Below, in pieces: positions 1 through 64,000 of a stretch of DNA of 64,000 nt. The stretch is from Macrostomum lignano (lineage: Eukaryota): NCBI GenBank assembly GCA_002269645.1, contig NIVC01002273.1, forward strand, positions 1 through 64,000. The letters are read 5' to 3'. Position 1 is the first letter of the stretch; each line of letters starts with the position of its first letter. A model generated the notes under the pieces. The model was not told where the DNA came from. It saw only the letters and a program-made list of their open reading frames with translations, and did not search any database. The translations under genes and the position numbers were made by a program.

Positions 1-130
1 AATCTAGCCAGCATCACAGATGAAGGAATAGAGTGGATGGCTAATCTAGCCAGCATCACTGATGAAAGGAATAGAGTGGATGGCTAATCTAGCCAGCATC
101 ACTGATGAAGAATAGAGTGGATGGCTAATC
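1..130. repeat. ~42-bp tandem repeat (3 copies, cut by window start)
   Basis: Unit aatctagccagcatcac(a/t)gatgaaggaatagagtggatggct repeated directly. Confidence 0.9.
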
Positions 131-615
131 TATCGTCTCGGCAGTAAGATCATATCAATTTAATATGGCAACTAGTTAATCTCGGCTCAGATGAAGAGGA
201 TCTGAGGCTCAACTCCGTGAGATATATTGATATCACAATGATTTTGTTTTTTTGACAGATAGTCCAGCATGGCAGAGACATTTTCCACTCGCTTAGCCAG
301 TCGATTAGCAGTTTCTAATAAAGCAAGCTGGCTGTAATTTCACTCTAGGCAAGCTTCTAAAGCCTTCATTGATCGGATACTGCATGGCCGGTTTGACTGG
401 GATGAGAGATGCGAAGTGAATGTTTCTATCGATTCCCAGAAAGCTAGCAATGGCGCTCGGGCCTGTTATCTAAGATAGTAGTTCTCCTTTGTTACAAATT
501 GTAGTCATGCTATGCTAGTAAGCTGAGAATGGATATAAATTATACAGCTGGTTCTTTCTCGCTTGCATTGACTGGATTTTGAGTCTGCCGACTGCGGCTG
601 TTCCTCACTGACTTC

Positions 616-1560
616 ACGGATCTCCGCTCCCTCTCTCCACGGATCTCCGCTCCCTCTCTCACGGATTTCCGCTCCCTCTCTCCACGGATCTCCCTCTGTC
701 CACGGATTTCCGCTCCCTCTCTCCACGGATCTCCGCTCCCTCTCTCCACGGATCTCCGCTCCCTCTCTCCACGGATCTCCGCTCCCTCTCTCCACGGATC
801 TCCGCTCCCTCTCTCCACGGATCTCCGCTCTCTCCACGGATCTCCGCTCCCTCTCTCCACGGATCTCCGCTCCCTCTCTCCACGGATCTCCCTCTCTCCA
901 CGGATCTCCGCTCCTCTCTCCACGGATCTCCCTCTCTCCACGGATCTCCGCTCCCTCTCTCCACGGATCTCCCTCTCTCCACGGATCTCCGCTTCCTCTC
1001 TCCACGGATCTCCCTCTCTCCACGGATCTCCGCTCCCTCTCTCCACGGATCTCCGCTCCCTCTCTCCACGGATCTCCGCTCCTCTCTCCACGGATTTCCG
1101 CTCCCTCTCTCCACGGATCTCCCTCTGTCCACGGATTTCCGCTCCCTCTCTCCACGGATCTCCCTCTCTCCACGGATCTCCGCTCCCTCTCTCCACGGAT
1201 CTCCGCTCCCTCTCTCCACGGAATCTCCGCTCCTCTCTCCACGGATCTCCCTCTCTCCACGGATCTCCGCTCCCTCTCTCCACGGATCTCCGCTCCCTCT
1301 CTCCACGGATCTCCCTCTCTCCACGGATCTCCGCTCCCTCTCTCCACGGATCTCCCTCTCTCCACGGATCTCCCTCTCTCCACGGATCTCCCTCTCTCCA
1401 CGGATCTCCGCTCCCTCTCTCCACGGATCTCCGCTCCCTCTCTCCACGGATCTCCGCTCCCTCTCTCCACGGATCTCCCTCTCTCCACGGATCTCCGCTC
1501 CCTCTCTCCACGGATCTCCTCTCAATCTCTCCACGGATCTCCTCTCAATCTCTCCACGGA
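616..1560. repeat. CT-rich minisatellite, mixed 23-bp and 18-bp units
   Basis: ctctctccacggatctccgctcc and ctctctccacggatctcc units interspersed; explains the periodic minus-strand ORFs. Confidence 0.95.
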
Positions 1561-2389
1561 TCTTCTCTTCTCTCTATGGATCTGCCTCTCCGCTCCCTCT
1601 CCCAGCCCTGTCAGGAAGGGGCAATGGAATGTGTCTGTATCAATGTTCATCTTAATCCTCCTTGATTAGCCAATTGCAAATCATGCAAATTCCGTATTTT
1701 CTCTTTCACTGAAAAGATTGCTGGCGGCAAGAAGGCAACGAGGCGCCAAAGCTTGACCTATCGGGATCCAATTTTTCTTCAGGCTACCGTTGTCTGGCTA
1801 ACGAAGGCATCAAGCAGGAATGGCTTTTTGGCTTTCTCTCTTCTCCTAGTGACCGCACAGCAAGAGAGACGCGGCAAAATAAATAGGCACTATAGAGTGG
1901 GATTCGGGAGGGCCTATCGTAAATGGCATTTGAGGTGCGACAAATCCCACAGCGACTGTGGTGTTAATTCCTTTCCTCCCTTCTCCCTCACTCTCTCCAT
2001 CTCTTCCCGCACCGTCGGTGGTCTAGGAGAGGTCAAGCCAGAGCAAAGAAATTCGGCTGCCCTAAGGACTCTCTGGTTGGGGACCAATCAAGCCCCATGC
2101 TCCACCCCGCTGCTCCGGCTGAGGCAATCTAATTGTCGGAGATTCTGTTAGACCTCCCCTGCTCCCTGGCCTGCCGCCCTCGGGGCTGACGCTCTGGCTT
2201 GAAAGCTTGCCAGATATTTTGTCCTGCAAGTCTCTTCATTGCTCTTCTTCGTGTCTCTTCATGTCCAGCTGTATGCATTGCTGAGGTTATTAGCTTAATT
2301 AGAATTATTGCGGCAATTATGGATTTGCTTCAGGTGGGGAAGAAAAATGAGATCCGTACCTCGTATGGAGTAGATGGGGTTTGAATAGA

Positions 2390-3030
2390 GGTGGAATCAA
2401 TGAGGTTCAGGTATGGCTGGGATCAATGAGGTGTAAGTAGGGCTGGGATCAATGGGGTTTAGTTAAGACTGGGATCAGTGAGGTTCAGGTAGGGCTGGGA
2501 TCAGTGAGGCTCAGGTAGGGCTGGGATCATGGGTGAGGCTCAGGTAGGGCTGGGATCAGTGAGGCTCAGGTAGGGCTGGGATCAGTGAGGCTCAGGTAGG
2601 GCTGGGATCAGTGAGGTTCAGGTAGGGCTGGGATCAGTGAGGCTCAGGTAGGGCTGGGATCATGGGTGAGGCTCAGGTAGGGCTGGGATCAGTGAGGCTC
2701 AGGTAGGGCTGGGATCAGTGAGGCTCAGGTAGGGCTGGGATCAGTGAGGTTCAGGTAGGGCTGGGATCAGTGAGGCTCAGGTAGGGCTGGGATCAGTGAG
2801 GTTCAGGTAGGGCTGGGATCAGTGAGGCTCAGGTAGGGCTGGGATCAGTGAGGTTCAGGTAGGGCTGGGATCAGTGAGGCTCAGGTAGGGCTGGGATCAG
2901 TGAGGCTCAGGTAGGGCTGGGACAAGTGAAGCTCAGGTAGGTTGGGACAAGTGAGACTCAGGTAGGTTGGGACAAGTGAGGCTCAGGTAGGCTGGGACTA
3001 GTGAGGCTCAGGTAGGTTGAGACCAGTGAC
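2390..3030. repeat. 26-bp minisatellite
   Basis: Unit gggctgggatcagtgaggctcaggta, about 24 copies, ending ~55 bp before the first Ig exon. Confidence 0.95.
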
Positions 3031-3085
3031 GTCAATAAGATGTTGATTCCACTGTCAATCACCCATGAGCCGCTAATTCCCGCAG

Positions 3086-6000
3086 AGCCGCCCAGAATCC
3101 TGACCCAGCTGCAGCCGAGTTTCTCAGTGCAACGTCACTCAAAAATTCGGCTGACCTGCACCGTGACAGGCCGGCCATCCCCGGACAACATGTGGCTGCA
3201 CAACGGTCGCCGGGTGCTGAACGAGAACGGGGTCAGCGTGTCAAGGTCGGGCACCCTGACGATTGAGCGAGTCACGGAGCGGCACGCCGGCCTGTACGAG
3301 TGCCTGGCGAGGAACAAAGTCGGAGAGGCGAGGGCGCACACGGCACTGCTGATTGATGGTGCGCGAATCCTGCTCACCACTGCTGCTTTTGCGAATATTA
3401 GCTGCGATGACTCCATGAGAGCCAACCCGCACGGCACAGAGAGTGTACATGTCTGACGATTAGAAAGTTAGGGGCGCTGTACACTCCGTGTGAGCGTGTG
3501 TATGAGCGCGTGCCTGCGTACAGTGTTGGCACGCTTTTATGTGCTCAGAATTCAACGGAATGGGCGGAATTGCCTCACCGTCTTGGTTGTGGGCCGATGT
3601 CGTCGAAGGCGTTGCGGCAGAGTGGCCACAACCCTTTATAGTTTTTATTAGGCTCGAGTTAAGAGATCACTACTAAAGAGTAGCAAGGAAAGAATTTGAA
3701 CCCAAATCCATCATATAGTCTTTGCAATATACAGTTGCACACTGATATAGTTAAACAGAACTTCCAACGCGTGCTTTCACGGCTTTCACGGTTGAGGTCC
3801 CGGCTCCTTGGCTGAGTTTGTCCGAAATTGTCAGAACTTGTCCGAACAATTTTTCTTGTGACTATCAGAGAAACTGTTACTAAAACTACTTGTAGTACTA
3901 TTCGATTACGGAAGCTGCTAAAATGTAAGCCAGTAAGTTATAATGAACACTTTACTAAGATCTGCAGATTTGCACATTTAGAGAAAGCATAGTGCAAAAG
4001 TGGCGATTCATGAAATAACAAACCCCAGACTAAGAGCGAAAATCATGTAAAAAATGGGAGAACAATGCATTCAATGCATTGTCAGTGCATTTACTCAGCT
4101 TAGATCTGTTTTCCATCGCCCGCCGCGCAGGCGGTCCCGGCCGATACTCGCTCGAACTTCCGTCGAACATCACGCGGCGCCAGCGCCAGCGCGCCGAGTT
4201 GTCATGCGCCGCCGCCTATCCCGCCACGTCTGCCCACGAGCCGATCTGGCTGAAGAACGGCAAAGACGTCCACCTGCTGCCCGAGCTGCTCCACAGATTC
4301 CTGATTGAGAACGGCTCTTTGATCCTGCCGACAGTGCTGAGTACCGACTCCGGATTGTACACCTGCCAGACCAGATTGAAGACTCAACTTGCGTCAAGTC
4401 GGAGAAGCTCCTCAGTCTACCTGAACGTCGTCTACCAGCCGCAGTTTCCTGGCGGCCTGCAGCGGACACAGATTCTCACGGCTGGCCGGCCAGGGGCTGT
4501 GGAGTGTCCGGCCCGCTCTAACCCGCCTCCGGACGAGGTGCGCTGGACGCACAACTACAGCCAGGCCGGGCACAGCGCGGGCCGGCTGCTCCGCCTGCTG
4601 CCAACGGTGGAGCCGCGACACGCCGGGGTGTGGAAATGCCACGCCAGAAACCGGCTGGGATGGGGCAGCTGGAGTCCCGAGCTCAGAGTCTCCGTGCACG
4701 GTTAGCGCTTGTAATGTTGTACTGTACTTGGCTGGTTGACAGGGCTGATCCTTACTTCCTTCTTTCCTTCTTCATATCTTCCTTTTTTCCTCAATTTCTA
4801 CTCTCAGTAGTAGGATTGAACAGCGTCTCCGCCACAAACTTGGACCCCGCAGGGCAGCCAAACGCCGATCTGAGCGGCGGCGGCAACTCGCAAATCCAGC
4901 AGATGGCCGGCACCGACTGCGTCATCTTCTGCGCCTCAGCCGACCCGGTCAATCCGACTGGATCGTCGGCTACGCCATTCGCCGTCCAGTGGTTCAAGGA
5001 TGACAAGCCGATCAACTTTAGCGCAGTCGACGAAGGTCGAATTCGACTCAGCGACAACGGCCGGTTGCTGAGCATCGAACGGCTAGCACCGAAGGACTCC
5101 GGTAGATATCAGTGCCGAGCTGATGCTAACTACGGCGGCGGCGGCGGCTACTCGCTGACGCAGCTGCTGGTGGAAACTGCAGCGCGGCGACCGCCGTACA
5201 ACCTCAGCTTGGCGATTCGCCGAGGCGGCGGCGGGCTGTCCGCTCAGCTGGCCTGGAATCCCGGCTACGATGCCCGGGGCCAGCTCAACTACGTTGTGTG
5301 GTTCCGAGCGATTGGCCAGACCGGTCGATGGAGTACAGTTAGGCAAGATTGGGCCGCTGTTTATAGCTATAGATACCGCTGTTTATGTTCAAAGCGAGGT
5401 GCAGCACCATCCAGCTTATTCATATCACTATACGCTGCAAGAGGGGTTGTAGTCTAAGTGATTAGAGCGTCGGGATCATGATAGAAAAATCGGCGGTTTA
5501 ACTCTGCATCACTTCAGTTCACCCAGCTGTAAAATGGGTGCCAGCATTAGCTGGGGTAATTGAGGGTGCGTGTGGCGACCCCCCAGTCCTTGGACTGAAC
5601 AGCCATACTTCAGATTCGCTGCACAATAGCTGCGGCTGAGCTGTCGGTTGCACATTGCCCATTGCACATTGGTGTAGTCAATTATTATTTATTATTATGC
5701 TGCTAGAATGGAATGGGGATCACTACAGAGATAGGATTTCGATTAATCTGCACCCATCACCGGGTCCCAGTGGGATCCCTTGACTTGGGTGGTCCGAAGA
5801 CGCAGCGGGGAGGCGAGCGTCGCCCATTCCGCTAATCCCTGAGAAGCTCGCATAGGCTAGGGCGTGGGGCCGGTCCAAGGACTACTATGCGTTACTTTAG
5901 TTGTCCTTGGGCCGGTCAGGGAGGTCTGCCGGGCCTGTCTGCAGCGTGGTCTTCGGTGGGGAGGACGGAGGCTCGTTTGGTATCCCGGAAGAACCGGATG

Positions 6001-8140
6001 AGCCGTGGGATGTTGTCGGGCTGGCAGGCATCGTCCAGGGACGGGTTGGGCCCGATGGAATGTAGATGGTCACAGTTGAAGGCCGGGCAGTAGCAAACGA
6101 AGTGCTTAGTGTCTCTGTTCTCGAGGTTGCAGAAGGGACAGAGTTAACTCCGGCAGACGCCTCGGAGGAAACAATGCCTGGCAAAGCAACCGTGAGCTGT
6201 GAAGTTCACACAGTGAGAGCGCGGATATATTTTGGATTTTGGTTCAAAAGGATTCTCCGCAGCTTGAGGGACGGGTTGGGCACTGCCACTCGGGATGGGC
6301 AACAGTCGGGAATGCCGTCCCATCTGTGTAGGTACAGGGTTAATGACCGCGGCGGGAATGGGGCCAGAGGCACGGGGCCAAGGAGCGAGCTGGAACTACC
6401 CGTCTACCCGGGATCCCACCAACCGCTTCGATTTAGACCAAAATTCTCAGCTTTGTTGATTGCACAACTCCCGTGACTCTCTCTCAAGAACTACGAGCTT
6501 ATTGTTGACAGGGTGCCGATCCCCGGCTTCACTCGGGTGCGCGTCCTGGGCCTGCAGCCGCACACCAGTTACGAATTCTACGTCTCAGCCGTGAGCAGCA
6601 ATGGTCATCAACTGCAGAGCGAGCGCCGCTACGCAGCCACCGGCAGCGTCTCGGACGTCAGCAAGGACGAAGCAGCGGATGATGACCGCCTGCCGAAGCC
6701 GCTGCCGCCGAGGCCGCCCATTCTGCTGACGCTCCAGCTTGGCAGCAGAGTAGGCAACAGCGGCGGTGGGGACGTCTGGCTGAGCTGGGAAGAGCAAGAG
6801 CCGTCTACAGACGGTGGCGGCAACTATTCGGGAGGTCCAGTGCAGTACTACACAGTGCAGTACATCAGCGGTGCGCAAAGGCTATGAAATTCGTCAAGTT
6901 TGGGTGTATCCATGTCATGACGGGGTGGTTGCACAGAGTTGGGGTGGTTGCGCAGAGTTGGGGTGGTTGCACAGAGTTGGGGTGGTTGCACAGAGTTGGG
7001 GTGGTTGCACAGATTTTGGGTGGTTGCACAGAGTTGGTGTGTTGCCCAGAGTCGGGGTGGTTGCACAGATTTTGGGTGGTTGCACAGAGTTGGGGTGTTG
7101 CACAGATTTTGGGTGGTTGCACAGAGTTGGTCATCTGTGCAACGTCGAGATGTCCAAAAAAATCGAATCCCTCAGACTCCGCTGACGCAGACAAGTGGCG
7201 CGATCTCGAACTGGTGACACCACCAGAGAGCAGGAATCGTCACAGACTGCTGGCTCTTGGCAGTCGTCGACTCGCTCGCCTCGGCGCCAGTGCACCAGGA
7301 AAAATTCGACTCAGAATGCTGGCCTGCAGCTGGCTGGCCTGCAGTCTGCCTAGCAACTATCTGACGCTGGATCTAGCAATGCTGTCTAACGGTAAGAGTT
7401 CACTAAAATAATTCAATCATGCTACTGGTCTACTATTCGCAAGTAGTTTGGTAACCAATATTTATTGCTAAATTTAATAAACAAAACTCTCAGCAGGCAC
7501 AATTCTGGCAGCAAGCTCCAGTTCCGACGGTTCATCGGCGTCCGCCGCTGCTGCAGCCACCACCGTCATCTGGCTGTCACTGGGAGTCGCCGCCGCGGTT
7601 GCCGCCAGCTGCGGAGTGGCTGCTTTCGTTGTCGGTGCAGTCGCAGCAGCCTGGCGCCGACGCAGGAGACGCCGTCGTCTCGGCTGCAGCAGAAGTGGCT
7701 CGAGCGGCGCCGGCGGCGAGGTGGTCAGCGTCCACCAGGAGGATCTGGACAGCGTGGAGGATCCAGACGAGGCCATAATTGGTCGCGGACCGACGCGACG
7801 CCAGCAGCAGCAGCAGCAGAAGCAGCAACACCAGCAGCGGCGGAAGCTGCAGCGCTTGCATCGAAGGCTGCAGAGGCGACTGCAGCTGGCCAGGGCCGGG
7901 AGATCCGGCGAGGCTTCGACCGCTGCAACTGCGGATGAGGAAGTCGACGGTGTGGCGGTCAGTCTGAAAGAATTTCCACGCTATTCAAAGCCAGCGCAGG
8001 TGACCAGTAACTTTGTTAACCGTGACAATCAATTGCAGGACCGGGTACCCGATGAGGCCTCAATCTGCCTGACCAGTTTTGACATACGTGAGTCTGGAAG
8101 CACTCCTACACAGGCATACGAGTACACAGAAGGACGCTAA
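3086..8140 (+). CDS. tutl: Turtle/IGSF9-like immunoglobulin-superfamily type I membrane protein (4 Ig visible + 2 FN3 + TM + cytoplasmic tail); 5' exons not found
   Basis: Exons with phase-compatible AG/GT sites: 3086-3358 (Ig, LTCTVTGRPSP..W..GLYECLARN), 4131-4700 (two Ig, PIWLKNG..SGLYTCQ and ECPARSNPPPDEVRWT..GVWKCHARN), 4808-5337 (Ig VQWFKDD..DSGRYQC plus FN3 start LAWNPGYD), about 6489-6870 (FN3 end GLQPHTSYEFYVSAV plus second FN3; acceptor uncertain, 6489 or 6512), 7176-7391, 7497-8140 (TM TVIWLSLGVAAAVAASCGVAAFVVGAVAAAW followed by poly-Arg). CPxRSNPP and WxPGYD match my recollection of IGSF9/turtle; orthology is less certain than the domain call. Confidence 0.8.
3410..3615 (+). mobile_element. 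Diverged fragment of tRNA-derived SINE family B
   Basis: ttaggggcgctgtacactccgtgtgagcgtgtg matches the reverse complement of 10440-10570 and the + strand of 15950-16060. Confidence 0.65.
5443..5698 (+). mobile_element. tRNA-derived SINE family A copy (internally deleted)
   Basis: Head ggggttgtagtctaagtgattagagcgtcgg, core cttcagttcacccagctgtaaaatgggtgccagcattagctggggtaattgaggg, (att)n tail; matches 16370-16671 in reverse. Confidence 0.85.
6920..7130. repeat. 20-bp intronic minisatellite
   Basis: Unit gggtggttgcacagagttgg fills most of intron 6871-7175. Confidence 0.9.
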
Positions 8141-8160
8141 ATCTGCTTTTCAGCTTTCTA

Positions 8161-8779
8161 CTAGAAATCTAGTGCCCCCCCTTCGGGGCGCCCAATAAGC
8201 AAGGAGCAAAAATTATTCATGCAATTCCATTTAAAAAGCACATTTTCTTAAGAACCGATTCTTTCTTCATCATTAATCGAATCGAATCACCTTATTCGAT
8301 TAAAATTGTCATGGACAAAGATTCTTGCTATGAATCTCTTGCTTCGAAAAGTAACAAACGGACACAACAAAGTAAAGCCCTCACAAAGATAAGAGGCATT
8401 CCCCATAAATCAAAAGCATCCCCCAGACTGCAAGCATCCTCCCAAATAGCAAGCACCCCCAGATAGCAAGCATCCCTCAGATAGCAAGCATACCTCAGAT
8501 AGCAAGCACCCCCAGATAGCAAGCACCCCCAGATAGCAAGCATCCCTCAGATAGCAAGCATCCCTCAGATAGCAAGCATCCCTCAGATAGCAAGCATCCC
8601 TCAGATAGCAAGCATCCCTCAGATAGCAAGCATCCCTCAGATAGCAAGCATCCCTCAGATAGCAAGCATCCCTCAGATAGCAAGCATCCCTCAGATAGCA
8701 AGCATCCCTCAGATAGCAAGCATCCCTCAGATAGCAAGCATCCCTCAGATAGCAAGCATCCCCCAGATATACCTGTATC
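8161..8779 (-). mobile_element. Non-autonomous Helitron-like element carrying an 18-bp minisatellite
   Basis: On the minus strand: GC hairpin gccccgaagggggggc followed by actagatttCTAG|T, a Helitron 3' signature. Internal array (agatagcaagcatccctc)n at 8415-8770. No clear 5' TC end. Confidence 0.65.
8415..8770. repeat. 18-bp minisatellite
   Basis: Unit ccctcagatagcaagcat; the same family occurs inverted at 45520-46140. Confidence 0.95.
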
Positions 8780-9714
8780 CAGAAGGACGCTAAATCTGCT
8801 TTTCAGCTTTCTTTTAGAAGCAAGGACCACTAGCGGTATAGCAGTATATGCTGCTAGTGGTCCTTGAGTAGGAGCGTAATAAATTCATAATATTTCACCT
8901 TCTGGACTTTAAAACTCCAAATTGAGGCAAGTATGTTTTTTATGGCACGATTTTCGAGTTCAGCACCCTTCCGCTTCAGCTTTTCATGTCAAGCGCTTGA
9001 AATTTGTAATTAAAACTGTCAAGAATGGGGAGCCGTTAATCCTACTCTATAAAGGTATGCGAGTCAAATTAATCGCCTTCCAAATCGTTTCAGGTCACAG
9101 TCTCGAGACAAACGACTCTTGATCCACGCCGTGCATCAGCAGTTGCGATTCAAAGTTATTATTTTAGACATTTCTATGTTTGTCTTTTTCTACAATTGTA
9201 CTGATAATTTACATGGTATATACTACTAGTATGCAAGTAGTGTAACTTTAGTAGTTTTTCCTGATTTCCAAGAAAGTGTGACTCCTAAATCGCGCTTAGT
9301 GACTATTTCGAGAGTAGTCACAGCTAATAGATAACTATTTTCAGTCGTAGCATACAGAGACATTGTATCCATGCACTTTTAATTGAAATTCTAAAGCCAT
9401 TCGAGACACACGTCAAACATTTCAATCATTTTCTAAATACAACAGTTTTAAAAGCACTCAATGGAACTGGTTGAGACACATTGTCGCAGACGTCCGTCAC
9501 AAAGCTCAGGTTTTTTCTTAATTTAAACTCTTGGTACAAAGCAAAGATTTAAAATTAACATTACGAGCGTAAACTCTGCGATGTTTCAACAAATCTAACA
9601 AAATTTCTGGTGATATCGTAGCATGCTTGTTATGTTCAGAATTAAAATATAAGCCCGTGATTGAAAAATAATCATTGAAATTTTATGAGCCCCGATCATT
9701 TTTCGATTCACAGG

Positions 9715-10055
9715 TCCCCCTGTCTCATTCGTTGGCGCCCCTATCTCATAGTTGGCGCCATTATCTCATTGGTTGGCGCCCCTGTCTTATGGTTTGCGGC
9801 CCCTACCCCTGTCTCATGGTTTGCGGCCCCTACCCCTGTCTCATGGTTTGCGGCCCCTACCCCCCCTGTCTCATGGTTTGCGGCCCCTACCCCTGTCTCA
9901 TGGTTTGCGGCCCCTACCCCTGTCTCATGGTTTGCGGCCCCTACCCCCCTGTCTCATGGTTTGCGGCCCCTACCCCCCTGTCTCATGTTTGCGGCCCCTA
10001 CCCCCCCCCCCCTGTCTCATGGTTTGCGGACCCAACCCCCAACCCTACCCCTGTC
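9715..10055. repeat. ~27-bp minisatellite
   Basis: Unit ccctgtctcatggtttgcggcccctac with variable C runs. Confidence 0.9.
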
Positions 10056-10350
10056 TCGTAGGCCGCTGTATGCCTCGCTCAAGAGGAGGCGAAAGTTGAG
10101 GTCCTGTCATCCGTTGAGCTTGGTTACCTCTTTCTCTTAATTTTTGGAGGCGTGCTACTTTTTAATGCGATGGGGGGCCCCTTCTGCTTGCGCCACTATC
10201 TCTTTCTTGTTAAACGAGGATGGGAAGACGAGGGCAACCCGCGGATCAGCCGCAATATGTAAGGGGCTTATCTACCAGGGGCATATAGCCCAAACAGCCC
10301 ATGCAGGTTGAGACCAGGACTCAAGGCCTGGTGAGAGTGCCTTATTGGAT

Positions 10351-10716
10351 TTTTATCTTTTTTATTAGAGGCAGGGGGTTGTGTGCACCCTGGCGCACTT
10401 TAAGCGACATAGGCACACAACCGGCGAGAGGCATTACTGCCCTTTCCGCCGACTCCCCTGAGCAGGCACACAAGCGCGCGGATACGTACGCAGGCACACA
10501 CTCACACAGGAGTGTACAGCGGCCCTAACTTTATATTGTCGTTAGGCATGTACACTTCACTGCGCCTTGGGGGGGTAGGCTCTCAAGGCCGTTAATTGCA
10601 CGAGCAGAGCCAAGCCGAGATTCCAATTCAGCCCCAAATTAATGACTGCACTTGGAATCGAGCCTGGGTCGCTGGCACACCAGAGCAGCTGCGCTACCGC
10701 TGGGCTACGGCCCCCT
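10351..10716 (-). mobile_element. Full-length tRNA-derived SINE family B with 14-bp TSD
   Basis: Minus-strand head ggggccgtagcccagcggtagcg (A box) ... ggctcgattcc (B box); A-rich tail; flanked by gtgccttattggat at 10337-10350 and 10717-10730. Confidence 0.9.
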
Positions 10717-11475
10717 GTGCCTTATTGGATGCTACAAACCCAAGCCTATGGACTAAGACACCACCAACCCATAGTGGAATCAGGAACGGTGCAAGGACCG
10801 AATCCACCCAAGCCACCCACCAAGGACAAAACCCGAGTGTGCGTGCGAAAAAAATTGGAAAATCTTTTGGAAATCTCTTTCGTGGTACTTCAATCGTACT
10901 ACTCTAAATGGCCAGCGGCCCCTTGTAATTAAGTAAAAAGTATTTAACAAAGTATTTTTACTACGCAAAAGTTCAACAGAACAGCGTGAAGAACCCAGTG
11001 GGACTTTTCCGTCCGCCCCGATGTCCGCCCGCGCCTCCGCTCTTTTTTGGGCGACGGCCGCCCCATGGAGCTACGTGACCTCCGCCCCGGCGTCCGGGGC
11101 GGCGCCGCTGGGCGGAGCCTGATAAAATTTGCTCATGAGCCTACTATTAGTAGTAGAATTAGCACAAATTTCTTTTTTTGCTAATTTCGCTCAGCTTTTT
11201 TCACGATTTTTTTGCTCTCTGGATTTTTTCGATTTCGGGATATTAGCGATCCTTGGCTTCGTAATTGAGGCTATTAGAATAATTAAAAGACTTGTTCGCT
11301 TCATTTTGTTCCTGCTGGTGCAGGCAACTCCGTAATGTATATTTAAGTCATAGTTCGCGTATTGAATTATTTGCAAGTATTTTAAGGCATTACAGCATTT
11401 TATAAGTAAGCGCAACAATTCTTGAAAAAGAAATTACAAATGAATATTAGCAAAATCAGGAGTGAAGTGCGTCGG

Positions 11476-11669
11476 CAGGGGTGGATTAAGGGGGCATTGG
11501 GACAGCCGCCCCCTCTTAAAATAGCTTGATAAAACATATTGTGCCCCAAGAACCTAAGTTGGCGCCCCTAAGCTTGATTTTCGCTCCCAGCACACATTTT
11601 CGCGCCCCTAGCTTAAAAATTGGCGCCCCACACTTGAACCCCCTAAAATGAAATTCTAGATCCGCCACT
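11476..11669. mobile_element. Possible MITE with ca(g/t)tggcggatc-type ends
   Basis: caggggtggatt ... gatccgccact; ends resemble those of 30166-30697; no TSD seen. Confidence 0.45.
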
Positions 11670-12649
11670 TCGAGTCGGTTGTTAACTTTCCCCCACTTCA
11701 GCCAGCAACAGTAGCGGCCCGTGCAACGATCAAAGTTTTTAAGCAAATATGGGAGCAAATAGCGATGTGAGGTCCTTCACCCTATTTTACCGACTTGAAA
11801 CCCCGGACCTATGCATAACTAAGCAGCAACTCTTCTAAGCTGATTATCTTACAAAAAGCACCTTAATTAGCCTAGGCTTTGACATTTCTGATACTATTTT
11901 AACTATATTAAGCATTTAATTGTTACTGTAGTCGGAGGGACATCGGAACTCATCGTCACTCGAACCCATCAAATCATCCATTTCTCGAACAGCTTTGTTC
12001 ACATTCGCACTGCGGCGCTTTGCTGCCCTCTGCTGCTGAGAAGGAGCTGGCCGCTTCTGGGCCCGCTGCGGCGTAGCAGATGAGGTGGCCTGCGAAAGCC
12101 CGCTGGCTTGTGGAGTCGAGGCTGCGCTTCTTGCGCTGATTGAATTTGAAGGCGTCATGGCACCAATTGTGTTGCGGCGATGCGACCGCCCCGAGATCCG
12201 GTCAGCTCCGTGCCTCAGGTACTGCCGCACTTGGCTAGCGACCAGATCCTGGAATAGACAGAGAAGCGAACCGGTTTCACGGGCAACAACTACCAGCCTG
12301 GATCAATAGCCATACCGGAGCGCTGATGAAAAATCTCCCCTATTGCTAGCTACCCAGCCCAAACCTTCACGTGACCTTAAACCGCAGCTGGGCATAGCCA
12401 TGGCTGTAGTGAATGCAACCTTTGGGCTGCCCTCTTTCCAAAAGGAAGAATTTGCAAAAACAAAAAATTGGGCGGGAAAAACACGTTGAAGGAATGGGGG
12501 GCGCATGCAGGAGATGAAGCAGGCTGTATTTGTTGGAAAGCGAAAATTACTCCGGCTTAAGTGCAAAAACTATTTCTGGGCTTATGGCATAGCTTGAAGA
12601 TGTTGCACTAAGTTGGTGCCAAAGGGATTTGCTGATTCGAAAATTTGCA

Positions 12650-13130
12650 GAAGACGGCAGGGTTTGAGTGTCAGAAGACAGCAGGGTTTGAGTGTCAGAA
12701 GACGGCAGGGTCTGAGTGTCAGAAGACAGCAGGGTCTGAGTGTCAGAAGACGGCAGGGTTTGAGTGTCAGAAGACGGCAGGGTTTGAGTGTCAGAAGACG
12801 GCAGGGTCTGAGTGTCAGAAGACGGCAGGGTTTGAGTGTCAGAAGACGGCAGGGTCTGAGTGTCAGAAGACGGCAGGGTTTGAGTGTCAGAAGACAGCAG
12901 GGTCTGAGTGTCAGAAGACGGCAGGGTTTGAGTGTCAGAAGACGGCAGGGTTTGAGTGTCAGAAGATGGCAGGGTTTGAGTGTCAGAAGACGGCAGGGTC
13001 TGAGTGTCAGAAGACGGCAGGGTTTGAGTGTCAGAAGACAGCAGGGTCTGAGTGTCAGAAGACGGCAGGGTTTGAGTGTCAGAAGACGGCAGGGTTTGAG
13101 TGTCAGAAGACGGCAGGGTTTGAGTGCAAG
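12650..13130. repeat. 24-bp minisatellite
   Basis: Unit gagtgtcagaagacggcagggttt, about 20 copies. Confidence 0.95.
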
Positions 13131-14104
13131 ATGATGCAAAGTTTGGTTTTGGAAGGTAAAGAAGTTAGTGACAGAAATACTTCCGTTGGTTTTTGTATTC
13201 GCTGCGGTGCATGGTTACAAGCAATGGGCGATTAAAATTGTCTCTTTAACTAGCGGTCAAAAACATTCCAGTGTCTTTAAAGTTTTCAGCGGTGTAAAAG
13301 TTGGTGCCGAGCCATAAAAAAGTTACTCATACAGACCTTAATTAACACAGGTGGCCACAGCGAATTGTTTCTACTCTCGAGCCGTTATTCATCTTTAGCA
13401 GCTTTTGGTCCCAAAAGCGCAGTTCGGCCCAACCGCGCTGTTGACACAGAATTTCTTCCTTCTCCCCTCCCAGCCTCCGACCCCAGAAATTCCTCCACAA
13501 TGATCAGTTGCCTACTGCCCCTGCGTCACGGGATTCGTAATCGATTTTTCTACCCTGTAGAGTGGGAAAAAGAGGCAGAAGTGAAGGGGGTTCGAAGCAC
13601 ACTGCAGGCACACACGGAGGATTTCAAACGCTTAACCGACGATAATCTTCCAAAATAGGGGCAGGGAGTGGCAGAGGAGGCAAATACCGGGACAGAAATC
13701 GGCGACGCAAGCAGATTAGGATTCTGCAGCTGCTTCGCTTCCAGTGTGAAACATTGCCGCGGATGCTGAACAGATGATGACTTGGTCAGCACAACCCCTG
13801 CAGAACCCCTCACCCAGACCTTGGCTTTGGAGGACGGACACGTTGGACCTCCTTCGCTCTATAGCGGATTTTGCATGGAACCAATCGTAAACCAAATTCA
13901 CCCATAGGCTAGCCTATGCCCCTCTATCCCTTTTTTCTGGCACCGACTTCCAGAGGCGGAGGCAGAGAGTCAGGTATATACGCCAAGTAAAAATAGAACT
14001 TGCCTACAGGTCTACGAGCTCGTTCTGATTCAGCCGAAGAGCAGCTGCCTCTGTCCTCTAGAAATTATCCTCACGTTTTCTATCTACGACCTTATACTTG
14101 AAAA

Positions 14105-15042
14105 ATGCCATTCAAGGTAGGTACATGCTGTTTTTAACAAAAGTATTTTCATGTCGCATGCAGTGAACCTTTTTTTACAACAACAAAAAACAGGCCCCGG
14201 AGACTGAGAAGTGCATCCGATGCACCAAGAGCGTCTACGCCGCCGAACGCATGGAAGCTGGAGGTCGAATCTGGCACAAGATGTGTTTCCGTTGCAAGGA
14301 GTGCGACATGAAACTCAAGTGAGCCGGTGTACATAAGGGATGCAGTATCTTGTTTGCAAACGAAAAGTACTGAGAAAGGACATGAGTCACCCAAGACCAA
14401 ACCCCTCTATCAATGTCGATCGCCTCTCCCTCCAGGCCTCACCCTCTCCCTTCAGGCCTCACCCTCTCCCTCCAGATCTCGCCCTCTCTCCAGGTCTCGC
14501 CCTCTCTCTCCAGGTCTCGCCCTCTCTCTCCAGGTCTCCCCTCTCCCTCCAGGTCTCCCCTCTCCCTCCAGGTCTCCCCTCTCCCTTCAGGTTTCCCATA
14601 TCGCTCCAGGTCTCCCCTCTCCATCTAGGTCTCACCCTCTCTCTCTCTCTCCAAGTCTTACCCTCCTCTCCCTCCAGGTCTCACAATCTCTCTCCAGGTC
14701 TCGCCCTCTCCCATCATGTCTAGCCCTCTCCCTCCAGGTCTCCCCTCTCCTTCCAAGTCTCCCCTCTCCTTCCAAGTCTCCCCTCTCCCTCCAGGTCTCC
14801 CCTCCCTCTTCCTCCACTTCAATATCCAATCCTATTCCTCCTTAGTAGTTCTTATCGCCGGTCCAGATAATAATTCAAACCATGTGGGACCAAATTAAAT
14901 AAGCATTTAAATCCCTCAAATCTAAAACTGGAACCCCCGCAGCCTGAACAATTACGCCCAGAACGAGGGCACCCTCTATTGCAAGACCCACTACAACAAG
15001 ATGGTCGTGGCGCTTAACAGCCAGACACCCAACTGCGCCTGA
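14105..15042 (+). CDS. Single-LIM-domain protein, muscle LIM protein/CRP-like, 78 aa
   Basis: Exons 14105-14116 (ATG CCA TTC AAG|gtagg), 14194-14318 and 14943-15042 splice in frame to [78 protein letters not shown]. Full LIM ligand set C-x2-C..H-x2-C-x2-C-x2-C..C-x2-H. MPF start and KSVYAAE are typical of insect Mlp proteins. Confidence 0.92.
14420..14815. repeat. Pyrimidine-rich degenerate minisatellite in LIM gene intron 2
   Basis: Variants of ctccctccaggtctcccct. Confidence 0.85.
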
Positions 15043-15802
15043 TCATCGTTAACATCAACATGAGCGTATAATGCAAGATCTGTATACGTAGAAAAACTAT
15101 ATGAAATACGAGCTAACGGAATGCGTTCGATGCACTTTAATGCTACATACGAAGTACATGTATTAACTCTCAAATGAGTCTCAATCCTATGCACACTAAC
15201 ATGCATCGATTTAGAATACAAGCATGCATCTGTTTTATTGTTCGCAGAGAATTTGTTTCAAAAATCTACTTATGGCTACGCGTCTTTTTTGCTCCCCCAT
15301 ATACAGCGGGAAAATAGACTAACTAGCATGCGACTACCTGACTCGTTGGTAATATAGGGAATAGTCTGTGCAAGTTGACATTGCATGCTCAAGAACTACA
15401 AGTACTGTCCAGTATTTTTATGCCATTGAGTGTATCATCGCAATGCAATCATTTTCCTTAGATATCCTCGTTTAGATTTTAGCAATTGCGACTTTTGGGC
15501 TAACAAACCGGACAGGACCCTTAGTTTATTTTAAACTAAACAAATCGTATCATTATTTATTCTGACCCCCCGCAGAGTTCAAAGATTCAAATGGACAGTC
15601 AATCAGCGACGATAAAAAGAGCAAGGAAGGAAAAGACCGCTAGGCTGGCTATATATGGGGTAGAGGGTACACTAGAAAATCGATAAACCGCGTGGACTGC
15701 GACCGCCACCCCACAATCCCCTGTAGGCCATTAGGGTTGCGGGTTTGAAAGAAATAGGGGCTCAATAACTGATGAAAAAAATCGATAAACTTCACCCACA
15801 AA

Positions 15803-16118
15803 TGCGCGGCGCTCTGATGTGCCAGCCAGCGGCCCAGGCTCGATTTCAAAAGTACAGTCACATTAATTTGGGGCTAAATTGGAATCTCGGCTTGGCGATC
15901 TGCTCGTGCAATTAACGCCCTTGAGGGCCAACCCACAAGACACAGTGAAGTGTACACGTCTAACGATAAATAAAGTCCAGGGCCACTGTACACACCTGTG
16001 TGAGTGTGTGCCTGTGCGTATGACTGCGTACGTGTCTGCGCGCTTGTGTGCCTGCTCAGGGGAGTCAGTTCTGTGACAATGTCGCTTAAGTGCGCCAATA
16101 AAAAGAGACCAGAAAAAG
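15803..16118 (+). mobile_element. SINE family B copy, 5' head partly lost
   Basis: cccaggctcgatttc..ttaatttggggct..gaatctcggcttgg..tgcctgctcaggggagtc is collinear with the reverse complement of 10351-10716. Confidence 0.85.
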
Positions 16119-16369
16119 GATTTAGACAATCGATGGTTGATGTTCAATGTGTATGAGACCCGTTTCAAAATCTGCTCTTTTACTCTTTTAAGTAAAAAGT
16201 TTGTTTACCTATTATAGAATTTAGGGTATTTAGATTAGAAAGACAATGCTATATGATGTTTATGTATAGCATGCATGCACAGTTTGTCAAGTTTACCGCG
16301 ATATAAATGTCGTATTCAAAATATAATCTACCATTTGAATATAACAAAGCGTACAGTGTTATTTTCTAT

Positions 16370-16671
16370 AATAGTAATAATTGATTACACCTGCCCTAAT
16401 GGTCAGATGTGCAACCGACAGCTCAGCCGCAGCTATTGCGCGGAGCATCTGAAAGCTGCGTACGGCTATTCATTCCAAGGACTGGGGGTCGCCACACACC
16501 CTCAATTACCCCAGCTAATGCTGGCACCCATTTTAAAGCTGGGTGAACTGAAGCAATGCAGTGTTAAGTAAGTGTCTTGCTCAAGGACACAAATTTTCCG
16601 AGTTGGTCGAGAATCGAACCTCCGACCTTCCAGTCGTGAGTCCGACGCTCTAACCACTAGGCTACAACCCC
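16370..16671 (-). mobile_element. Full-length tRNA-derived SINE family A
   Basis: Minus-strand head ggggttgtagcctagtggttagagcgtcggactcacgactggaaggtcggaggttcgattctcg (A and B boxes); core cacccagctttaaaatgggtgccagc; possible 10-bp TSD tattttctat at 16360-16369 and 16676-16685. Confidence 0.9.
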
Positions 16672-16973
16672 GCTATATTTTCTATGCTGTATTAATAAAT
16701 GCTGCGCAGTGTTGTGCAATGTAGTAAAAGTAGTAGAAAAAAGATGGAAATGTTTTTAAGAAGCCAGCATCCGTATAGTTTGGACAGAATAAATTCAAAT
16801 GTAGTAAAGGACCGCTAGAAGTCATGGTTGTATCAAGACGTAACAGTCAGGTTCAATGGAAATTTAATATGAAGGCCAAAAGTCACTTTAGATGCATGAC
16901 CGAGATGAAATGAAAGTCGGTGATTTAGCAATTAATGGACGATTTCTTACCATTCCAAATCTATCCTTTGTTG

Positions 16974-17004
16974 CCTCCCCAACGGGGGGGACGAAGATTG
17001 CTAG
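16974..17004 (+). mobile_element. Helitron-type 3' terminus
   Basis: Hairpin cctccccaacggggggg then acgaagattgCTAG|T; related end at 46238-46264. 5' boundary not determined. Confidence 0.55.
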
Positions 17005-17486
17005 TCCTATATACTAAAAATGAACTGTTTCTGACTGCCTCCATGTGATTGATATCAGAAAATTTAAAGCCAAAAAACAGAAATTTCATACACCCCGTTA
17101 GTGTACACGCAATTCAAATCAATCGTCCATTGATTTAACGCGAGTGTTACGTCCTATACTGATGCAACCGTAACTGTTATAGTGGTCCAATATATCCAAC
17201 CTCAAGAGGGATACATGGTCCTGAAAACTTTGGTCACACTAAATGCAGGGGAATATTATTGAAAGTAAGAGTATGTCGACCGATCCTTATAGCGGCTGCG
17301 GTTTGCGCTAGGCTTGCCTTGAGCAAACCGGCTTTAGTGCCCAAGCGCGCTGCGTCTGTGGTGCGCCCCCCACCCCGCCGCGTGTGTACGTTCTGTGTTG
17401 TTTAGGCGGGCGCCCACCCCTCCGCCGGTGGGGGGGGGGGTATTTTACTCCAGCCGCGCTGCTGAGTTGGCAGTGTTTTCGCGCAG

Positions 17487-18375
17487 TTCTTTCCTTGGTG
17501 TCGAGTTCGATACAGTGGCCGGCATCAAGAGGTTGCCCGAGGAGAAGGCGAGGAACCTCGCTGAGTTGATAGCAACTGAAAGGAGCAAAACCAGGATCAG
17601 CAAGCGGGCTTTGCAACGCTTGATCGGCAAGCTTGGCTGGGCAGCACAGGTGATTCGCAAAGGAAAAACTTTTCTGCGTGATCTGATCGAAGTGTGCAAC
17701 GCTATGCGGCCTGACGAGAGAATTAAAGTCAGCTTACAGCTCTGTGACCAATTCAGCTGGTGGATTGTAGCGCTGGAGTCGGCCCGGTGGGTGGAGCTCT
17801 GGCCTGTTTTCAAGAACCATGTGGCAATCGAGTCCGATGCATGTGGAAGAGGCGGGGCAGCGGTGCTTCGAAGGTCAGATGGCAGTTGGGACTGGTGCTA
17901 CATCAATTGGAGCCAGGATGGGGCCGGAGTGTTCGCTGATCTGCCAATCAAATACAAAGAGGCGGTGGCTCCTTTGCTGTCAATCCTGCGCTGGAGGGAA
18001 GAGCTGAAAGGCTGTAACGTTAGCGTTTATTGTGACAACATGGCGGCCTGTCATATTATCAATAATGGCACTTCGAGGTGTCCTGTCGTGCAGAAGCTAC
18101 TGCAAACGATTGCGTTGATGTCTTTACGGCATGGTCTGAGTGTGCGAGCCTTTCATGTGCCGGGAGAGTTTCAAATTCTCGCCGATGCAGCGTCTCGGTT
18201 GCACGAGCGCAGTCAGTTGATTAATTTTTTATTTCGCTGCTATGGCAACTTGTGCCCGTTTGCTTTGCAATCAATGCATCGACATGCTTTCTGCCCTGCC
18301 TCTGCCCACTTTCTTCATTTTCAGGCCGTCCAGCTGCGCCAGACTCTCTCAGCCGCCGGGCCGCGTCGCTGCTAG
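17487..18375 (+). pseudogene. Truncated DIRS-type pol: RT C-terminus plus RNase H
   Basis: FLGVEFDT (RT end), then RNase H acidic residues ESDAC, KEA, YCDN, LADAASR. No YxDD motif and no gag upstream; the frame is fused directly to repeat A1. Confidence 0.85.
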
Positions 18376-18749
18376 GCGTCTCATATGCACCACGGTCAAG
18401 GCAGGTGGTGGCAAGGCACATCCGTGAGTGGCTAGCTTACTGCAAGCAGACCCGCTGCAGTCCTGTATCCTGTCCGCTGAACAGCCTGCTCGACTACCTG
18501 GCCAGCCTAGTCGGGACGCGTTTGCGTGCGTACGGCAGCGTTGCTTCTGTCGCCAGCTCGCTGTCCGTTTGGTTTCGCGTCAACTCTGCACCAGACCTGA
18601 CGAAGCATGCCGCCACGACTCTCCTCCTGCGAGGCGCCAAGCGAGAGCTGGGACTTCGGGTGTCGAGAAAACGACCAGTATCGCCGCTCATGTTGTCGGA
18701 GATTCATCAGCGAGTCAGTCGTTCTGACGGGCTTCAGCTGGCATGCTGG
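18330..18749 (+). pseudogene. Tyrosine recombinase, N-terminal part (interrupted)
   Basis: LLGVSYAPRSRQVVARHIREWLAYC..LDYLASL..LLLRGAKR..KRPVSPLML..QLACW ends exactly at the Gypsy TSD. Confidence 0.85.
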
Positions 18750-19577
18750 TGTGACGTTGTCAGTTTAAGGTGGTCCCGAAAAGGGCCGTTGGACTGCTGT
18801 TCTCCATAGTCATTCAACCCTTCAGTTTCACCGTTTCAACTAAACTTTTCCATTCGTTTATTGCGACGTTTACTTGTAGTAGTGCCCAACGATTTTGTGG
18901 CAATTTCTAATTCACTGTATATTTTGCTATCCTCTCTCGCGACCGTATAAAATTGGCACGATCGATAATTTTAAGTTCTCTCGCCAGCCAATGAAATCAC
19001 TCGTGCTCGCGCTACCCCCCTCTGCGCTCTTTTATTAAACCCCCCGCCTGGCGGCGGGCACCCCTCACGCTTTTTCGTCTCTCCCCGCCTGTCCCTTGTT
19101 TCCTTCCCTGCGGCCTCTTAGCTGTCTTATCTGTTTGTCTGGCTGCCTCGAGCCTCCTTATTTCTCACCACGGCCCTTCTGTCTGGGCCAGCCTGCTCAC
19201 ACACTTACTTGACTGTTTCACGCCACGACCGACGCCAACTCACCACTACGTTTCACTGCCTTCACTGTGCTCATAGCCACTGCTCACGTCACGTCGCCAT
19301 TGTGTCATTCGCCTGCCACTTGACTTCATATCCAAATTATATTCAACCCATTGCTGCAGCCGCCAGTGCCCAGAAAGCTATAGTCTGTTTATTGCCAGTA
19401 ACAACCAAACTTAATACTGATATTAACAATAAAGACAACTACGGCAGTTCCTGCCTTTATCGCCAAGTGCTCCGCTACAAAATCCGCTTTACAAGAATTG
19501 ACTTCAACTTATTTTGGGACTAAAACGGCCCTTTTAAGGGTCACCGCATAGCTGGCCGCTACGCCAATAACGTGACA
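18750..19577 (+). repeat. 5' LTR
   Basis: TG..CA termini; no difference from the 3' LTR seen by eye. Confidence 0.97.
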
Positions 19578-19583
19578 TAATTT

Positions 19584-19600
19584 TGGAGGTCCCACCGAGA
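19584..19600 (+). promoter_or_regulatory. Primer-binding site, tRNA-Gln type
   Basis: tggaggtcccaccgaga 6 nt after the LTR; complementary to the conserved eukaryotic tRNA-Gln 3' end (..tctcggtgggacctcca). Confidence 0.85.
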
Positions 19601-20386
19601 CTCCTACTCAGCACTGCCGGCTCGCAACTAAGTCAGCACCACCGAGACTCCTACTCAGCACTGCCGGCTCGCAACTAAGTCAGCACCACCGAGACTCCTA
19701 CTCAGCACTGCCGGCTCGCAACTAAGTCAGTGCCATCAAGACTTCTGCTCAGCCCTGCCAGCTCGCAACCAAGCGTCAGCAAGATTCTGCTCAGCTCTGC
19801 CGGCTCGTGACTGAGTGCCGGCCTGCCACGTTTCTGCCTGACGGTCCGCAAGGCTGCGAGAGCCTGTGCCACGCCTGAGGTTCGGTCCGCAAGGCTACGA
19901 GAGCCTGTGCCACGCCTGAGGTTCGGTCCGCAAGGCTACGAGAGCCTGTGCCACGCCTGAGGTTCGGTCCGCAAGGCTGCGAGAGCCTGTGCCACGTCAG
20001 GCCCAGGGGTCCTGACTGCTCGGCCGGTCTTCGCTCGTCGCCGCGAGTCGTCGCTGGTCGTCGCCCTGAGCAACGCGCGCTGTCAACTGCGTTGAGCTCG
20101 AGCTTACGCTCTGCCAAGATAGCTCCGCTGCGTGTGCCAAGCCACGCCAGGTTACGCTGTGCGCTGATTGTTTGTAGGGACTATTGCCTGACAGTTAGTC
20201 TGGGTGGTTTGCGTGATAGGACTCTCCCCTATTATAGGCTTTTTGCGGTTTGCCCCTGTCAGGCACGTATTTTGTTAGTAGGACGCAATCTCTCTCGTCT
20301 CTCTCGCGTCATCAACCTCAATTCGTTTTCTCTGGAGCCTTATTTTCGTTCACGCTTGATTCATTTGTCTCACTCAACCTTACACA

Positions 20387-23300
20387 ATGTCCGACAACGG
20401 GGACAACCATGCCGCAGCGTCATTGGCTGACGGAGATGCCGTCGTGCCAGATCAGGACGCAGTCGATGCCGGCGAGCAGCCAGCAGGCGCAGCTGCTGCC
20501 GCCGCGCCAGCTCCTAGTGAGCAACTCTTGTTGACTCAAACCTTAGCCTCTCTTCACCGGATGCTCGAAGAGCGTCTCGCTGTTTCCTCGCCATTAGCGC
20601 CAAATTCCTCGCCGCCTGCGAAGCCAGACATACGCCTTCGCCCTCCAATCGCTTATCAGCCGAAGATGAACTTTGATACGTGGGAAGCTCAGCTTACTTC
20701 GTATCTAGCCACTTGCCGCGTTCCTGAGGACCAGAAGTCCGCCATTCTCGTATCTTTGCTGTCAGCCGAATGCCAAGAGGTATATCTTAATTACCGGTGT
20801 GACCAGTTGCCTTTCGAATCTGCGCTTCGGCTGCTCAGGGAAAGGTACACCGATGCCAAGAAGAAGGACAAGGCCTACGTAGAATTAGTTGCTGCCGCCC
20901 AATCTCATAATGAGCAGATGTCTGATTTCTTCGACAGACTGGTCTCCTATTCTAGACTAGCGGGTCTCTCGCTCGCTGAAGCGAAGCCCCTACTCAAGGC
21001 CAGATTCTGCCATGGGCTGAGGGATAAGGACCTCGCCGAAAAGCTCCTCTTATGGGATCAGGAAACCGACAGTGCCACCTCTGCAGAAGAGCTGATGCAG
21101 AAGGCCAAAGATCTTGTCGGGGTCCGCCAGCTTCTGAACGTGCCTTCTACTATAGCCAAGGTTCGTGCCATAGAACCTGACGCTGAGAAGAAAGCGTTAG
21201 AACAGAGGGTCGCTGAGCTTGAGAAGATGGTGACCGACCAAGCCAATAGATTAAGCCAGACCACTCCGCCTGTCACTACCAATCAGGGGCCCGCTCGCAC
21301 AGAGCCCACTGGGGGCCCACCACAAGTTAGCCAAACCTATAGACAACCTAGGCCAGCTCCTCGCCCTCCGCGGGCTTGCCATCGATGCGGCCAGACCGAT
21401 CACCTGATCGCTGACTGTCCATCGCCCTCGCCGAGGCCACAGTCGCCAAAGCAGCCCCGGGGGAGCCAAAATCAGCAGCCCAGCCGTGGAAAAGTCACGA
21501 CTGAACTAGGAACCATTGCCACATGGTCTCAGAATTACGGGTTCATCCAATCTGAGCACCTGCCAGAGAAATTGTTCGTTCACATTAGCCAACTGTCTCC
21601 CAGCCTGCGTAGCCTAGTCGAGCAGCACCGCCTTAGGGGGACTAGGGTGAAATTCCAGCGCCAGGTCGACCCCGGGCGCCAGCACGACAAGGCCTGTAAT
21701 GTGCAACCTCAGCCAGGGGACAGTGATCCACAATGCCGACAAGGGGGGTACACAGCTGACACCTTTGAGTCTAGCTATTTCGTGCAGCTAGGAGTAGGAG
21801 ACTCTAAAGTTCTGGCCTGTCTAGACTCAGGCGCCAATGCCAGCATCATGGGTGCTGACGTGAAAGCCAAACTGGTCGCAGCTGACCCCGTCAATAACAT
21901 ATTCACGCCTAGTGCCAATAAGCAGCGTGCCACCGCCTTCGGCGGCTCTCAGGTAGACATCCTAGGGTCGCTACGCTGCGAAATCAACTTAGGTAATACG
22001 ACTAAACAACATGTATTCCTAGTCACTGCTTACTGTACCACGGAAGCCCTGTTAGGCATGGATTTCCTGCGCAGCTTCGAGATGCTGCTAGACTTCAACT
22101 CTGGCCGAGCTTTAGTAGCAGGGGTGTCGGTACCAGTCATTGAGGGGGACAAGGGGATTTTCCAACTCCGACGAGTGATGGCCGCCGGCACCGTAGAATT
22201 GCCCCCGCACTCGGAAACCTTGATCCCCAGTCGTGTCCTCGACTCTTCGCCGTACACCTCCGGTATAGTCATGTCCCGGATCCTCGGACCAGAGACCGAA
22301 CAGTTGGTAGCCAAGACTCTAGACTCAGTTAGCGATACTAACCACATACTAGTGCGCGTGCTCAACAGTGGGGAACAGCCTATTCAGATAACTAGGGGGC
22401 AAGAAATTGCCTCATTCCAGGAATTAGATAGTCATGAGGTCATAGCTCAGACGACCCTGAAGGAGTCTGACTTTAGCCTGGACAATGTAGCTAACCTCAC
22501 CAGCCAACTCAGTAAGCTGCCGCCGCCTAGTAGGGAGTTAGCCAAATGGCTGACAACGCAGTTCCAACTAGACCAAGCCAAATTGTCTAGGGGCCAACTC
22601 GCCACCGTTTTGAAACTGCTCAACTACTTCAATAGCCAAATTTCTAGATCAAACGCAGATTTAGGCCACACCAATTTACACGAGATGGGCATAGAGTTAA
22701 TAGATCCTAAGGCCAAGCCTGTTGCGCAACCATACAGGCGCACCACGCCAGCACAAAAAGAATTCTTAGACCAGAACATAGCGCAGATGCTCGAACAGGG
22801 GGTCATTGAGGAGTGTGACTCTGACTGGGTGTCGCCTATCGTTCTGGTCAAGAAGAAGGACGGCACTCAACGCCTTTGCATAGACTATAGGGCCGTCAAT
22901 AAGCTCATCAAGCCGTGTAGCTTCCCTCTGCCACTCATAGAAGAATCTTTTGACAGCCTTGCCGGGGCCACTGTATTCTCTAGCCTTGACCTGACCTCCG
23001 CGTACTGGCAGGTAGGGATCAAAGAGGAGGCTAGAGATTACACCGCCTTTGCCTGCCCCCAAGGCACCTTCCGCTGGAAGGTAGTACCATTCGGGATCAA
23101 GACGGCACCTGCCAATTTCGCGAAACTGATGCACAAGGTGTTTAGACCTCTCCTGATGAAGGTCAGCCTCATCTATTTAGACGACATTATCATTAAGGCT
23201 GTCAACAACGACCAAATGATCGCGCATCTCGCGCTGGTCCTCTGGCAGCTTAGAAAAGCCGGTCTCAAAATTAAGCCGTCTAAGTGTGAGCTGTTTAAGG

Positions 23301-26152
23301 ACAAGGTCGCATTCCTGGGGTTCGTTGTGTCTAGCCGGGGCATTGAGGCTGACCCAGCGAAGACTCAGGCTGTCCAAGACTGGCCTAAACCGCTTTCTAA
23401 GAAACAGCTTCTATCATTCTTGGGATTTGCGAATTATTACCGGAAATTCGTGCCGCGATTCTCAATCATCGCCACGCCTTTGTATGCCTTAGCCAAAAAG
23501 GATGCTCCGTTTCTATGGCAACCGCATCATGAACGGGCTTTCCAAGAACTCAAACATAGCCTCTGTTCACCACCGATTCTGGCGTATCCAGACCTCTCTG
23601 CCAAAGGGCGCGAATTTATTTTGGACTGCGATAGCTCGCTTGACGGCACTGGGGGTGTGCTGTACCAGCTCGGGCCAGATGGCCAAGAGCAAGTTATAGC
23701 TTACGCATCCAAAAAATTCAACAGTAGCCAGAGAAACTACTGCGCCACCATGAGGGAGTTGCTAGGGCTCGTTCTGATGCTCGAGCATTTCCGTCCTTAT
23801 CTATTAGACAAGCCTTTCACTGTCCGGGTGGACGCGGCCGCGCTCAAATGGCTGCATTCTAAGAAGCATGCCACTGGTATGCTGGCCCAATGGCTTGCCA
23901 CCATTGAACTGTACCCGCTGAAGGTCCAGCAGTCCACTCTAGAACGAATAGCCGAATACGATTTCACAGTCCAGTACCGTCCAGGCGTTGACCACGTGCC
24001 TGCTGACGCTCTTAGTAGACTGCCAAAATTCAGAGCCGATCACTTTGACTGCCCGACGTGCAGCCAGATTCCGGAATTTAAAGGGAAATTCCTGGACCAA
24101 GACCCAAAGCACCGGCGTACGCCCCCCTCTAGAGAACTGCGTCAGGTGTGCGTCCAGACCATAGGCATTAGCGTAGCGTGTCAGACTGACACAGATGCCC
24201 CGGCTGAACCAACGCCGAATGTCCGCGCTACTGCTAGCGGTGCTGTTCCTAGCCCAGAGACTGAATCCCGTCAACCTGAAACCGAATCCCAAGTGCCACC
24301 TGAGCTCATCTGGGCCCAGAATGCCCAGGACTCCTGTGTTGACATGGCGCGCCTAATCGCCAGTGTCCAGTGTAAGACTGAGCCATTGTCCAAGGCCGAA
24401 CTGCAGGGTTGTAGCCGGGAAATGCGCTCACTCTGGGCTCAATTCAATGACCTTGAAGTAGTCGAGGGTCTATTGTACTTAGCCAAATCCTCCAAAGCCA
24501 AGACTGCCAACAGGCGCCTGGTGGTGCCTGAGACCGCAGACGTCGGTCATCTGGTCCTTCAGTATCATGGCCAGTTGAACCATTGCGGTATCACCAAGAC
24601 GATGGCCGCCCTGAAGGCGCGCTTCGTTATTTCCGACTTAGATACTATAGTCAAGGGGGTCCTGGCCGAATGCACCGTTTGCGCTAAGACTAAGAAGTCA
24701 AAGCGTAAGCTCAAGGCCCCTATGCAACCAGAACTGTCCGGCTACCCGAACCAGGTTGTCCACGTGGACCACGCAGGCCCGTTCGAAGAGTGTGACGGGT
24801 ACAAGTACCTGCTGGTTATGATCGACAGGTTCACCGGGTTTGTTGAAGTAGTCCCTGTTCCCGACGTCAGCGCAGAGACCACTGCCACAACCATCCTGAC
24901 TGAATGGGTTGCCAGGTATGGGGTGATGGAGCAGCTGGTGTCTGATAACGGAACTGCCTTCATCAATAGTACCATGATAGAATTAACTAGGCTCCTACAG
25001 ATTGACATGGGTCGGATCACAGCCCGTCGCCCTCAGGCTAACGGTAAAGCTGAGAGGATGATCCAGACGGTGAAAGCCCAGATTAGAGCCATCTGTCTTG
25101 AGAGACAATGCGACTGGCCCCTTGCCAGCCGCCTGGCCGCCCTGTCAATCCGTGCCACAGTCGCCGAATCCACCGGATTTACTCCAGCCAAACTTTTCTT
25201 CGGGCGTGAGTTCGAACTACCGCTCGACCTCTGTCACAATCCACCGCCAAATGAACACTACCAGCCGGAGAGGTACGCCCACCAGTTGCACCGCACGCTA
25301 GTCGAAACCTCTGCCCTAGCCCGCCGCACTAGGGGTAAAGCCCAGGAGAGGCAGAAAAGGTATTACGACCGCCGCGCCCTCCGCGCTGAGTTCCACGAGG
25401 GAGAGTTAGTCTGGGTCTTGAACCCGAACCACAAGGGCATAGAACCCGCTGTGTGGTTGGGGCCATACCGAGTAGTGCAGCGCTGCTCCGAGCGGACTTA
25501 CCGTTTAGTCCCCGAGTATGGTCTCCTAAACCCAGCAGATCGGGTGCCAAATCCGCGCCATAACATTTACAACATTGACCGCCTCAAACCGTGCATCAGA
25601 CAGCCCACTTACCAAGACGTAGTTGACCGGTATGGTGAGGCCACCCATGCCAGGTCTCCAGCGCCTAGTGTGAACCCGCCCAGCGGACCCGCGAGCGAGC
25701 TTAGCCTCGTCACCATTCCCCAGCCTTCCTCTGCCCGGCCAGAGAGCCCACGCAGAGCGCCAGGGCCAAATCCACCACCGCCAGCTTCAGGCGCCTTTGA
25801 GGAGGGGGCGGGAGCTGAAGCGGGAGAAGGCCAACCATTCGCCGAAGCTGGCGATGCTGTAGCTATTGAGGGACAGCCACAACCAGACACTGACACTGAC
25901 AGCACAGACACTGACACCAGCCACAGCCAAGACAGCTCAGAGTCGCTGTACACGGCTTCCTTGGGGGACCCTTCCTCCGAGCAATTAGAACCACCTGAGA
26001 TTGCTGCGAATCCAGTCGCTGCGCAAGCAGCTGAGCCACCAGCCCCGGCTGACGTACCCAGATCCAGGTACGGACGCCCCATCCGCCCGCCTGTCAGGTA
26101 CCGGACCTGTCAAGTGTCCGACCTGCTCCAGCAGTGGGGAAGCAGACACTAA
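20387..26152 (+). CDS. Gypsy gag-pol polyprotein, 1921 aa, single frame
   Basis: Gag; CCHC knuckle CHRCGQTDHLIADC (21377-21418); cold-shock-like domain (21509-21703); protease LDSG (21824); RT (SPIVLVKKKDG, LCIDYR, YLDD at 23174); RNase H (DCDSS, NYCATMREL); integrase (H-x3-H..CTVC, VDHAG, SDNG, KAERM) and GPY motif. Confidence 0.98.
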   Translation: MSDNGDNHAAASLADGDAVVPDQDAVDAGEQPAGAAAAAAPAPSEQLLLTQTLASLHRMLEERLAVSSPLAPNSSPPAKPDIRLRPPIAYQPKMNFDTWEAQLTSYLATCRVPEDQKSAILVSLLSAECQEVYLNYRCDQLPFESALRLLRERYTDAKKKDKAYVELVAAAQSHNEQMSDFFDRLVSYSRLAGLSLAEAKPLLKARFCHGLRDKDLAEKLLLWDQETDSATSAEELMQKAKDLVGVRQLLNVPSTIAKVRAIEPDAEKKALEQRVAELEKMVTDQANRLSQTTPPVTTNQGPARTEPTGGPPQVSQTYRQPRPAPRPPRACHRCGQTDHLIADCPSPSPRPQSPKQPRGSQNQQPSRGKVTTELGTIATWSQNYGFIQSEHLPEKLFVHISQLSPSLRSLVEQHRLRGTRVKFQRQVDPGRQHDKACNVQPQPGDSDPQCRQGGYTADTFESSYFVQLGVGDSKVLACLDSGANASIMGADVKAKLVAADPVNNIFTPSANKQRATAFGGSQVDILGSLRCEINLGNTTKQHVFLVTAYCTTEALLGMDFLRSFEMLLDFNSGRALVAGVSVPVIEGDKGIFQLRRVMAAGTVELPPHSETLIPSRVLDSSPYTSGIVMSRILGPETEQLVAKTLDSVSDTNHILVRVLNSGEQPIQITRGQEIASFQELDSHEVIAQTTLKESDFSLDNVANLTSQLSKLPPPSRELAKWLTTQFQLDQAKLSRGQLATVLKLLNYFNSQISRSNADLGHTNLHEMGIELIDPKAKPVAQPYRRTTPAQKEFLDQNIAQMLEQGVIEECDSDWVSPIVLVKKKDGTQRLCIDYRAVNKLIKPCSFPLPLIEESFDSLAGATVFSSLDLTSAYWQVGIKEEARDYTAFACPQGTFRWKVVPFGIKTAPANFAKLMHKVFRPLLMKVSLIYLDDIIIKAVNNDQMIAHLALVLWQLRKAGLKIKPSKCELFKDKVAFLGFVVSSRGIEADPAKTQAVQDWPKPLSKKQLLSFLGFANYYRKFVPRFSIIATPLYALAKKDAPFLWQPHHERAFQELKHSLCSPPILAYPDLSAKGREFILDCDSSLDGTGGVLYQLGPDGQEQVIAYASKKFNSSQRNYCATMRELLGLVLMLEHFRPYLLDKPFTVRVDAAALKWLHSKKHATGMLAQWLATIELYPLKVQQSTLERIAEYDFTVQYRPGVDHVPADALSRLPKFRADHFDCPTCSQIPEFKGKFLDQDPKHRRTPPSRELRQVCVQTIGISVACQTDTDAPAEPTPNVRATASGAVPSPETESRQPETESQVPPELIWAQNAQDSCVDMARLIASVQCKTEPLSKAELQGCSREMRSLWAQFNDLEVVEGLLYLAKSSKAKTANRRLVVPETADVGHLVLQYHGQLNHCGITKTMAALKARFVISDLDTIVKGVLAECTVCAKTKKSKRKLKAPMQPELSGYPNQVVHVDHAGPFEECDGYKYLLVMIDRFTGFVEVVPVPDVSAETTATTILTEWVARYGVMEQLVSDNGTAFINSTMIELTRLLQIDMGRITARRPQANGKAERMIQTVKAQIRAICLERQCDWPLASRLAALSIRATVAESTGFTPAKLFFGREFELPLDLCHNPPPNEHYQPERYAHQLHRTLVETSALARRTRGKAQERQKRYYDRRALRAEFHEGELVWVLNPNHKGIEPAVWLGPYRVVQRCSERTYRLVPEYGLLNPADRVPNPRHNIYNIDRLKPCIRQPTYQDVVDRYGEATHARSPAPSVNPPSGPASELSLVTIPQPSSARPESPRRAPGPNPPPPASGAFEEGAGAEAGEGQPFAEAGDAVAIEGQPQPDTDTDSTDTDTSHSQDSSESLYTASLGDPSSEQLEPPEIAANPVAAQAAEPPAPADVPRSRYGRPIRPPVRYRTCQVSDLLQQWGSRH

Positions 26153-26156
26153 CCGC

Positions 26157-26400
26157 CAGTTTTTCACGCCCCGGGCAAGGCGTAAAACTACCTCCTGTGG
26201 CACCTGTCAGCCACAGGTCTCTGCGGCACCTGTAGACCGCAAGTTCACGCCCCGGGCAAGGCGTAAAACTACCTCCTGTGGCACCTGTCAGCCACAGGTC
26301 TCTGCGGCACCTGTAGACCGCAAGCTCACGCCCCGGGCAAGGCGTTAAACTACCTCCTGTGGCACCTGTTGGTCACAGGTCCCTGCGGCATCTGCCAGCC
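26157..26400. repeat. 81-bp tandem repeat x3 after pol stop
   Basis: cacgccccgggcaagg recurs at 26165, 26246 and 26327. Confidence 0.9.
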
Positions 26401-27369
26401 GCAAGCCACAAAACACAAGCCACAGCTGTTACTCACTGCCAGATACTAGTGTGCACAACTTCCACAGCTGTACCAGCCAACAGCCAACCACCGTAGTCAA
26501 GGGGATAAACTGCAGCGACATTGCAATTTGATAATTTATATAGCTAACTAAAATAAATAAAATAAAAATAAAACACTAGCAGAATTAGCATAATATGCCG
26601 ACAGTATAAATACTATATTGTTCTAACGCAAGAATATATATAATATCGCAGCACCCAACTCCGACTGCACCTGGTCGGCGTTGCCGTAGTCTATAGAATA
26701 CACTACGGCGCTAGAAACAAATAGTAGATAAGACATTAGCCTTAGCTCAAATATTCAAAAGTAAACTAAAAAATTAATGCATAAATATGGCATAAAATAA
26801 TGCATATATTGGTCGAAAAATGATTACGAGATGAATACTATAAATATAATAGTTGTCAAAATATTCTGTAGACGTCCTCTGCCTGCATCGGCGTTGCCAT
26901 AATCGATAAAATACACTAGGGCACGTATAAACATTATAGCAATGGCAAAAATGATTAAAATAATTGATAGCAATGGCACCCGTTCGGTGTTGCCAAAGTC
27001 GATGAAATGAATAAGTGCGTCATCTCTGACGCTAATAGTAATACCCCGAAACCATGTAATGTGCAATATACGGTTAGTAATTAAAGCATAACTACTGGCG
27101 ACTAGTGAAACGCATAAATAACTCAAAAAGGAAAATAAAAACTGAAAAAACAACCATTGAAAACTCGAGAAAAATATTCTGCCTATAAGAATATAGCTAG
27201 CTTAGTTCGCTGCTCAGCCCATTGACGAGTGCAGCATCGCTTTCGCTGTTGTCGGAAATGAGCTGTAGCTCGTCATTAAATTTCGCAAATTTCATAATGT
27301 AGCTAGATATATATAATTCTTGTGGGGTAAAAGTAAGCACTACACACACACACACCGCACCGCACGCAC

Positions 27370-27830
27370 GCTCTCTCTGCCTTTGGCGCGTAGCGCCGTC
27401 CTCCGCCTGGCGCGCTGCGCCGTCCTCTGCCTTTGGCGCGTAGCGCCATCCTCTGCCTTGGCGCGTAGCGCCGTCCTCTGCCTTTGGCGCGTAGCGCCAT
27501 CCTCTGCCTTGGCGCGTAGCGCCATCCTCTGCCTGGCGCGTGGCGCCGTTCTCTGCCTTGGCGCGTGGCGCCGTCCCCTGCCGTGGCGCCCTGTCGCCGT
27601 TTCCTGCCTTGGCGCGTGGCGCCGTTTCCCGCCTTGGCGCGCTGCGCCGTTCTCCGCCTGGCGCGCCGCGCCGTTCTCCTGCCTTGGCGCGCTGCGCCGT
27701 TTCCTGCCTTGGCGCGCTGCGCCGTTCTTTGCCTTGGCGCGCTGCGCCGTGTCTCCGCCTTGGGCGCTCTTGCGCCGGTTTCTCCCTTCCGCCTTGGCGC
27801 GCCGCGCCGTGTCCCGCCGCCCTTGACGCT
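27370..27830. repeat. GC-rich degenerate minisatellite inside the Gypsy 3' region
   Basis: Variants of cgccgtcctctgccttggcgcg(ta/ct/tg)g. Confidence 0.85.
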
Positions 27831-28301
27831 TGGCGTCGTTTGCCCGCAGTTGTCCGGACTGTGCCTCTGTTCCGTGCCTCTGCTCTGCATCCTTTGCCTC
27901 ATCCACCTTGTCATCCTTGTTCTGTGTTTGCCTCATCCATCGTATCACTTCTGCGCGTCCTTTGTCGTTTTTGTGTTCGCGCGCGCCGCGCGCTCCGTCG
28001 TGCACTACTTTCCGTAACCATTGTTGTATTTTGTAATGTTTTTGTAACACCACCATGTTGTATTGCTCGTGCTCACCGTGTTCTACTGCCCTGTAATGTT
28101 CTGCTCTCGTAATAGTCTGTAGCCTTTGGAACTTTGTAATTTTGTCCGGTAATCATATGCTCATACAAACTGACTCAACCCCACTGTAATTCACTCTGCT
28201 ATAATTTCATAAACTGCGGTCACGTTGTGTTTTTCTTGCCGTCACCCCGCGTGTTGGTTTTCTTTTTGCGCGACCCTATCCTTTTTCGGAAGGGAGGCGG
28301 G

Positions 28302-29129
28302 TGTGACGTTGTCAGTTTAAGGTGGTCCCGAAAAGGGCCGTTGGACTGCTGTTCTCCATAGTCATTCAACCCTTCAGTTTCACCGTTTCAACTAAACTTT
28401 TCCATTCGTTTATTGCGACGTTTACTTGTAGTAGTGCCCAACGATTTTGTGGCAATTTCTAATTCACTGTATATTTTGCTATCCTCTCTCGCGACCGTAT
28501 AAAATTGGCACGATCGATAATTTTAAGTTCTCTCGCCAGCCAATGAAATCACTCGTGCTCGCGCTACCCCCCTCTGCGCTCTTTTATTAAACCCCCCGCC
28601 TGGCGGCGGGCACCCCTCACGCTTTTTCGTCTCTCCCCGCCTGTCCCTTGTTTCCTTCCCTGCGGCCTCTTAGCTGTCTTATCTGTTTGTCTGGCTGCCT
28701 CGAGCCTCCTTATTTCTCACCACGGCCCTTCTGTCTGGGCCAGCCTGCTCACACACTTACTTGACTGTTTCACGCCACGACCGACGCCAACTCACCACTA
28801 CGTTTCACTGCCTTCACTGTGCTCATAGCCACTGCTCACGTCACGTCGCCATTGTGTCATTCGCCTGCCACTTGACTTCATATCCAAATTATATTCAACC
28901 CATTGCTGCAGCCGCCAGTGCCCAGAAAGCTATAGTCTGTTTATTGCCAGTAACAACCAAACTTAATACTGATATTAACAATAAAGACAACTACGGCAGT
29001 TCCTGCCTTTATCGCCAAGTGCTCCGCTACAAAATCCGCTTTACAAGAATTGACTTCAACTTATTTTGGGACTAAAACGGCCCTTTTAAGGGTCACCGCA
29101 TAGCTGGCCGCTACGCCAATAACGTGACA
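28302..29129 (+). repeat. 3' LTR
   Basis: Direct repeat of 18750-19577, preceded by the PPT and followed by TSD ctgg. Confidence 0.97.
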
Positions 29130-29700
29130 CTGGGCAGTCACCATCTGCTGTTGGTGGGGCATGCTCCGAAAATCCAGCGTGCTGCCGACTTCGGGAAAAG
29201 GTCCGGCACGTGTGCGCTGCGCTGACATCTTTCGACACCCGCGAGGTCTGATCTTGCGCCTGGAGCAAGGGAAGACTCTCCAGTTCAAAGAGCGGGTGCA
29301 CCAGGTGCTTCTACTCGTACCAAGGCTAGTGAGGCGGACGTCGCTGTGCCCGGTGTTAGCAATCGAGCAGCACGCAAGATTCAATAATCTGCAATCGGCT
29401 GATGCGCCTCTGTTCACTTATCGCGACGCCGGAGGCAACCAGCGGCTGCTGACGGGCAGGCAGCTCGATCGCTTCCTAGCGGACAAGCTAGGGGCTGCGG
29501 GCTTCAGGCGTGAGCACTTCTCAGCCCACAGCCTCCGCCGTGGCGGCGCGACCTGGGCCTCGGTGTTGGGTGTGCCGGTGCCCGACATCATGCGGATCGG
29601 TGACTGGAAGAGCGATTCAGTGCAGCGGTATCTACCGCAGTCGCAGCAGGGCTTGGCAGCTTCCGTCGTGTTTGCTAGAGGTGTGGGATCCCTCGTTTGA
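29130..29700 (+). pseudogene. Tyrosine recombinase, C-terminal catalytic part
   Basis: Removing the Gypsy element and one CTGG restores QLACW-AVTICCWWGMLRKSS. Catalytic R (LRKS), HSLRRGGAT, GDWKS and Y (VQRYL) are present. Confidence 0.92.
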
Positions 29701-30165
29701 CGTTGGCATCAGCTTTTCGATGTTCCGTTTCCTTCAATTTTTTTCTTTCGCGCGCTTTCCCGTTGTTGCTTCGGCTTTGGAGGCCTCGTTACTGCTTTCG
29801 CTTTCGCCAACATCGCGTATTCGTGTTTTGCTTTGGGGCACTAAGGCTGCGGTTTGCGCTAGGCTTGCCTTGAGCAAACCGGCTTTAGTGCCCAAGCGCG
29901 CTGCGTCTGTGGTGCGCCCCCCCCCGCCGCGTGTGTACGTTCTGTGTTGTTTAGGTGGGCCCCTCACCCCTCCGCCGGCGGGGGGGGGGGTATTTTACTC
30001 CAGCCGCGCTGCTGAGTTGGCAGTGTTTTCGCGCAGCTCTTTTTTTTCTTCTTCTTTTATCCTTATTCTTTTAATCAATAAAATATAAATAAAGAGGCCT
30101 CGTTACTGCTTTCGCTTTCGCCAACATCGCGTATTCGTGTTTTGCTTTGGGGCACTAAGTATCTA

Positions 30166-30697
30166 CATTGGCGGATCAACGGCGGTCAATAGGGTCAGCT
30201 GACCCCCCCCCCCACGATAGCAAAATTACGTATCCAATAGAGTTAGTTTCCAATGCGTCTTTTTTGGTAGTAGGAACCTCCCTAAGACGTATCTAATTCA
30301 TTTATGGTCCCCTAAGAAGCTCGTTTCTACAAACATTGTGAAGAATTAATAATGGAAACATTATAATAAACAAAACTAAAATTTAATAGAAACATTACTT
30401 ATTCACCTTTTTCGTAGAAACGAGCTTCTTAGAGGGTCATAATTGAATTGGATACGTCTCAAGACTTTCCTACAACCAGAAATACGTATTGGAGACGTCC
30501 GATTTCCATAGGATACGTAATTTTGCTATCTACCCCCCAGAAAATTGAGGGTGTCAGTCATGACCTCATGGAATTTTTTTTGCCCTGTCATAGTTATTGC
30601 TTAAAAGTATCTCAAGCTCGGAGCTTAAACTCACTGCGTATCCAAGTGGGGTCAAGGGGGTCGGTTGGTCCCCTGGAAAATCCTGGATCCGCCACTA
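30166..30697. mobile_element. Foldback MITE
   Basis: Ends cattggcggatc / gatccgccacta. Internal inverted arms include gcaaaattacgtatcc vs ggatacgtaattttgc and aagaagctcgtttctac vs gtagaaacgagcttctt. No TSD seen. Confidence 0.7.
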
Positions 30698-31856
30698 CTT
30701 ACGAGTACCTATTGCATACAGTCGTGTAAAAACACCGCGTCGAATAACAGATTTTTTATGCCAGCTAGATCTATAACGCTGAGATAACGCACGCAGCATC
30801 GGTCTTCTTGACCTTTACATGGTTTAGCGCAAATCTAAGATCTACGAAAAAAATTGTGTGAAATTGCGCGCATCGAGAGGCAGAAGTTTATTTTGTAACT
30901 CGTAGGAAGCGCTACAAAACTTCAAAGCTTGCGTATTGACATGACGTATTTTTAGCATTCGTAGATTTTTTAGCAGAATTTTTGGTTTTTTGCAGGCTAT
31001 TGGACAACATTTTCAGTTACAGATTGGCATTTTGAAAGCTTCAGAAATTCGCCTCTGAAGTGCGGTGTTGTGTACATCCGCAGACCCATAATAGGCTACT
31101 TCTAGAAATATTTTCACCACCTTAAAATAGCCATCAGTCCGTCTGTTGTCTGCTTGCCTACCCATAGGTATCTGTCAATGTGTAGACTCATTAGACATAT
31201 CCAGCAACATAAGAATTTACATCTAGTTACATGTATGTGACACCCATCATGCAGAAATATCCTATTATTATAGTTAACTTAGCACAACTATTCCTACCCC
31301 AAGAACAAAATTGAACGATTAAAAGTGTTCTGTTGATATAGATTCACAGCCTGCTCATGCAAATTTTCGGTCGGTTTTAAGCTAGATCTTATATATTTTC
31401 ACGGTTAAATGGTAACACATGTATACACACAAGCTGTGACAACCGAATTGCATAATTAGGTAGCTCGATTGCATTTCACTGCTGTTAAGCTCCAGTCCTC
31501 ATTCCAGGCAGCAGAAGCAGTGACTGAAACATTCGGCCGCTACAGCATGGTATGTATTGTAAATAAACAGTACACTTAGTGACTTTCACTTGACTACAAA
31601 CTTCTCTGGAGATCAGCAAACACCAAAGGAGATGAGAGCTTTAATTAATCTGGAATAATGTAGAATCGCGTTATACAAAATATAAATCAGAATAAAAATG
31701 TATATTGCAAACTCTATATAAAATGGAAAAGCCGACTAAGAAATAAAGCAGTCGTGATGTCAAAATATTCGGATTTAAATTACAAGGAAAATAGTCTACT
31801 ATCAGTAATCTTTAAAGCATTCAACGATTTTCAAATCGCATCACAGTTCTTAAAAA

Positions 31857-32099
31857 TCACATTGACATGGGCTTGAAACTGACATCGCATTTTTTGCAAT
31901 GCAGAGTCGGACTATCCGGCGAGATGCAGCAGCCGCCCAGTTTCACTCGACCGGCCTCGGCGCTGGCCATCAGTTCCGAGCTGGGCCGGCCATAGACTAT
32001 GGGCACGATCACCGAGCTATCGGCGTTCAACTGATGGCCACATTGTGGACACGCTTCATCGCTTTCTGCAGATTGCTGCTGCCGCTTTTGTTCGCTCAT
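31857..32099 (-). CDS. Small Cys-rich putative Zn-binding protein, 80 aa (paralog 1)
   Basis: Intronless ORF: CPQCG..VPIVYGRP..LM..AEAGRVKLGGCCISPDSPTLHCKKC. The motif is conserved with 33748-33957. Confidence 0.8.
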   Translation of the reverse strand: MSEQKRQQQSAESDEACPQCGHQLNADSSVIVPIVYGRPSSELMASAEAGRVKLGGCCISPDSPTLHCKKCDVSFKPMSM

Positions 32100-32174
32100 T
32101 CGTACTTGTGAACTCCCATGCAATTGGTCCAGGACGGCAATAATAAACTAATGTACATGAAGACACTTATAAAC

Positions 32175-33200
32175 AGCGGGTCTCAAGGGCTGTTTGGGAG
32201 CGGGTCTCAACGGCTGTTTGGGAGCGGGTCTCAATGGCTGTTTGGGAGCGGGTCTCAACGGCTGTTTGGGAGCGGGTCTCAACGGCTGTTTGGGAGCGGG
32301 TCTCAATGGCTGTTTGGGAGCGGGTCTCAAGGGCTGTTTGGGAGCGAGTCTCAACGGCTGTTTGGGAGCGAGTCTCAACGGCTGTTTGGGAGCGGGTCTC
32401 AAGGGTTGTTTGGGAGCGAGTCTCAACGGCTGTTTGGGAGCGGGTCTCAACGGCTGTTTGGGAGCGGGTCTCAACGGCTGTTTGGGAGCGGGTCTCAACG
32501 GCTGTTTGGGAGCGGGTCTCAATGGCTGTTTGGGAGCGGGTCTCAAGGGCTGTTTGGGAGCGAGTCTCAACGGCTGTTTGGGAGCGAGTCTCAACGGCTG
32601 TTTGGGAGCGGGTCTCAAGGGTTGTTTGGGAGCGAGTCTCAACGGCTGTTTGGGAGCGGGTCTCAACGGCTGTTTGGGAGCGGGTCTCAACGGCTGTTTG
32701 GGAGCGGGTCTCAACGGCTGTTTGGGAGCGGGTCTCAACGGCTGTTTGGGAGCGGGTCTCAAGGGTTGTTTGGGAGCGAGTCTCAACGGCTGTTTGGGAG
32801 CGGGTCTCAACGGCTGTTTGGGAGCGGGTCTCAACGGCTGTTTGGGAGCGGGTCTCAACGGCTGTTTGGGAGCGGGTCTCAAGGCCTGTTTGGGAGCGAG
32901 TCTCAACGGCTGTTTGGGAGCGGGTCTCAAGGGTTGTTTGGGAGCGAGTCTCAACGGCTGTTTGGGAGCGGGTCTCAAGGGTTGTTTGGGAGCGAGTCTC
33001 AACGGCTGTTTGGGAGCGGGTCTCAAGGGTTGTTTGGGAGCGAGTCTCAACGGCTGTTTGGGAGCGGGTCTCAAGGGTTGTTTGGGAGCGAGTCTCAACG
33101 GCTGTTTGGGAGCGGGTCTCAACGGCTGTTTGGGAGCGGGTCTCAAGGGTTGTTTGGGAGTGGGTCTCAGGGCTGTTTGGGAGCGATAAAAAGGCCGGGC
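32175..33200. repeat. 24-bp minisatellite
   Basis: Unit gggtctcaacggctgtttgggagc, about 42 copies, between the two small genes. Confidence 0.97.
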
Positions 33201-33747
33201 TGTTTGGGAGACAAGTTTAGACCGTATATGAATGTTTTAAAGCGATTCCTAAAGAGTTATTTAACGTTTTCAGAGAGCTCAGAAAAAGGATATCAAGTTA
33301 ATTTGAAACGCGTGAGAGAATAAACTCTTTATCAAATCCAATTTTAATATCAAAATAGACTTATTTGAAGTATCACAGATTTATAATTAAACACAAAGCA
33401 AAAAATGTTAAAAAGAAGCACAAAGGCAAAAACGAATATTAAAAAAAATCATGTACAGGTAGATACGCTTATGTCCAATAAAAATTCAAAAGTACACGAA
33501 TATCCTAAAAGTTTGAGAGCTTTGGTTTTTGTATATCCTCAATGAAAAGAGTTAAATTTTAAAAAACATATAAGTTACTAAGAGTAGCGTAAAATGTTTC
33601 AAAGAATTATGCTCCTAATTCCACGGAAAAACGAAATTGTTCCATAAATTCATTCTCTTACTGGCTGTGATGCTTGATCGATATTGGAGTCAAACAGTAT
33701 AAAAATTGAACTGTACTTCGGCATGAGTGGATTTTTTCCCCAAAATG

Positions 33748-33957
33748 TTACGGACGAAAATCGAATTTGCACGCTTCGCAGTGCTTGGTTGGACAATTGG
33801 GCGATACGCAACAGCCGCCCAGTTTCACAGCGCCAGACTTGGCCTTCTCCATCAGTTGGTGGTTTGGTTTGCCATAGACTATGGACACCACGTGTTCTGA
33901 GCTGTTGCAGTTGGGACAGGAGGAACTCTTCTGCTTGTCTGGCTGCTTCTGATCCAT
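33748..33957 (-). CDS. Small Cys-rich putative Zn-binding protein, 69 aa (paralog 2)
   Basis: MDQKQPDKQKSSSCPNCNSSEHVVSIVYGKPNHQLMEKAKSGAVKLGGCCVSPNCPTKHCEACKFDFRP. Amino-acid motif shared with paralog 1 while synonymous sites differ. Confidence 0.8.
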   Translation of the reverse strand: MDQKQPDKQKSSSCPNCNSSEHVVSIVYGKPNHQLMEKAKSGAVKLGGCCVSPNCPTKHCEACKFDFRP

Positions 33958-34647
33958 GATGATGCTATGAACCAGAGCTGGGGCTGCAACTGTTGGATTA
34001 ACCCGAACCAATTGCATTGACGACTGACAACATGATGCTATTTTTAGAATTACGTCAGTTTCTATATTTAAATCGGAAGTTAAATTCCCTTAGTTTGGAA
34101 ATGGAAATCAGATTTCCTGATTAAAATGCATGCACAGTATAACAGATTTCCACTTTACTATATTAAGTTTACATATAAGTTTATACTTGCTAATGAATTC
34201 AAATAGTTATTTATAGTTTGTTACGGATTAAAAAAACAAAAGGCAAAGGCGACCATAAAATTTAGCGATGAATGGACAGATTTCCGTAGACTTTATTAGA
34301 GCGAATAAATATATTGCCGCTGCATAGAAAACTTCATTTGAAACAAGAAGAAAGGTTTTTCTCACACTTCTATCATAGGGGAAGCTGCTAAATAAATTAT
34401 CTGAATTAATGAGCAATTCAATAACATTTTCAGAAACTGATATACATGTGTCATCTGTATAATACGAATACTGCAAAATTAAAAATCGATATAAAATATG
34501 ATAATTAGCAGAGCTAAAGCACTAGAGCAGAAAAACCGTTAGCAATTGGAAAAAGTTATGGCAAAATTCATGGAAATTCCATGGAAAATCCTGAAAACTT
34601 GACAAACAATGGTCAAGAAAGTTCAATTTTTCAACCCCGGAAAAAGT

Positions 34648-37600
34648 TCAAGCCTCCTCGGTGACGCCCATCACGTGCCGATTAAACCACAGCACGATGT
34701 CGACAAACACGCTGCTCTGAACTGGGACGCTGCTCATCGGATGGCAATCGTCAGGACACACCAGCAGCCTAGTTGGCACATTCCTCGCTCGCAGAGCCCG
34801 GTACAGCTCCCGACCCTGCTGCGGCGGCACCCGGAGATCCTTGAGTCCCACAGCGACCAGCGTCGGCGTGTTGACTTTGGACGCGTGCGACAGCGGAGAC
34901 TTGGACCACAGCAGGGCCAGGGTCTCCGCGTCCAGCAGGCGGTCGTGGCTGAATGGCAGGCCGCTCTGCTCGTAAACCCAGTCGGGAATGTCGCTTCCGC
35001 CGACCATGGTGGCCAGGTTGATCACCGGGTTGCGCAGCACGGCGGCTTTGAACATGCCGGGCCGCTGGCCAATCAGGTGGCCCCCGAGAAAGCCGCCGTG
35101 CGAGCCGCCAAACGCGGCGAGTTTCTCACCATCAAGACGAGGCAGCGCGGAGTTATCAGCGGACGAAGCCGACTCGGCCAGCGTCTCCTCCACTGCCTGA
35201 ATGCAGTCGGACACGTCGCGCTCGCCAATGCCGCCGAGCAGGGAGTCGACGGTCGATTTGCCGAATCCGAGCGAGCCGCGGTAGTTGATCACCAGGACAG
35301 CGTAGCCGCACCTGGTTGAGGTAAGTATGCAGACTTGGGGAAACTCGCTCACCCGCTACCCACCTCACTTCCCGCCCGACACTCACCTCACTCCCTGCCC
35401 CGACACCCACCTCACTGCCTGCCCCGACACCCACCTCATTCCCTGCCCCGACACCCACCTCACTGCCTGCCCCGACACCCACCTCATTCCCTGCCCCGAC
35501 ACCCACCTAACTCCCTGCCCCGACACCCACCTAACTCCATGCCCCGACACCCACCTCACTCCCTGCCCAGACACCCACCTCACTCCCTGCCCCGACACCC
35601 ACCTCACTGCCTGCCCCGACACCCACCTCACTGCCTGCCCCGACACCCACCTCACTGCCTGGCCCAACACCTAGCTCACTGCCTGCCCCGACACCCACTC
35701 ACTCCTTGCCCAGACACCCACCTCACTCCCTGCCCAGACACCCACCTCACTCCCTGCCCCGACACCCACCTAACTCCCTGCCCCGACACCCACCTCACTA
35801 CCTGCCCCGACACCCACCTCACTGCCTGCCCCGACACCCACTCACTCCTTGCCCAGACACCCACCTCACTCCCTGCCCCGACACCCACCTAACTCCCTGC
35901 CCCGACACCCACCTCACTACCTGCCCCGACACCCACCTCACTCCCTGCCCCGACACCCACCTCACTGCCTGGCCCGACACCCACCTCACTGCCTGCCCCG
36001 ACACCCACCTCACTCCCAGCTAACACAAAACAAATCTATAGTGCACCTGGCTAGTCCGCAGACGTAGCGCATATAAGTAGCGGTAAACGATGTGTTAGGT
36101 CCGCCGTGCGGAAACGCGATCAACGGAAGCGGCAGCTCAGTGATTGCTGCTGGCTTCTCTTCGTCTCCCTTTTTGCTATCCTTCTTCTTAGACGAGTCAA
36201 CTGGCCACACTAGAATCGATTCGAACAATTGATTCCCGAATTCGGGATGGGCCAATTTCGCCGTGTGCTGCTTCACCCGCCAGGCGATGTCGTTCAGCTT
36301 GAAGCAATCGGTCAGACAGGTCCACTTAATGTTTGAAGTCAGCGGCTTGCTTGCGTCAATGAATCCAGCAGCGATAAATGGCGGCACGTCTGGCGCGCTG
36401 GCCTCAACAACCAGCCAGTCGCGATGAAAGTCCAAGACTTTAGCGCTGCTCGCATCTGGCGGTAGCGGCAGCAGCTCGCCGATCTTGGTCCTGACGTCAA
36501 TCGCCAGCAGGCAATCTTTGCTCCGATTGATGCTGCTAAGAACGACGGTGCGACAGTTGGAGGACCAGCAGCGAGACGGCAGGCTGTCGGCGTAAATTCC
36601 TGGAAAGCCTGCGCTGCCAGCCTGCGTAGGGAGGAATGGCACTGATTACAGCTGAGACTGAGGCACTGATTACAGCTGAGACTGAGGAACTGATTACAGA
36701 TGAGACTGGGGCACTGATTACAGCTGAGACTGAGGCACTGATTACAGCTGAGACTGAGGCACTGATTACAGCTGAGACTGGTGCACTGATTACAGCCTGA
36801 GACTGGGGCACTGATTACAGCCTGAGACTGAGGCACTGATTACAGCTGAGACTGAGGCACTGATTACAGCTGAGACTGAGGCACTGATTACAGCTGAGAC
36901 TGAGGCACTGATTACAGCTGAGACTGAGGCACTGATTACAGCTGAGACTGAGGCACTGATTACAGCTGAGACTGAGGCACTGATTACAGCCTGAGACTGG
37001 GGCTCTGATTACAGCTGAGACTGAGGCACTGATTACAGCTGAGACTGAGGCACTGATTACAGCTGAGACTGAGGCACTGATTACAGCCTGAGACTGGGGC
37101 TCTGATTACAGCTGAGACTGAGGCACTGATTACAGCTGAGACTGAGGCACTGATTACAGCCTGAGACTGGGGCTCTGATTACAGCTGAGACTGAGGCACT
37201 GATTACAGCCTGAGACTGGGGCTCTGATTACAGCCGGAGACTGAGGCACTGATTACAGCTGAGACTGAGGCACTGATTACAGCTGAGACTGAGGCACTGA
37301 TTACAGCCTGAGACTGGGGCTCTGATTACAGCTGAGACTGAGGCACTGATTACAGCTGAGACTGAGGCACTGATTACAGCCTGAGACTGGGGCTCTGATT
37401 ACAGCTGAGACTGGTGCACTGATTACAGCCTGAGACTGGGGCTCTGATTACAGCCGGAGACTGGGGGTCTGATTACAACCCTAACACCCACCCCGCGATT
37501 ACGCACATGATTAACAAAATCGATAATGAACCGTATATCCTTCGTGGCCCAATCGCACCAGATGAGCCTTCTGCACTGTTTATGCGGACCTGATGGCTCA

Positions 37601-39344
37601 TTCTGCAGCCACACCAGCTGGGTCTGGCACGGGCTGAACCTGGGCGATGACACGGCTCGAGTATCGTGACCAATCACCGCGCACTCTCCGCTGCGAAAGT
37701 CCAGATAGTAAATAGCAGACGGCCTCTGATTGCAGTAGATTACACCCAGCTGATAGGGCAGCTCCTTGTAGCCAACAAAGACTACGCCAGCATCGTCAGG
37801 AGCCCAGCAAGGTTCCGTTGGCAGCACGCCGTTGGGTATGCCATCGTCAAGCACGGTGACGACCTCGGAGTCAACATCGAGAGTGCACAGTACTGGTCGC
37901 TTGTACTCGGATAGTTGCTCGCCAAAGTGTTCCACGCTATCATACTGCTTGCCAACTGATTTGGCCTCGCCAGATCTGTGAAAAAAATAGATAGACAAAA
38001 ACGCTTTACCTAAATATTTTACAAGCTCAAATTCAGGACTTTAGGAGATTGTGGTGTCTCAGCAGACTAACACAGGAAACACGAGTACGTGGCAGGTAAG
38101 ATTTTTTGCCGGAAAAAAGTGCGAGCTCCACTTAGGGCAACCCGCGCTTATATTTGATATTTAACAGTAAATTGTTACACGATCGAATCCGCCAAAATGT
38201 CACGTGATTAAAAATACGTTTCACAATACAATATACGAATAATTTATTAACTGCACTACTTAAAGTAGAGTAGTAAGAAAAAGTAAGAAAAGGTTAGTTA
38301 GACGAACGGCCCTTTTACGGGCTCCTAGTCACGACACAACAGAAATGTAGTTAATATAGTTAATAATAATATTTAATTGATTACACCTGCCCAAATTGGG
38401 CCAGATGTGCAACCGACAGCTCAGCCGCAGCTATTGCGCGGCGCATCTGAAGGCTGCGTACGGCTGTTCAGTCCACGGACTGATAGAGGGGGGGGGTCGC
38501 CACACACCCTCAATTACCCCAGCTAATGCTGGCACCCAGCAGAGCAAGTTCCAGGTTCGATTCCAAATTTATATTTATCTGGCTCTCGTGCACAAAAATT
38601 CATTTGGGGCTTCCGCAATTCTCGCCACCAAGGGTCAACCCGGGCCATTAGGCACCCAGTGTACACTGTCTGTGCCTAACGAACAGAAACTGAGCGTGTG
38701 CCTGATTACTCATCCGTGCAAGTGTTCAGTGGTCAGTTAAAGGTGCATGATGACTGCTTTAATCGCTACAGAATGTAAAAAACAACAACTTACTTTCCGG
38801 CGCTCTCTCCGCTAAACGCATCAGCGGCAAAGTAAGACACATTCTTTGGCTGTTTCTTTTCGGCAACGTACAGCAGATGTCCCTCATTGTAGGACCACTG
38901 GCACGCGCCCAGCTCGGGACCGTACACCGCCCCGTGCTTGGCTTTCTCGCTCAGATCGATGCTCTTAATAAAACGGGACTCATTGTAGACGTGGACTACG
39001 AATTTATCGGCATTGTCACTGCCGGACCCTTCAGCTTTGAGCTTGAGCAGCACGGCCCGATGGTCGCCCCCGCTGCAGTAGACATCCCACAGGGTGGTCG
39101 GATCCCGCAGTACAGGATCCGAGTCAACCAGATCTCCAGTTGGCAGTACAACGGCAGTTTTCACCAGCGTGCGATTCTTTTGACTAGCCAAATCTTGCAC
39201 CTGATAGGCGCACCGAGTTCTGATGGCGTCGCTGAACGGATACTGAGGCAACAGCTGGGCAGACTGCGGCATTGGATAGGCGGCCAGGTCAGAATAGACC
39301 TGAGCCACCTCCTTGGCTGACTTCACAAATGATGGCTTCATCAT
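34648..39344 (-). CDS. APEH: Acylamino-acid-releasing enzyme / acylpeptide hydrolase (peptidase S9C), about 752 aa
   Basis: Exons 39344-38794, 37975-37507, 36621-36047 and 35311-34648 join in frame (2259 nt) with GT-AG sites. HGGP motif; catalytic Ser (GGSHGG), Asp (GLKDLRV) and His (DDCHPM). Confidence 0.95.
35370..36020. repeat. 24-bp minisatellite in APEH intron 3
   Basis: Unit cccgacacccacctcactccctgc. Confidence 0.95.
36638..37480. repeat. 24/25-bp minisatellite in APEH intron 2
   Basis: Unit gcactgattacagctgagactgag and variants. Confidence 0.95.
38362..38538 (-). mobile_element. SINE family A, 5'-truncated copy in APEH intron 1
   Basis: gatgtgcaaccgacagctcagccgcagctattgcgcgg..cacaccctcaattaccccagctaatgctggcaccc matches 16385-16530. 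Confidence 0.85.
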
Positions 39345-39504
39345 TAAGCTGAGTGATTGCGAACCTGCGACTTCTGCTTTTTGCGAGGCGAATAGAAGGG
39401 AAGAAAATCAGAAAAATTATAATATAGTTGTTTTGCTAGTTGAGACGATATAAACGGTAGGAAATAGAGGAAAAACGCCTCTAAGAAGCAGGTTCTAACT
39501 AGAT

Positions 39505-40600
39505 CCACTGATGGGGAGGGGATTATAACTAGATCCACTGATAAGGAGGGGATTATAACTAGATCCACTGATGGGGAGGGGATTATAACTAGATCCACTG
39601 ATAAGGAGGGGATTATAACTAGATCCACTGATAAGGAGGGGATTATAACTAAATCCACTGAAAAGGGGATTATAACTAAATCCACTAATAAGGGGATTAT
39701 AACTAAATCCACTGATAAGGGGATTATAACTAAATCCACTGATAAGGGGATTATAACTAAATCCACTGATAAGGGGATTATAACTAAATCCAGTAATAAG
39801 GGGATTATAACTAAATCCAGTAATAAGGGGATTATAACTAAATCCACTGATGGGGAGGGGATTATAACTAAATCCACTGATGGGGAGGGGATTATAACTA
39901 AATCCACTGATAAGGGGATTATAACTAAATCCACTGATAAGGGGATTATAACTAAATCCACTGATAAGGGGATTATAACTAAATCCAGTAATAAGGGGAT
40001 TATAACTAAATTCACTGATGAGAGGATTATAACTAAATCCACTGATAAGGGGATTATAACTAAATCCACTGATGGGGAGGGGATTATAACTAAATCCACT
40101 GATGAGGGGATTATAACTAAATCCACTGATGAGGGGATTATAACTAAATCCACTGATGAGGGGATTATAACTAAATTCACTGATGAGGGGATTATAACTA
40201 AATCCACTGATGAGGGGATTATAACTAAATTCACTGATGAGAGGATTATAACTAAATACACTGATGAGATGGGGACTATAACTAAATCCACTGATAAGGG
40301 GACTATAACTAAATCCACTGATGAGGGGATTATAACTAAATCCACTGATGAGGGGATTATAACTAAATCCACTGATGAGGGGATTATAACTAAATCCACT
40401 GATGAGGGGATTATAACTAAATCCACTGATGAGGGGATTATAACTAAATCCACTGATGAGGGGATTATAACTAAATCCACTGATGAGGGGATTATAACTA
40501 AATCCACTGATGAGGGGATTATAACTAAATCCACTGATGAGGGGATTATAACTAAATCCACTGATGGGGAGGGGATTATAACTAAATCCACTGATAAGGG
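39505..40600. repeat. 27-bp minisatellite upstream of APEH
   Basis: Unit ggggattataactaaatccactgatga with variants. Confidence 0.95.
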
Positions 40601-41678
40601 TGTAGAATCAAAAAAATAATATCTTGTAAGAGTCGAGAGTGTAAAAAAGTTAACGGAATTAGTTTTGCTTTGGAAGTACGATGAATGTAGCTTTAAGTCA
40701 GGTTTATTTACGAATATTAAACATGGAGCTTTGAGCAATAAAGAAATTAATTTTATCTACTATTTTAGTCTCAATATAACTTTAATCAGCAAAACTGATT
40801 TTCGGTAGAGGGTTGAAAACTCTAGTGTTGAATAAAAAAAGGCAGCAGTACCAGTTATTTTACAACAGGTGCATCAAGAAAATGAGAAAAGGCACATCTT
40901 AACAACAGACTGCTCAATATGAAAATGCAGTTTTGAGACTATAAAATAGAACAAAAATAAAATAACAGGGCACTGTTTGACTTGGCCTTTTGATGAAAAC
41001 TCAATCGATAAAATGACCACTAAAGCACATTATTTCTGGCGTGAACTCGCCAAACGGGGAAGAAAGAACACAATTTGAATACAATATTCAGCACCACAGC
41101 TGCAACTTGACGTGTGCACAGAGTTTCAAGTGCCAATGTTATCGCGTTCTGTGGAAAAATGTCATGTCAGTACATTTTTTTGGCTAGTAGTTTGCCAGAT
41201 AATAGTTTGGTTCAGTCTCAATTCGATATAAAGCAGTAACGCAAACAAGCTATCAATGCTGCATCATTTAAAAACAAAACACCACAATATAACAGCAACC
41301 TGACGTGGCGTACGCTAGCAATTCAAGATCAGCGACGAGCGAAGTCACCAATGCGACACTGCATCGACTCCGTTGGCGACCCCAGCTTGCAGGCCACATC
41401 ATCCGCACTGAGTCGTACTGCTCACAACCGGCGCAAGAGGTGCTACTACTAGCAAACAGCAAATCATAGATATGCAATTGGAAAACAATCAATACAATAC
41501 GAAGAAAAAACGAATCGTGGTGATAGATAATGCAGCCTAATAGACACTTCGATTATATAGACTAATTGCTCAGTTTACTGATTTCTAATTTAGTATTACT
41601 AATATGCTGTACTTTAATATAATATGTATTAACACACAAAAAAAGATATATTAAAAAATATGGCACAATTTTTTTATA

Positions 41679-43073
41679 AAAGGGTGACCAAAGATTTCTG
41701 CAACCTACTCTTTTGTACAGTCGTTTTGACTGCATCAAATAGAATTTGAATTCTACACACCGATGGTTAATTTTGTTATTAACTTGTGTGTGGAGCGTTG
41801 TTCAGATTCATGGATTAGTTTTAGTGTGGCTGAACTCCGACTATTTACAGTTTTCAGCTTCTGCATGGAACCTTCCAAAGACCCATATTTGCTTCTCATC
41901 TTTATGCGTATGCAGCTGGGCTAAAGATCTGTGGACATCCAGGCCAATTTGGCTTCAGTCTTTTTCCTGAATCTGCACCGTCTTTTGACACCGTCGCGCG
42001 CTGGTTGCGTCACTTTTCCGACGGTCAATTGAGCGTCCAAGACACGACCCTGTCTGGGACGGTCAATTGAGCGTCCAAGACACGACCCTGTCTGGGCGAC
42101 ATCGAAAATCCTTCATTGTGCGCGAGGATCAAAGCGTGACGCTGAGATTCCTTGTCTATGAGCTCGGTTTGAGCTATGGTAGCGCCCACAACATCATGCA
42201 TGAGCAGCTTGGCCGCACAAAGACCTGCGTGACAGACGACAAATGATGAATTTCCTTCTTCACAATAAAGGACAAGCAGCCCAAGGGGGTGTGGTTGACC
42301 AAAGATGAGCCCAGGCCTGAGGTCGTGAAGACCAGTTTCAGAAGCAGGAAGGGAATGTTCACCATTTTCTTTAACTCTCAGGGTGTTGTGGCAGTGGGCA
42401 TCCTTCCTGAGGGCAGCGCTATGACTGCCAAGTATTACACTGAAACGATGCTGCCAGATGTGCTGCAGGAGAGGCGGCAGCAGGCAAGAACTTGGCATGG
42501 TGCCAGGCTGCTGCTGCACCACGACAATGCGGCATCGTACTGCTGCTGCAACTCAGGCATTTCTGGAGCAGCATAGGGTTTCATTTGCTGCCTCACTCAC
42601 TCTACTGGCCAGACCTCGCCCCTGCACATTTTGGCTCTTCCAGAAGCTGAAGTCCGCAAGTTCTGGGAAGCCGTTTTCGCGCATTTAAGACCTGGCTCGA
42701 ACGGTCAAAGCAGAACTGGAGAGGGTGCCCACATCGGAGTGCATACATGCGCAACCTTGGGAATCACTCGGCCGTCTCTACTGGCAACACACACATGTAA
42801 GTCGCTATTGGCTGAAAGCAGTCACGTGACTACTATTCCGTCCAATAGCGACTCACATGTGTGTGTTGCCAATAGAAACGGCCGGGTGAATCCCTAGGTT
42901 GCGCCCGAGCATGTCGGAGTGCCTCAGCTGCTTTCAGGTTTGGTGGATACAGCTGCAGCGATGCATAGAAGCATATTTCCCCTCATGAGGGGAAATACTT
43001 TTAGTGCAAAACTTTTTTCATGGACATTTTAATTTTAGAAAAGTCACTTGCAGAACTTTTTGATCACCCCTTG
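41679..43073 (+). mobile_element. Decayed mariner transposon
   Basis: Imperfect TIRs agggtgaccaaagatttctgcaa / ttgcagaactttttgatcacccct. Transposase relics ELGLSYGSAHNIMHEQLG, VTDDK, KGMFTIFFNSQG, LLLHHDNAA and FWLFQKLK carry stops, frameshifts and a deletion. Confidence 0.88.
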
Positions 43074-43091
43074 CATTTGCATTTGTTGTGT

Positions 43092-43772
43092 CTAACGATG
43101 TCGTTGCCGTTGACTGCAGTTAGTCGGACCTGGCTGTTTCAGCATGCTGCGAAATCTTTTATGATTCGCACGCAACAGATTTGGATATTTTGAAGGTCCC
43201 AGTTGCCTGCGTGGATCGAACCTTCGTTGATGCTTTTTTTGACCGCAGTGCTTCAATGTTGCTAGCAGAAATTTTTTAGCAAGAATCGGGCCTAGCCGCT
43301 CATGTGGCTGTGCATCAGATAGAGACGGCAGCAATTCTTGAGCGACGATTGGCCCTGGCAGCAATTCTTGAGCGACGATTGGCCCTGGCAGCAATTCTTG
43401 AGCGACGATTGGCCCTGGCAGCAATTCTTGAGCGACGATTGGCCCTGGCAGCAATTCTTGAGCGACGATTGGCCCTGGCAGCAATTCTTGAGCGACGATT
43501 GGCCCTGGCAGCAATTCTTGAGCGACGATTGGCCCTGGCAGCTCAAAAGGCGCCTGTACATCGGGTAGTTGTTGCTCAGACACAGCATCCGAGGTTTCTG
43601 TTGAAAAGGGCAGCCAGAGTTCAAATGGGTACAGCCAATCGTTCTCAGACACAGCATCCGAGGCTTCTGTAGACAAGGATAGCCAGGGTTCCTGTAGCCA
43701 TGGGTACAAAAGCGGGTCTTCCTCCGACTCCAACAATATTGGAGGATCTTCATCAGCAGGCTGGTCGGCCAT
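43092..43772 (-). CDS. Orphan ORF, 226 aa: acidic N-terminus, 10-aa repeats, basic C-terminus
   Basis: ATG lies 2 nt after a tttcag acceptor-like site; frame stays open across a 30-bp repeat (43330-43545). No recognisable family. Confidence 0.4.
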   Translation of the reverse strand: MADQPADEDPPILLESEEDPLLYPWLQEPWLSLSTEASDAVSENDWLYPFELWLPFSTETSDAVSEQQLPDVQAPFELPGPIVAQELLPGPIVAQELLPGPIVAQELLPGPIVAQELLPGPIVAQELLPGPIVAQELLPGPIVAQELLPSLSDAQPHERLGPILAKKFLLATLKHCGQKKHQRRFDPRRQLGPSKYPNLLRANHKRFRSMLKQPGPTNCSQRQRHR

Positions 43773-45519
43773 GTCTGAAAAGAAATGGTAAACAAACCAT
43801 ACTTGCATTTCTTAGTTATTCCATTACTTTTATGCTCCAGAAGCTATATGAGATCATCTTTGCGATTGGGATTAATATTCAAGTTTACACACTGTTTCCA
43901 TAAAAAGGCTCAACTTAGGATAAACAAGTTTTCTATTGCTTGATTTTTTTAACACTGCAAAACCTAGCAATAGTTGGTTTACTCAATGATAGTGAAGTCA
44001 CAGCTGAACTTCTAGACTATAAATGTTCTGCCACTTGTCTAATATTATAGGCCAATATATTGAACCAGTTAAAAGTTAAGGCAATTGGTGATATACAATA
44101 TAGATTAGAGATAATATGAACAAACATATCTTGATGCTGCATTTTTTATACCTAACAATCATACTTTGCACATTTAGTCCAGAGTGGGACAATTGAGTTT
44201 AAATTTAGAGTCACTTATTATAATTATTAATCATATATTTTTGATATTATATAATGATATATAGGTGCCAGTCATTTTATTGAATACCTGTTTGTCAAAT
44301 GCAGTTTGTCATAATATTTGTTTCCATATCCAATTTCCAATTGGTGTCCATACCTAATGCATAAGTCATTTCTGGCCTATTGGCTTTTAGGTGGCAACTA
44401 AATATCAATATATTATTGTTTAAGTAATTTAATTATAAAGTTTAATTATTCTAACAAGGTTATTTTTTCTTAAGTAAAATAGTGGGTTAGCATTCAGTAA
44501 ATAGGTGGCCAAACCATTAGTTGTAGGCTAGAATCATAGTGCCACTATGATAGCCATTATTTTTGTAAAACTTTACAATAAAGTTACAAAAAAGTCAGGT
44601 AAAACTCTACAAATTGAAAAATCTTATTCAGCTAAGTATTCAACTATCTAGTCCATATGAATTATTAAGATTAGAAAGGCAGAGCCTAACAAAGCTGCCT
44701 CCTAAATTGATACTCAAATGTAGCATCAATTACTATGGAGGTCAGTAGCAATGCTCCAATAAAAGCTTGTAGCAAATTGCTAACATGATCCAGTGCTAGC
44801 AAGGAGTGGCAACTTAGGCAAAAGTAAAAAATAAGTGAAAAAGACAAACCAAAAGAACATTTATTGTTGCTTTCCCCAGTCTTTCTTGACCTAGCAAACT
44901 TAAATTAACAAAATTGGCAAACTTAAATGGCAACTTATCTAGTTACCAATCTTCTAGTTGCAAGCCTTTGGCTAGAGAATTTCATGATTTCTGTTCTCTT
45001 TGTATTTTTTACAGGGTTTTATTTTCTTTTTTGTCCTATACTCTATCCTCTTTTATTTTTTTTGCATTTGATTTATTAGAAAGACATATGAAGTAATAAA
45101 GCATGAACCCATTCAATATTAATGACATGGCCATTGGCACTCTATAAGATTTATTGACATGGCTGCTGTCTTTGTATAAAACATTTTATATTGAAGGAAG
45201 GCCCCATAATACAAACATGGCCACCATGTCTATAACCTTTAATATTATAGACATAGTGGCCTCTATAGTCAGGATCATGTCAACTGTGTGCCAAAATATT
45301 TTTTTTAATAAAAAAAGATATGTGCACCATTCGCCATAAAGAGATTTACCTTGCGCCAAATTTTAGTCAAATTTCAAATGTAATTTGAAATTGTCTCATA
45401 ATGGATATTGTCTATTGGAAGGAGACATTATTTCAAATGTAAAAAGAAGTGTCATGCCAAACATAAAGAAGCCACTATAAAGCTAAGGAAATTGTTGCAC
45501 TAGCTAATTGCTATCTGAT

Positions 45520-46264
45520 TGATGCTTGCTATTAGGGGGATGCTTGCTATTGGAAGGATGCTTGCTATCTAGGGTAACTTGCTATTGGGGGATGCTTGCT
45601 CTTGGGGGATAGAGGGTACTTGCTATCTGAGAGGGGGTTGCAAGCTATCTAAGGATTCTTTGTATCTAGGGATGCTTGCTATCTGTGGTTACTTGCTATC
45701 AGGGGATGCTTTCTATCTGGGGTTGCTTGCTATTGGGAGATGCTTGCTATCTGGGGGATACTTGCTATCTGAGGGATGCTTGCTATCTGGGGGATGCTTG
45801 CTATTTGGGAGATGCTTGCTATCTGAGGGATGCTTGCTATCTGGGGGATGCTTGCTATTTGGGAGATGCTTGCTATCTCAGGGATGCTTGCTATCTGGGG
45901 GATGCTTGCTATTTGGGGGATGCTTGCTATCTGGGGGATGCTTGCTATCTGGAGGATGCTTGCTACTAGGGTATGCTTGCTATCTAGTGGATGCTTGCTA
46001 TCTGGGGGATGCTTGCTATCTGGGGTAAGCTTGCTATCTGGGGTATGCTTGCTATCTAGGAGATGCTTGCATGCTATCTAGGAGATGCTTGCATGCTATT
46101 TGGGGATGCTTGCTATTGGGGGATGCTTGATATTGGGGAGGCAAGAGGCTTTTTAGAGGGAATGTCTGTTGTCTTTGTGAAGGCTCTTTTTGCTATCTTT
46201 TTGTTACTTGTAGAGAATAGAGATTCTATCTAGATATCCTCCATTGGGAGGCAAAGATTGCTAG
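45520..46264 (+). mobile_element. CpG-depleted Helitron-like element carrying the 18-bp minisatellite
   Basis: (gatgcttgctatctgggg)n array at 45520-46140; flank similar to the reverse complement of 8330-8410; 3' hairpin cctccattgggagg followed by caaagattgCTAG|T. Confidence 0.65.
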
Positions 46265-48385
46265 TTAGAGTCTAAAAATATGAAACAAATTAGCAAATTA
46301 ACAGTTCATGTATAGTGGTACTAATAGAAAAATTATTTGTTATAGTCAATTGCTACTCTAAAACTAGCCATATCTCTGTAGGTGGCACAATCTAACTTGA
46401 CTTTTGAGGCTACTAGTCATCTAGCTATCTAGTCTATCTAGTCTAAAATCAGAAAAGTAAGCAATGGCTAGACTTGAATCTAGTATTGATAACTTGGCAA
46501 TTAATTTTTTATTCTTAAATGCTCTTTATGAATGCACTTTAAAGGCCCCCTGCATTATCATAGCTTTTTGACCATAGACATTTTCATGCTTTGAGCATGT
46601 AAAAAATTTTTTTTAAAGAATTCTTGATATATCAGTGCAAAAATTTAAATGTTATATAGATTTGTCCTAGATAAATTAGGCTTACTTAGTTGCACTATTG
46701 CCAAACATTAAAATAACTACCCTCATGTCATAAAGTGGCCATTGACTAGGCCTATAGCAGACAAGTTTGTACTAGTATATATTATTTTATTACATTATTA
46801 ATTTGTTCACTTGCTTCTTTTTATATTTTGGACTCTAAAAATAGAAAACCAAATTCTAATAAAAATTATTCAATAAACAATTCTATAGGTCAAGGTATAC
46901 TTCATATATCAAGCATGCAAAACAAAAAAATTGACCAAGAAAGGCACATAGAATAGAGGATTTTTTGTCAGAATAGCACCAGGGTCAGGATTGTATACCA
47001 CTATATACTAGAACAAAAATTGCTTCCAAAGCTCATGTATGCCAATGTATGCCAACAAACTTTTTATTGCATGTAAAAATATGCCAAAAAAATTACAAAT
47101 TACAACCAATATTAACAGCTTGCAAAATTTTAATATTTAAAAAAAATAATAATGTGGTTAAACTGGCAATGGTAATTTTTTACTAAACTATATAAGATTA
47201 GTTCATTTTAACTATCTTTGTTTTACTTTTAACTTCTTGGAAAAGTTAAACCCAGTTTTTTAAATTTAGTTTTCCATTTTTTCATAAAAAAGACATTGTA
47301 AAAGGCCAGCTATTCTTTCTTATCAAAATTTAGCTAGGCCTACTACAACTATATATATGGAGATTTTTCCAAATTTAAACTTATTCATTTTTATGCTAAT
47401 TGTATAGATTAATTAGAGGTCAGACAGGATTGAAATCTTTGGGAAGGATAGGGATTGGAAATAATTTTTTTTCTTAGGATCAGGATTTGGGAATTGGGAT
47501 CAGGTCTTTTAGTATATTATAGTTTGTAAGTCCATATAAAGGTAAACAAAATTGAGCAAAAAATGTCAAGATCAAAAGTGAAATGCAACAAAAGTCAAAA
47601 TTGATACAATGTTCTGTAATCAACAAAGTAATAATGTAATAAATACAAGTTAAAAAAATATATTGAGTAATCACTAATTCTATCAACTTTTGATCAAAAG
47701 ACCTGTTCCTGATTCTTGTGTTTTTTAGGGTTGGGATCCTGGTCCCATTGGAATACAATTTTCCTCAGGATCCTAGGATTTTGGGATTGGGATCCCATCT
47801 AAACTCAAAGATTGATTGGGACTCGGAACTTCTAGTCCCATCTACTATCTTGGCAATCTATATATGCCAAGCTGAATACCAAAAGGGCACATATACATGC
47901 CCAATACCTATCCAACCTGTTCGAACTAGACAGGTCAAATGGCCGCTGGCCAAGGTAGGTTGCAAAATTGAAAATACAAAAAAGGAAAAATTGGGAGAAA
48001 AAAGAAAGGAGAGGAAGAGAAAAAGAAAAAGGCAAGAAAAGTCATTTACAAAGTGAAGATTAAGTTGCAATCAAGAGGAACTAAGTTGCAATTGGAAGAA
48101 ACTAAGTCACAATTGGGAGAAACTAAGTTGCACTAGACAGGATATATTTTGAGGTGGTGCATGTATGAGGGCACACCAGGCCAAGCCCGGCGGCAATAGT
48201 GCAGTTATCGTTCGCGAAATTATTTTTCGTTTAAATTTGAAAGTTCACAACGAGAAAACAATAACAACGATAAAAATTGATATTTTAAACCATTCTAACG
48301 ATTGTGGCAGAGTTTTTAGCTCCCTGGTTGCCGAACTTGCCAACTCGTCATTGTGTTGTAGTGGCAGATACAGAGCTTGTCACTG

Positions 48386-49362
48386 GGCACTTTAGTAGTG
48401 GCGAATCCAGAAAAGCATGTTTCCGAAAGCCCTGTTTGCTCCAAACAGTCAGCGCCACATAAACTCCTGGATGTGGCTCTCGAAGAAGGCATCGCTTGTT
48501 CCATGCATAGCCCTGAATTTGGCCTTGCAATGCACCCACGTTCCCTCAATCGTGTTGGTGTGGAGAGTCGCATCATTTGGGTCCACGAAATGGAGTCGAT
48601 GGTTCACGACACCGTGGTCTCCGTAGCCACCAACTACATTCGCCACTTGGTTGTAGGCTTGCCAACCATCAGTCAAGATCCGTGTGCCAGACAGGACAAA
48701 CTGCTGGATTATAGGAAGCAGTGTCTGAGCAGACCTGTCAGGCACAACAACCATCACACACTTGGGGCTACCCCTTTCTACCATGCCAAGGACCTAATGA
48801 CCCTCACAGTATGCACCCTGCTGGTATTTGCGATGAAAAAAATTGCTTTCATCGATTTCAATTCAACAGTAGTGCCAGGTCCACCAAGTTGCATCGGGTG
48901 GTCAATGAAGTACTGGCAGCAAATGTCCCTGACAAAGTTGAGCCAGTCCACAGCTGTATGATCACTAACGCGACACTCGTGCATCACGGCCATCTTGGTC
49001 TCATTCCTGGCCCAGCAGTACAGCAAGGTGACAAGCTGCTGCAGTGTCAGGTGACTACGCTCAAAGAAAGAGTCCTTCCTGATGCTTTGCTGACTGCAGC
49101 AAGTCTTGCAGTCCCAGGCCCAGCCATCTACAAAGCGATCACCAGCTCGACGCTGCAGGTTCATGGGGGTCTGGGCTGGACAGGAGCATGTACGTTGGTT
49201 GCCGATAAGCCCAACCTTGGCCATCCAGCGCATTGTATCCTCCGGCGTTGCCGTGGCAGCCATCAGGTCGCGCGCATTTAGCTCTAGTTGCGGTAGAGCA
49301 TTTGCTAGCAGCATTTCATTCGGCGGAATTATCCACGAGGGTCTTGGTGGTCGTCCAGCCAT
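48386..49362 (-). pseudogene. Merlin transposase pseudogene
   Basis: N-terminal Cys cluster (CSC..WDCKTC..SIRKDSFF); VE-IDES broken by a 5-bp ttgaa duplication; GH*VLGMVER; TDGWQAY; VNH; HTNTIEGTW; premature TGA before LFGANRAFGNMLFWIRHY. Confidence 0.9.
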
Positions 49363-49395
49363 GATACAAAATGTTGTTCAAAAAAACAAATATTA

Positions 49396-49611
49396 CACCT
49401 TTTCACGTTCAATTTTGATCAAAGTCCAGTTCTAAAAAACTAGCGGAAATTCAATTCAGACTGAGGATAATTTTGTCTATGGCTAAACCTTACTTCGGTT
49501 AGAAATGTTTTGAGCTGGAATTAGACTGGGCCCCAGTCTAAATTGTCTGAATTGAATTTCCGCTAGTTTTTTTAGAACTGGACTTTGATCAAAATTGAAC
49601 ATGAAAAGGTG
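49396..49611. mobile_element. Tc1/mariner-type MITE nested in the Merlin 5' region
   Basis: About 66-bp near-perfect TIRs caccttttcacgttcaattttgatcaaagtccagttctaaaaaactagcggaaattcaattcagac, flanked by TA on both sides. Confidence 0.88.
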
Positions 49612-50706
49612 TAGCAGCTTTTCAGCAAAAGGGAAATAGTTCAAGCCCCCCCCCCACTTGAGCCCCTTTCGATTTTTTAAGATATTTTTTCCATAGACAA
49701 CTTGCGTTTTAAGTAGCATTCGAGCGTGTAACAGATTTAATGAAAAAAGTATATTAATAGAGCGCCCATTTGCTTTTAAGTTCCGCGACCAGTGAGCTCT
49801 GGCACAGTCGCTAGAATGGTTTAAAACATTGTTGCTATTGTTTTCTGGTTTCGAACTTTCAAATTTAAACGAAAAATAATTTCGCGAACGAAACTGCACT
49901 ATTGCCGGTTTATCCATATGCATATTTAATTTAATTTGTTCTTTTTGCACAAAACTCGATATTTACTTTTGTTTGGGATGAATTTTATCCTGGTCAGCTA
50001 GTCTATAGGATAGCCCTATTCTCCTCTATACACTATATATTTGGCATCAAAGTAGGCCTAACATGTAACTGAAATGGATGACCCCAAAATGACTGTTACC
50101 AAAGTAGTGCCTAGGACAAAAAATTGTAAATAACAAATAGGCCCTACATTCTAGGCCTATAAACAGTTCAGAATGACAAAGTCTAGTTAGGCGACTAGGC
50201 GTATTTGATATTGTTAATGTTAGCAATTAAAGCATCAGTAGGCCTATTATGCCATTAGGTTTGCAGCAGCAAGTAACACACCTTTACTTGATTGGTTGAC
50301 AGTAGACAGCAGACAGGTAGGTTATTAGATAATTAGATAAATTAGTAGTAGTTTCGGTTACAGTCCATTTCGGCGAAAAACCATTTCGGAGAATCGGCGA
50401 ATGCAATGACCACTTCGGCGAACGATATGGCTAATATAGTTTATTTAACTTTATATAATTGGATTTTAAAAGTATTGAATAACTACAACTCAAAATTAGG
50501 TGCTCAAAATTACTACAACTTTTATCGCCTTTGTTGTACTTTCTTAACACAGAATATAGTCAGTCCGCTCTTAATTAATGTTCTATAATTTATGTTCTAA
50601 TTCATATTGAATTTCAATTATATTCCATAATCTCAGATTTAATCCGTACGTAAGATTATTCGGAAATGCATGTAGTAACAATTAAATGTACATATGTACT
50701 TAAAAC

Positions 50707-51272
50707 GGGTTGCTTTCCCAACCGCTAAATCACCTACTTTCATAAACGTGAAACTTCATATCCGCGAAACTTCACAACCGCTAATTTTTTGCAGTCACTT
50801 TCATAAACGCGAAACTTCACAAACGCGAAACTTCACAACCGCTAAATCACCCACTTTCATAAGCGCGAAACTTCACAAACGCGAAACTTCACAACCACTA
50901 AATGTCATTTACTTTCATAACCGCGAAACTTCACAACCGCTAAAAATTTTGCACATACTTTCATATACTGCAGTCTTTTTAGCGGTTGTGAAGTTTCGCG
51001 GTTATGAAGTTTCGCGGTTGTGAAGTTTCGTGTTTGTGAAAGTGACAGCAAAAAATTTAGCGGTTGTGAATTGTTTCGCGTTTATGAAATTTAGCGCTTA
51101 TGAAAGTAGGTGATTTAGCGGTTGTGAACTTTCGCGGTTGTGAAGTTTCGCGTTTATGAAAGTGACTGCAAAAAAAATTAGCGGTTGTGAAGTTTCGCGT
51201 TTGTGAAGTTTCGCGTTTATGAAAGCAAGTGCTTTTAGCGGTTATGAAATTTCACGTTTGTGAAACCCACCC
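50707..51272. mobile_element. Foldback MITE nested in the MULE
   Basis: Arms built from aaccgctaa and cgcgaaacttcac repeats and their reverse complements; GGG ends; 8-9-bp TSD cttaaaac(g). Confidence 0.8.
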
Positions 51273-51589
51273 CTTAAAACGTCCACTTTTAAGTTCGAGT
51301 TCGACTTGTTTCGACTTTGACAGAGTTCGGATTTGTCAAGGTCGAACTCAAATCAGGAAAAAAATTGTGCCTTTAGTACATATGCACTTTATTGGTTCCG
51401 AAATTACATGTACATGCATGTTATTACATGTAAATGTACATATAGAGCAGCAGGTATACAGCATACGAATTTTTGAGCTTACGTTTTATACACACGAGCT
51501 CGTAAAGCATGAGAATAGCATGAATTGTCAATTGCTGGGTAGCGCACGTATTCGTTATTACTGAAATGATCACGGCACATTCAGTTTGC

Positions 51590-53750
51590 TACAGCCTATA
51601 GGCGTGCAGCAGCTGCGTAGCGGTACGCAGACCAGTTTCGTACTCTGCCCAGCGTGACGCAAACTTCATCTGGCGCTTGAGATAAGCTGCTCGTTCAACT
51701 CGTCGAGCAGCGCCTTGTGCTAACAATCGGCTCTCCACGAAGACCAGACGGGCCTCTTCATGAAGCAACCGGACCAGAAGGTAAAAGCTGGCAGCTGGCC
51801 TTGTTGAGCACGAGCGTTCAGTCTTAGCTGTGCCACCCTTCGACGTCGTTGTTAGTGCGCACACTTTCACCAAACACAGAGAGGCTTTCGAGTGGGAATA
51901 TGTCGCTGACTCGCTGGTGATCCACGTGTTCTGACAAAATGAAGTCAAATGAGTCAAATGCTATGTGTAAGAGAATTTACAGTGTAACTGACGACTTTAA
52001 AAAACATTTTTGGTTTTGAGTGTACAGTAGGGTGTACATACAAATTTTGAAAGGGCAACTATCTTTAGCAATTAATTGGATTTTACATTCATATATACAG
52101 TACTGTTTCAGGTACATTATAAATTCTGTAATAGATAGATTAATTACCTGAACATACATGTAGTTGCAAAGTGCCGTAAGCTGTGGCGAAGAAGCAGGTT
52201 GACCTGCGGCGGCCAGTGTTGCGCGCAAGCCGTAGAATTGCTGCTGCCATCTCGTGATGAGGCAGAAATGGAAGCGCCATAAGTTTCCGACAGAAACTCT
52301 GGGTGTCGTCATCCGCCTTGCTTAGGCTTTGTACATATGACGCCAAACCGCCTGGGTGAAGTGAAAAACGCACTCCCCTGATGCGGCCGCCTGGATAAGT
52401 TTTACGCAAGGCTCGCCACAAGCTTCGGCCTCGTAATCAAGAATAAGTTTCTTAGGCCTGTCAGAAGGGAGAGTAGGTTTTTTAATTATAAAATTTTTTC
52501 TCACAACTAAAATTTGAGTTTTTGTTGGGTCGGTAGAATTGTACGCCTCGTACATGTATATAATAATGCTCTGTACATACTTGCCCATGCACAGCATTAC
52601 AGGTGGCAAAAATAGTACTTACGAAGCACATGAGATGAGCTCTTCAATAGCCTTCAGAACCTTGCGGTAATCCTTCCGTCGCTTGCCTGACATCAGCACA
52701 AACAGCAGAGGCACTTGCTTCCGATTTTCCTCATGGCCCATGATAAAAGCCTGGATGGTGTACAGCTGAACGAAGGGTTTTTTACCACGTGGAAAGTCTC
52801 ATCCATGAACCAGTCTTGCGCTTGCGCAAGCATTGTTAGGCCTTCGTTCGTTGCAAAGATGATGCGGCGCCGAACTCCCGAGTGAACATCTCTCTGCAGA
52901 AAACCTGCCGGCAGAGCGTTCTCCTGCAGTTCAAACTGAAGATCGTTTGGTTCCTCAGAGCGCTCGTTCTTACGCTGTCTATTTGCCGTACGTGCCAGAA
53001 GGTTGGGGTTCGGCATCGATGGCCCAGTCTGTGAAAGTTTAAAAGTTTGTTTTTTGTATACATTTATCTATACCTTTTAAAATAAAAACACTATATGGGC
53101 TTGGTTCGCTATGGACTCGATCCCAAGCCGCTGAACCAATGGAGAGAGGAGAAGGAAGAGAGGCGATCGAGAAGAGAGAGGAGAGAGGAGGGTGCAGAGA
53201 TAAGAGAAAAGAGTAGAGAGGAGAGTGGATGGAGAATAAAGGAGAGAGGAGAGACGAGAGAGGAGAGTTGAGAGGAAAGAGAAGAGGGGATAGAGCGGAT
53301 AGGAGAGATGCATGTAAGAGAGTAGAAAGAAGAGATTCTTCAAAGGCTACTAGTTCCCGGGATTGGAAATTCAGCGGGTTTGAAATCCGTGGGTTTTAAC
53401 ATCTTGTAGTATAATATATAGTGCACAATAATATACCCGAAACTCCTGCAGCACATCAAGCGTCTCTTCCTTTGCAATCTGGACTGCAGATAGAAATGGA
53501 TTCCACAATGCGCCGCTTCAGCCGCGCTCGCTCCACAGGCCTGTGGAGAGGCAAATGACACTGCAGAACGAAACGTTTGCTGAAGGCTTCTCCGCGCTGC
53601 ACAACTGTTGCACTGCAAGTTTGGTGTCCATTGCGAAGTGCACTCCGCCAATATTTTTTTGCCTTTGACAAACTTGAACTGGCCATCAACGACAAGAATG
53701 TCGCGATTCTTGGTCGAGCCGCTAGACACAATTTGAAACTCTGGAGCATG
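51590..53750 (-). pseudogene. MULE transposase pseudogene with FLYWCH-like N-terminus
   Basis: Fragments STKNRDILVVDGQFKF, DWFMDETF, QVPLLFVLM, LILDYE, CVFHFTQAVWR, LMALPFLP and RTNNDVEGWH occur in several frames with stops. Confidence 0.85.
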
Positions 53751-54753
53751 AGCGGGCCAAATTCCTTCTATAAGCTTGTGAGTCTAAGCCAAAGCAGCAC
53801 AGTTAATTTTGCAAATTTTTATGCGCTATAGCACCCCCACAGAGTCAACGCACGCTGCCGAGCAGGCGCGTAAAGGCTTCATTTGAATTGATAGTCTTGC
53901 AATATACTCCGTGCGTCTATCAGCACCTTCCCCAAAATGTGGCGATTAGGGCCTATGTCACACAAAATCACTTCGCAATTAGTTAAGGCGCTTTGGCACA
54001 TATAGGTTTTATTAAGATTATTGCAGCTAGATCGATTAACTCAAATACAGGAAGCGGATATTAATTTCTCCGCCGGAGATAAACTCGTGCTAGCATTCCG
54101 TTGTCTTGTTTCGTTAAATAAATGTTTCGTTAAGTTCCACAGGCTTCGCCGAAGTGCATGGTCAAATTCATTCGCCGAAGTGGTCTTTCGCCGAAATGGT
54201 CAGCACCCAGTCGTTTCAGCGCCTGAATGGTCCTGAATGAAACATGCCCTGTGACTGTGACGTTGTCTTTGCCTCGATCTCTTGTCAGTCGAGACACGCT
54301 TGACTGGCTGACAACTCATTTTGCGGCAAAATTAGTAACAGTTACTTCGGTAGTTATAGCTCGTAGTCATTTACTTATTTACTTATACTAGTTACTTATT
54401 TACTAGTAGTTATAGTCATTTGGTGTAGGTTCAGAGCTTTAACAATAGACGAATAGTGGGGAAGTGTATTTAGCTGTGCAGAACAGCTGGACCGTGGCTG
54501 GTCACCGTCCGTCCGTCCGGCATTCGGACAATATCTAGCAGCGCTACGCATTAAAACATTTAAAGTCATTTTAGCATAGTATTCCCGGGAAAACTATTTG
54601 ATTCTAAATTACAAGAATAAGTATTTATTTAAAAATACATTGTAGTGTTTCGTAAATAAGCGATTATAAATGCTTAACAGCATTTGAATTTATCGGATGG
54701 TCCGACGGCTTCGGAAAGCTATCCATCACGTGTCACCGAATCATGGAATGCAC

Positions 54754-56074
54754 GGGTCTACGACGTTTGCCTGCCGGACGTTTGCCAGCCGACGTTTGCC
54801 TGCGAGGCTTTTGCCAGACGACGTTTGCCAGCCGACGTTTGCCTGCGAGACGTTTGCCAGCCGACGTTTGCCTGCGAGACGTTTGCCAACCGACGTTTGC
54901 CAGCCGACGTTTGCCTGCCGGACATTTGCAGGCGGCAATTGGTTAAAGAAGTATGCCCTCTCTAGGCTTACATGTACTTGCATTTGAAAACTGTGGACAC
55001 AGCACTAATCTAATTCCACCTCGCTCCCTACTACTGCTATTAAATATACAGGTTACTAACACTACTGTTCAGGCTTATTGAAGTTATTGCTCTTGTCTGC
55101 CTAAATAGGAAGGTAAAAATACAAAATAGGAGTTTCCATCGTCACAGTTGGTGTCTATGTATTTCATGGAATGGCCCTTTCCATCTCAGTGGCCAAACAA
55201 GCTGAGTGTTTACAAGCTAGATGGGAAAAGACTCAGACATTCATAATGGTATTGGCCTAGTCTCGCCTATATATACTTAACTCAAAAGCCAAACTCTGCT
55301 TAACGGAGTTTGGCCATGACAGCGTGCACTTGACAAGCTGCATTGGAATTAATTCGCTTTTGGATCTCCCAATGAACTGGGAAATATATAAGCCAGAATT
55401 ATCGTTCAGCAGTTCTTTTATTTGCTCAAAACTTGGCTCGCTGGAGATTCCCGTTTAAATTTGCGTGTCTTCATTCGCAAATCAAAAATGAAACATCTCA
55501 AACTGGGAAAAGTGATACAAAACTGTCAGAAGTAAACTTTATAATATTTTCACATTCAAAGAATTTGTTGTTAAACTAGATGCTAGATTGATGAACGGCA
55601 TAATTTGTATAGATTTTGTTTTCGAACTTTTATACATGCGAACAACCGTCAAAAAGTTGGACTAAAAAAGGTTTTTTCAACCCGCTAAACTGCGAATATT
55701 TCAGTATCAAATTTTTCACTCACACTGACTTAATGTTGGCTGGCAAACGTCGGCTAGCAAACGTCCCGCAGGCAAACGTCGGCTGGCAAACGTCGGCTGG
55801 CAAACGTCGGCTGGCAAACGTCGGCTGGCAAACGTCGGCTGGCAAACGTCGGCTTGGCAAACGTCGGCTGGCAAACGTCGGCTAGCAAACGTCCCGCAGG
55901 CAAACGTCGGCTGGCAAACGTCGGCTGGCAAACGTCGGCTGGCAAACGTCGGCTGGCAAACGTCGGCTGGCAAACGTCGGCTGGCAAACGTCGGCTTGGC
56001 AAACGTCGGCTTGGCAAACGTCGGCTGGCAAACGTCCCGCAGGCAAACGTCCCGCAGGCAAACGTCGCTATCCC
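54754..56074. mobile_element. Foldback non-autonomous element with repeat-built arms
   Basis: Left arm (gacgtttgccagcc)n, right arm (ggcaaacgtcggct)n; ends gggtctacgac / gtcgctatccc; 8-9-bp TSD gaatgcac(g). Confidence 0.85.
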
Positions 56075-56634
56075 GAATGCACGACGGACGTGGGTGCAGT
56101 TAGAATCGAGGTAAGGTACATCTTATTATGAATGAAGTTAGTCATAAGATCGTCGCCATCGGATGTGAAACAGCGATCATCTCAAGCCTACATTATCATC
56201 GATGATATACCTTGTGTACAGACCCAAAGCGACACTAAATCTCTTCAAGCAACATTTCCTTCTAGTTATTTTTTCGTCTTCTTTTGCATTAGAGTGAATG
56301 ACCATTTTGCATTGATAAATTATAGAGTAGAAAATATAGTAGGTGAAAGCATACAAACCTTAGAGATTTAGTATATTTAGATGGTCCGGCACTGGCCGCA
56401 TCTTCAATGTACATGTAGTTCGCGTTACATTGATTGGATTGACTTCTTACCTAGCCTTACGTAACCTAATATTTTAAGCTAGCCTCATTGGCTAAGATTG
56501 CGGCTTCACCCCACCCACCCCAGCAAGCCTACCCAACCAACCAGCCAGAACTGCACTAACTTCTTGATGGGAGAGCTGAATGCGCCTGTGTCTTATCATT
56601 CTAACTTCAAGCTGCAGCATTCAGATTGATGCGT

Positions 56635-56985
56635 CTAGAATGCGCGCTTGTGCCAGACTCATGCATTCAAGATGCGCGCTTGTGCCAGACTCATGCATTC
56701 AAGATGCGCGCTTGTGCCAGACTCATGCATTCAAGATGCGCGCTTGTGCCAGACTCATGCATTCAAGATGCGCGCTTGTGCCAGACTCATGCATTCAAGA
56801 TGCGCGCTTGTGCCAGACTCATGCATTCAAGATGCGCGCTTGTGCCAGACTCATGCATTCAAGATGCGCGCTTGTGCCAGACTCATGCATTCAAGATGCG
56901 CGCTTGTGCCAGACTCATGCATTCAAGATGCGCGCTTGTGCCAGACTCATGCATTCAAGATGCGCGCTTGTGCCAGTGCGCGCTT
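56635..56985. repeat. 32-bp minisatellite
   Basis: Unit atgcattcaagatgcgcgcttgtgccagactc, about 10 copies. Confidence 0.95.
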
Positions 56986-58472
56986 GTGTCACTGAGAGCA
57001 GTTAAAAAATGCGCGCTTTTGTCATGCGCGCTTAATCATACGTCTCAAGATTAAGGCTATAGTGCCAATAACTATGGTACTTAGTGATCCTTGTATGAAC
57101 ACAGCTAGAGCAGTAAACTCACGTAATTGGCAACAGATCGAGGCTGAATCCCGTGGGCAATGCAGTACGCCTGGGTAGGTTTGACAAGGTCTTATTTCTC
57201 TCTATTCAATGTTTCAGTGTGTGGTATCGCATTTGACTAGATTGAGACTTTGCAGTAAGAGACCGTATTTCCGGCTAGCGGAGAGCAAATCAAAACGCAA
57301 CAAAAACAGTAATAGCTATTGAAACTTTTGTAAAAGATTTTTTGCTCGAAATTGAGTATTCGTTATACAACTTATTTCTTTGTCCGAGTTAAATTGTTTC
57401 CTGTTCCACTCGAGCCTGGAATTGTGATGATTTTGAAATTTCATACGGATGGTAATAACTTGGTGGTCTCCAGGACGCTGGCATGGGTGATGATCCTAAC
57501 TCTGCCACTGTCAGCATTGGACTCATACTTTATATCTGCTTCCTTGCAGAATCTGATTGGTTTCCCATCTATTGACTACACGTAAATTTTGTTTTAATGA
57601 AATTCAAGTCTCAGAGCAAAGATAATAAGAATTCAGTTTTTATCGTTACTTTAAAATTTTCCGTAGCCAAGGCTATTTACAAGAGCATGTGCGCACCATA
57701 AATCAACTGCCGGGTATTTTGGCTGATAAGCATCATATTTTCCCCGTATGCAACGCCGCTCACATTCATCAATGCTACAAACTCATGAGGCTGGGTTGAG
57801 TCAATGGGTGAAGCCACACCACTACTGCTGCAGCCCCCATTCCATTCCTCTATCTATCTCCCTCTCCTTCCACACCATAGCCTCACGATAAGTGGTCTCA
57901 CTGGCTGGGAGATTAGGTATGAGGCATGCCTGCGGGGCTGAGCTACAGAGGCAGGTGGGAGGCTACAGGCTGCAGCTCAACTGCCAATCCCAAATTTGCG
58001 ACGAGCAAAAAATCCCCCCCCCAGCATTCTCCGTAGAGGAGAGCCCTCATCCTTCGCCCAGCCCAGCATACTGCCGAGGTATCGACGGCTCAGCGTCGCG
58101 AAAGCAGAACACAGGGATATATAGATCCCCATCGGCTTCTACAAGAGAGAGAGAGAGAGTGCGAGAGACGCGGAGGCCCAATACGAACGCTCGATCGCTC
58201 ACAGGCAGAAAATTTCTCCCACACCCCTGGGAGGAACTGCATTCAATTTTCTCCTGAAGGGGAGGCGTCGACAGAGGAACAAAAGAAATTGCCAATAATA
58301 GCAAGCCTTCGTGCGTGCAGCTTAAAGCCAGCTGTTGGTTGTGCGATTTTAAACGCGGCAAAGCAGACTGTTGCTTCAACTGGTTGCTTTAAAAGTCTAC
58401 AAATTTTGAGTTGGAGAGAGCAAGGAACCTACTTGCATAATATTCTGACCCCAGCGTCTGACACTTCTTCCA

Positions 58473-61400
58473 ATGACAACCAGCGGAAGCAAAAATATTG
58501 GCTGTGCAAAGCCGTTTTTACAACGTCAACAGTCGCAGCACCATCAGGCGGATGATGGGCGTCAACAAAGACCTCAGAGACGCTGCATTTCTGCCTACAG
58601 ATTGTTGTCGATTGATCTGTACGACATTGAGCAGCGGATGAGCGCTGGCCACGGCGATCACGGCAGTGGCTACGACAGAGACCAACTGGTGCTGCTGGCT
58701 CGGCGATTTGCAGCTGGTTGCAGCGACGATGAGGACGGCGACGGGATGTCCGATGGTGAGCAATGCATGCAGTGTGGTGTGAGCGCGGGATGTCCGATGG
58801 CATGGAAGGGGGAATGTGGAGGGGGAATCCGAGGGAATGTGCAACGGTGAGCTATATAGGATCTGAGACCCAAATGATAAAGACTCAAATGGGAACTTTT
58901 TTAGAAGAATCAATTTGCAGAAATAATTGGTCGATGCGATGTCCGCTATGGCGAGTCAAACAAACTGGGGGCTTTCAGAACAATAGCAGATCAAGCAGTT
59001 GAGGTTGGTAGAGTTGCCATATAAAAAAATTGACATGATGGGCCAATGTGTCAAGCTGTCAGGCATGCAATGACGAGTGCCGCAGATAGGCATCAACCTG
59101 ACAGAGCAGAATACCTCGACTGTTTGACGGTTGACGATTCATTTTAATTGACCTATTGTTGGAAGCTTAGATATTTATGACGGGAAAACGTTAGATTTTA
59201 CTCTGCATTAGAATATACAATAGGATATACAATTAGGATATGCATTGGAATAAACACTGGGATTTTCAATTAGGATATACTTCAGTACATTATAATATAA
59301 ATTAGGATATACATTAGGATATACATCAGAAAATACTCAAATAGGGAGACGCATACGACTCCGCCATGAAAGTTTGTTTGTTAAACATCTCAACGTGATC
59401 ACATCACTTAGGATTTCGAACGTTTGCCAAATCCCAGTGACACAGTGGACACACCCTAGCCTGTTAATCGCATGCTGCATGTCCACTGTCACCAGAAGTT
59501 TTCCCAGAGCGCACAACCACAACTGCATACCCGTACAGCAATCCGATGTCAATGACGGATATGTATTTTTACATTGCACCGACGTTCAGTCGACGTACGA
59601 CGTCATTATCTGTCGATGTACTGCAAAAGCACAAATTTGTAATCGAAGTCAATAGAGGTCCGGAACGTCGGCCAGATGTCGCCGACGTCGGATAGTAATA
59701 GCTGTATAGCTATAATTAATACTCTCGCTTCAGGCGTCCAGGACATCGATCTCGGCAGGTCGGCAGACCTTCGCAACGCAACAGCCGGCTGGCTGCCCCG
59801 CTCCCAGTCCATGCTCTCTCGACCGCAGCTGCGGCCGCGACAATCCTCCACCATGCTGCTGCTCCCGAAATCAGGCGCGCCAGCTTCAACAACGGGGCCA
59901 ACAGCCGAGGCCGACAATCTCAACCGGATTCGCTACCTAACAGCTTGTGCTCAGTTTGGCGCGAAGCCGTCTCAGAAATTCGTCAACTGCCTGGTTAAAC
60001 AGTCGGCCATTGTGGAGCTGCGCGGCCTGCACCTGGGCCATAGTGGAGCCGCCGCTTGCGCCGCCGCGCTCAAGGTGAGAAGTTCCTGGAAGGAGTGAGT
60101 GCTCTCGCTTTATAGCGAGCTCAGCCATGACCCAGTATAGCAGATCAAGGGACTGGGCTTCTCTGAGGCCTCATCTGGCATTGATCTCATATTATATCAT
60201 GGCCACAGAGTCTGGTCAAAATTCATCAAAGCAACTTCGCACGGATCTGCAGTGGACCTTCAGTTGGTTGACTGCAGCACAGCAGACGTTGGAATCAGCA
60301 ACAGAAGCCGGTGTTCATCAATCAAATTGTCTCGGTTAAAACAGAAATCATTGCATGCCATACATACGAGAATCATGTAACGATTTGATAAGCACGCCTA
60401 CTTGAGGGCCTACTTGAGGACGAGAGAAGTCAGGGCAGAGCTTGAAGTGTTGCTTGGCCTAAGACTGACACACTGGGGGGAGTAGCCTCTTATGAATATG
60501 TACCATGGTATGCCCATGTTTCATTTCAGAGCCAGAAAGTACATTTATTTGGCATTAGCAATTCCTGTTCCAATTTTACTTTCAGTCAGTAACAAAAATT
60601 TCAAATACAATGGCGGGTTCTAATCGGCTTCGCGTGTGCCAGTCTGAGGTTTCTGAGATGTCAACTTCGCATTTAAGCACGAATTTAATCACCTGGCTTG
60701 GAACTGTGTCTATCAGTTCACACCTGTCTCATTGTACAGCGCACTGAATGGATTAGTCAGTGCTTCTCTCTGCCAGCTTTCCACGATATAGTATTCAGTT
60801 TGTAGAGAATTAAAAGTCACGGGAAAAATTTCTATTGAATTGGAAAATCTCAGAATCTAATATTGCTTGAACTTTTATAATTAAACTTTTAATTCGTGAC
60901 GGACAGTAGGGATTGGGTTTTTCTGCCCGGTAACACAGGATAAAAATCGTGATTCCAGAACAATGCGCATCTTCGCTCGCTAATCCTCGAGGACAATGAG
61001 CTGCGCTGCCTCGGCTGCCAGCAGCTGCTGCCCATCGTTATGGACAATCCATTCCTCACTGAGCTGGTGAGTCAGTCACGCTGACGCTGGAGTCTTGCCC
61101 ACCATCCTGAATGTACATACTGCCCTCAATGTACACACTGCTCTCAATGTACACACTGCCCTCAATGTACACACTGCCCTCAATATACACACTGCCCTCA
61201 ATGTACACACTGCTCTCAATGTACACACTGCCCTCAATGTACTCACTGCCCTCAATGTACACACTGCCCTCAATGTACACACTGCCCTCAATGTACACAC
61301 TGCCCTCAATGTACACACTGCCCTCAATGTACACACTGCCCTCAATGTACACACTGCCCTCAATGTACACACTGCCCTCAATGTACACACTGCTCTCAAT

Positions 61401-62374
61401 GTACACACTGCCCTCAATGTAAGCAGTGTCCTCAATGTATACACCACCCCAAATATACACCGAAGCCACTCTCACACCACCCCAAATATACACTAAGCCA
61501 CTCTCACACCACCCCAAATATACACTGCAGCCACTCTCACACCACCCCAAATATACACTGAAGCCACTCTCACACCACCCCAAATATACACTGCAGCCAC
61601 TCTCACACCACCCCAAATATACACTGCAGCCACTCTCACACCACCCCAAATATACACTGAAGCCACTCTCACACCACCCAAAATATACACTGAAGCCACT
61701 CTCACACCACCCCAAATATACACTGAAGCCACTCTCACACCACCCAAAATATACACTGAAGCCACTCTCACACCATCCCTAAATGAAGCAAAGCACTCCG
61801 AGCACAAATCAATCAACACCGAAAGTAAATCCATTTCGTTAAGATTTGACTCTGCCACTCTTCAACCAACAGAGACTGATCAATAACGCCATCAACTTGA
61901 GAGGCCTGACCCAACTCACCGATGCTTTGATTAAAACTGGTAGCCTGAAAATTCTCGACCTCTCAGGTAAGTCTGAAAAGAACTGAAAGGGAAGGCATGC
62001 TTGAAGAGCCTTTCTTTTGTCTTGCACTTTGGCAAATAAAAGCCCGTTGAAAGAAGAGCCTATTTGAACTTCTCACCTCAGCTGCAATGCGTCGTTTTGT
62101 TTTAGGAAACCGATTCGAGGAGAAGTGCGGACTGCAGCTGCGAAGACTGCTTGAGGTAGAGGAGAAACTTTTTTTTAATTTAAGAAAAGTACTGGAGTAA
62201 CAAATTTTGAGGGTCAAGCCTGCTCACACTGACACTGAGCTCAAAAGTATTTTAATTACAGAGTGAAATGCCATATTTACCGTATTTTGCAGGAAAACCG
62301 GTCCATCGAGGAGCTGCACGTGGGGCATAACAACTTTAGAGAGAAAGGTACCATCGCGATCGCGTACGGATTAG
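58473..62374 (+). CDS. LRRC74-like ribonuclease-inhibitor-type LRR protein, 5' part; continues beyond window
   Basis: Phase-compatible exons: 58473 (start uncertain)-58755, 59734-60074 (RYLTACAQFGAKPS..VELRGLHLGHSGAAACAAALK), 60959-61066 (LRSLILEDNEL), 61873-61966 (RLINNAI..LKILDLSG), 62106-62155, 62293-62374 (IEELHVGHNNF). YLxAC plus the LRR register resembles LRRC74A/B. Confidence 0.85.
61110..61775. repeat. Two abutting intronic minisatellites (18-bp then 33-bp)
   Basis: cactgccctcaatgtaca at 61110-61420; caccaccccaaatatacactgaagccactctca at 61440-61775. Confidence 0.93.
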
Positions 62375-62509
62375 GTGAGACAGAAGATTAACTGACAATA
62401 TGACTGACTGACTAACAGATTGATTAGCAGAAATGCAGGAAGACAGGTACACTACGACATACTCGTATTTAATCGGATAAATCTTTAAGCGACACATCGA
62501 CAAACACTA

Positions 62510-64000
62510 ATACAGGAACCAGGTCAGGCATCAAGTCAGACACCGAGTAAGACATCAAGTCAGACACCAAGTCAGGCACCAAATCAGGCTTCAAGTCAGA
62601 CACCGAGTCAGACACCAAGTCAGGCACCAAGTCAGGCACCAAGTCAGACACCAAGTCAGACACCAAGTCAGACACCAAGTCAGACACCAAGTCAGACACC
62701 AAGTCAGACATCAAGTCAGACACCAGGTCAGACACCAAGTCAGACACCAAGTCAGACACCAAGTCAGACACCAAGTCAGACACCAAGTCAGACACCAAGT
62801 CAGACACCAGCTCAAGCATCAAGTCAGACACCAAGTCAGACACCAAGTCAGACACCAAGTCAGACATCAAGTCAGACATCAAGTCAGACACCAGGTCAGA
62901 CACCAAGTCAGACACCAAGTCAGACACCAAGTCAGACACCAAGTCAGACACCAAGTCAGACACCAAGTCAGACACCAAGTCAGACACCAAGTCAGACACC
63001 AAGTCAGACATCAAGTCAGACACCAGGTCAGACACCAAGTCAGACACCAAGTCAGACACCAAGTCAGACACCAAGTCAGACACCAAGTCAGGCACCAAGT
63101 CAGACACCAGATCAAGCATCAAGTCAGACACCAAGTCAGACACCAGATCAAGCACCAAGTCAGACACCAGGTCAGAAACCAGGTCAGACATCAAGTCAGA
63201 CACCAAGTCAGACACCAAGTCAGACACCAAGTCAGACACCAAGTCAGACACCAAGTCAGACACCAAGTCAGACACCAAGTCAGACACCAAGTCAGACACC
63301 AAATCAGACATCAAGTCAGACACCAAGTCAGACACCAAGTCAGACACCAAGTCAGACACCAAGTCAGACACCAAGTCAGACACCAAGTCAGACATCAAGT
63401 CAGACACCAGGTCAGACACCAAGTCAGACACCAAGTCAGACACCAAGTCAGACACCAAGTCAGACACCAAGTCAGACACCAAGTCAGACACCAAGTCAGA
63501 CACCAAGTCAGACACCAAGTCAGACACCAAGTCAGACACCAAGTCAGACACCAAGTCAGACACCAAGTCAGACACCAAGTCAGACACCAAGTCAGACACC
63601 AAGTCAGGCACCAAGTCAGACACCAAGTCAGACACCAAGTCAGACACCAAGTCAGACACCAAGTCAGACACCAGATCAAGCACCAAGTCAGACACCAGGT
63701 CAGAAACCAGGTCAGACATCAAGTCAGACACCAAGTCAGACATCAAGTCAGACACCAAGTCAGACACCAAGTCAGACACCAAGTCAGACACCAAGTCAGA
63801 CACCAAGTCAGACACCAAGTCAGACACCAAGTCAGACACCAAGTCAGACACCAAGTCAGACACCAAGTCAGACACCAAGTCAGACACCAAGTCAGGCACC
63901 AAGTCAGACACCAAGTCAGACACCAAGTCAGACACCAAGTCAGACACCAAGTCAGACACCAGATCAAGCACCAAGTCAGACACCAGGTCAGAAACCAGGT
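62510..64000. repeat. 12-bp satellite in LRR gene intron, runs off the window
   Basis: (caccaagtcaga)n with sporadic variants. Confidence 0.97.

What the first reader, a model, noticed from the sequence alone, without database searches (positions are those of the whole stretch)
31857..33957. Tandem pair of intronless mini-genes resembling a bacterial Cys-rich protein family (possible horizontal transfer)
Two head-to-tail ORFs of 80 and 69 aa share CPxC..V(P/S)IVYG(R/K)P..LM..A..G.VKLGGCC(I/V)SP..PT.HC..C. Their DNA has diverged while this motif is kept, which indicates purifying selection. From memory, the CPxCG..PIVYGxP..LGGC..P..C..C pattern is typical of uncharacterised small bacterial proteins, and I do not recognise it as an animal family. 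The genes sit among SINEs, minisatellites and a spliced APEH gene, so contamination is unlikely. Intronless, duplicated and host-embedded fits a domesticated horizontally acquired gene.
Basis: partly seen in the sequence, partly recalled or inferred. Interest (0 to 1): 0.72.

Follow-up and report, generated by a model that had tools for sequence, protein, structure and literature searches.

The report
Bacterial-type zinc-ribbon mini-genes in flatworm
Two tiny intact genes next to the APEH gene of the flatworm Macrostomum lignano belong to a large, unnamed, mostly bacterial family of zinc-ribbon proteins. They were most likely gained by horizontal transfer and are apparently expressed as trans-spliced downstream genes of a host transcription unit.

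Summary
Two minus-strand ORFs, A (31857-32099, 80 aa) and B (33748-33957, 69 aa), share the described Cys-rich motif. Their flanks do not align.

The window is Macrostomum lignano contig NIVC01002273.1. Two further contigs carry the same APEH, B, A order, which rules out contamination.

A profile of the pair finds 2,542 relatives (E<=1e-3). These include 37 loci in at least six bacterial phyla, bacterial lipoprotein forms and fusions to OmpA, dockerin and MobA-like domains. No Pfam, NCBIfam, PADLOC or PDB family covers it.

Both genes keep all 14 family-constrained residues (P=3e-6). Both are GC-rich islands in AT-rich spacer, and all three contigs carry intact copies. Their GenBank models come from a transcriptome-based annotation and start 2 nt after an AG acceptor. 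With spacers under 1 kb, this fits a trans-spliced APEH-B-A operon.

HGT cannot be proven formally. The alien index is about 1, the 57-column tree is unresolved, and three other eukaryotic members exist: a bdelloid rotifer, a marine transcript and a protist-like contig. The biochemical function is unknown; a zinc-ribbon fold is predicted.

One oddity: in this contig, gene A's acceptor is replaced by the 3' end of the spliced leader.

The parts
31857..32099 (-). Gene A coding sequence (80 aa, MSEQKR...KPMSM). It matches GenBank BOX15_Mlig009883g3. It is a zinc-ribbon domain with a 15-residue polar N-terminal tail.
   Evidence: The protein is identical on all three contigs, with 2 synonymous and 0 nonsynonymous differences from the homeolog. 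GC is 0.56 and GC3 is 0.63, against 0.31-0.35 in the spacers.
32100..32116 (-). Gene A 5' UTR, by homology to the annotated partial CDS. The exon starts at 32116 (GGAGTTCACAAGTACGA, then ATG).
   Evidence: P0001 starts with SSQVG, 15 nt plus 2 nt upstream of the ATG. In L001 and L040 this is exactly 2 nt after 'aattttcAG'. The acceptor matches the published [T/C]TNCAG motif.
32117..32124 (-). ATTGCATG, the last 8 nt of the M. lignano spliced leader, sits where the other two contigs have the TTTCAG acceptor. It may be a written-back mRNA junction or an assembly artefact.
   Evidence: These are the only 4 differences from L040 in 800 bp, and they are consecutive. The SL sequence comes from PMC8629364.
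32175..33185 (.). 24-bp minisatellite of 42 copies in the B-A spacer. Copy number differs between contigs: about 35 in L040 and about 2 in L001.
33748..33957 (-). Gene B coding sequence (69 aa, MDQKQP...FDFRP). It matches GenBank BOX15_Mlig009883g2. It is a zinc-ribbon domain with a 13-residue polar tail.
   Evidence: It is intact on all three contigs. Its six differences from the homeolog are all nonsynonymous and all lie at unconstrained positions. GC is 0.52 and GC3 is 0.64.
33958..33991 (-). Gene B 5' UTR (33958-33989) and the AG of the acceptor 'taatccaacAG' (33990-33991). A second AG lies 6 nt downstream (TTGCAG) and fits the [T/C]TNCAG motif.
   Evidence: P0002 and P0152 start with AAPALV, 2 nt after the AG. 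The sequence is identical on all three contigs.
34648..38887 (-). Host APEH (acylamino-acid-releasing enzyme) gene, spliced. Its last exon is 34648-35352. It is the presumed first gene of the transcription unit. Its stop codon lies about 660 bp upstream of gene B's acceptor.
   Evidence: Pfam APEH_N and Peptidase_S9 hit the called product. The best named hits of the last exon are animal APEH at 49% identity.
31640..31645 (-). ATTAAA, a candidate poly(A) signal 212 nt after gene A's stop codon. This is weak evidence.
   Evidence: There is no canonical AATAAA after either gene.

Best explanation
A and B are two domesticated genes of foreign, ultimately bacterial, origin. Each encodes little more than one copy of an uncurated domain of about 55 residues. 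This domain is a classical two-knuckle zinc ribbon (CPxC ... CxxC). Between the first strand and the second knuckle it carries an insert of about 28 residues: YGxP turn, helix, G.V.LGGC. The acquisition predates the M. lignano genome duplication, because the diverged homeologous contig also carries both genes. The genes have no detectable promoter of their own. They sit 0.6-0.7 kb apart (after subtracting repeats) downstream of APEH on the same strand, and their annotated mRNAs start at AG acceptors. I therefore infer that they are transcribed as part of an APEH-B-A polycistronic unit and matured by spliced-leader trans-splicing. That is also the likely route by which a promoterless foreign ORF first became expressed. 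The products would be small cytosolic or nuclear proteins without a signal peptide. Each probably binds one Zn through C17/C20/C68/C71 (gene A numbering) and acts as a compact binding module. The invariant GGC cysteine (C57) is the family-specific functional candidate.

Shown: the ORFs, family membership, a family distribution that is predominantly bacterial in the subset I sampled, host embedding on three contigs, retention of constrained residues, and acceptor-adjacent CDS starts.

Inferred: transfer direction, operon transcription, zinc binding, and function as a binding module.
For: Family size and bacterial distribution. Bacterial-only fusion partners (OmpA, dockerin, MobA-like NTP transferase) and lipoprotein-type N-termini. 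No curated family. Host embedding on three contigs next to spliced APEH. Constraint: 14 of 14 constrained residues kept (P=3e-6); dN/dS about 0.4; gene A protein identical across homeologs with only synonymous changes; GC3 of 0.63-0.64 against spacer GC of 0.31-0.35. Expression and trans-splicing: the NIVC annotation is purely transcriptome-based, and gene boundaries were cut at experimentally mapped SL and poly(A) peaks. Both partial CDSs begin 2 nt after an AG, and gene A's acceptor TTTCAG equals the published [T/C]TNCAG motif. The names Mlig009883g2 and g3 place both genes in one transcriptional unit. Spacers meet the published operon criterion of under 1 kb after subtracting repeats. Fold: AF2 mean pLDDT is 84, with strand 31-35, helix 41-49 and hairpin 66-75. 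The knuckles align to L37Ae and TFIIS ribbons with the insert between them, though not significantly (E=0.16-0.3).
Against: Formal HGT metrics fail. The best bacterial hit has E=2.1e-15 and the rotifer hit has E=4.9e-15, giving an alien index of about 0.85. The NJ tree on 57 columns gives no supported placement; an A+B clade appears in 0 of 200 bootstraps. Three other eukaryotic members are among the top 14 non-self hits and are mildly closer to A and B than random family members, so the direct donor could be a eukaryote. I could not show that Mlig009883g1 is APEH, because one search did not return the M. lignano protein. I saw no RNA reads myself. B shows 6 nonsynonymous and 0 synonymous changes between homeologs. 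In this window the canonical acceptor of A is absent. Neither gene has a canonical AATAAA. There is no structural or functional homolog in the PDB.
Confidence: 0.62

Rival explanations
1. The direct donor was another eukaryote, or the family is an old and patchily retained eukaryotic lineage that itself came from bacteria long ago. M. lignano then inherited it or received it from a protist, alga or prey organism rather than from a bacterium.
For: P0015 lies on a 23-kb, 60% GC metagenome contig between Med10 and P4-ATPase flippase genes, which is a eukaryotic nuclear context. P0007 is a Tara/MERC eukaryotic transcript and is gene A's nearest neighbour (35 of 200 bootstraps). The rotifer copy P0005 is another member. 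Eukaryotic members have raised mutual centred similarity (p about 0.003, on a biased sample).
Against: There is no supported eukaryotic clade (0 of 200 bootstraps for A+B+P0005+P0007). The raw nearest neighbours of A and B include confirmed bacterial sequences at the same 53-59% identity. The sample used was selected by similarity to A and B. The great majority of sampled family members are prokaryotic.
Confidence: 0.2
2. A and B are not an in-situ tandem duplication. They were acquired separately, or were co-transferred as two paralogs that had already diverged.
For: A and B are only 50% identical over 56 columns, against a family median of 43% and a 95th percentile of 54%. B ranks 51st of 214 among A's neighbours by identity. 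An A+B clade appears in 0 of 200 bootstraps. The flanks are unalignable. Proteins with two copies of the domain exist in metagenome-derived members, for example P0016.
Against: By BLOSUM score, A is B's best match outside its own homeolog, and B or its homeolog ranks 2nd to 7th for A. Adjacent head-to-tail position and shared C-terminal F(K/R)P and PT.HC features favour one event followed by duplication and saturation (dS about 1.2).
Confidence: 0.15
3. The ORFs are neutral leftovers: a decaying foreign insertion caught in read-through transcripts of the APEH 3' region, with no function in the worm.
For: B has 6 nonsynonymous and 0 synonymous differences between homeologs. Gene A's acceptor is lost in this contig. 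There is no canonical poly(A) signal. No phenotype or expression table mentions them.
Against: All six ORF copies are intact on three contigs. All 14 constrained residues are retained despite about 54% divergence. B's six changes avoid constrained positions. The coding GC islands are sharply bounded. Gene A has only synonymous change, while its flanks are 3-4% diverged.
Confidence: 0.07
4. This is bacterial contamination or a chimeric assembly.
For: None beyond the bacterial affinity of the protein family.
Against: The same arrangement occurs on three long contigs, including a homeolog with 91-97% identity. The genes lie between a spliced APEH gene, host minisatellites and an LTR retrotransposon.
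Confidence: 0.01

Closest known systems
Classical zinc ribbons: Pfam Zn_ribbon_8 / FmdB CxxC_CxxC_SSSS (PF09723, TIGR02605), and the ribosomal eL43/L37Ae and TFIIS/RPB9 C-terminal ribbons
   Same: Two Cys knuckles (CPxCG ... W/H-C-x-x-C), each followed by a beta strand. Sub-threshold hits to these models occur in 35 of 94 family members.
   Different: No member reaches a gathering threshold; A scores 15 bits against a cut-off of 34.4. An insert of about 28 residues with the invariant YGxP...LGGC signature separates the knuckles. Foldseek finds no PDB match.
Foreign genes domesticated in bdelloid rotifers, and other prokaryote-to-animal transfers (established knowledge, not tested here)
   Same: A small intron-free ORF of bacterial type embedded among host genes. 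A member of this same family sits in the bdelloid Didymodactylos carnosus, next to a microbial-type PARG gene.
   Different: The host is a macrostomid flatworm. My literature search found no paper on horizontal transfer into Macrostomum. The protein is too short for standard HGT indices.
SL trans-spliced operons of M. lignano (Wudarski 2017, PMC5730564; PMC8629364)
   Same: Same strand. Repeat-adjusted spacers are under 1 kb. The 5' ends of the downstream genes lie at AG or [T/C]TNCAG acceptors. The genes are named as g2 and g3 of one transcriptional unit.
   Different: Membership rests on the annotation, not on reads I could inspect. According to PMC8629364, trans-spliced M. lignano genes are mostly conserved genes, so foreign mini-genes would be atypical cargo.
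Uncharacterised phage protein A0A6J5TE54 (BFVD)
   Same: This is the only significant structural match: TM 0.62, rmsd 2.1 Å over 65 columns, E=4.5e-5. It is probably a family member.
   Different: It has no annotation. The family is otherwise nearly absent from the phage, plasmid and IMG/VR collections.

Membership tests
Uncurated CPxC-IVYGxP-LGGC-CxxC zinc-ribbon family (mostly bacterial) | Significant profile match over the whole domain | tested here: met
   A and B score 87-88 bits (E about 1e-26) against the 94-sequence profile. The reciprocal search finds 2,542 hits at E<=1e-3.
Uncurated CPxC-IVYGxP-LGGC-CxxC zinc-ribbon family (mostly bacterial) | All invariant or at least 90% conserved residues present (C17 P18 C20 I34 Y36 G37 P39 G50 G55 G56 C57 P64 C68 C71) | tested here: met
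   14 of 14 are present in both A and B.
Uncurated CPxC-IVYGxP-LGGC-CxxC zinc-ribbon family (mostly bacterial) | Zinc bound by the four knuckle cysteines | not testable with these tools
   Only a confident AF2 model (pLDDT 84) and knuckle alignments to L37Ae and TFIIS are available.
Pfam/NCBIfam zinc-ribbon families (Zn_ribbon_8, FmdB, YnfU) | Score at or above the curated cut-off | tested here: not met
   The best scores are 15.1 bits against 34.4 (Pfam) and 17.9 against 36 (NCBIfam).
Prokaryote-to-animal horizontally transferred gene | Physically linked to bona fide host genes on long contigs | tested here: met
   Three contigs of 83-749 kb carry spliced APEH, and two of them (L001, L040) also a LIM-domain gene; host repeats surround the genes.
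Prokaryote-to-animal horizontally transferred gene | Family predominantly prokaryotic and absent from related animals | tested here: inconclusive
   Bacterial breadth is shown. However, a rotifer, a MERC transcript and a protist-like contig also carry it. Other flatworms could not be surveyed.
Prokaryote-to-animal horizontally transferred gene | Alien index or hU above the usual thresholds (AI>30-45, hU>30) | tested here: not met
   AI is about 0.85 and hU about 1.2 bits when the rotifer hit is counted as metazoan. When it is excluded, AI is at least about 12. The domain is too short.
Prokaryote-to-animal horizontally transferred gene | Supported phylogenetic nesting inside a donor clade | tested here: inconclusive
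   NJ on 215 sequences and 57 columns gives no supported grouping. No ML software was available.
Prokaryote-to-animal horizontally transferred gene | Transcribed and under constraint in the host | tested here: met
   Gene models come from a transcriptome-only annotation. Constrained residues are kept. Evidence for B since the genome duplication is weak.
M. lignano SL trans-spliced operon | Same orientation, repeat-adjusted spacer under 1000 bp, downstream gene trans-spliced | tested here: met
   The spacers are about 660 bp and about 620 bp, within the criterion from PMC8629364. Trans-splicing is inferred from CDS starts 2 nt after an AG.
M. lignano SL trans-spliced operon | SL-containing reads at the acceptor and precursor reads spanning the genes | not testable with these tools
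   No read data are accessible. I could not confirm that g1 is APEH.

The most novel reading that the evidence does not exclude
An undescribed zinc-ribbon domain, widespread in bacteria and marked by an invariant LGGC cysteine, has entered animals that use spliced-leader trans-splicing at least twice: once in a macrostomid flatworm and once in a bdelloid rotifer. In M. lignano it was captured as downstream cistrons of the APEH operon. This would make trans-splicing the mechanism that let a promoterless bacterial ORF be expressed and kept. In addition, the allele in this window carries the 3' end of the spliced leader in place of the acceptor. That would be a footprint of a mature trans-spliced mRNA being reverse-transcribed and recombined back into its own gene, something described for dinoflagellates (my own knowledge) but not, to my knowledge, for flatworms.
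Probability: 0.2. Interest if true: 0.72.

Novelty: new member of a known kind. Interest (0 to 1): 0.52.

Why it matters
M. lignano is a flatworm model with transgenesis and, to my knowledge, RNAi. A clean, experimentally tractable case of foreign-gene domestication in this species would therefore be useful. My literature search found no study of horizontal transfer into Macrostomum.

The locus also suggests a testable general idea. Operons resolved by spliced-leader trans-splicing could offer a ready-made way to express promoterless foreign ORFs.

Separately, the protein family has thousands of members across bacterial phyla but no Pfam, NCBIfam or PDB representative. It deserves to be defined as a new domain family.

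If the spliced-leader footprint in gene A's acceptor is real, it would be direct genomic evidence of cDNA-mediated gene conversion in a flatworm.

Tried and rejected
Steps that led nowhere:
- Contamination or chimera is rejected, because three long contigs share the arrangement.
- Pfam, NCBIfam and PADLOC gave only sub-threshold generic zinc-ribbon hits, both for A and B and for the whole family.
- PDB searches by sequence and by fold gave nothing significant. The tubulin and KaiC rows are noise (E>0.6).
- The family is almost absent from plasmids, phages and IMG/VR: one weak hit in plasmids, one weak hit in phages, and none in IMG/VR. A plasmid or phage vector is therefore not supported.
- The word-index search with A alone found only A itself. 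The search with the family alignment returned few named proteins.
- The GTDB scan with the 94-sequence alignment failed for lack of a conserved stretch. It was rerun with 12 close sequences.
- I tried to show that Mlig009883g1 is APEH by searching with the APEH last exon. The search returned animal APEH proteins but not the M. lignano entry.
- 'Mlig009883' was not found in the paper library or in the supplements of PMC5816591.
- Bacterial neighbourhoods show no conserved operon. The contexts are accessory or mobile-element islands containing TA modules, transposases, a large serine recombinase and PRiA4_ORF3. They gave no clue to function.
Full report
**What is there.** The minus strand of the window carries two small ORFs. 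Gene A runs from 31857 to 32099 and encodes 80 aa (MSEQKRQQQSAESDEACPQCG...FKPMSM). Gene B runs from 33748 to 33957 and encodes 69 aa (MDQKQPDKQKSSSCPNCN...FDFRP). They lie head to tail, with B upstream of A, separated by a 24-bp minisatellite of 42 copies at 32175-33185. BLASTP of A against B gives 55% identity over 47 aa, E=3e-21. At the DNA level only the coding core aligns, and the flanks are unrelated. A six-frame HMM scan finds no third copy in the window.

**Where the window comes from.** Gene A is 100% identical to GenBank 'hypothetical protein BOX15_Mlig009883g3, partial [Macrostomum lignano]', and gene B corresponds to BOX15_Mlig009883g2.
- The window corresponds to contig NIVC01002273.1 (83 kb, L039).
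- Two further contigs of the same assembly carry the same order of APEH, B and A on one strand. NIVC01000172.1 (749 kb, L040) is nearly identical. NIVC01000920.1 (409 kb, L001) is a homeolog with 91-97% identity.
- The upstream neighbour is a spliced acylamino-acid-releasing enzyme gene. Pfam APEH_N and Peptidase_S9 hit its product, and its last exon is 49% identical to mollusc and coral APEH.

Contamination or chimerism is therefore excluded as far as assemblies can show.

**What family the genes belong to.** Neither protein reaches threshold in Pfam or NCBIfam. Only generic zinc-ribbon models give weak hits.
- A profile of the two proteins, searched with HMMER against 1.84 billion cluster representatives, found 2,542 proteins at E<=1e-3 and 116 at E<=1e-10.
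- The consensus is CPxCGS..V.PI.YG.P..E..E.A..G.V.LGGC.....P...C..C.
- Scanning one genome per GTDB species with the single narrow peptide pattern GxVKLGGC[CVM][VI] returned 37 confirmed loci. They lie in Bacillota, Bacteroidota, Chloroflexota, Chlamydiae, Alphaproteobacteria and Desulfobulbia, and include cultured isolates on contigs of up to 1 Mb.
- Five top hits that I looked up lie in ordinary bacterial neighbourhoods containing Uma2, BrnT, HicAB, ParE, MarR, GGDEF, DDE transposases and DnaB_C genes.
- Longer members fuse the domain to OmpA, dockerin, a MobA-like NTP transferase, UDG, TPR, DUF6794 or a DUF6438-like domain. Several have lipoprotein-type N-termini.
- Scanning all 94 sequences of the family alignment against Pfam, NCBIfam and PADLOC again gave only sub-threshold generic ribbon hits.

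It marks a large, mostly bacterial, uncurated domain family.

**Fold.**
- With the 94-sequence alignment, AlphaFold2 gives mean pLDDT 84 (above 90 for residues 30-70). The model has a disordered polar tail, strand 31-35, helix 41-49 and a hairpin at 66-68/73-75.
- Foldseek finds nothing significant in the PDB. In BFVD it finds one uncharacterised phage protein (TM 0.62, E=4.5e-5).
- A profile search of PDB sequences gives non-significant alignments (E=0.16-0.3) of the two knuckles to L37Ae/eL43 and to the Pol II TFIIS-type ribbon. About 28 family-specific residues (YGxP, helix, G.V.LGGC) are inserted between the knuckles.

I therefore read the domain as a classical four-Cys zinc ribbon with a helical insert that carries an invariant extra cysteine (C57). 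Zinc binding is an inference.

**Evidence that the genes are maintained.**
- A and B are 46% identical over 69 aligned columns. All 14 positions that are invariant or at least 90% conserved in the family are identical in both, against 18 of 55 other columns (hypergeometric P=3e-6).
- Nei-Gojobori dN/dS for A vs B is 0.40-0.44, with dS about 1.1-1.2, which is saturated.
- All six ORF copies on the three contigs are intact.
- Between homeologs, A has 2 synonymous and 0 nonsynonymous differences (P about 0.046 under neutrality). Its flanks are 3-4% diverged.
- B has 0 synonymous and 6 nonsynonymous differences. This is not significantly different from neutrality (P about 0.26). All six fall at unconstrained positions.
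- The ORFs are GC-rich islands: GC 0.52-0.56 and GC3 0.63-0.64, in spacers of 0.31-0.35 GC. This leans towards the host APEH exon (GC 0.64, GC3 0.79).

Constraint is well supported for the domain overall and for A. It is weak for B since the genome duplication.

**How the genes are expressed.**
- The NIVC annotation was built only from a genome-guided transcriptome. [quoted passage not shown] The names Mlig009883g2 and g3 therefore mean genes 2 and 3 of one transcribed unit.
- The two GenBank CDSs are 5'-partial. Each begins exactly 2 nt after an AG: 'taatccaacAG|TT GCA GCC' for B, and 'ccaattttcAG|GG AGT TCA' for A on L001 and L040.
- Gene A's TTTCAG equals the [T/C]TNCAG motif reported at M. 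lignano trans-splice acceptors. B has a CAG, and a TTGCAG 6 nt further on (PMC8629364).
- That paper defines operons as same-strand neighbours less than 1 kb apart after subtracting repeats, with a trans-spliced downstream gene. Here the spacers are about 660 bp (APEH stop to B acceptor) and about 620 bp (B stop to A acceptor, minus the minisatellite). The second spacer is 596 bp on L001, where the array is nearly absent.

I infer an APEH-B-A operon resolved by SL trans-splicing. Three things are not verified: that g1 is APEH (one search did not return the M. lignano APEH entry), the RNA reads themselves, and the poly(A) sites (only an ATTAAA 212 nt after A).

**Is it horizontal transfer?** The distribution argues yes. 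There are thousands of members, prokaryotic wherever I sampled them, across at least six bacterial phyla. Bacterial-only architectures are common. Of the 30 top hits whose sources I looked up, none came from a named animal other than M. lignano and one bdelloid rotifer. The formal tests, however, do not work on a 55-residue domain.
- The best confirmed bacterial hit (P0003, E=2.1e-15) and the rotifer hit (P0005, E=4.9e-15) give an alien index of about 0.85 and an hU of about 1 bit.
- An NJ tree of 215 domains over 57 columns has no supported structure. A+B appears in 0 of 200 bootstraps, and A with the marine transcript P0007 in 35 of 200.
- A and B are 50% identical in these columns, inside the family's upper range (median 43%, 95th percentile 54%). 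Tandem duplication therefore rests on adjacency plus modest score ranks.

There are also other eukaryotic members.
- Didymodactylos carnosus carries a single-exon ORF on a 36% GC contig, beside a microbial-type PARG gene.
- A Tara/MERC eukaryotic transcript is a member.
- P0015 lies on a 60% GC metagenome contig between Med10 and P4-ATPase flippase genes, which is clearly a eukaryotic nucleus.
- These sequences are mildly closer to A and B than random members are (p about 0.003, on a sample biased by how it was selected).

I therefore keep a rival at 0.2 in which the direct donor was a eukaryote, or the family is an old and patchy eukaryotic lineage. The ultimate bacterial origin of the family is not in doubt.

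**Function.** Bacterial contexts give no conserved operon. One version of about 190 aa (ribbon plus a DUF6438-like domain) is nearly identical across more than ten bacterial species, mostly Bacillota, plus a Chloroflexota MAG. It sits beside PRiA4_ORF3, DUF6884 and a large serine recombinase, so it is mobile-element cargo. The family is nearly absent from sequenced plasmids, phages and IMG/VR.

My committed reading is that A and B are small intracellular zinc-binding adaptor-type proteins. I put about 0.7 on zinc-ribbon chemistry. My confidence in any specific partner is low.

**An unexpected detail.** In an 800-bp stretch around gene A, the window's contig differs from L040 at only four positions. 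The four are consecutive and convert 'ccaattTTCAGggagttc' into 'ccaattGCATGggagttc'. The result, ATTGCATG at window 32117-32124 (minus strand), equals the last 8 nt of the M. lignano spliced leader (...CAATTTATTGCATG). It abuts the exact first base of the annotated exon. In other words, the genome here reads like the mature trans-spliced mRNA junction.

The 8-mer itself is not rare: it occurs six times in the window on both strands. What is striking is its position and the clustered change. It is either an assembly or polishing artefact, or a footprint of cDNA-mediated gene conversion. If real, it independently confirms the trans-splice site of gene A and removes that copy's canonical acceptor.

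**Verdict.** These are two host-embedded, transcribed, intron-free mini-genes of a bacterial-type zinc-ribbon family. They were most likely acquired horizontally before the M. lignano genome duplication and are expressed through the host's trans-splicing operon system.

It is a new member of a known kind of event, foreign gene domestication in an animal. Two features go beyond the routine: the family is uncurated, and the mode of expression is interesting. Interest is 0.52.

Noticed in passing
window 32117-32124 (minus strand), compared with L040 and L001: Gene A's canonical trans-splice acceptor (TTTCAG on the other two contigs) is replaced here by four consecutive changes. The result is ATTGCATG, the 3' end of the M. 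lignano spliced leader, fused to the first base of the exon. It is either a cDNA-conversion footprint or an assembly artefact.
   Followed up: partly
window 17293-30163: This is an insertion of about 12.9 kb relative to homeolog L001. It contains an LTR pair (18733-19032 and 28285-28584, 98% identical) and an intact 1921-aa gag-pol ORF (20387-26152, + strand; RVT_1, RNase H, integrase). It is a young Ty3/gypsy-type retrotransposon about 1.7 kb downstream of gene A.
   Followed up: partly
window 33748-33957 compared with L001 9193-9402: Gene B differs between homeologs by six nonsynonymous and no synonymous changes (P6R, K10E, V23M, S52T, N54D, E61K). Gene A shows the opposite pattern, with two synonymous changes only. 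The numbers are too small to call positive selection.
   Followed up: partly
whole window, e.g. 615-1563, 12648-13126, 32175-33185, 35358-36017, 36638-37477, 39496-40600, 62518-63997: The window is packed with minisatellites of 12-84 bp units, including inside APEH introns. The 24-bp array between B and A has about 42 copies here, about 35 in L040 and about 2 in L001.
   Followed up: partly
window 34648-38887 (minus strand): The APEH gene model on this contig gives a 599-aa product, against 774-775 aa on the other two contigs. This copy may be truncated or misassembled.
   Followed up: no
L006-L017, L020, L022, L030 (bacterial loci); L016 2533-6340: A nearly identical protein of about 190 aa (this zinc ribbon plus a DUF6438-like domain) occurs in more than ten bacterial species, mostly Bacillota, and in a Chloroflexota MAG. 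It lies next to PRiA4_ORF3, DUF6884 and a large serine recombinase, which suggests recent spread on a mobile element.
   Followed up: partly
L045 5001-5306: A family member (P0015) sits between Med10 and P4-ATPase flippase genes on a 60% GC metagenome contig with compact genes. This indicates an unidentified microbial eukaryote that also carries the domain.
   Followed up: partly
L041 7914-8132 and 1142-2897: The bdelloid rotifer homolog is a single-exon ORF with an in-frame stop and an AG just upstream of its ATG. Its neighbour is a microbial-type PARG gene, probably another foreign gene.
   Followed up: partly
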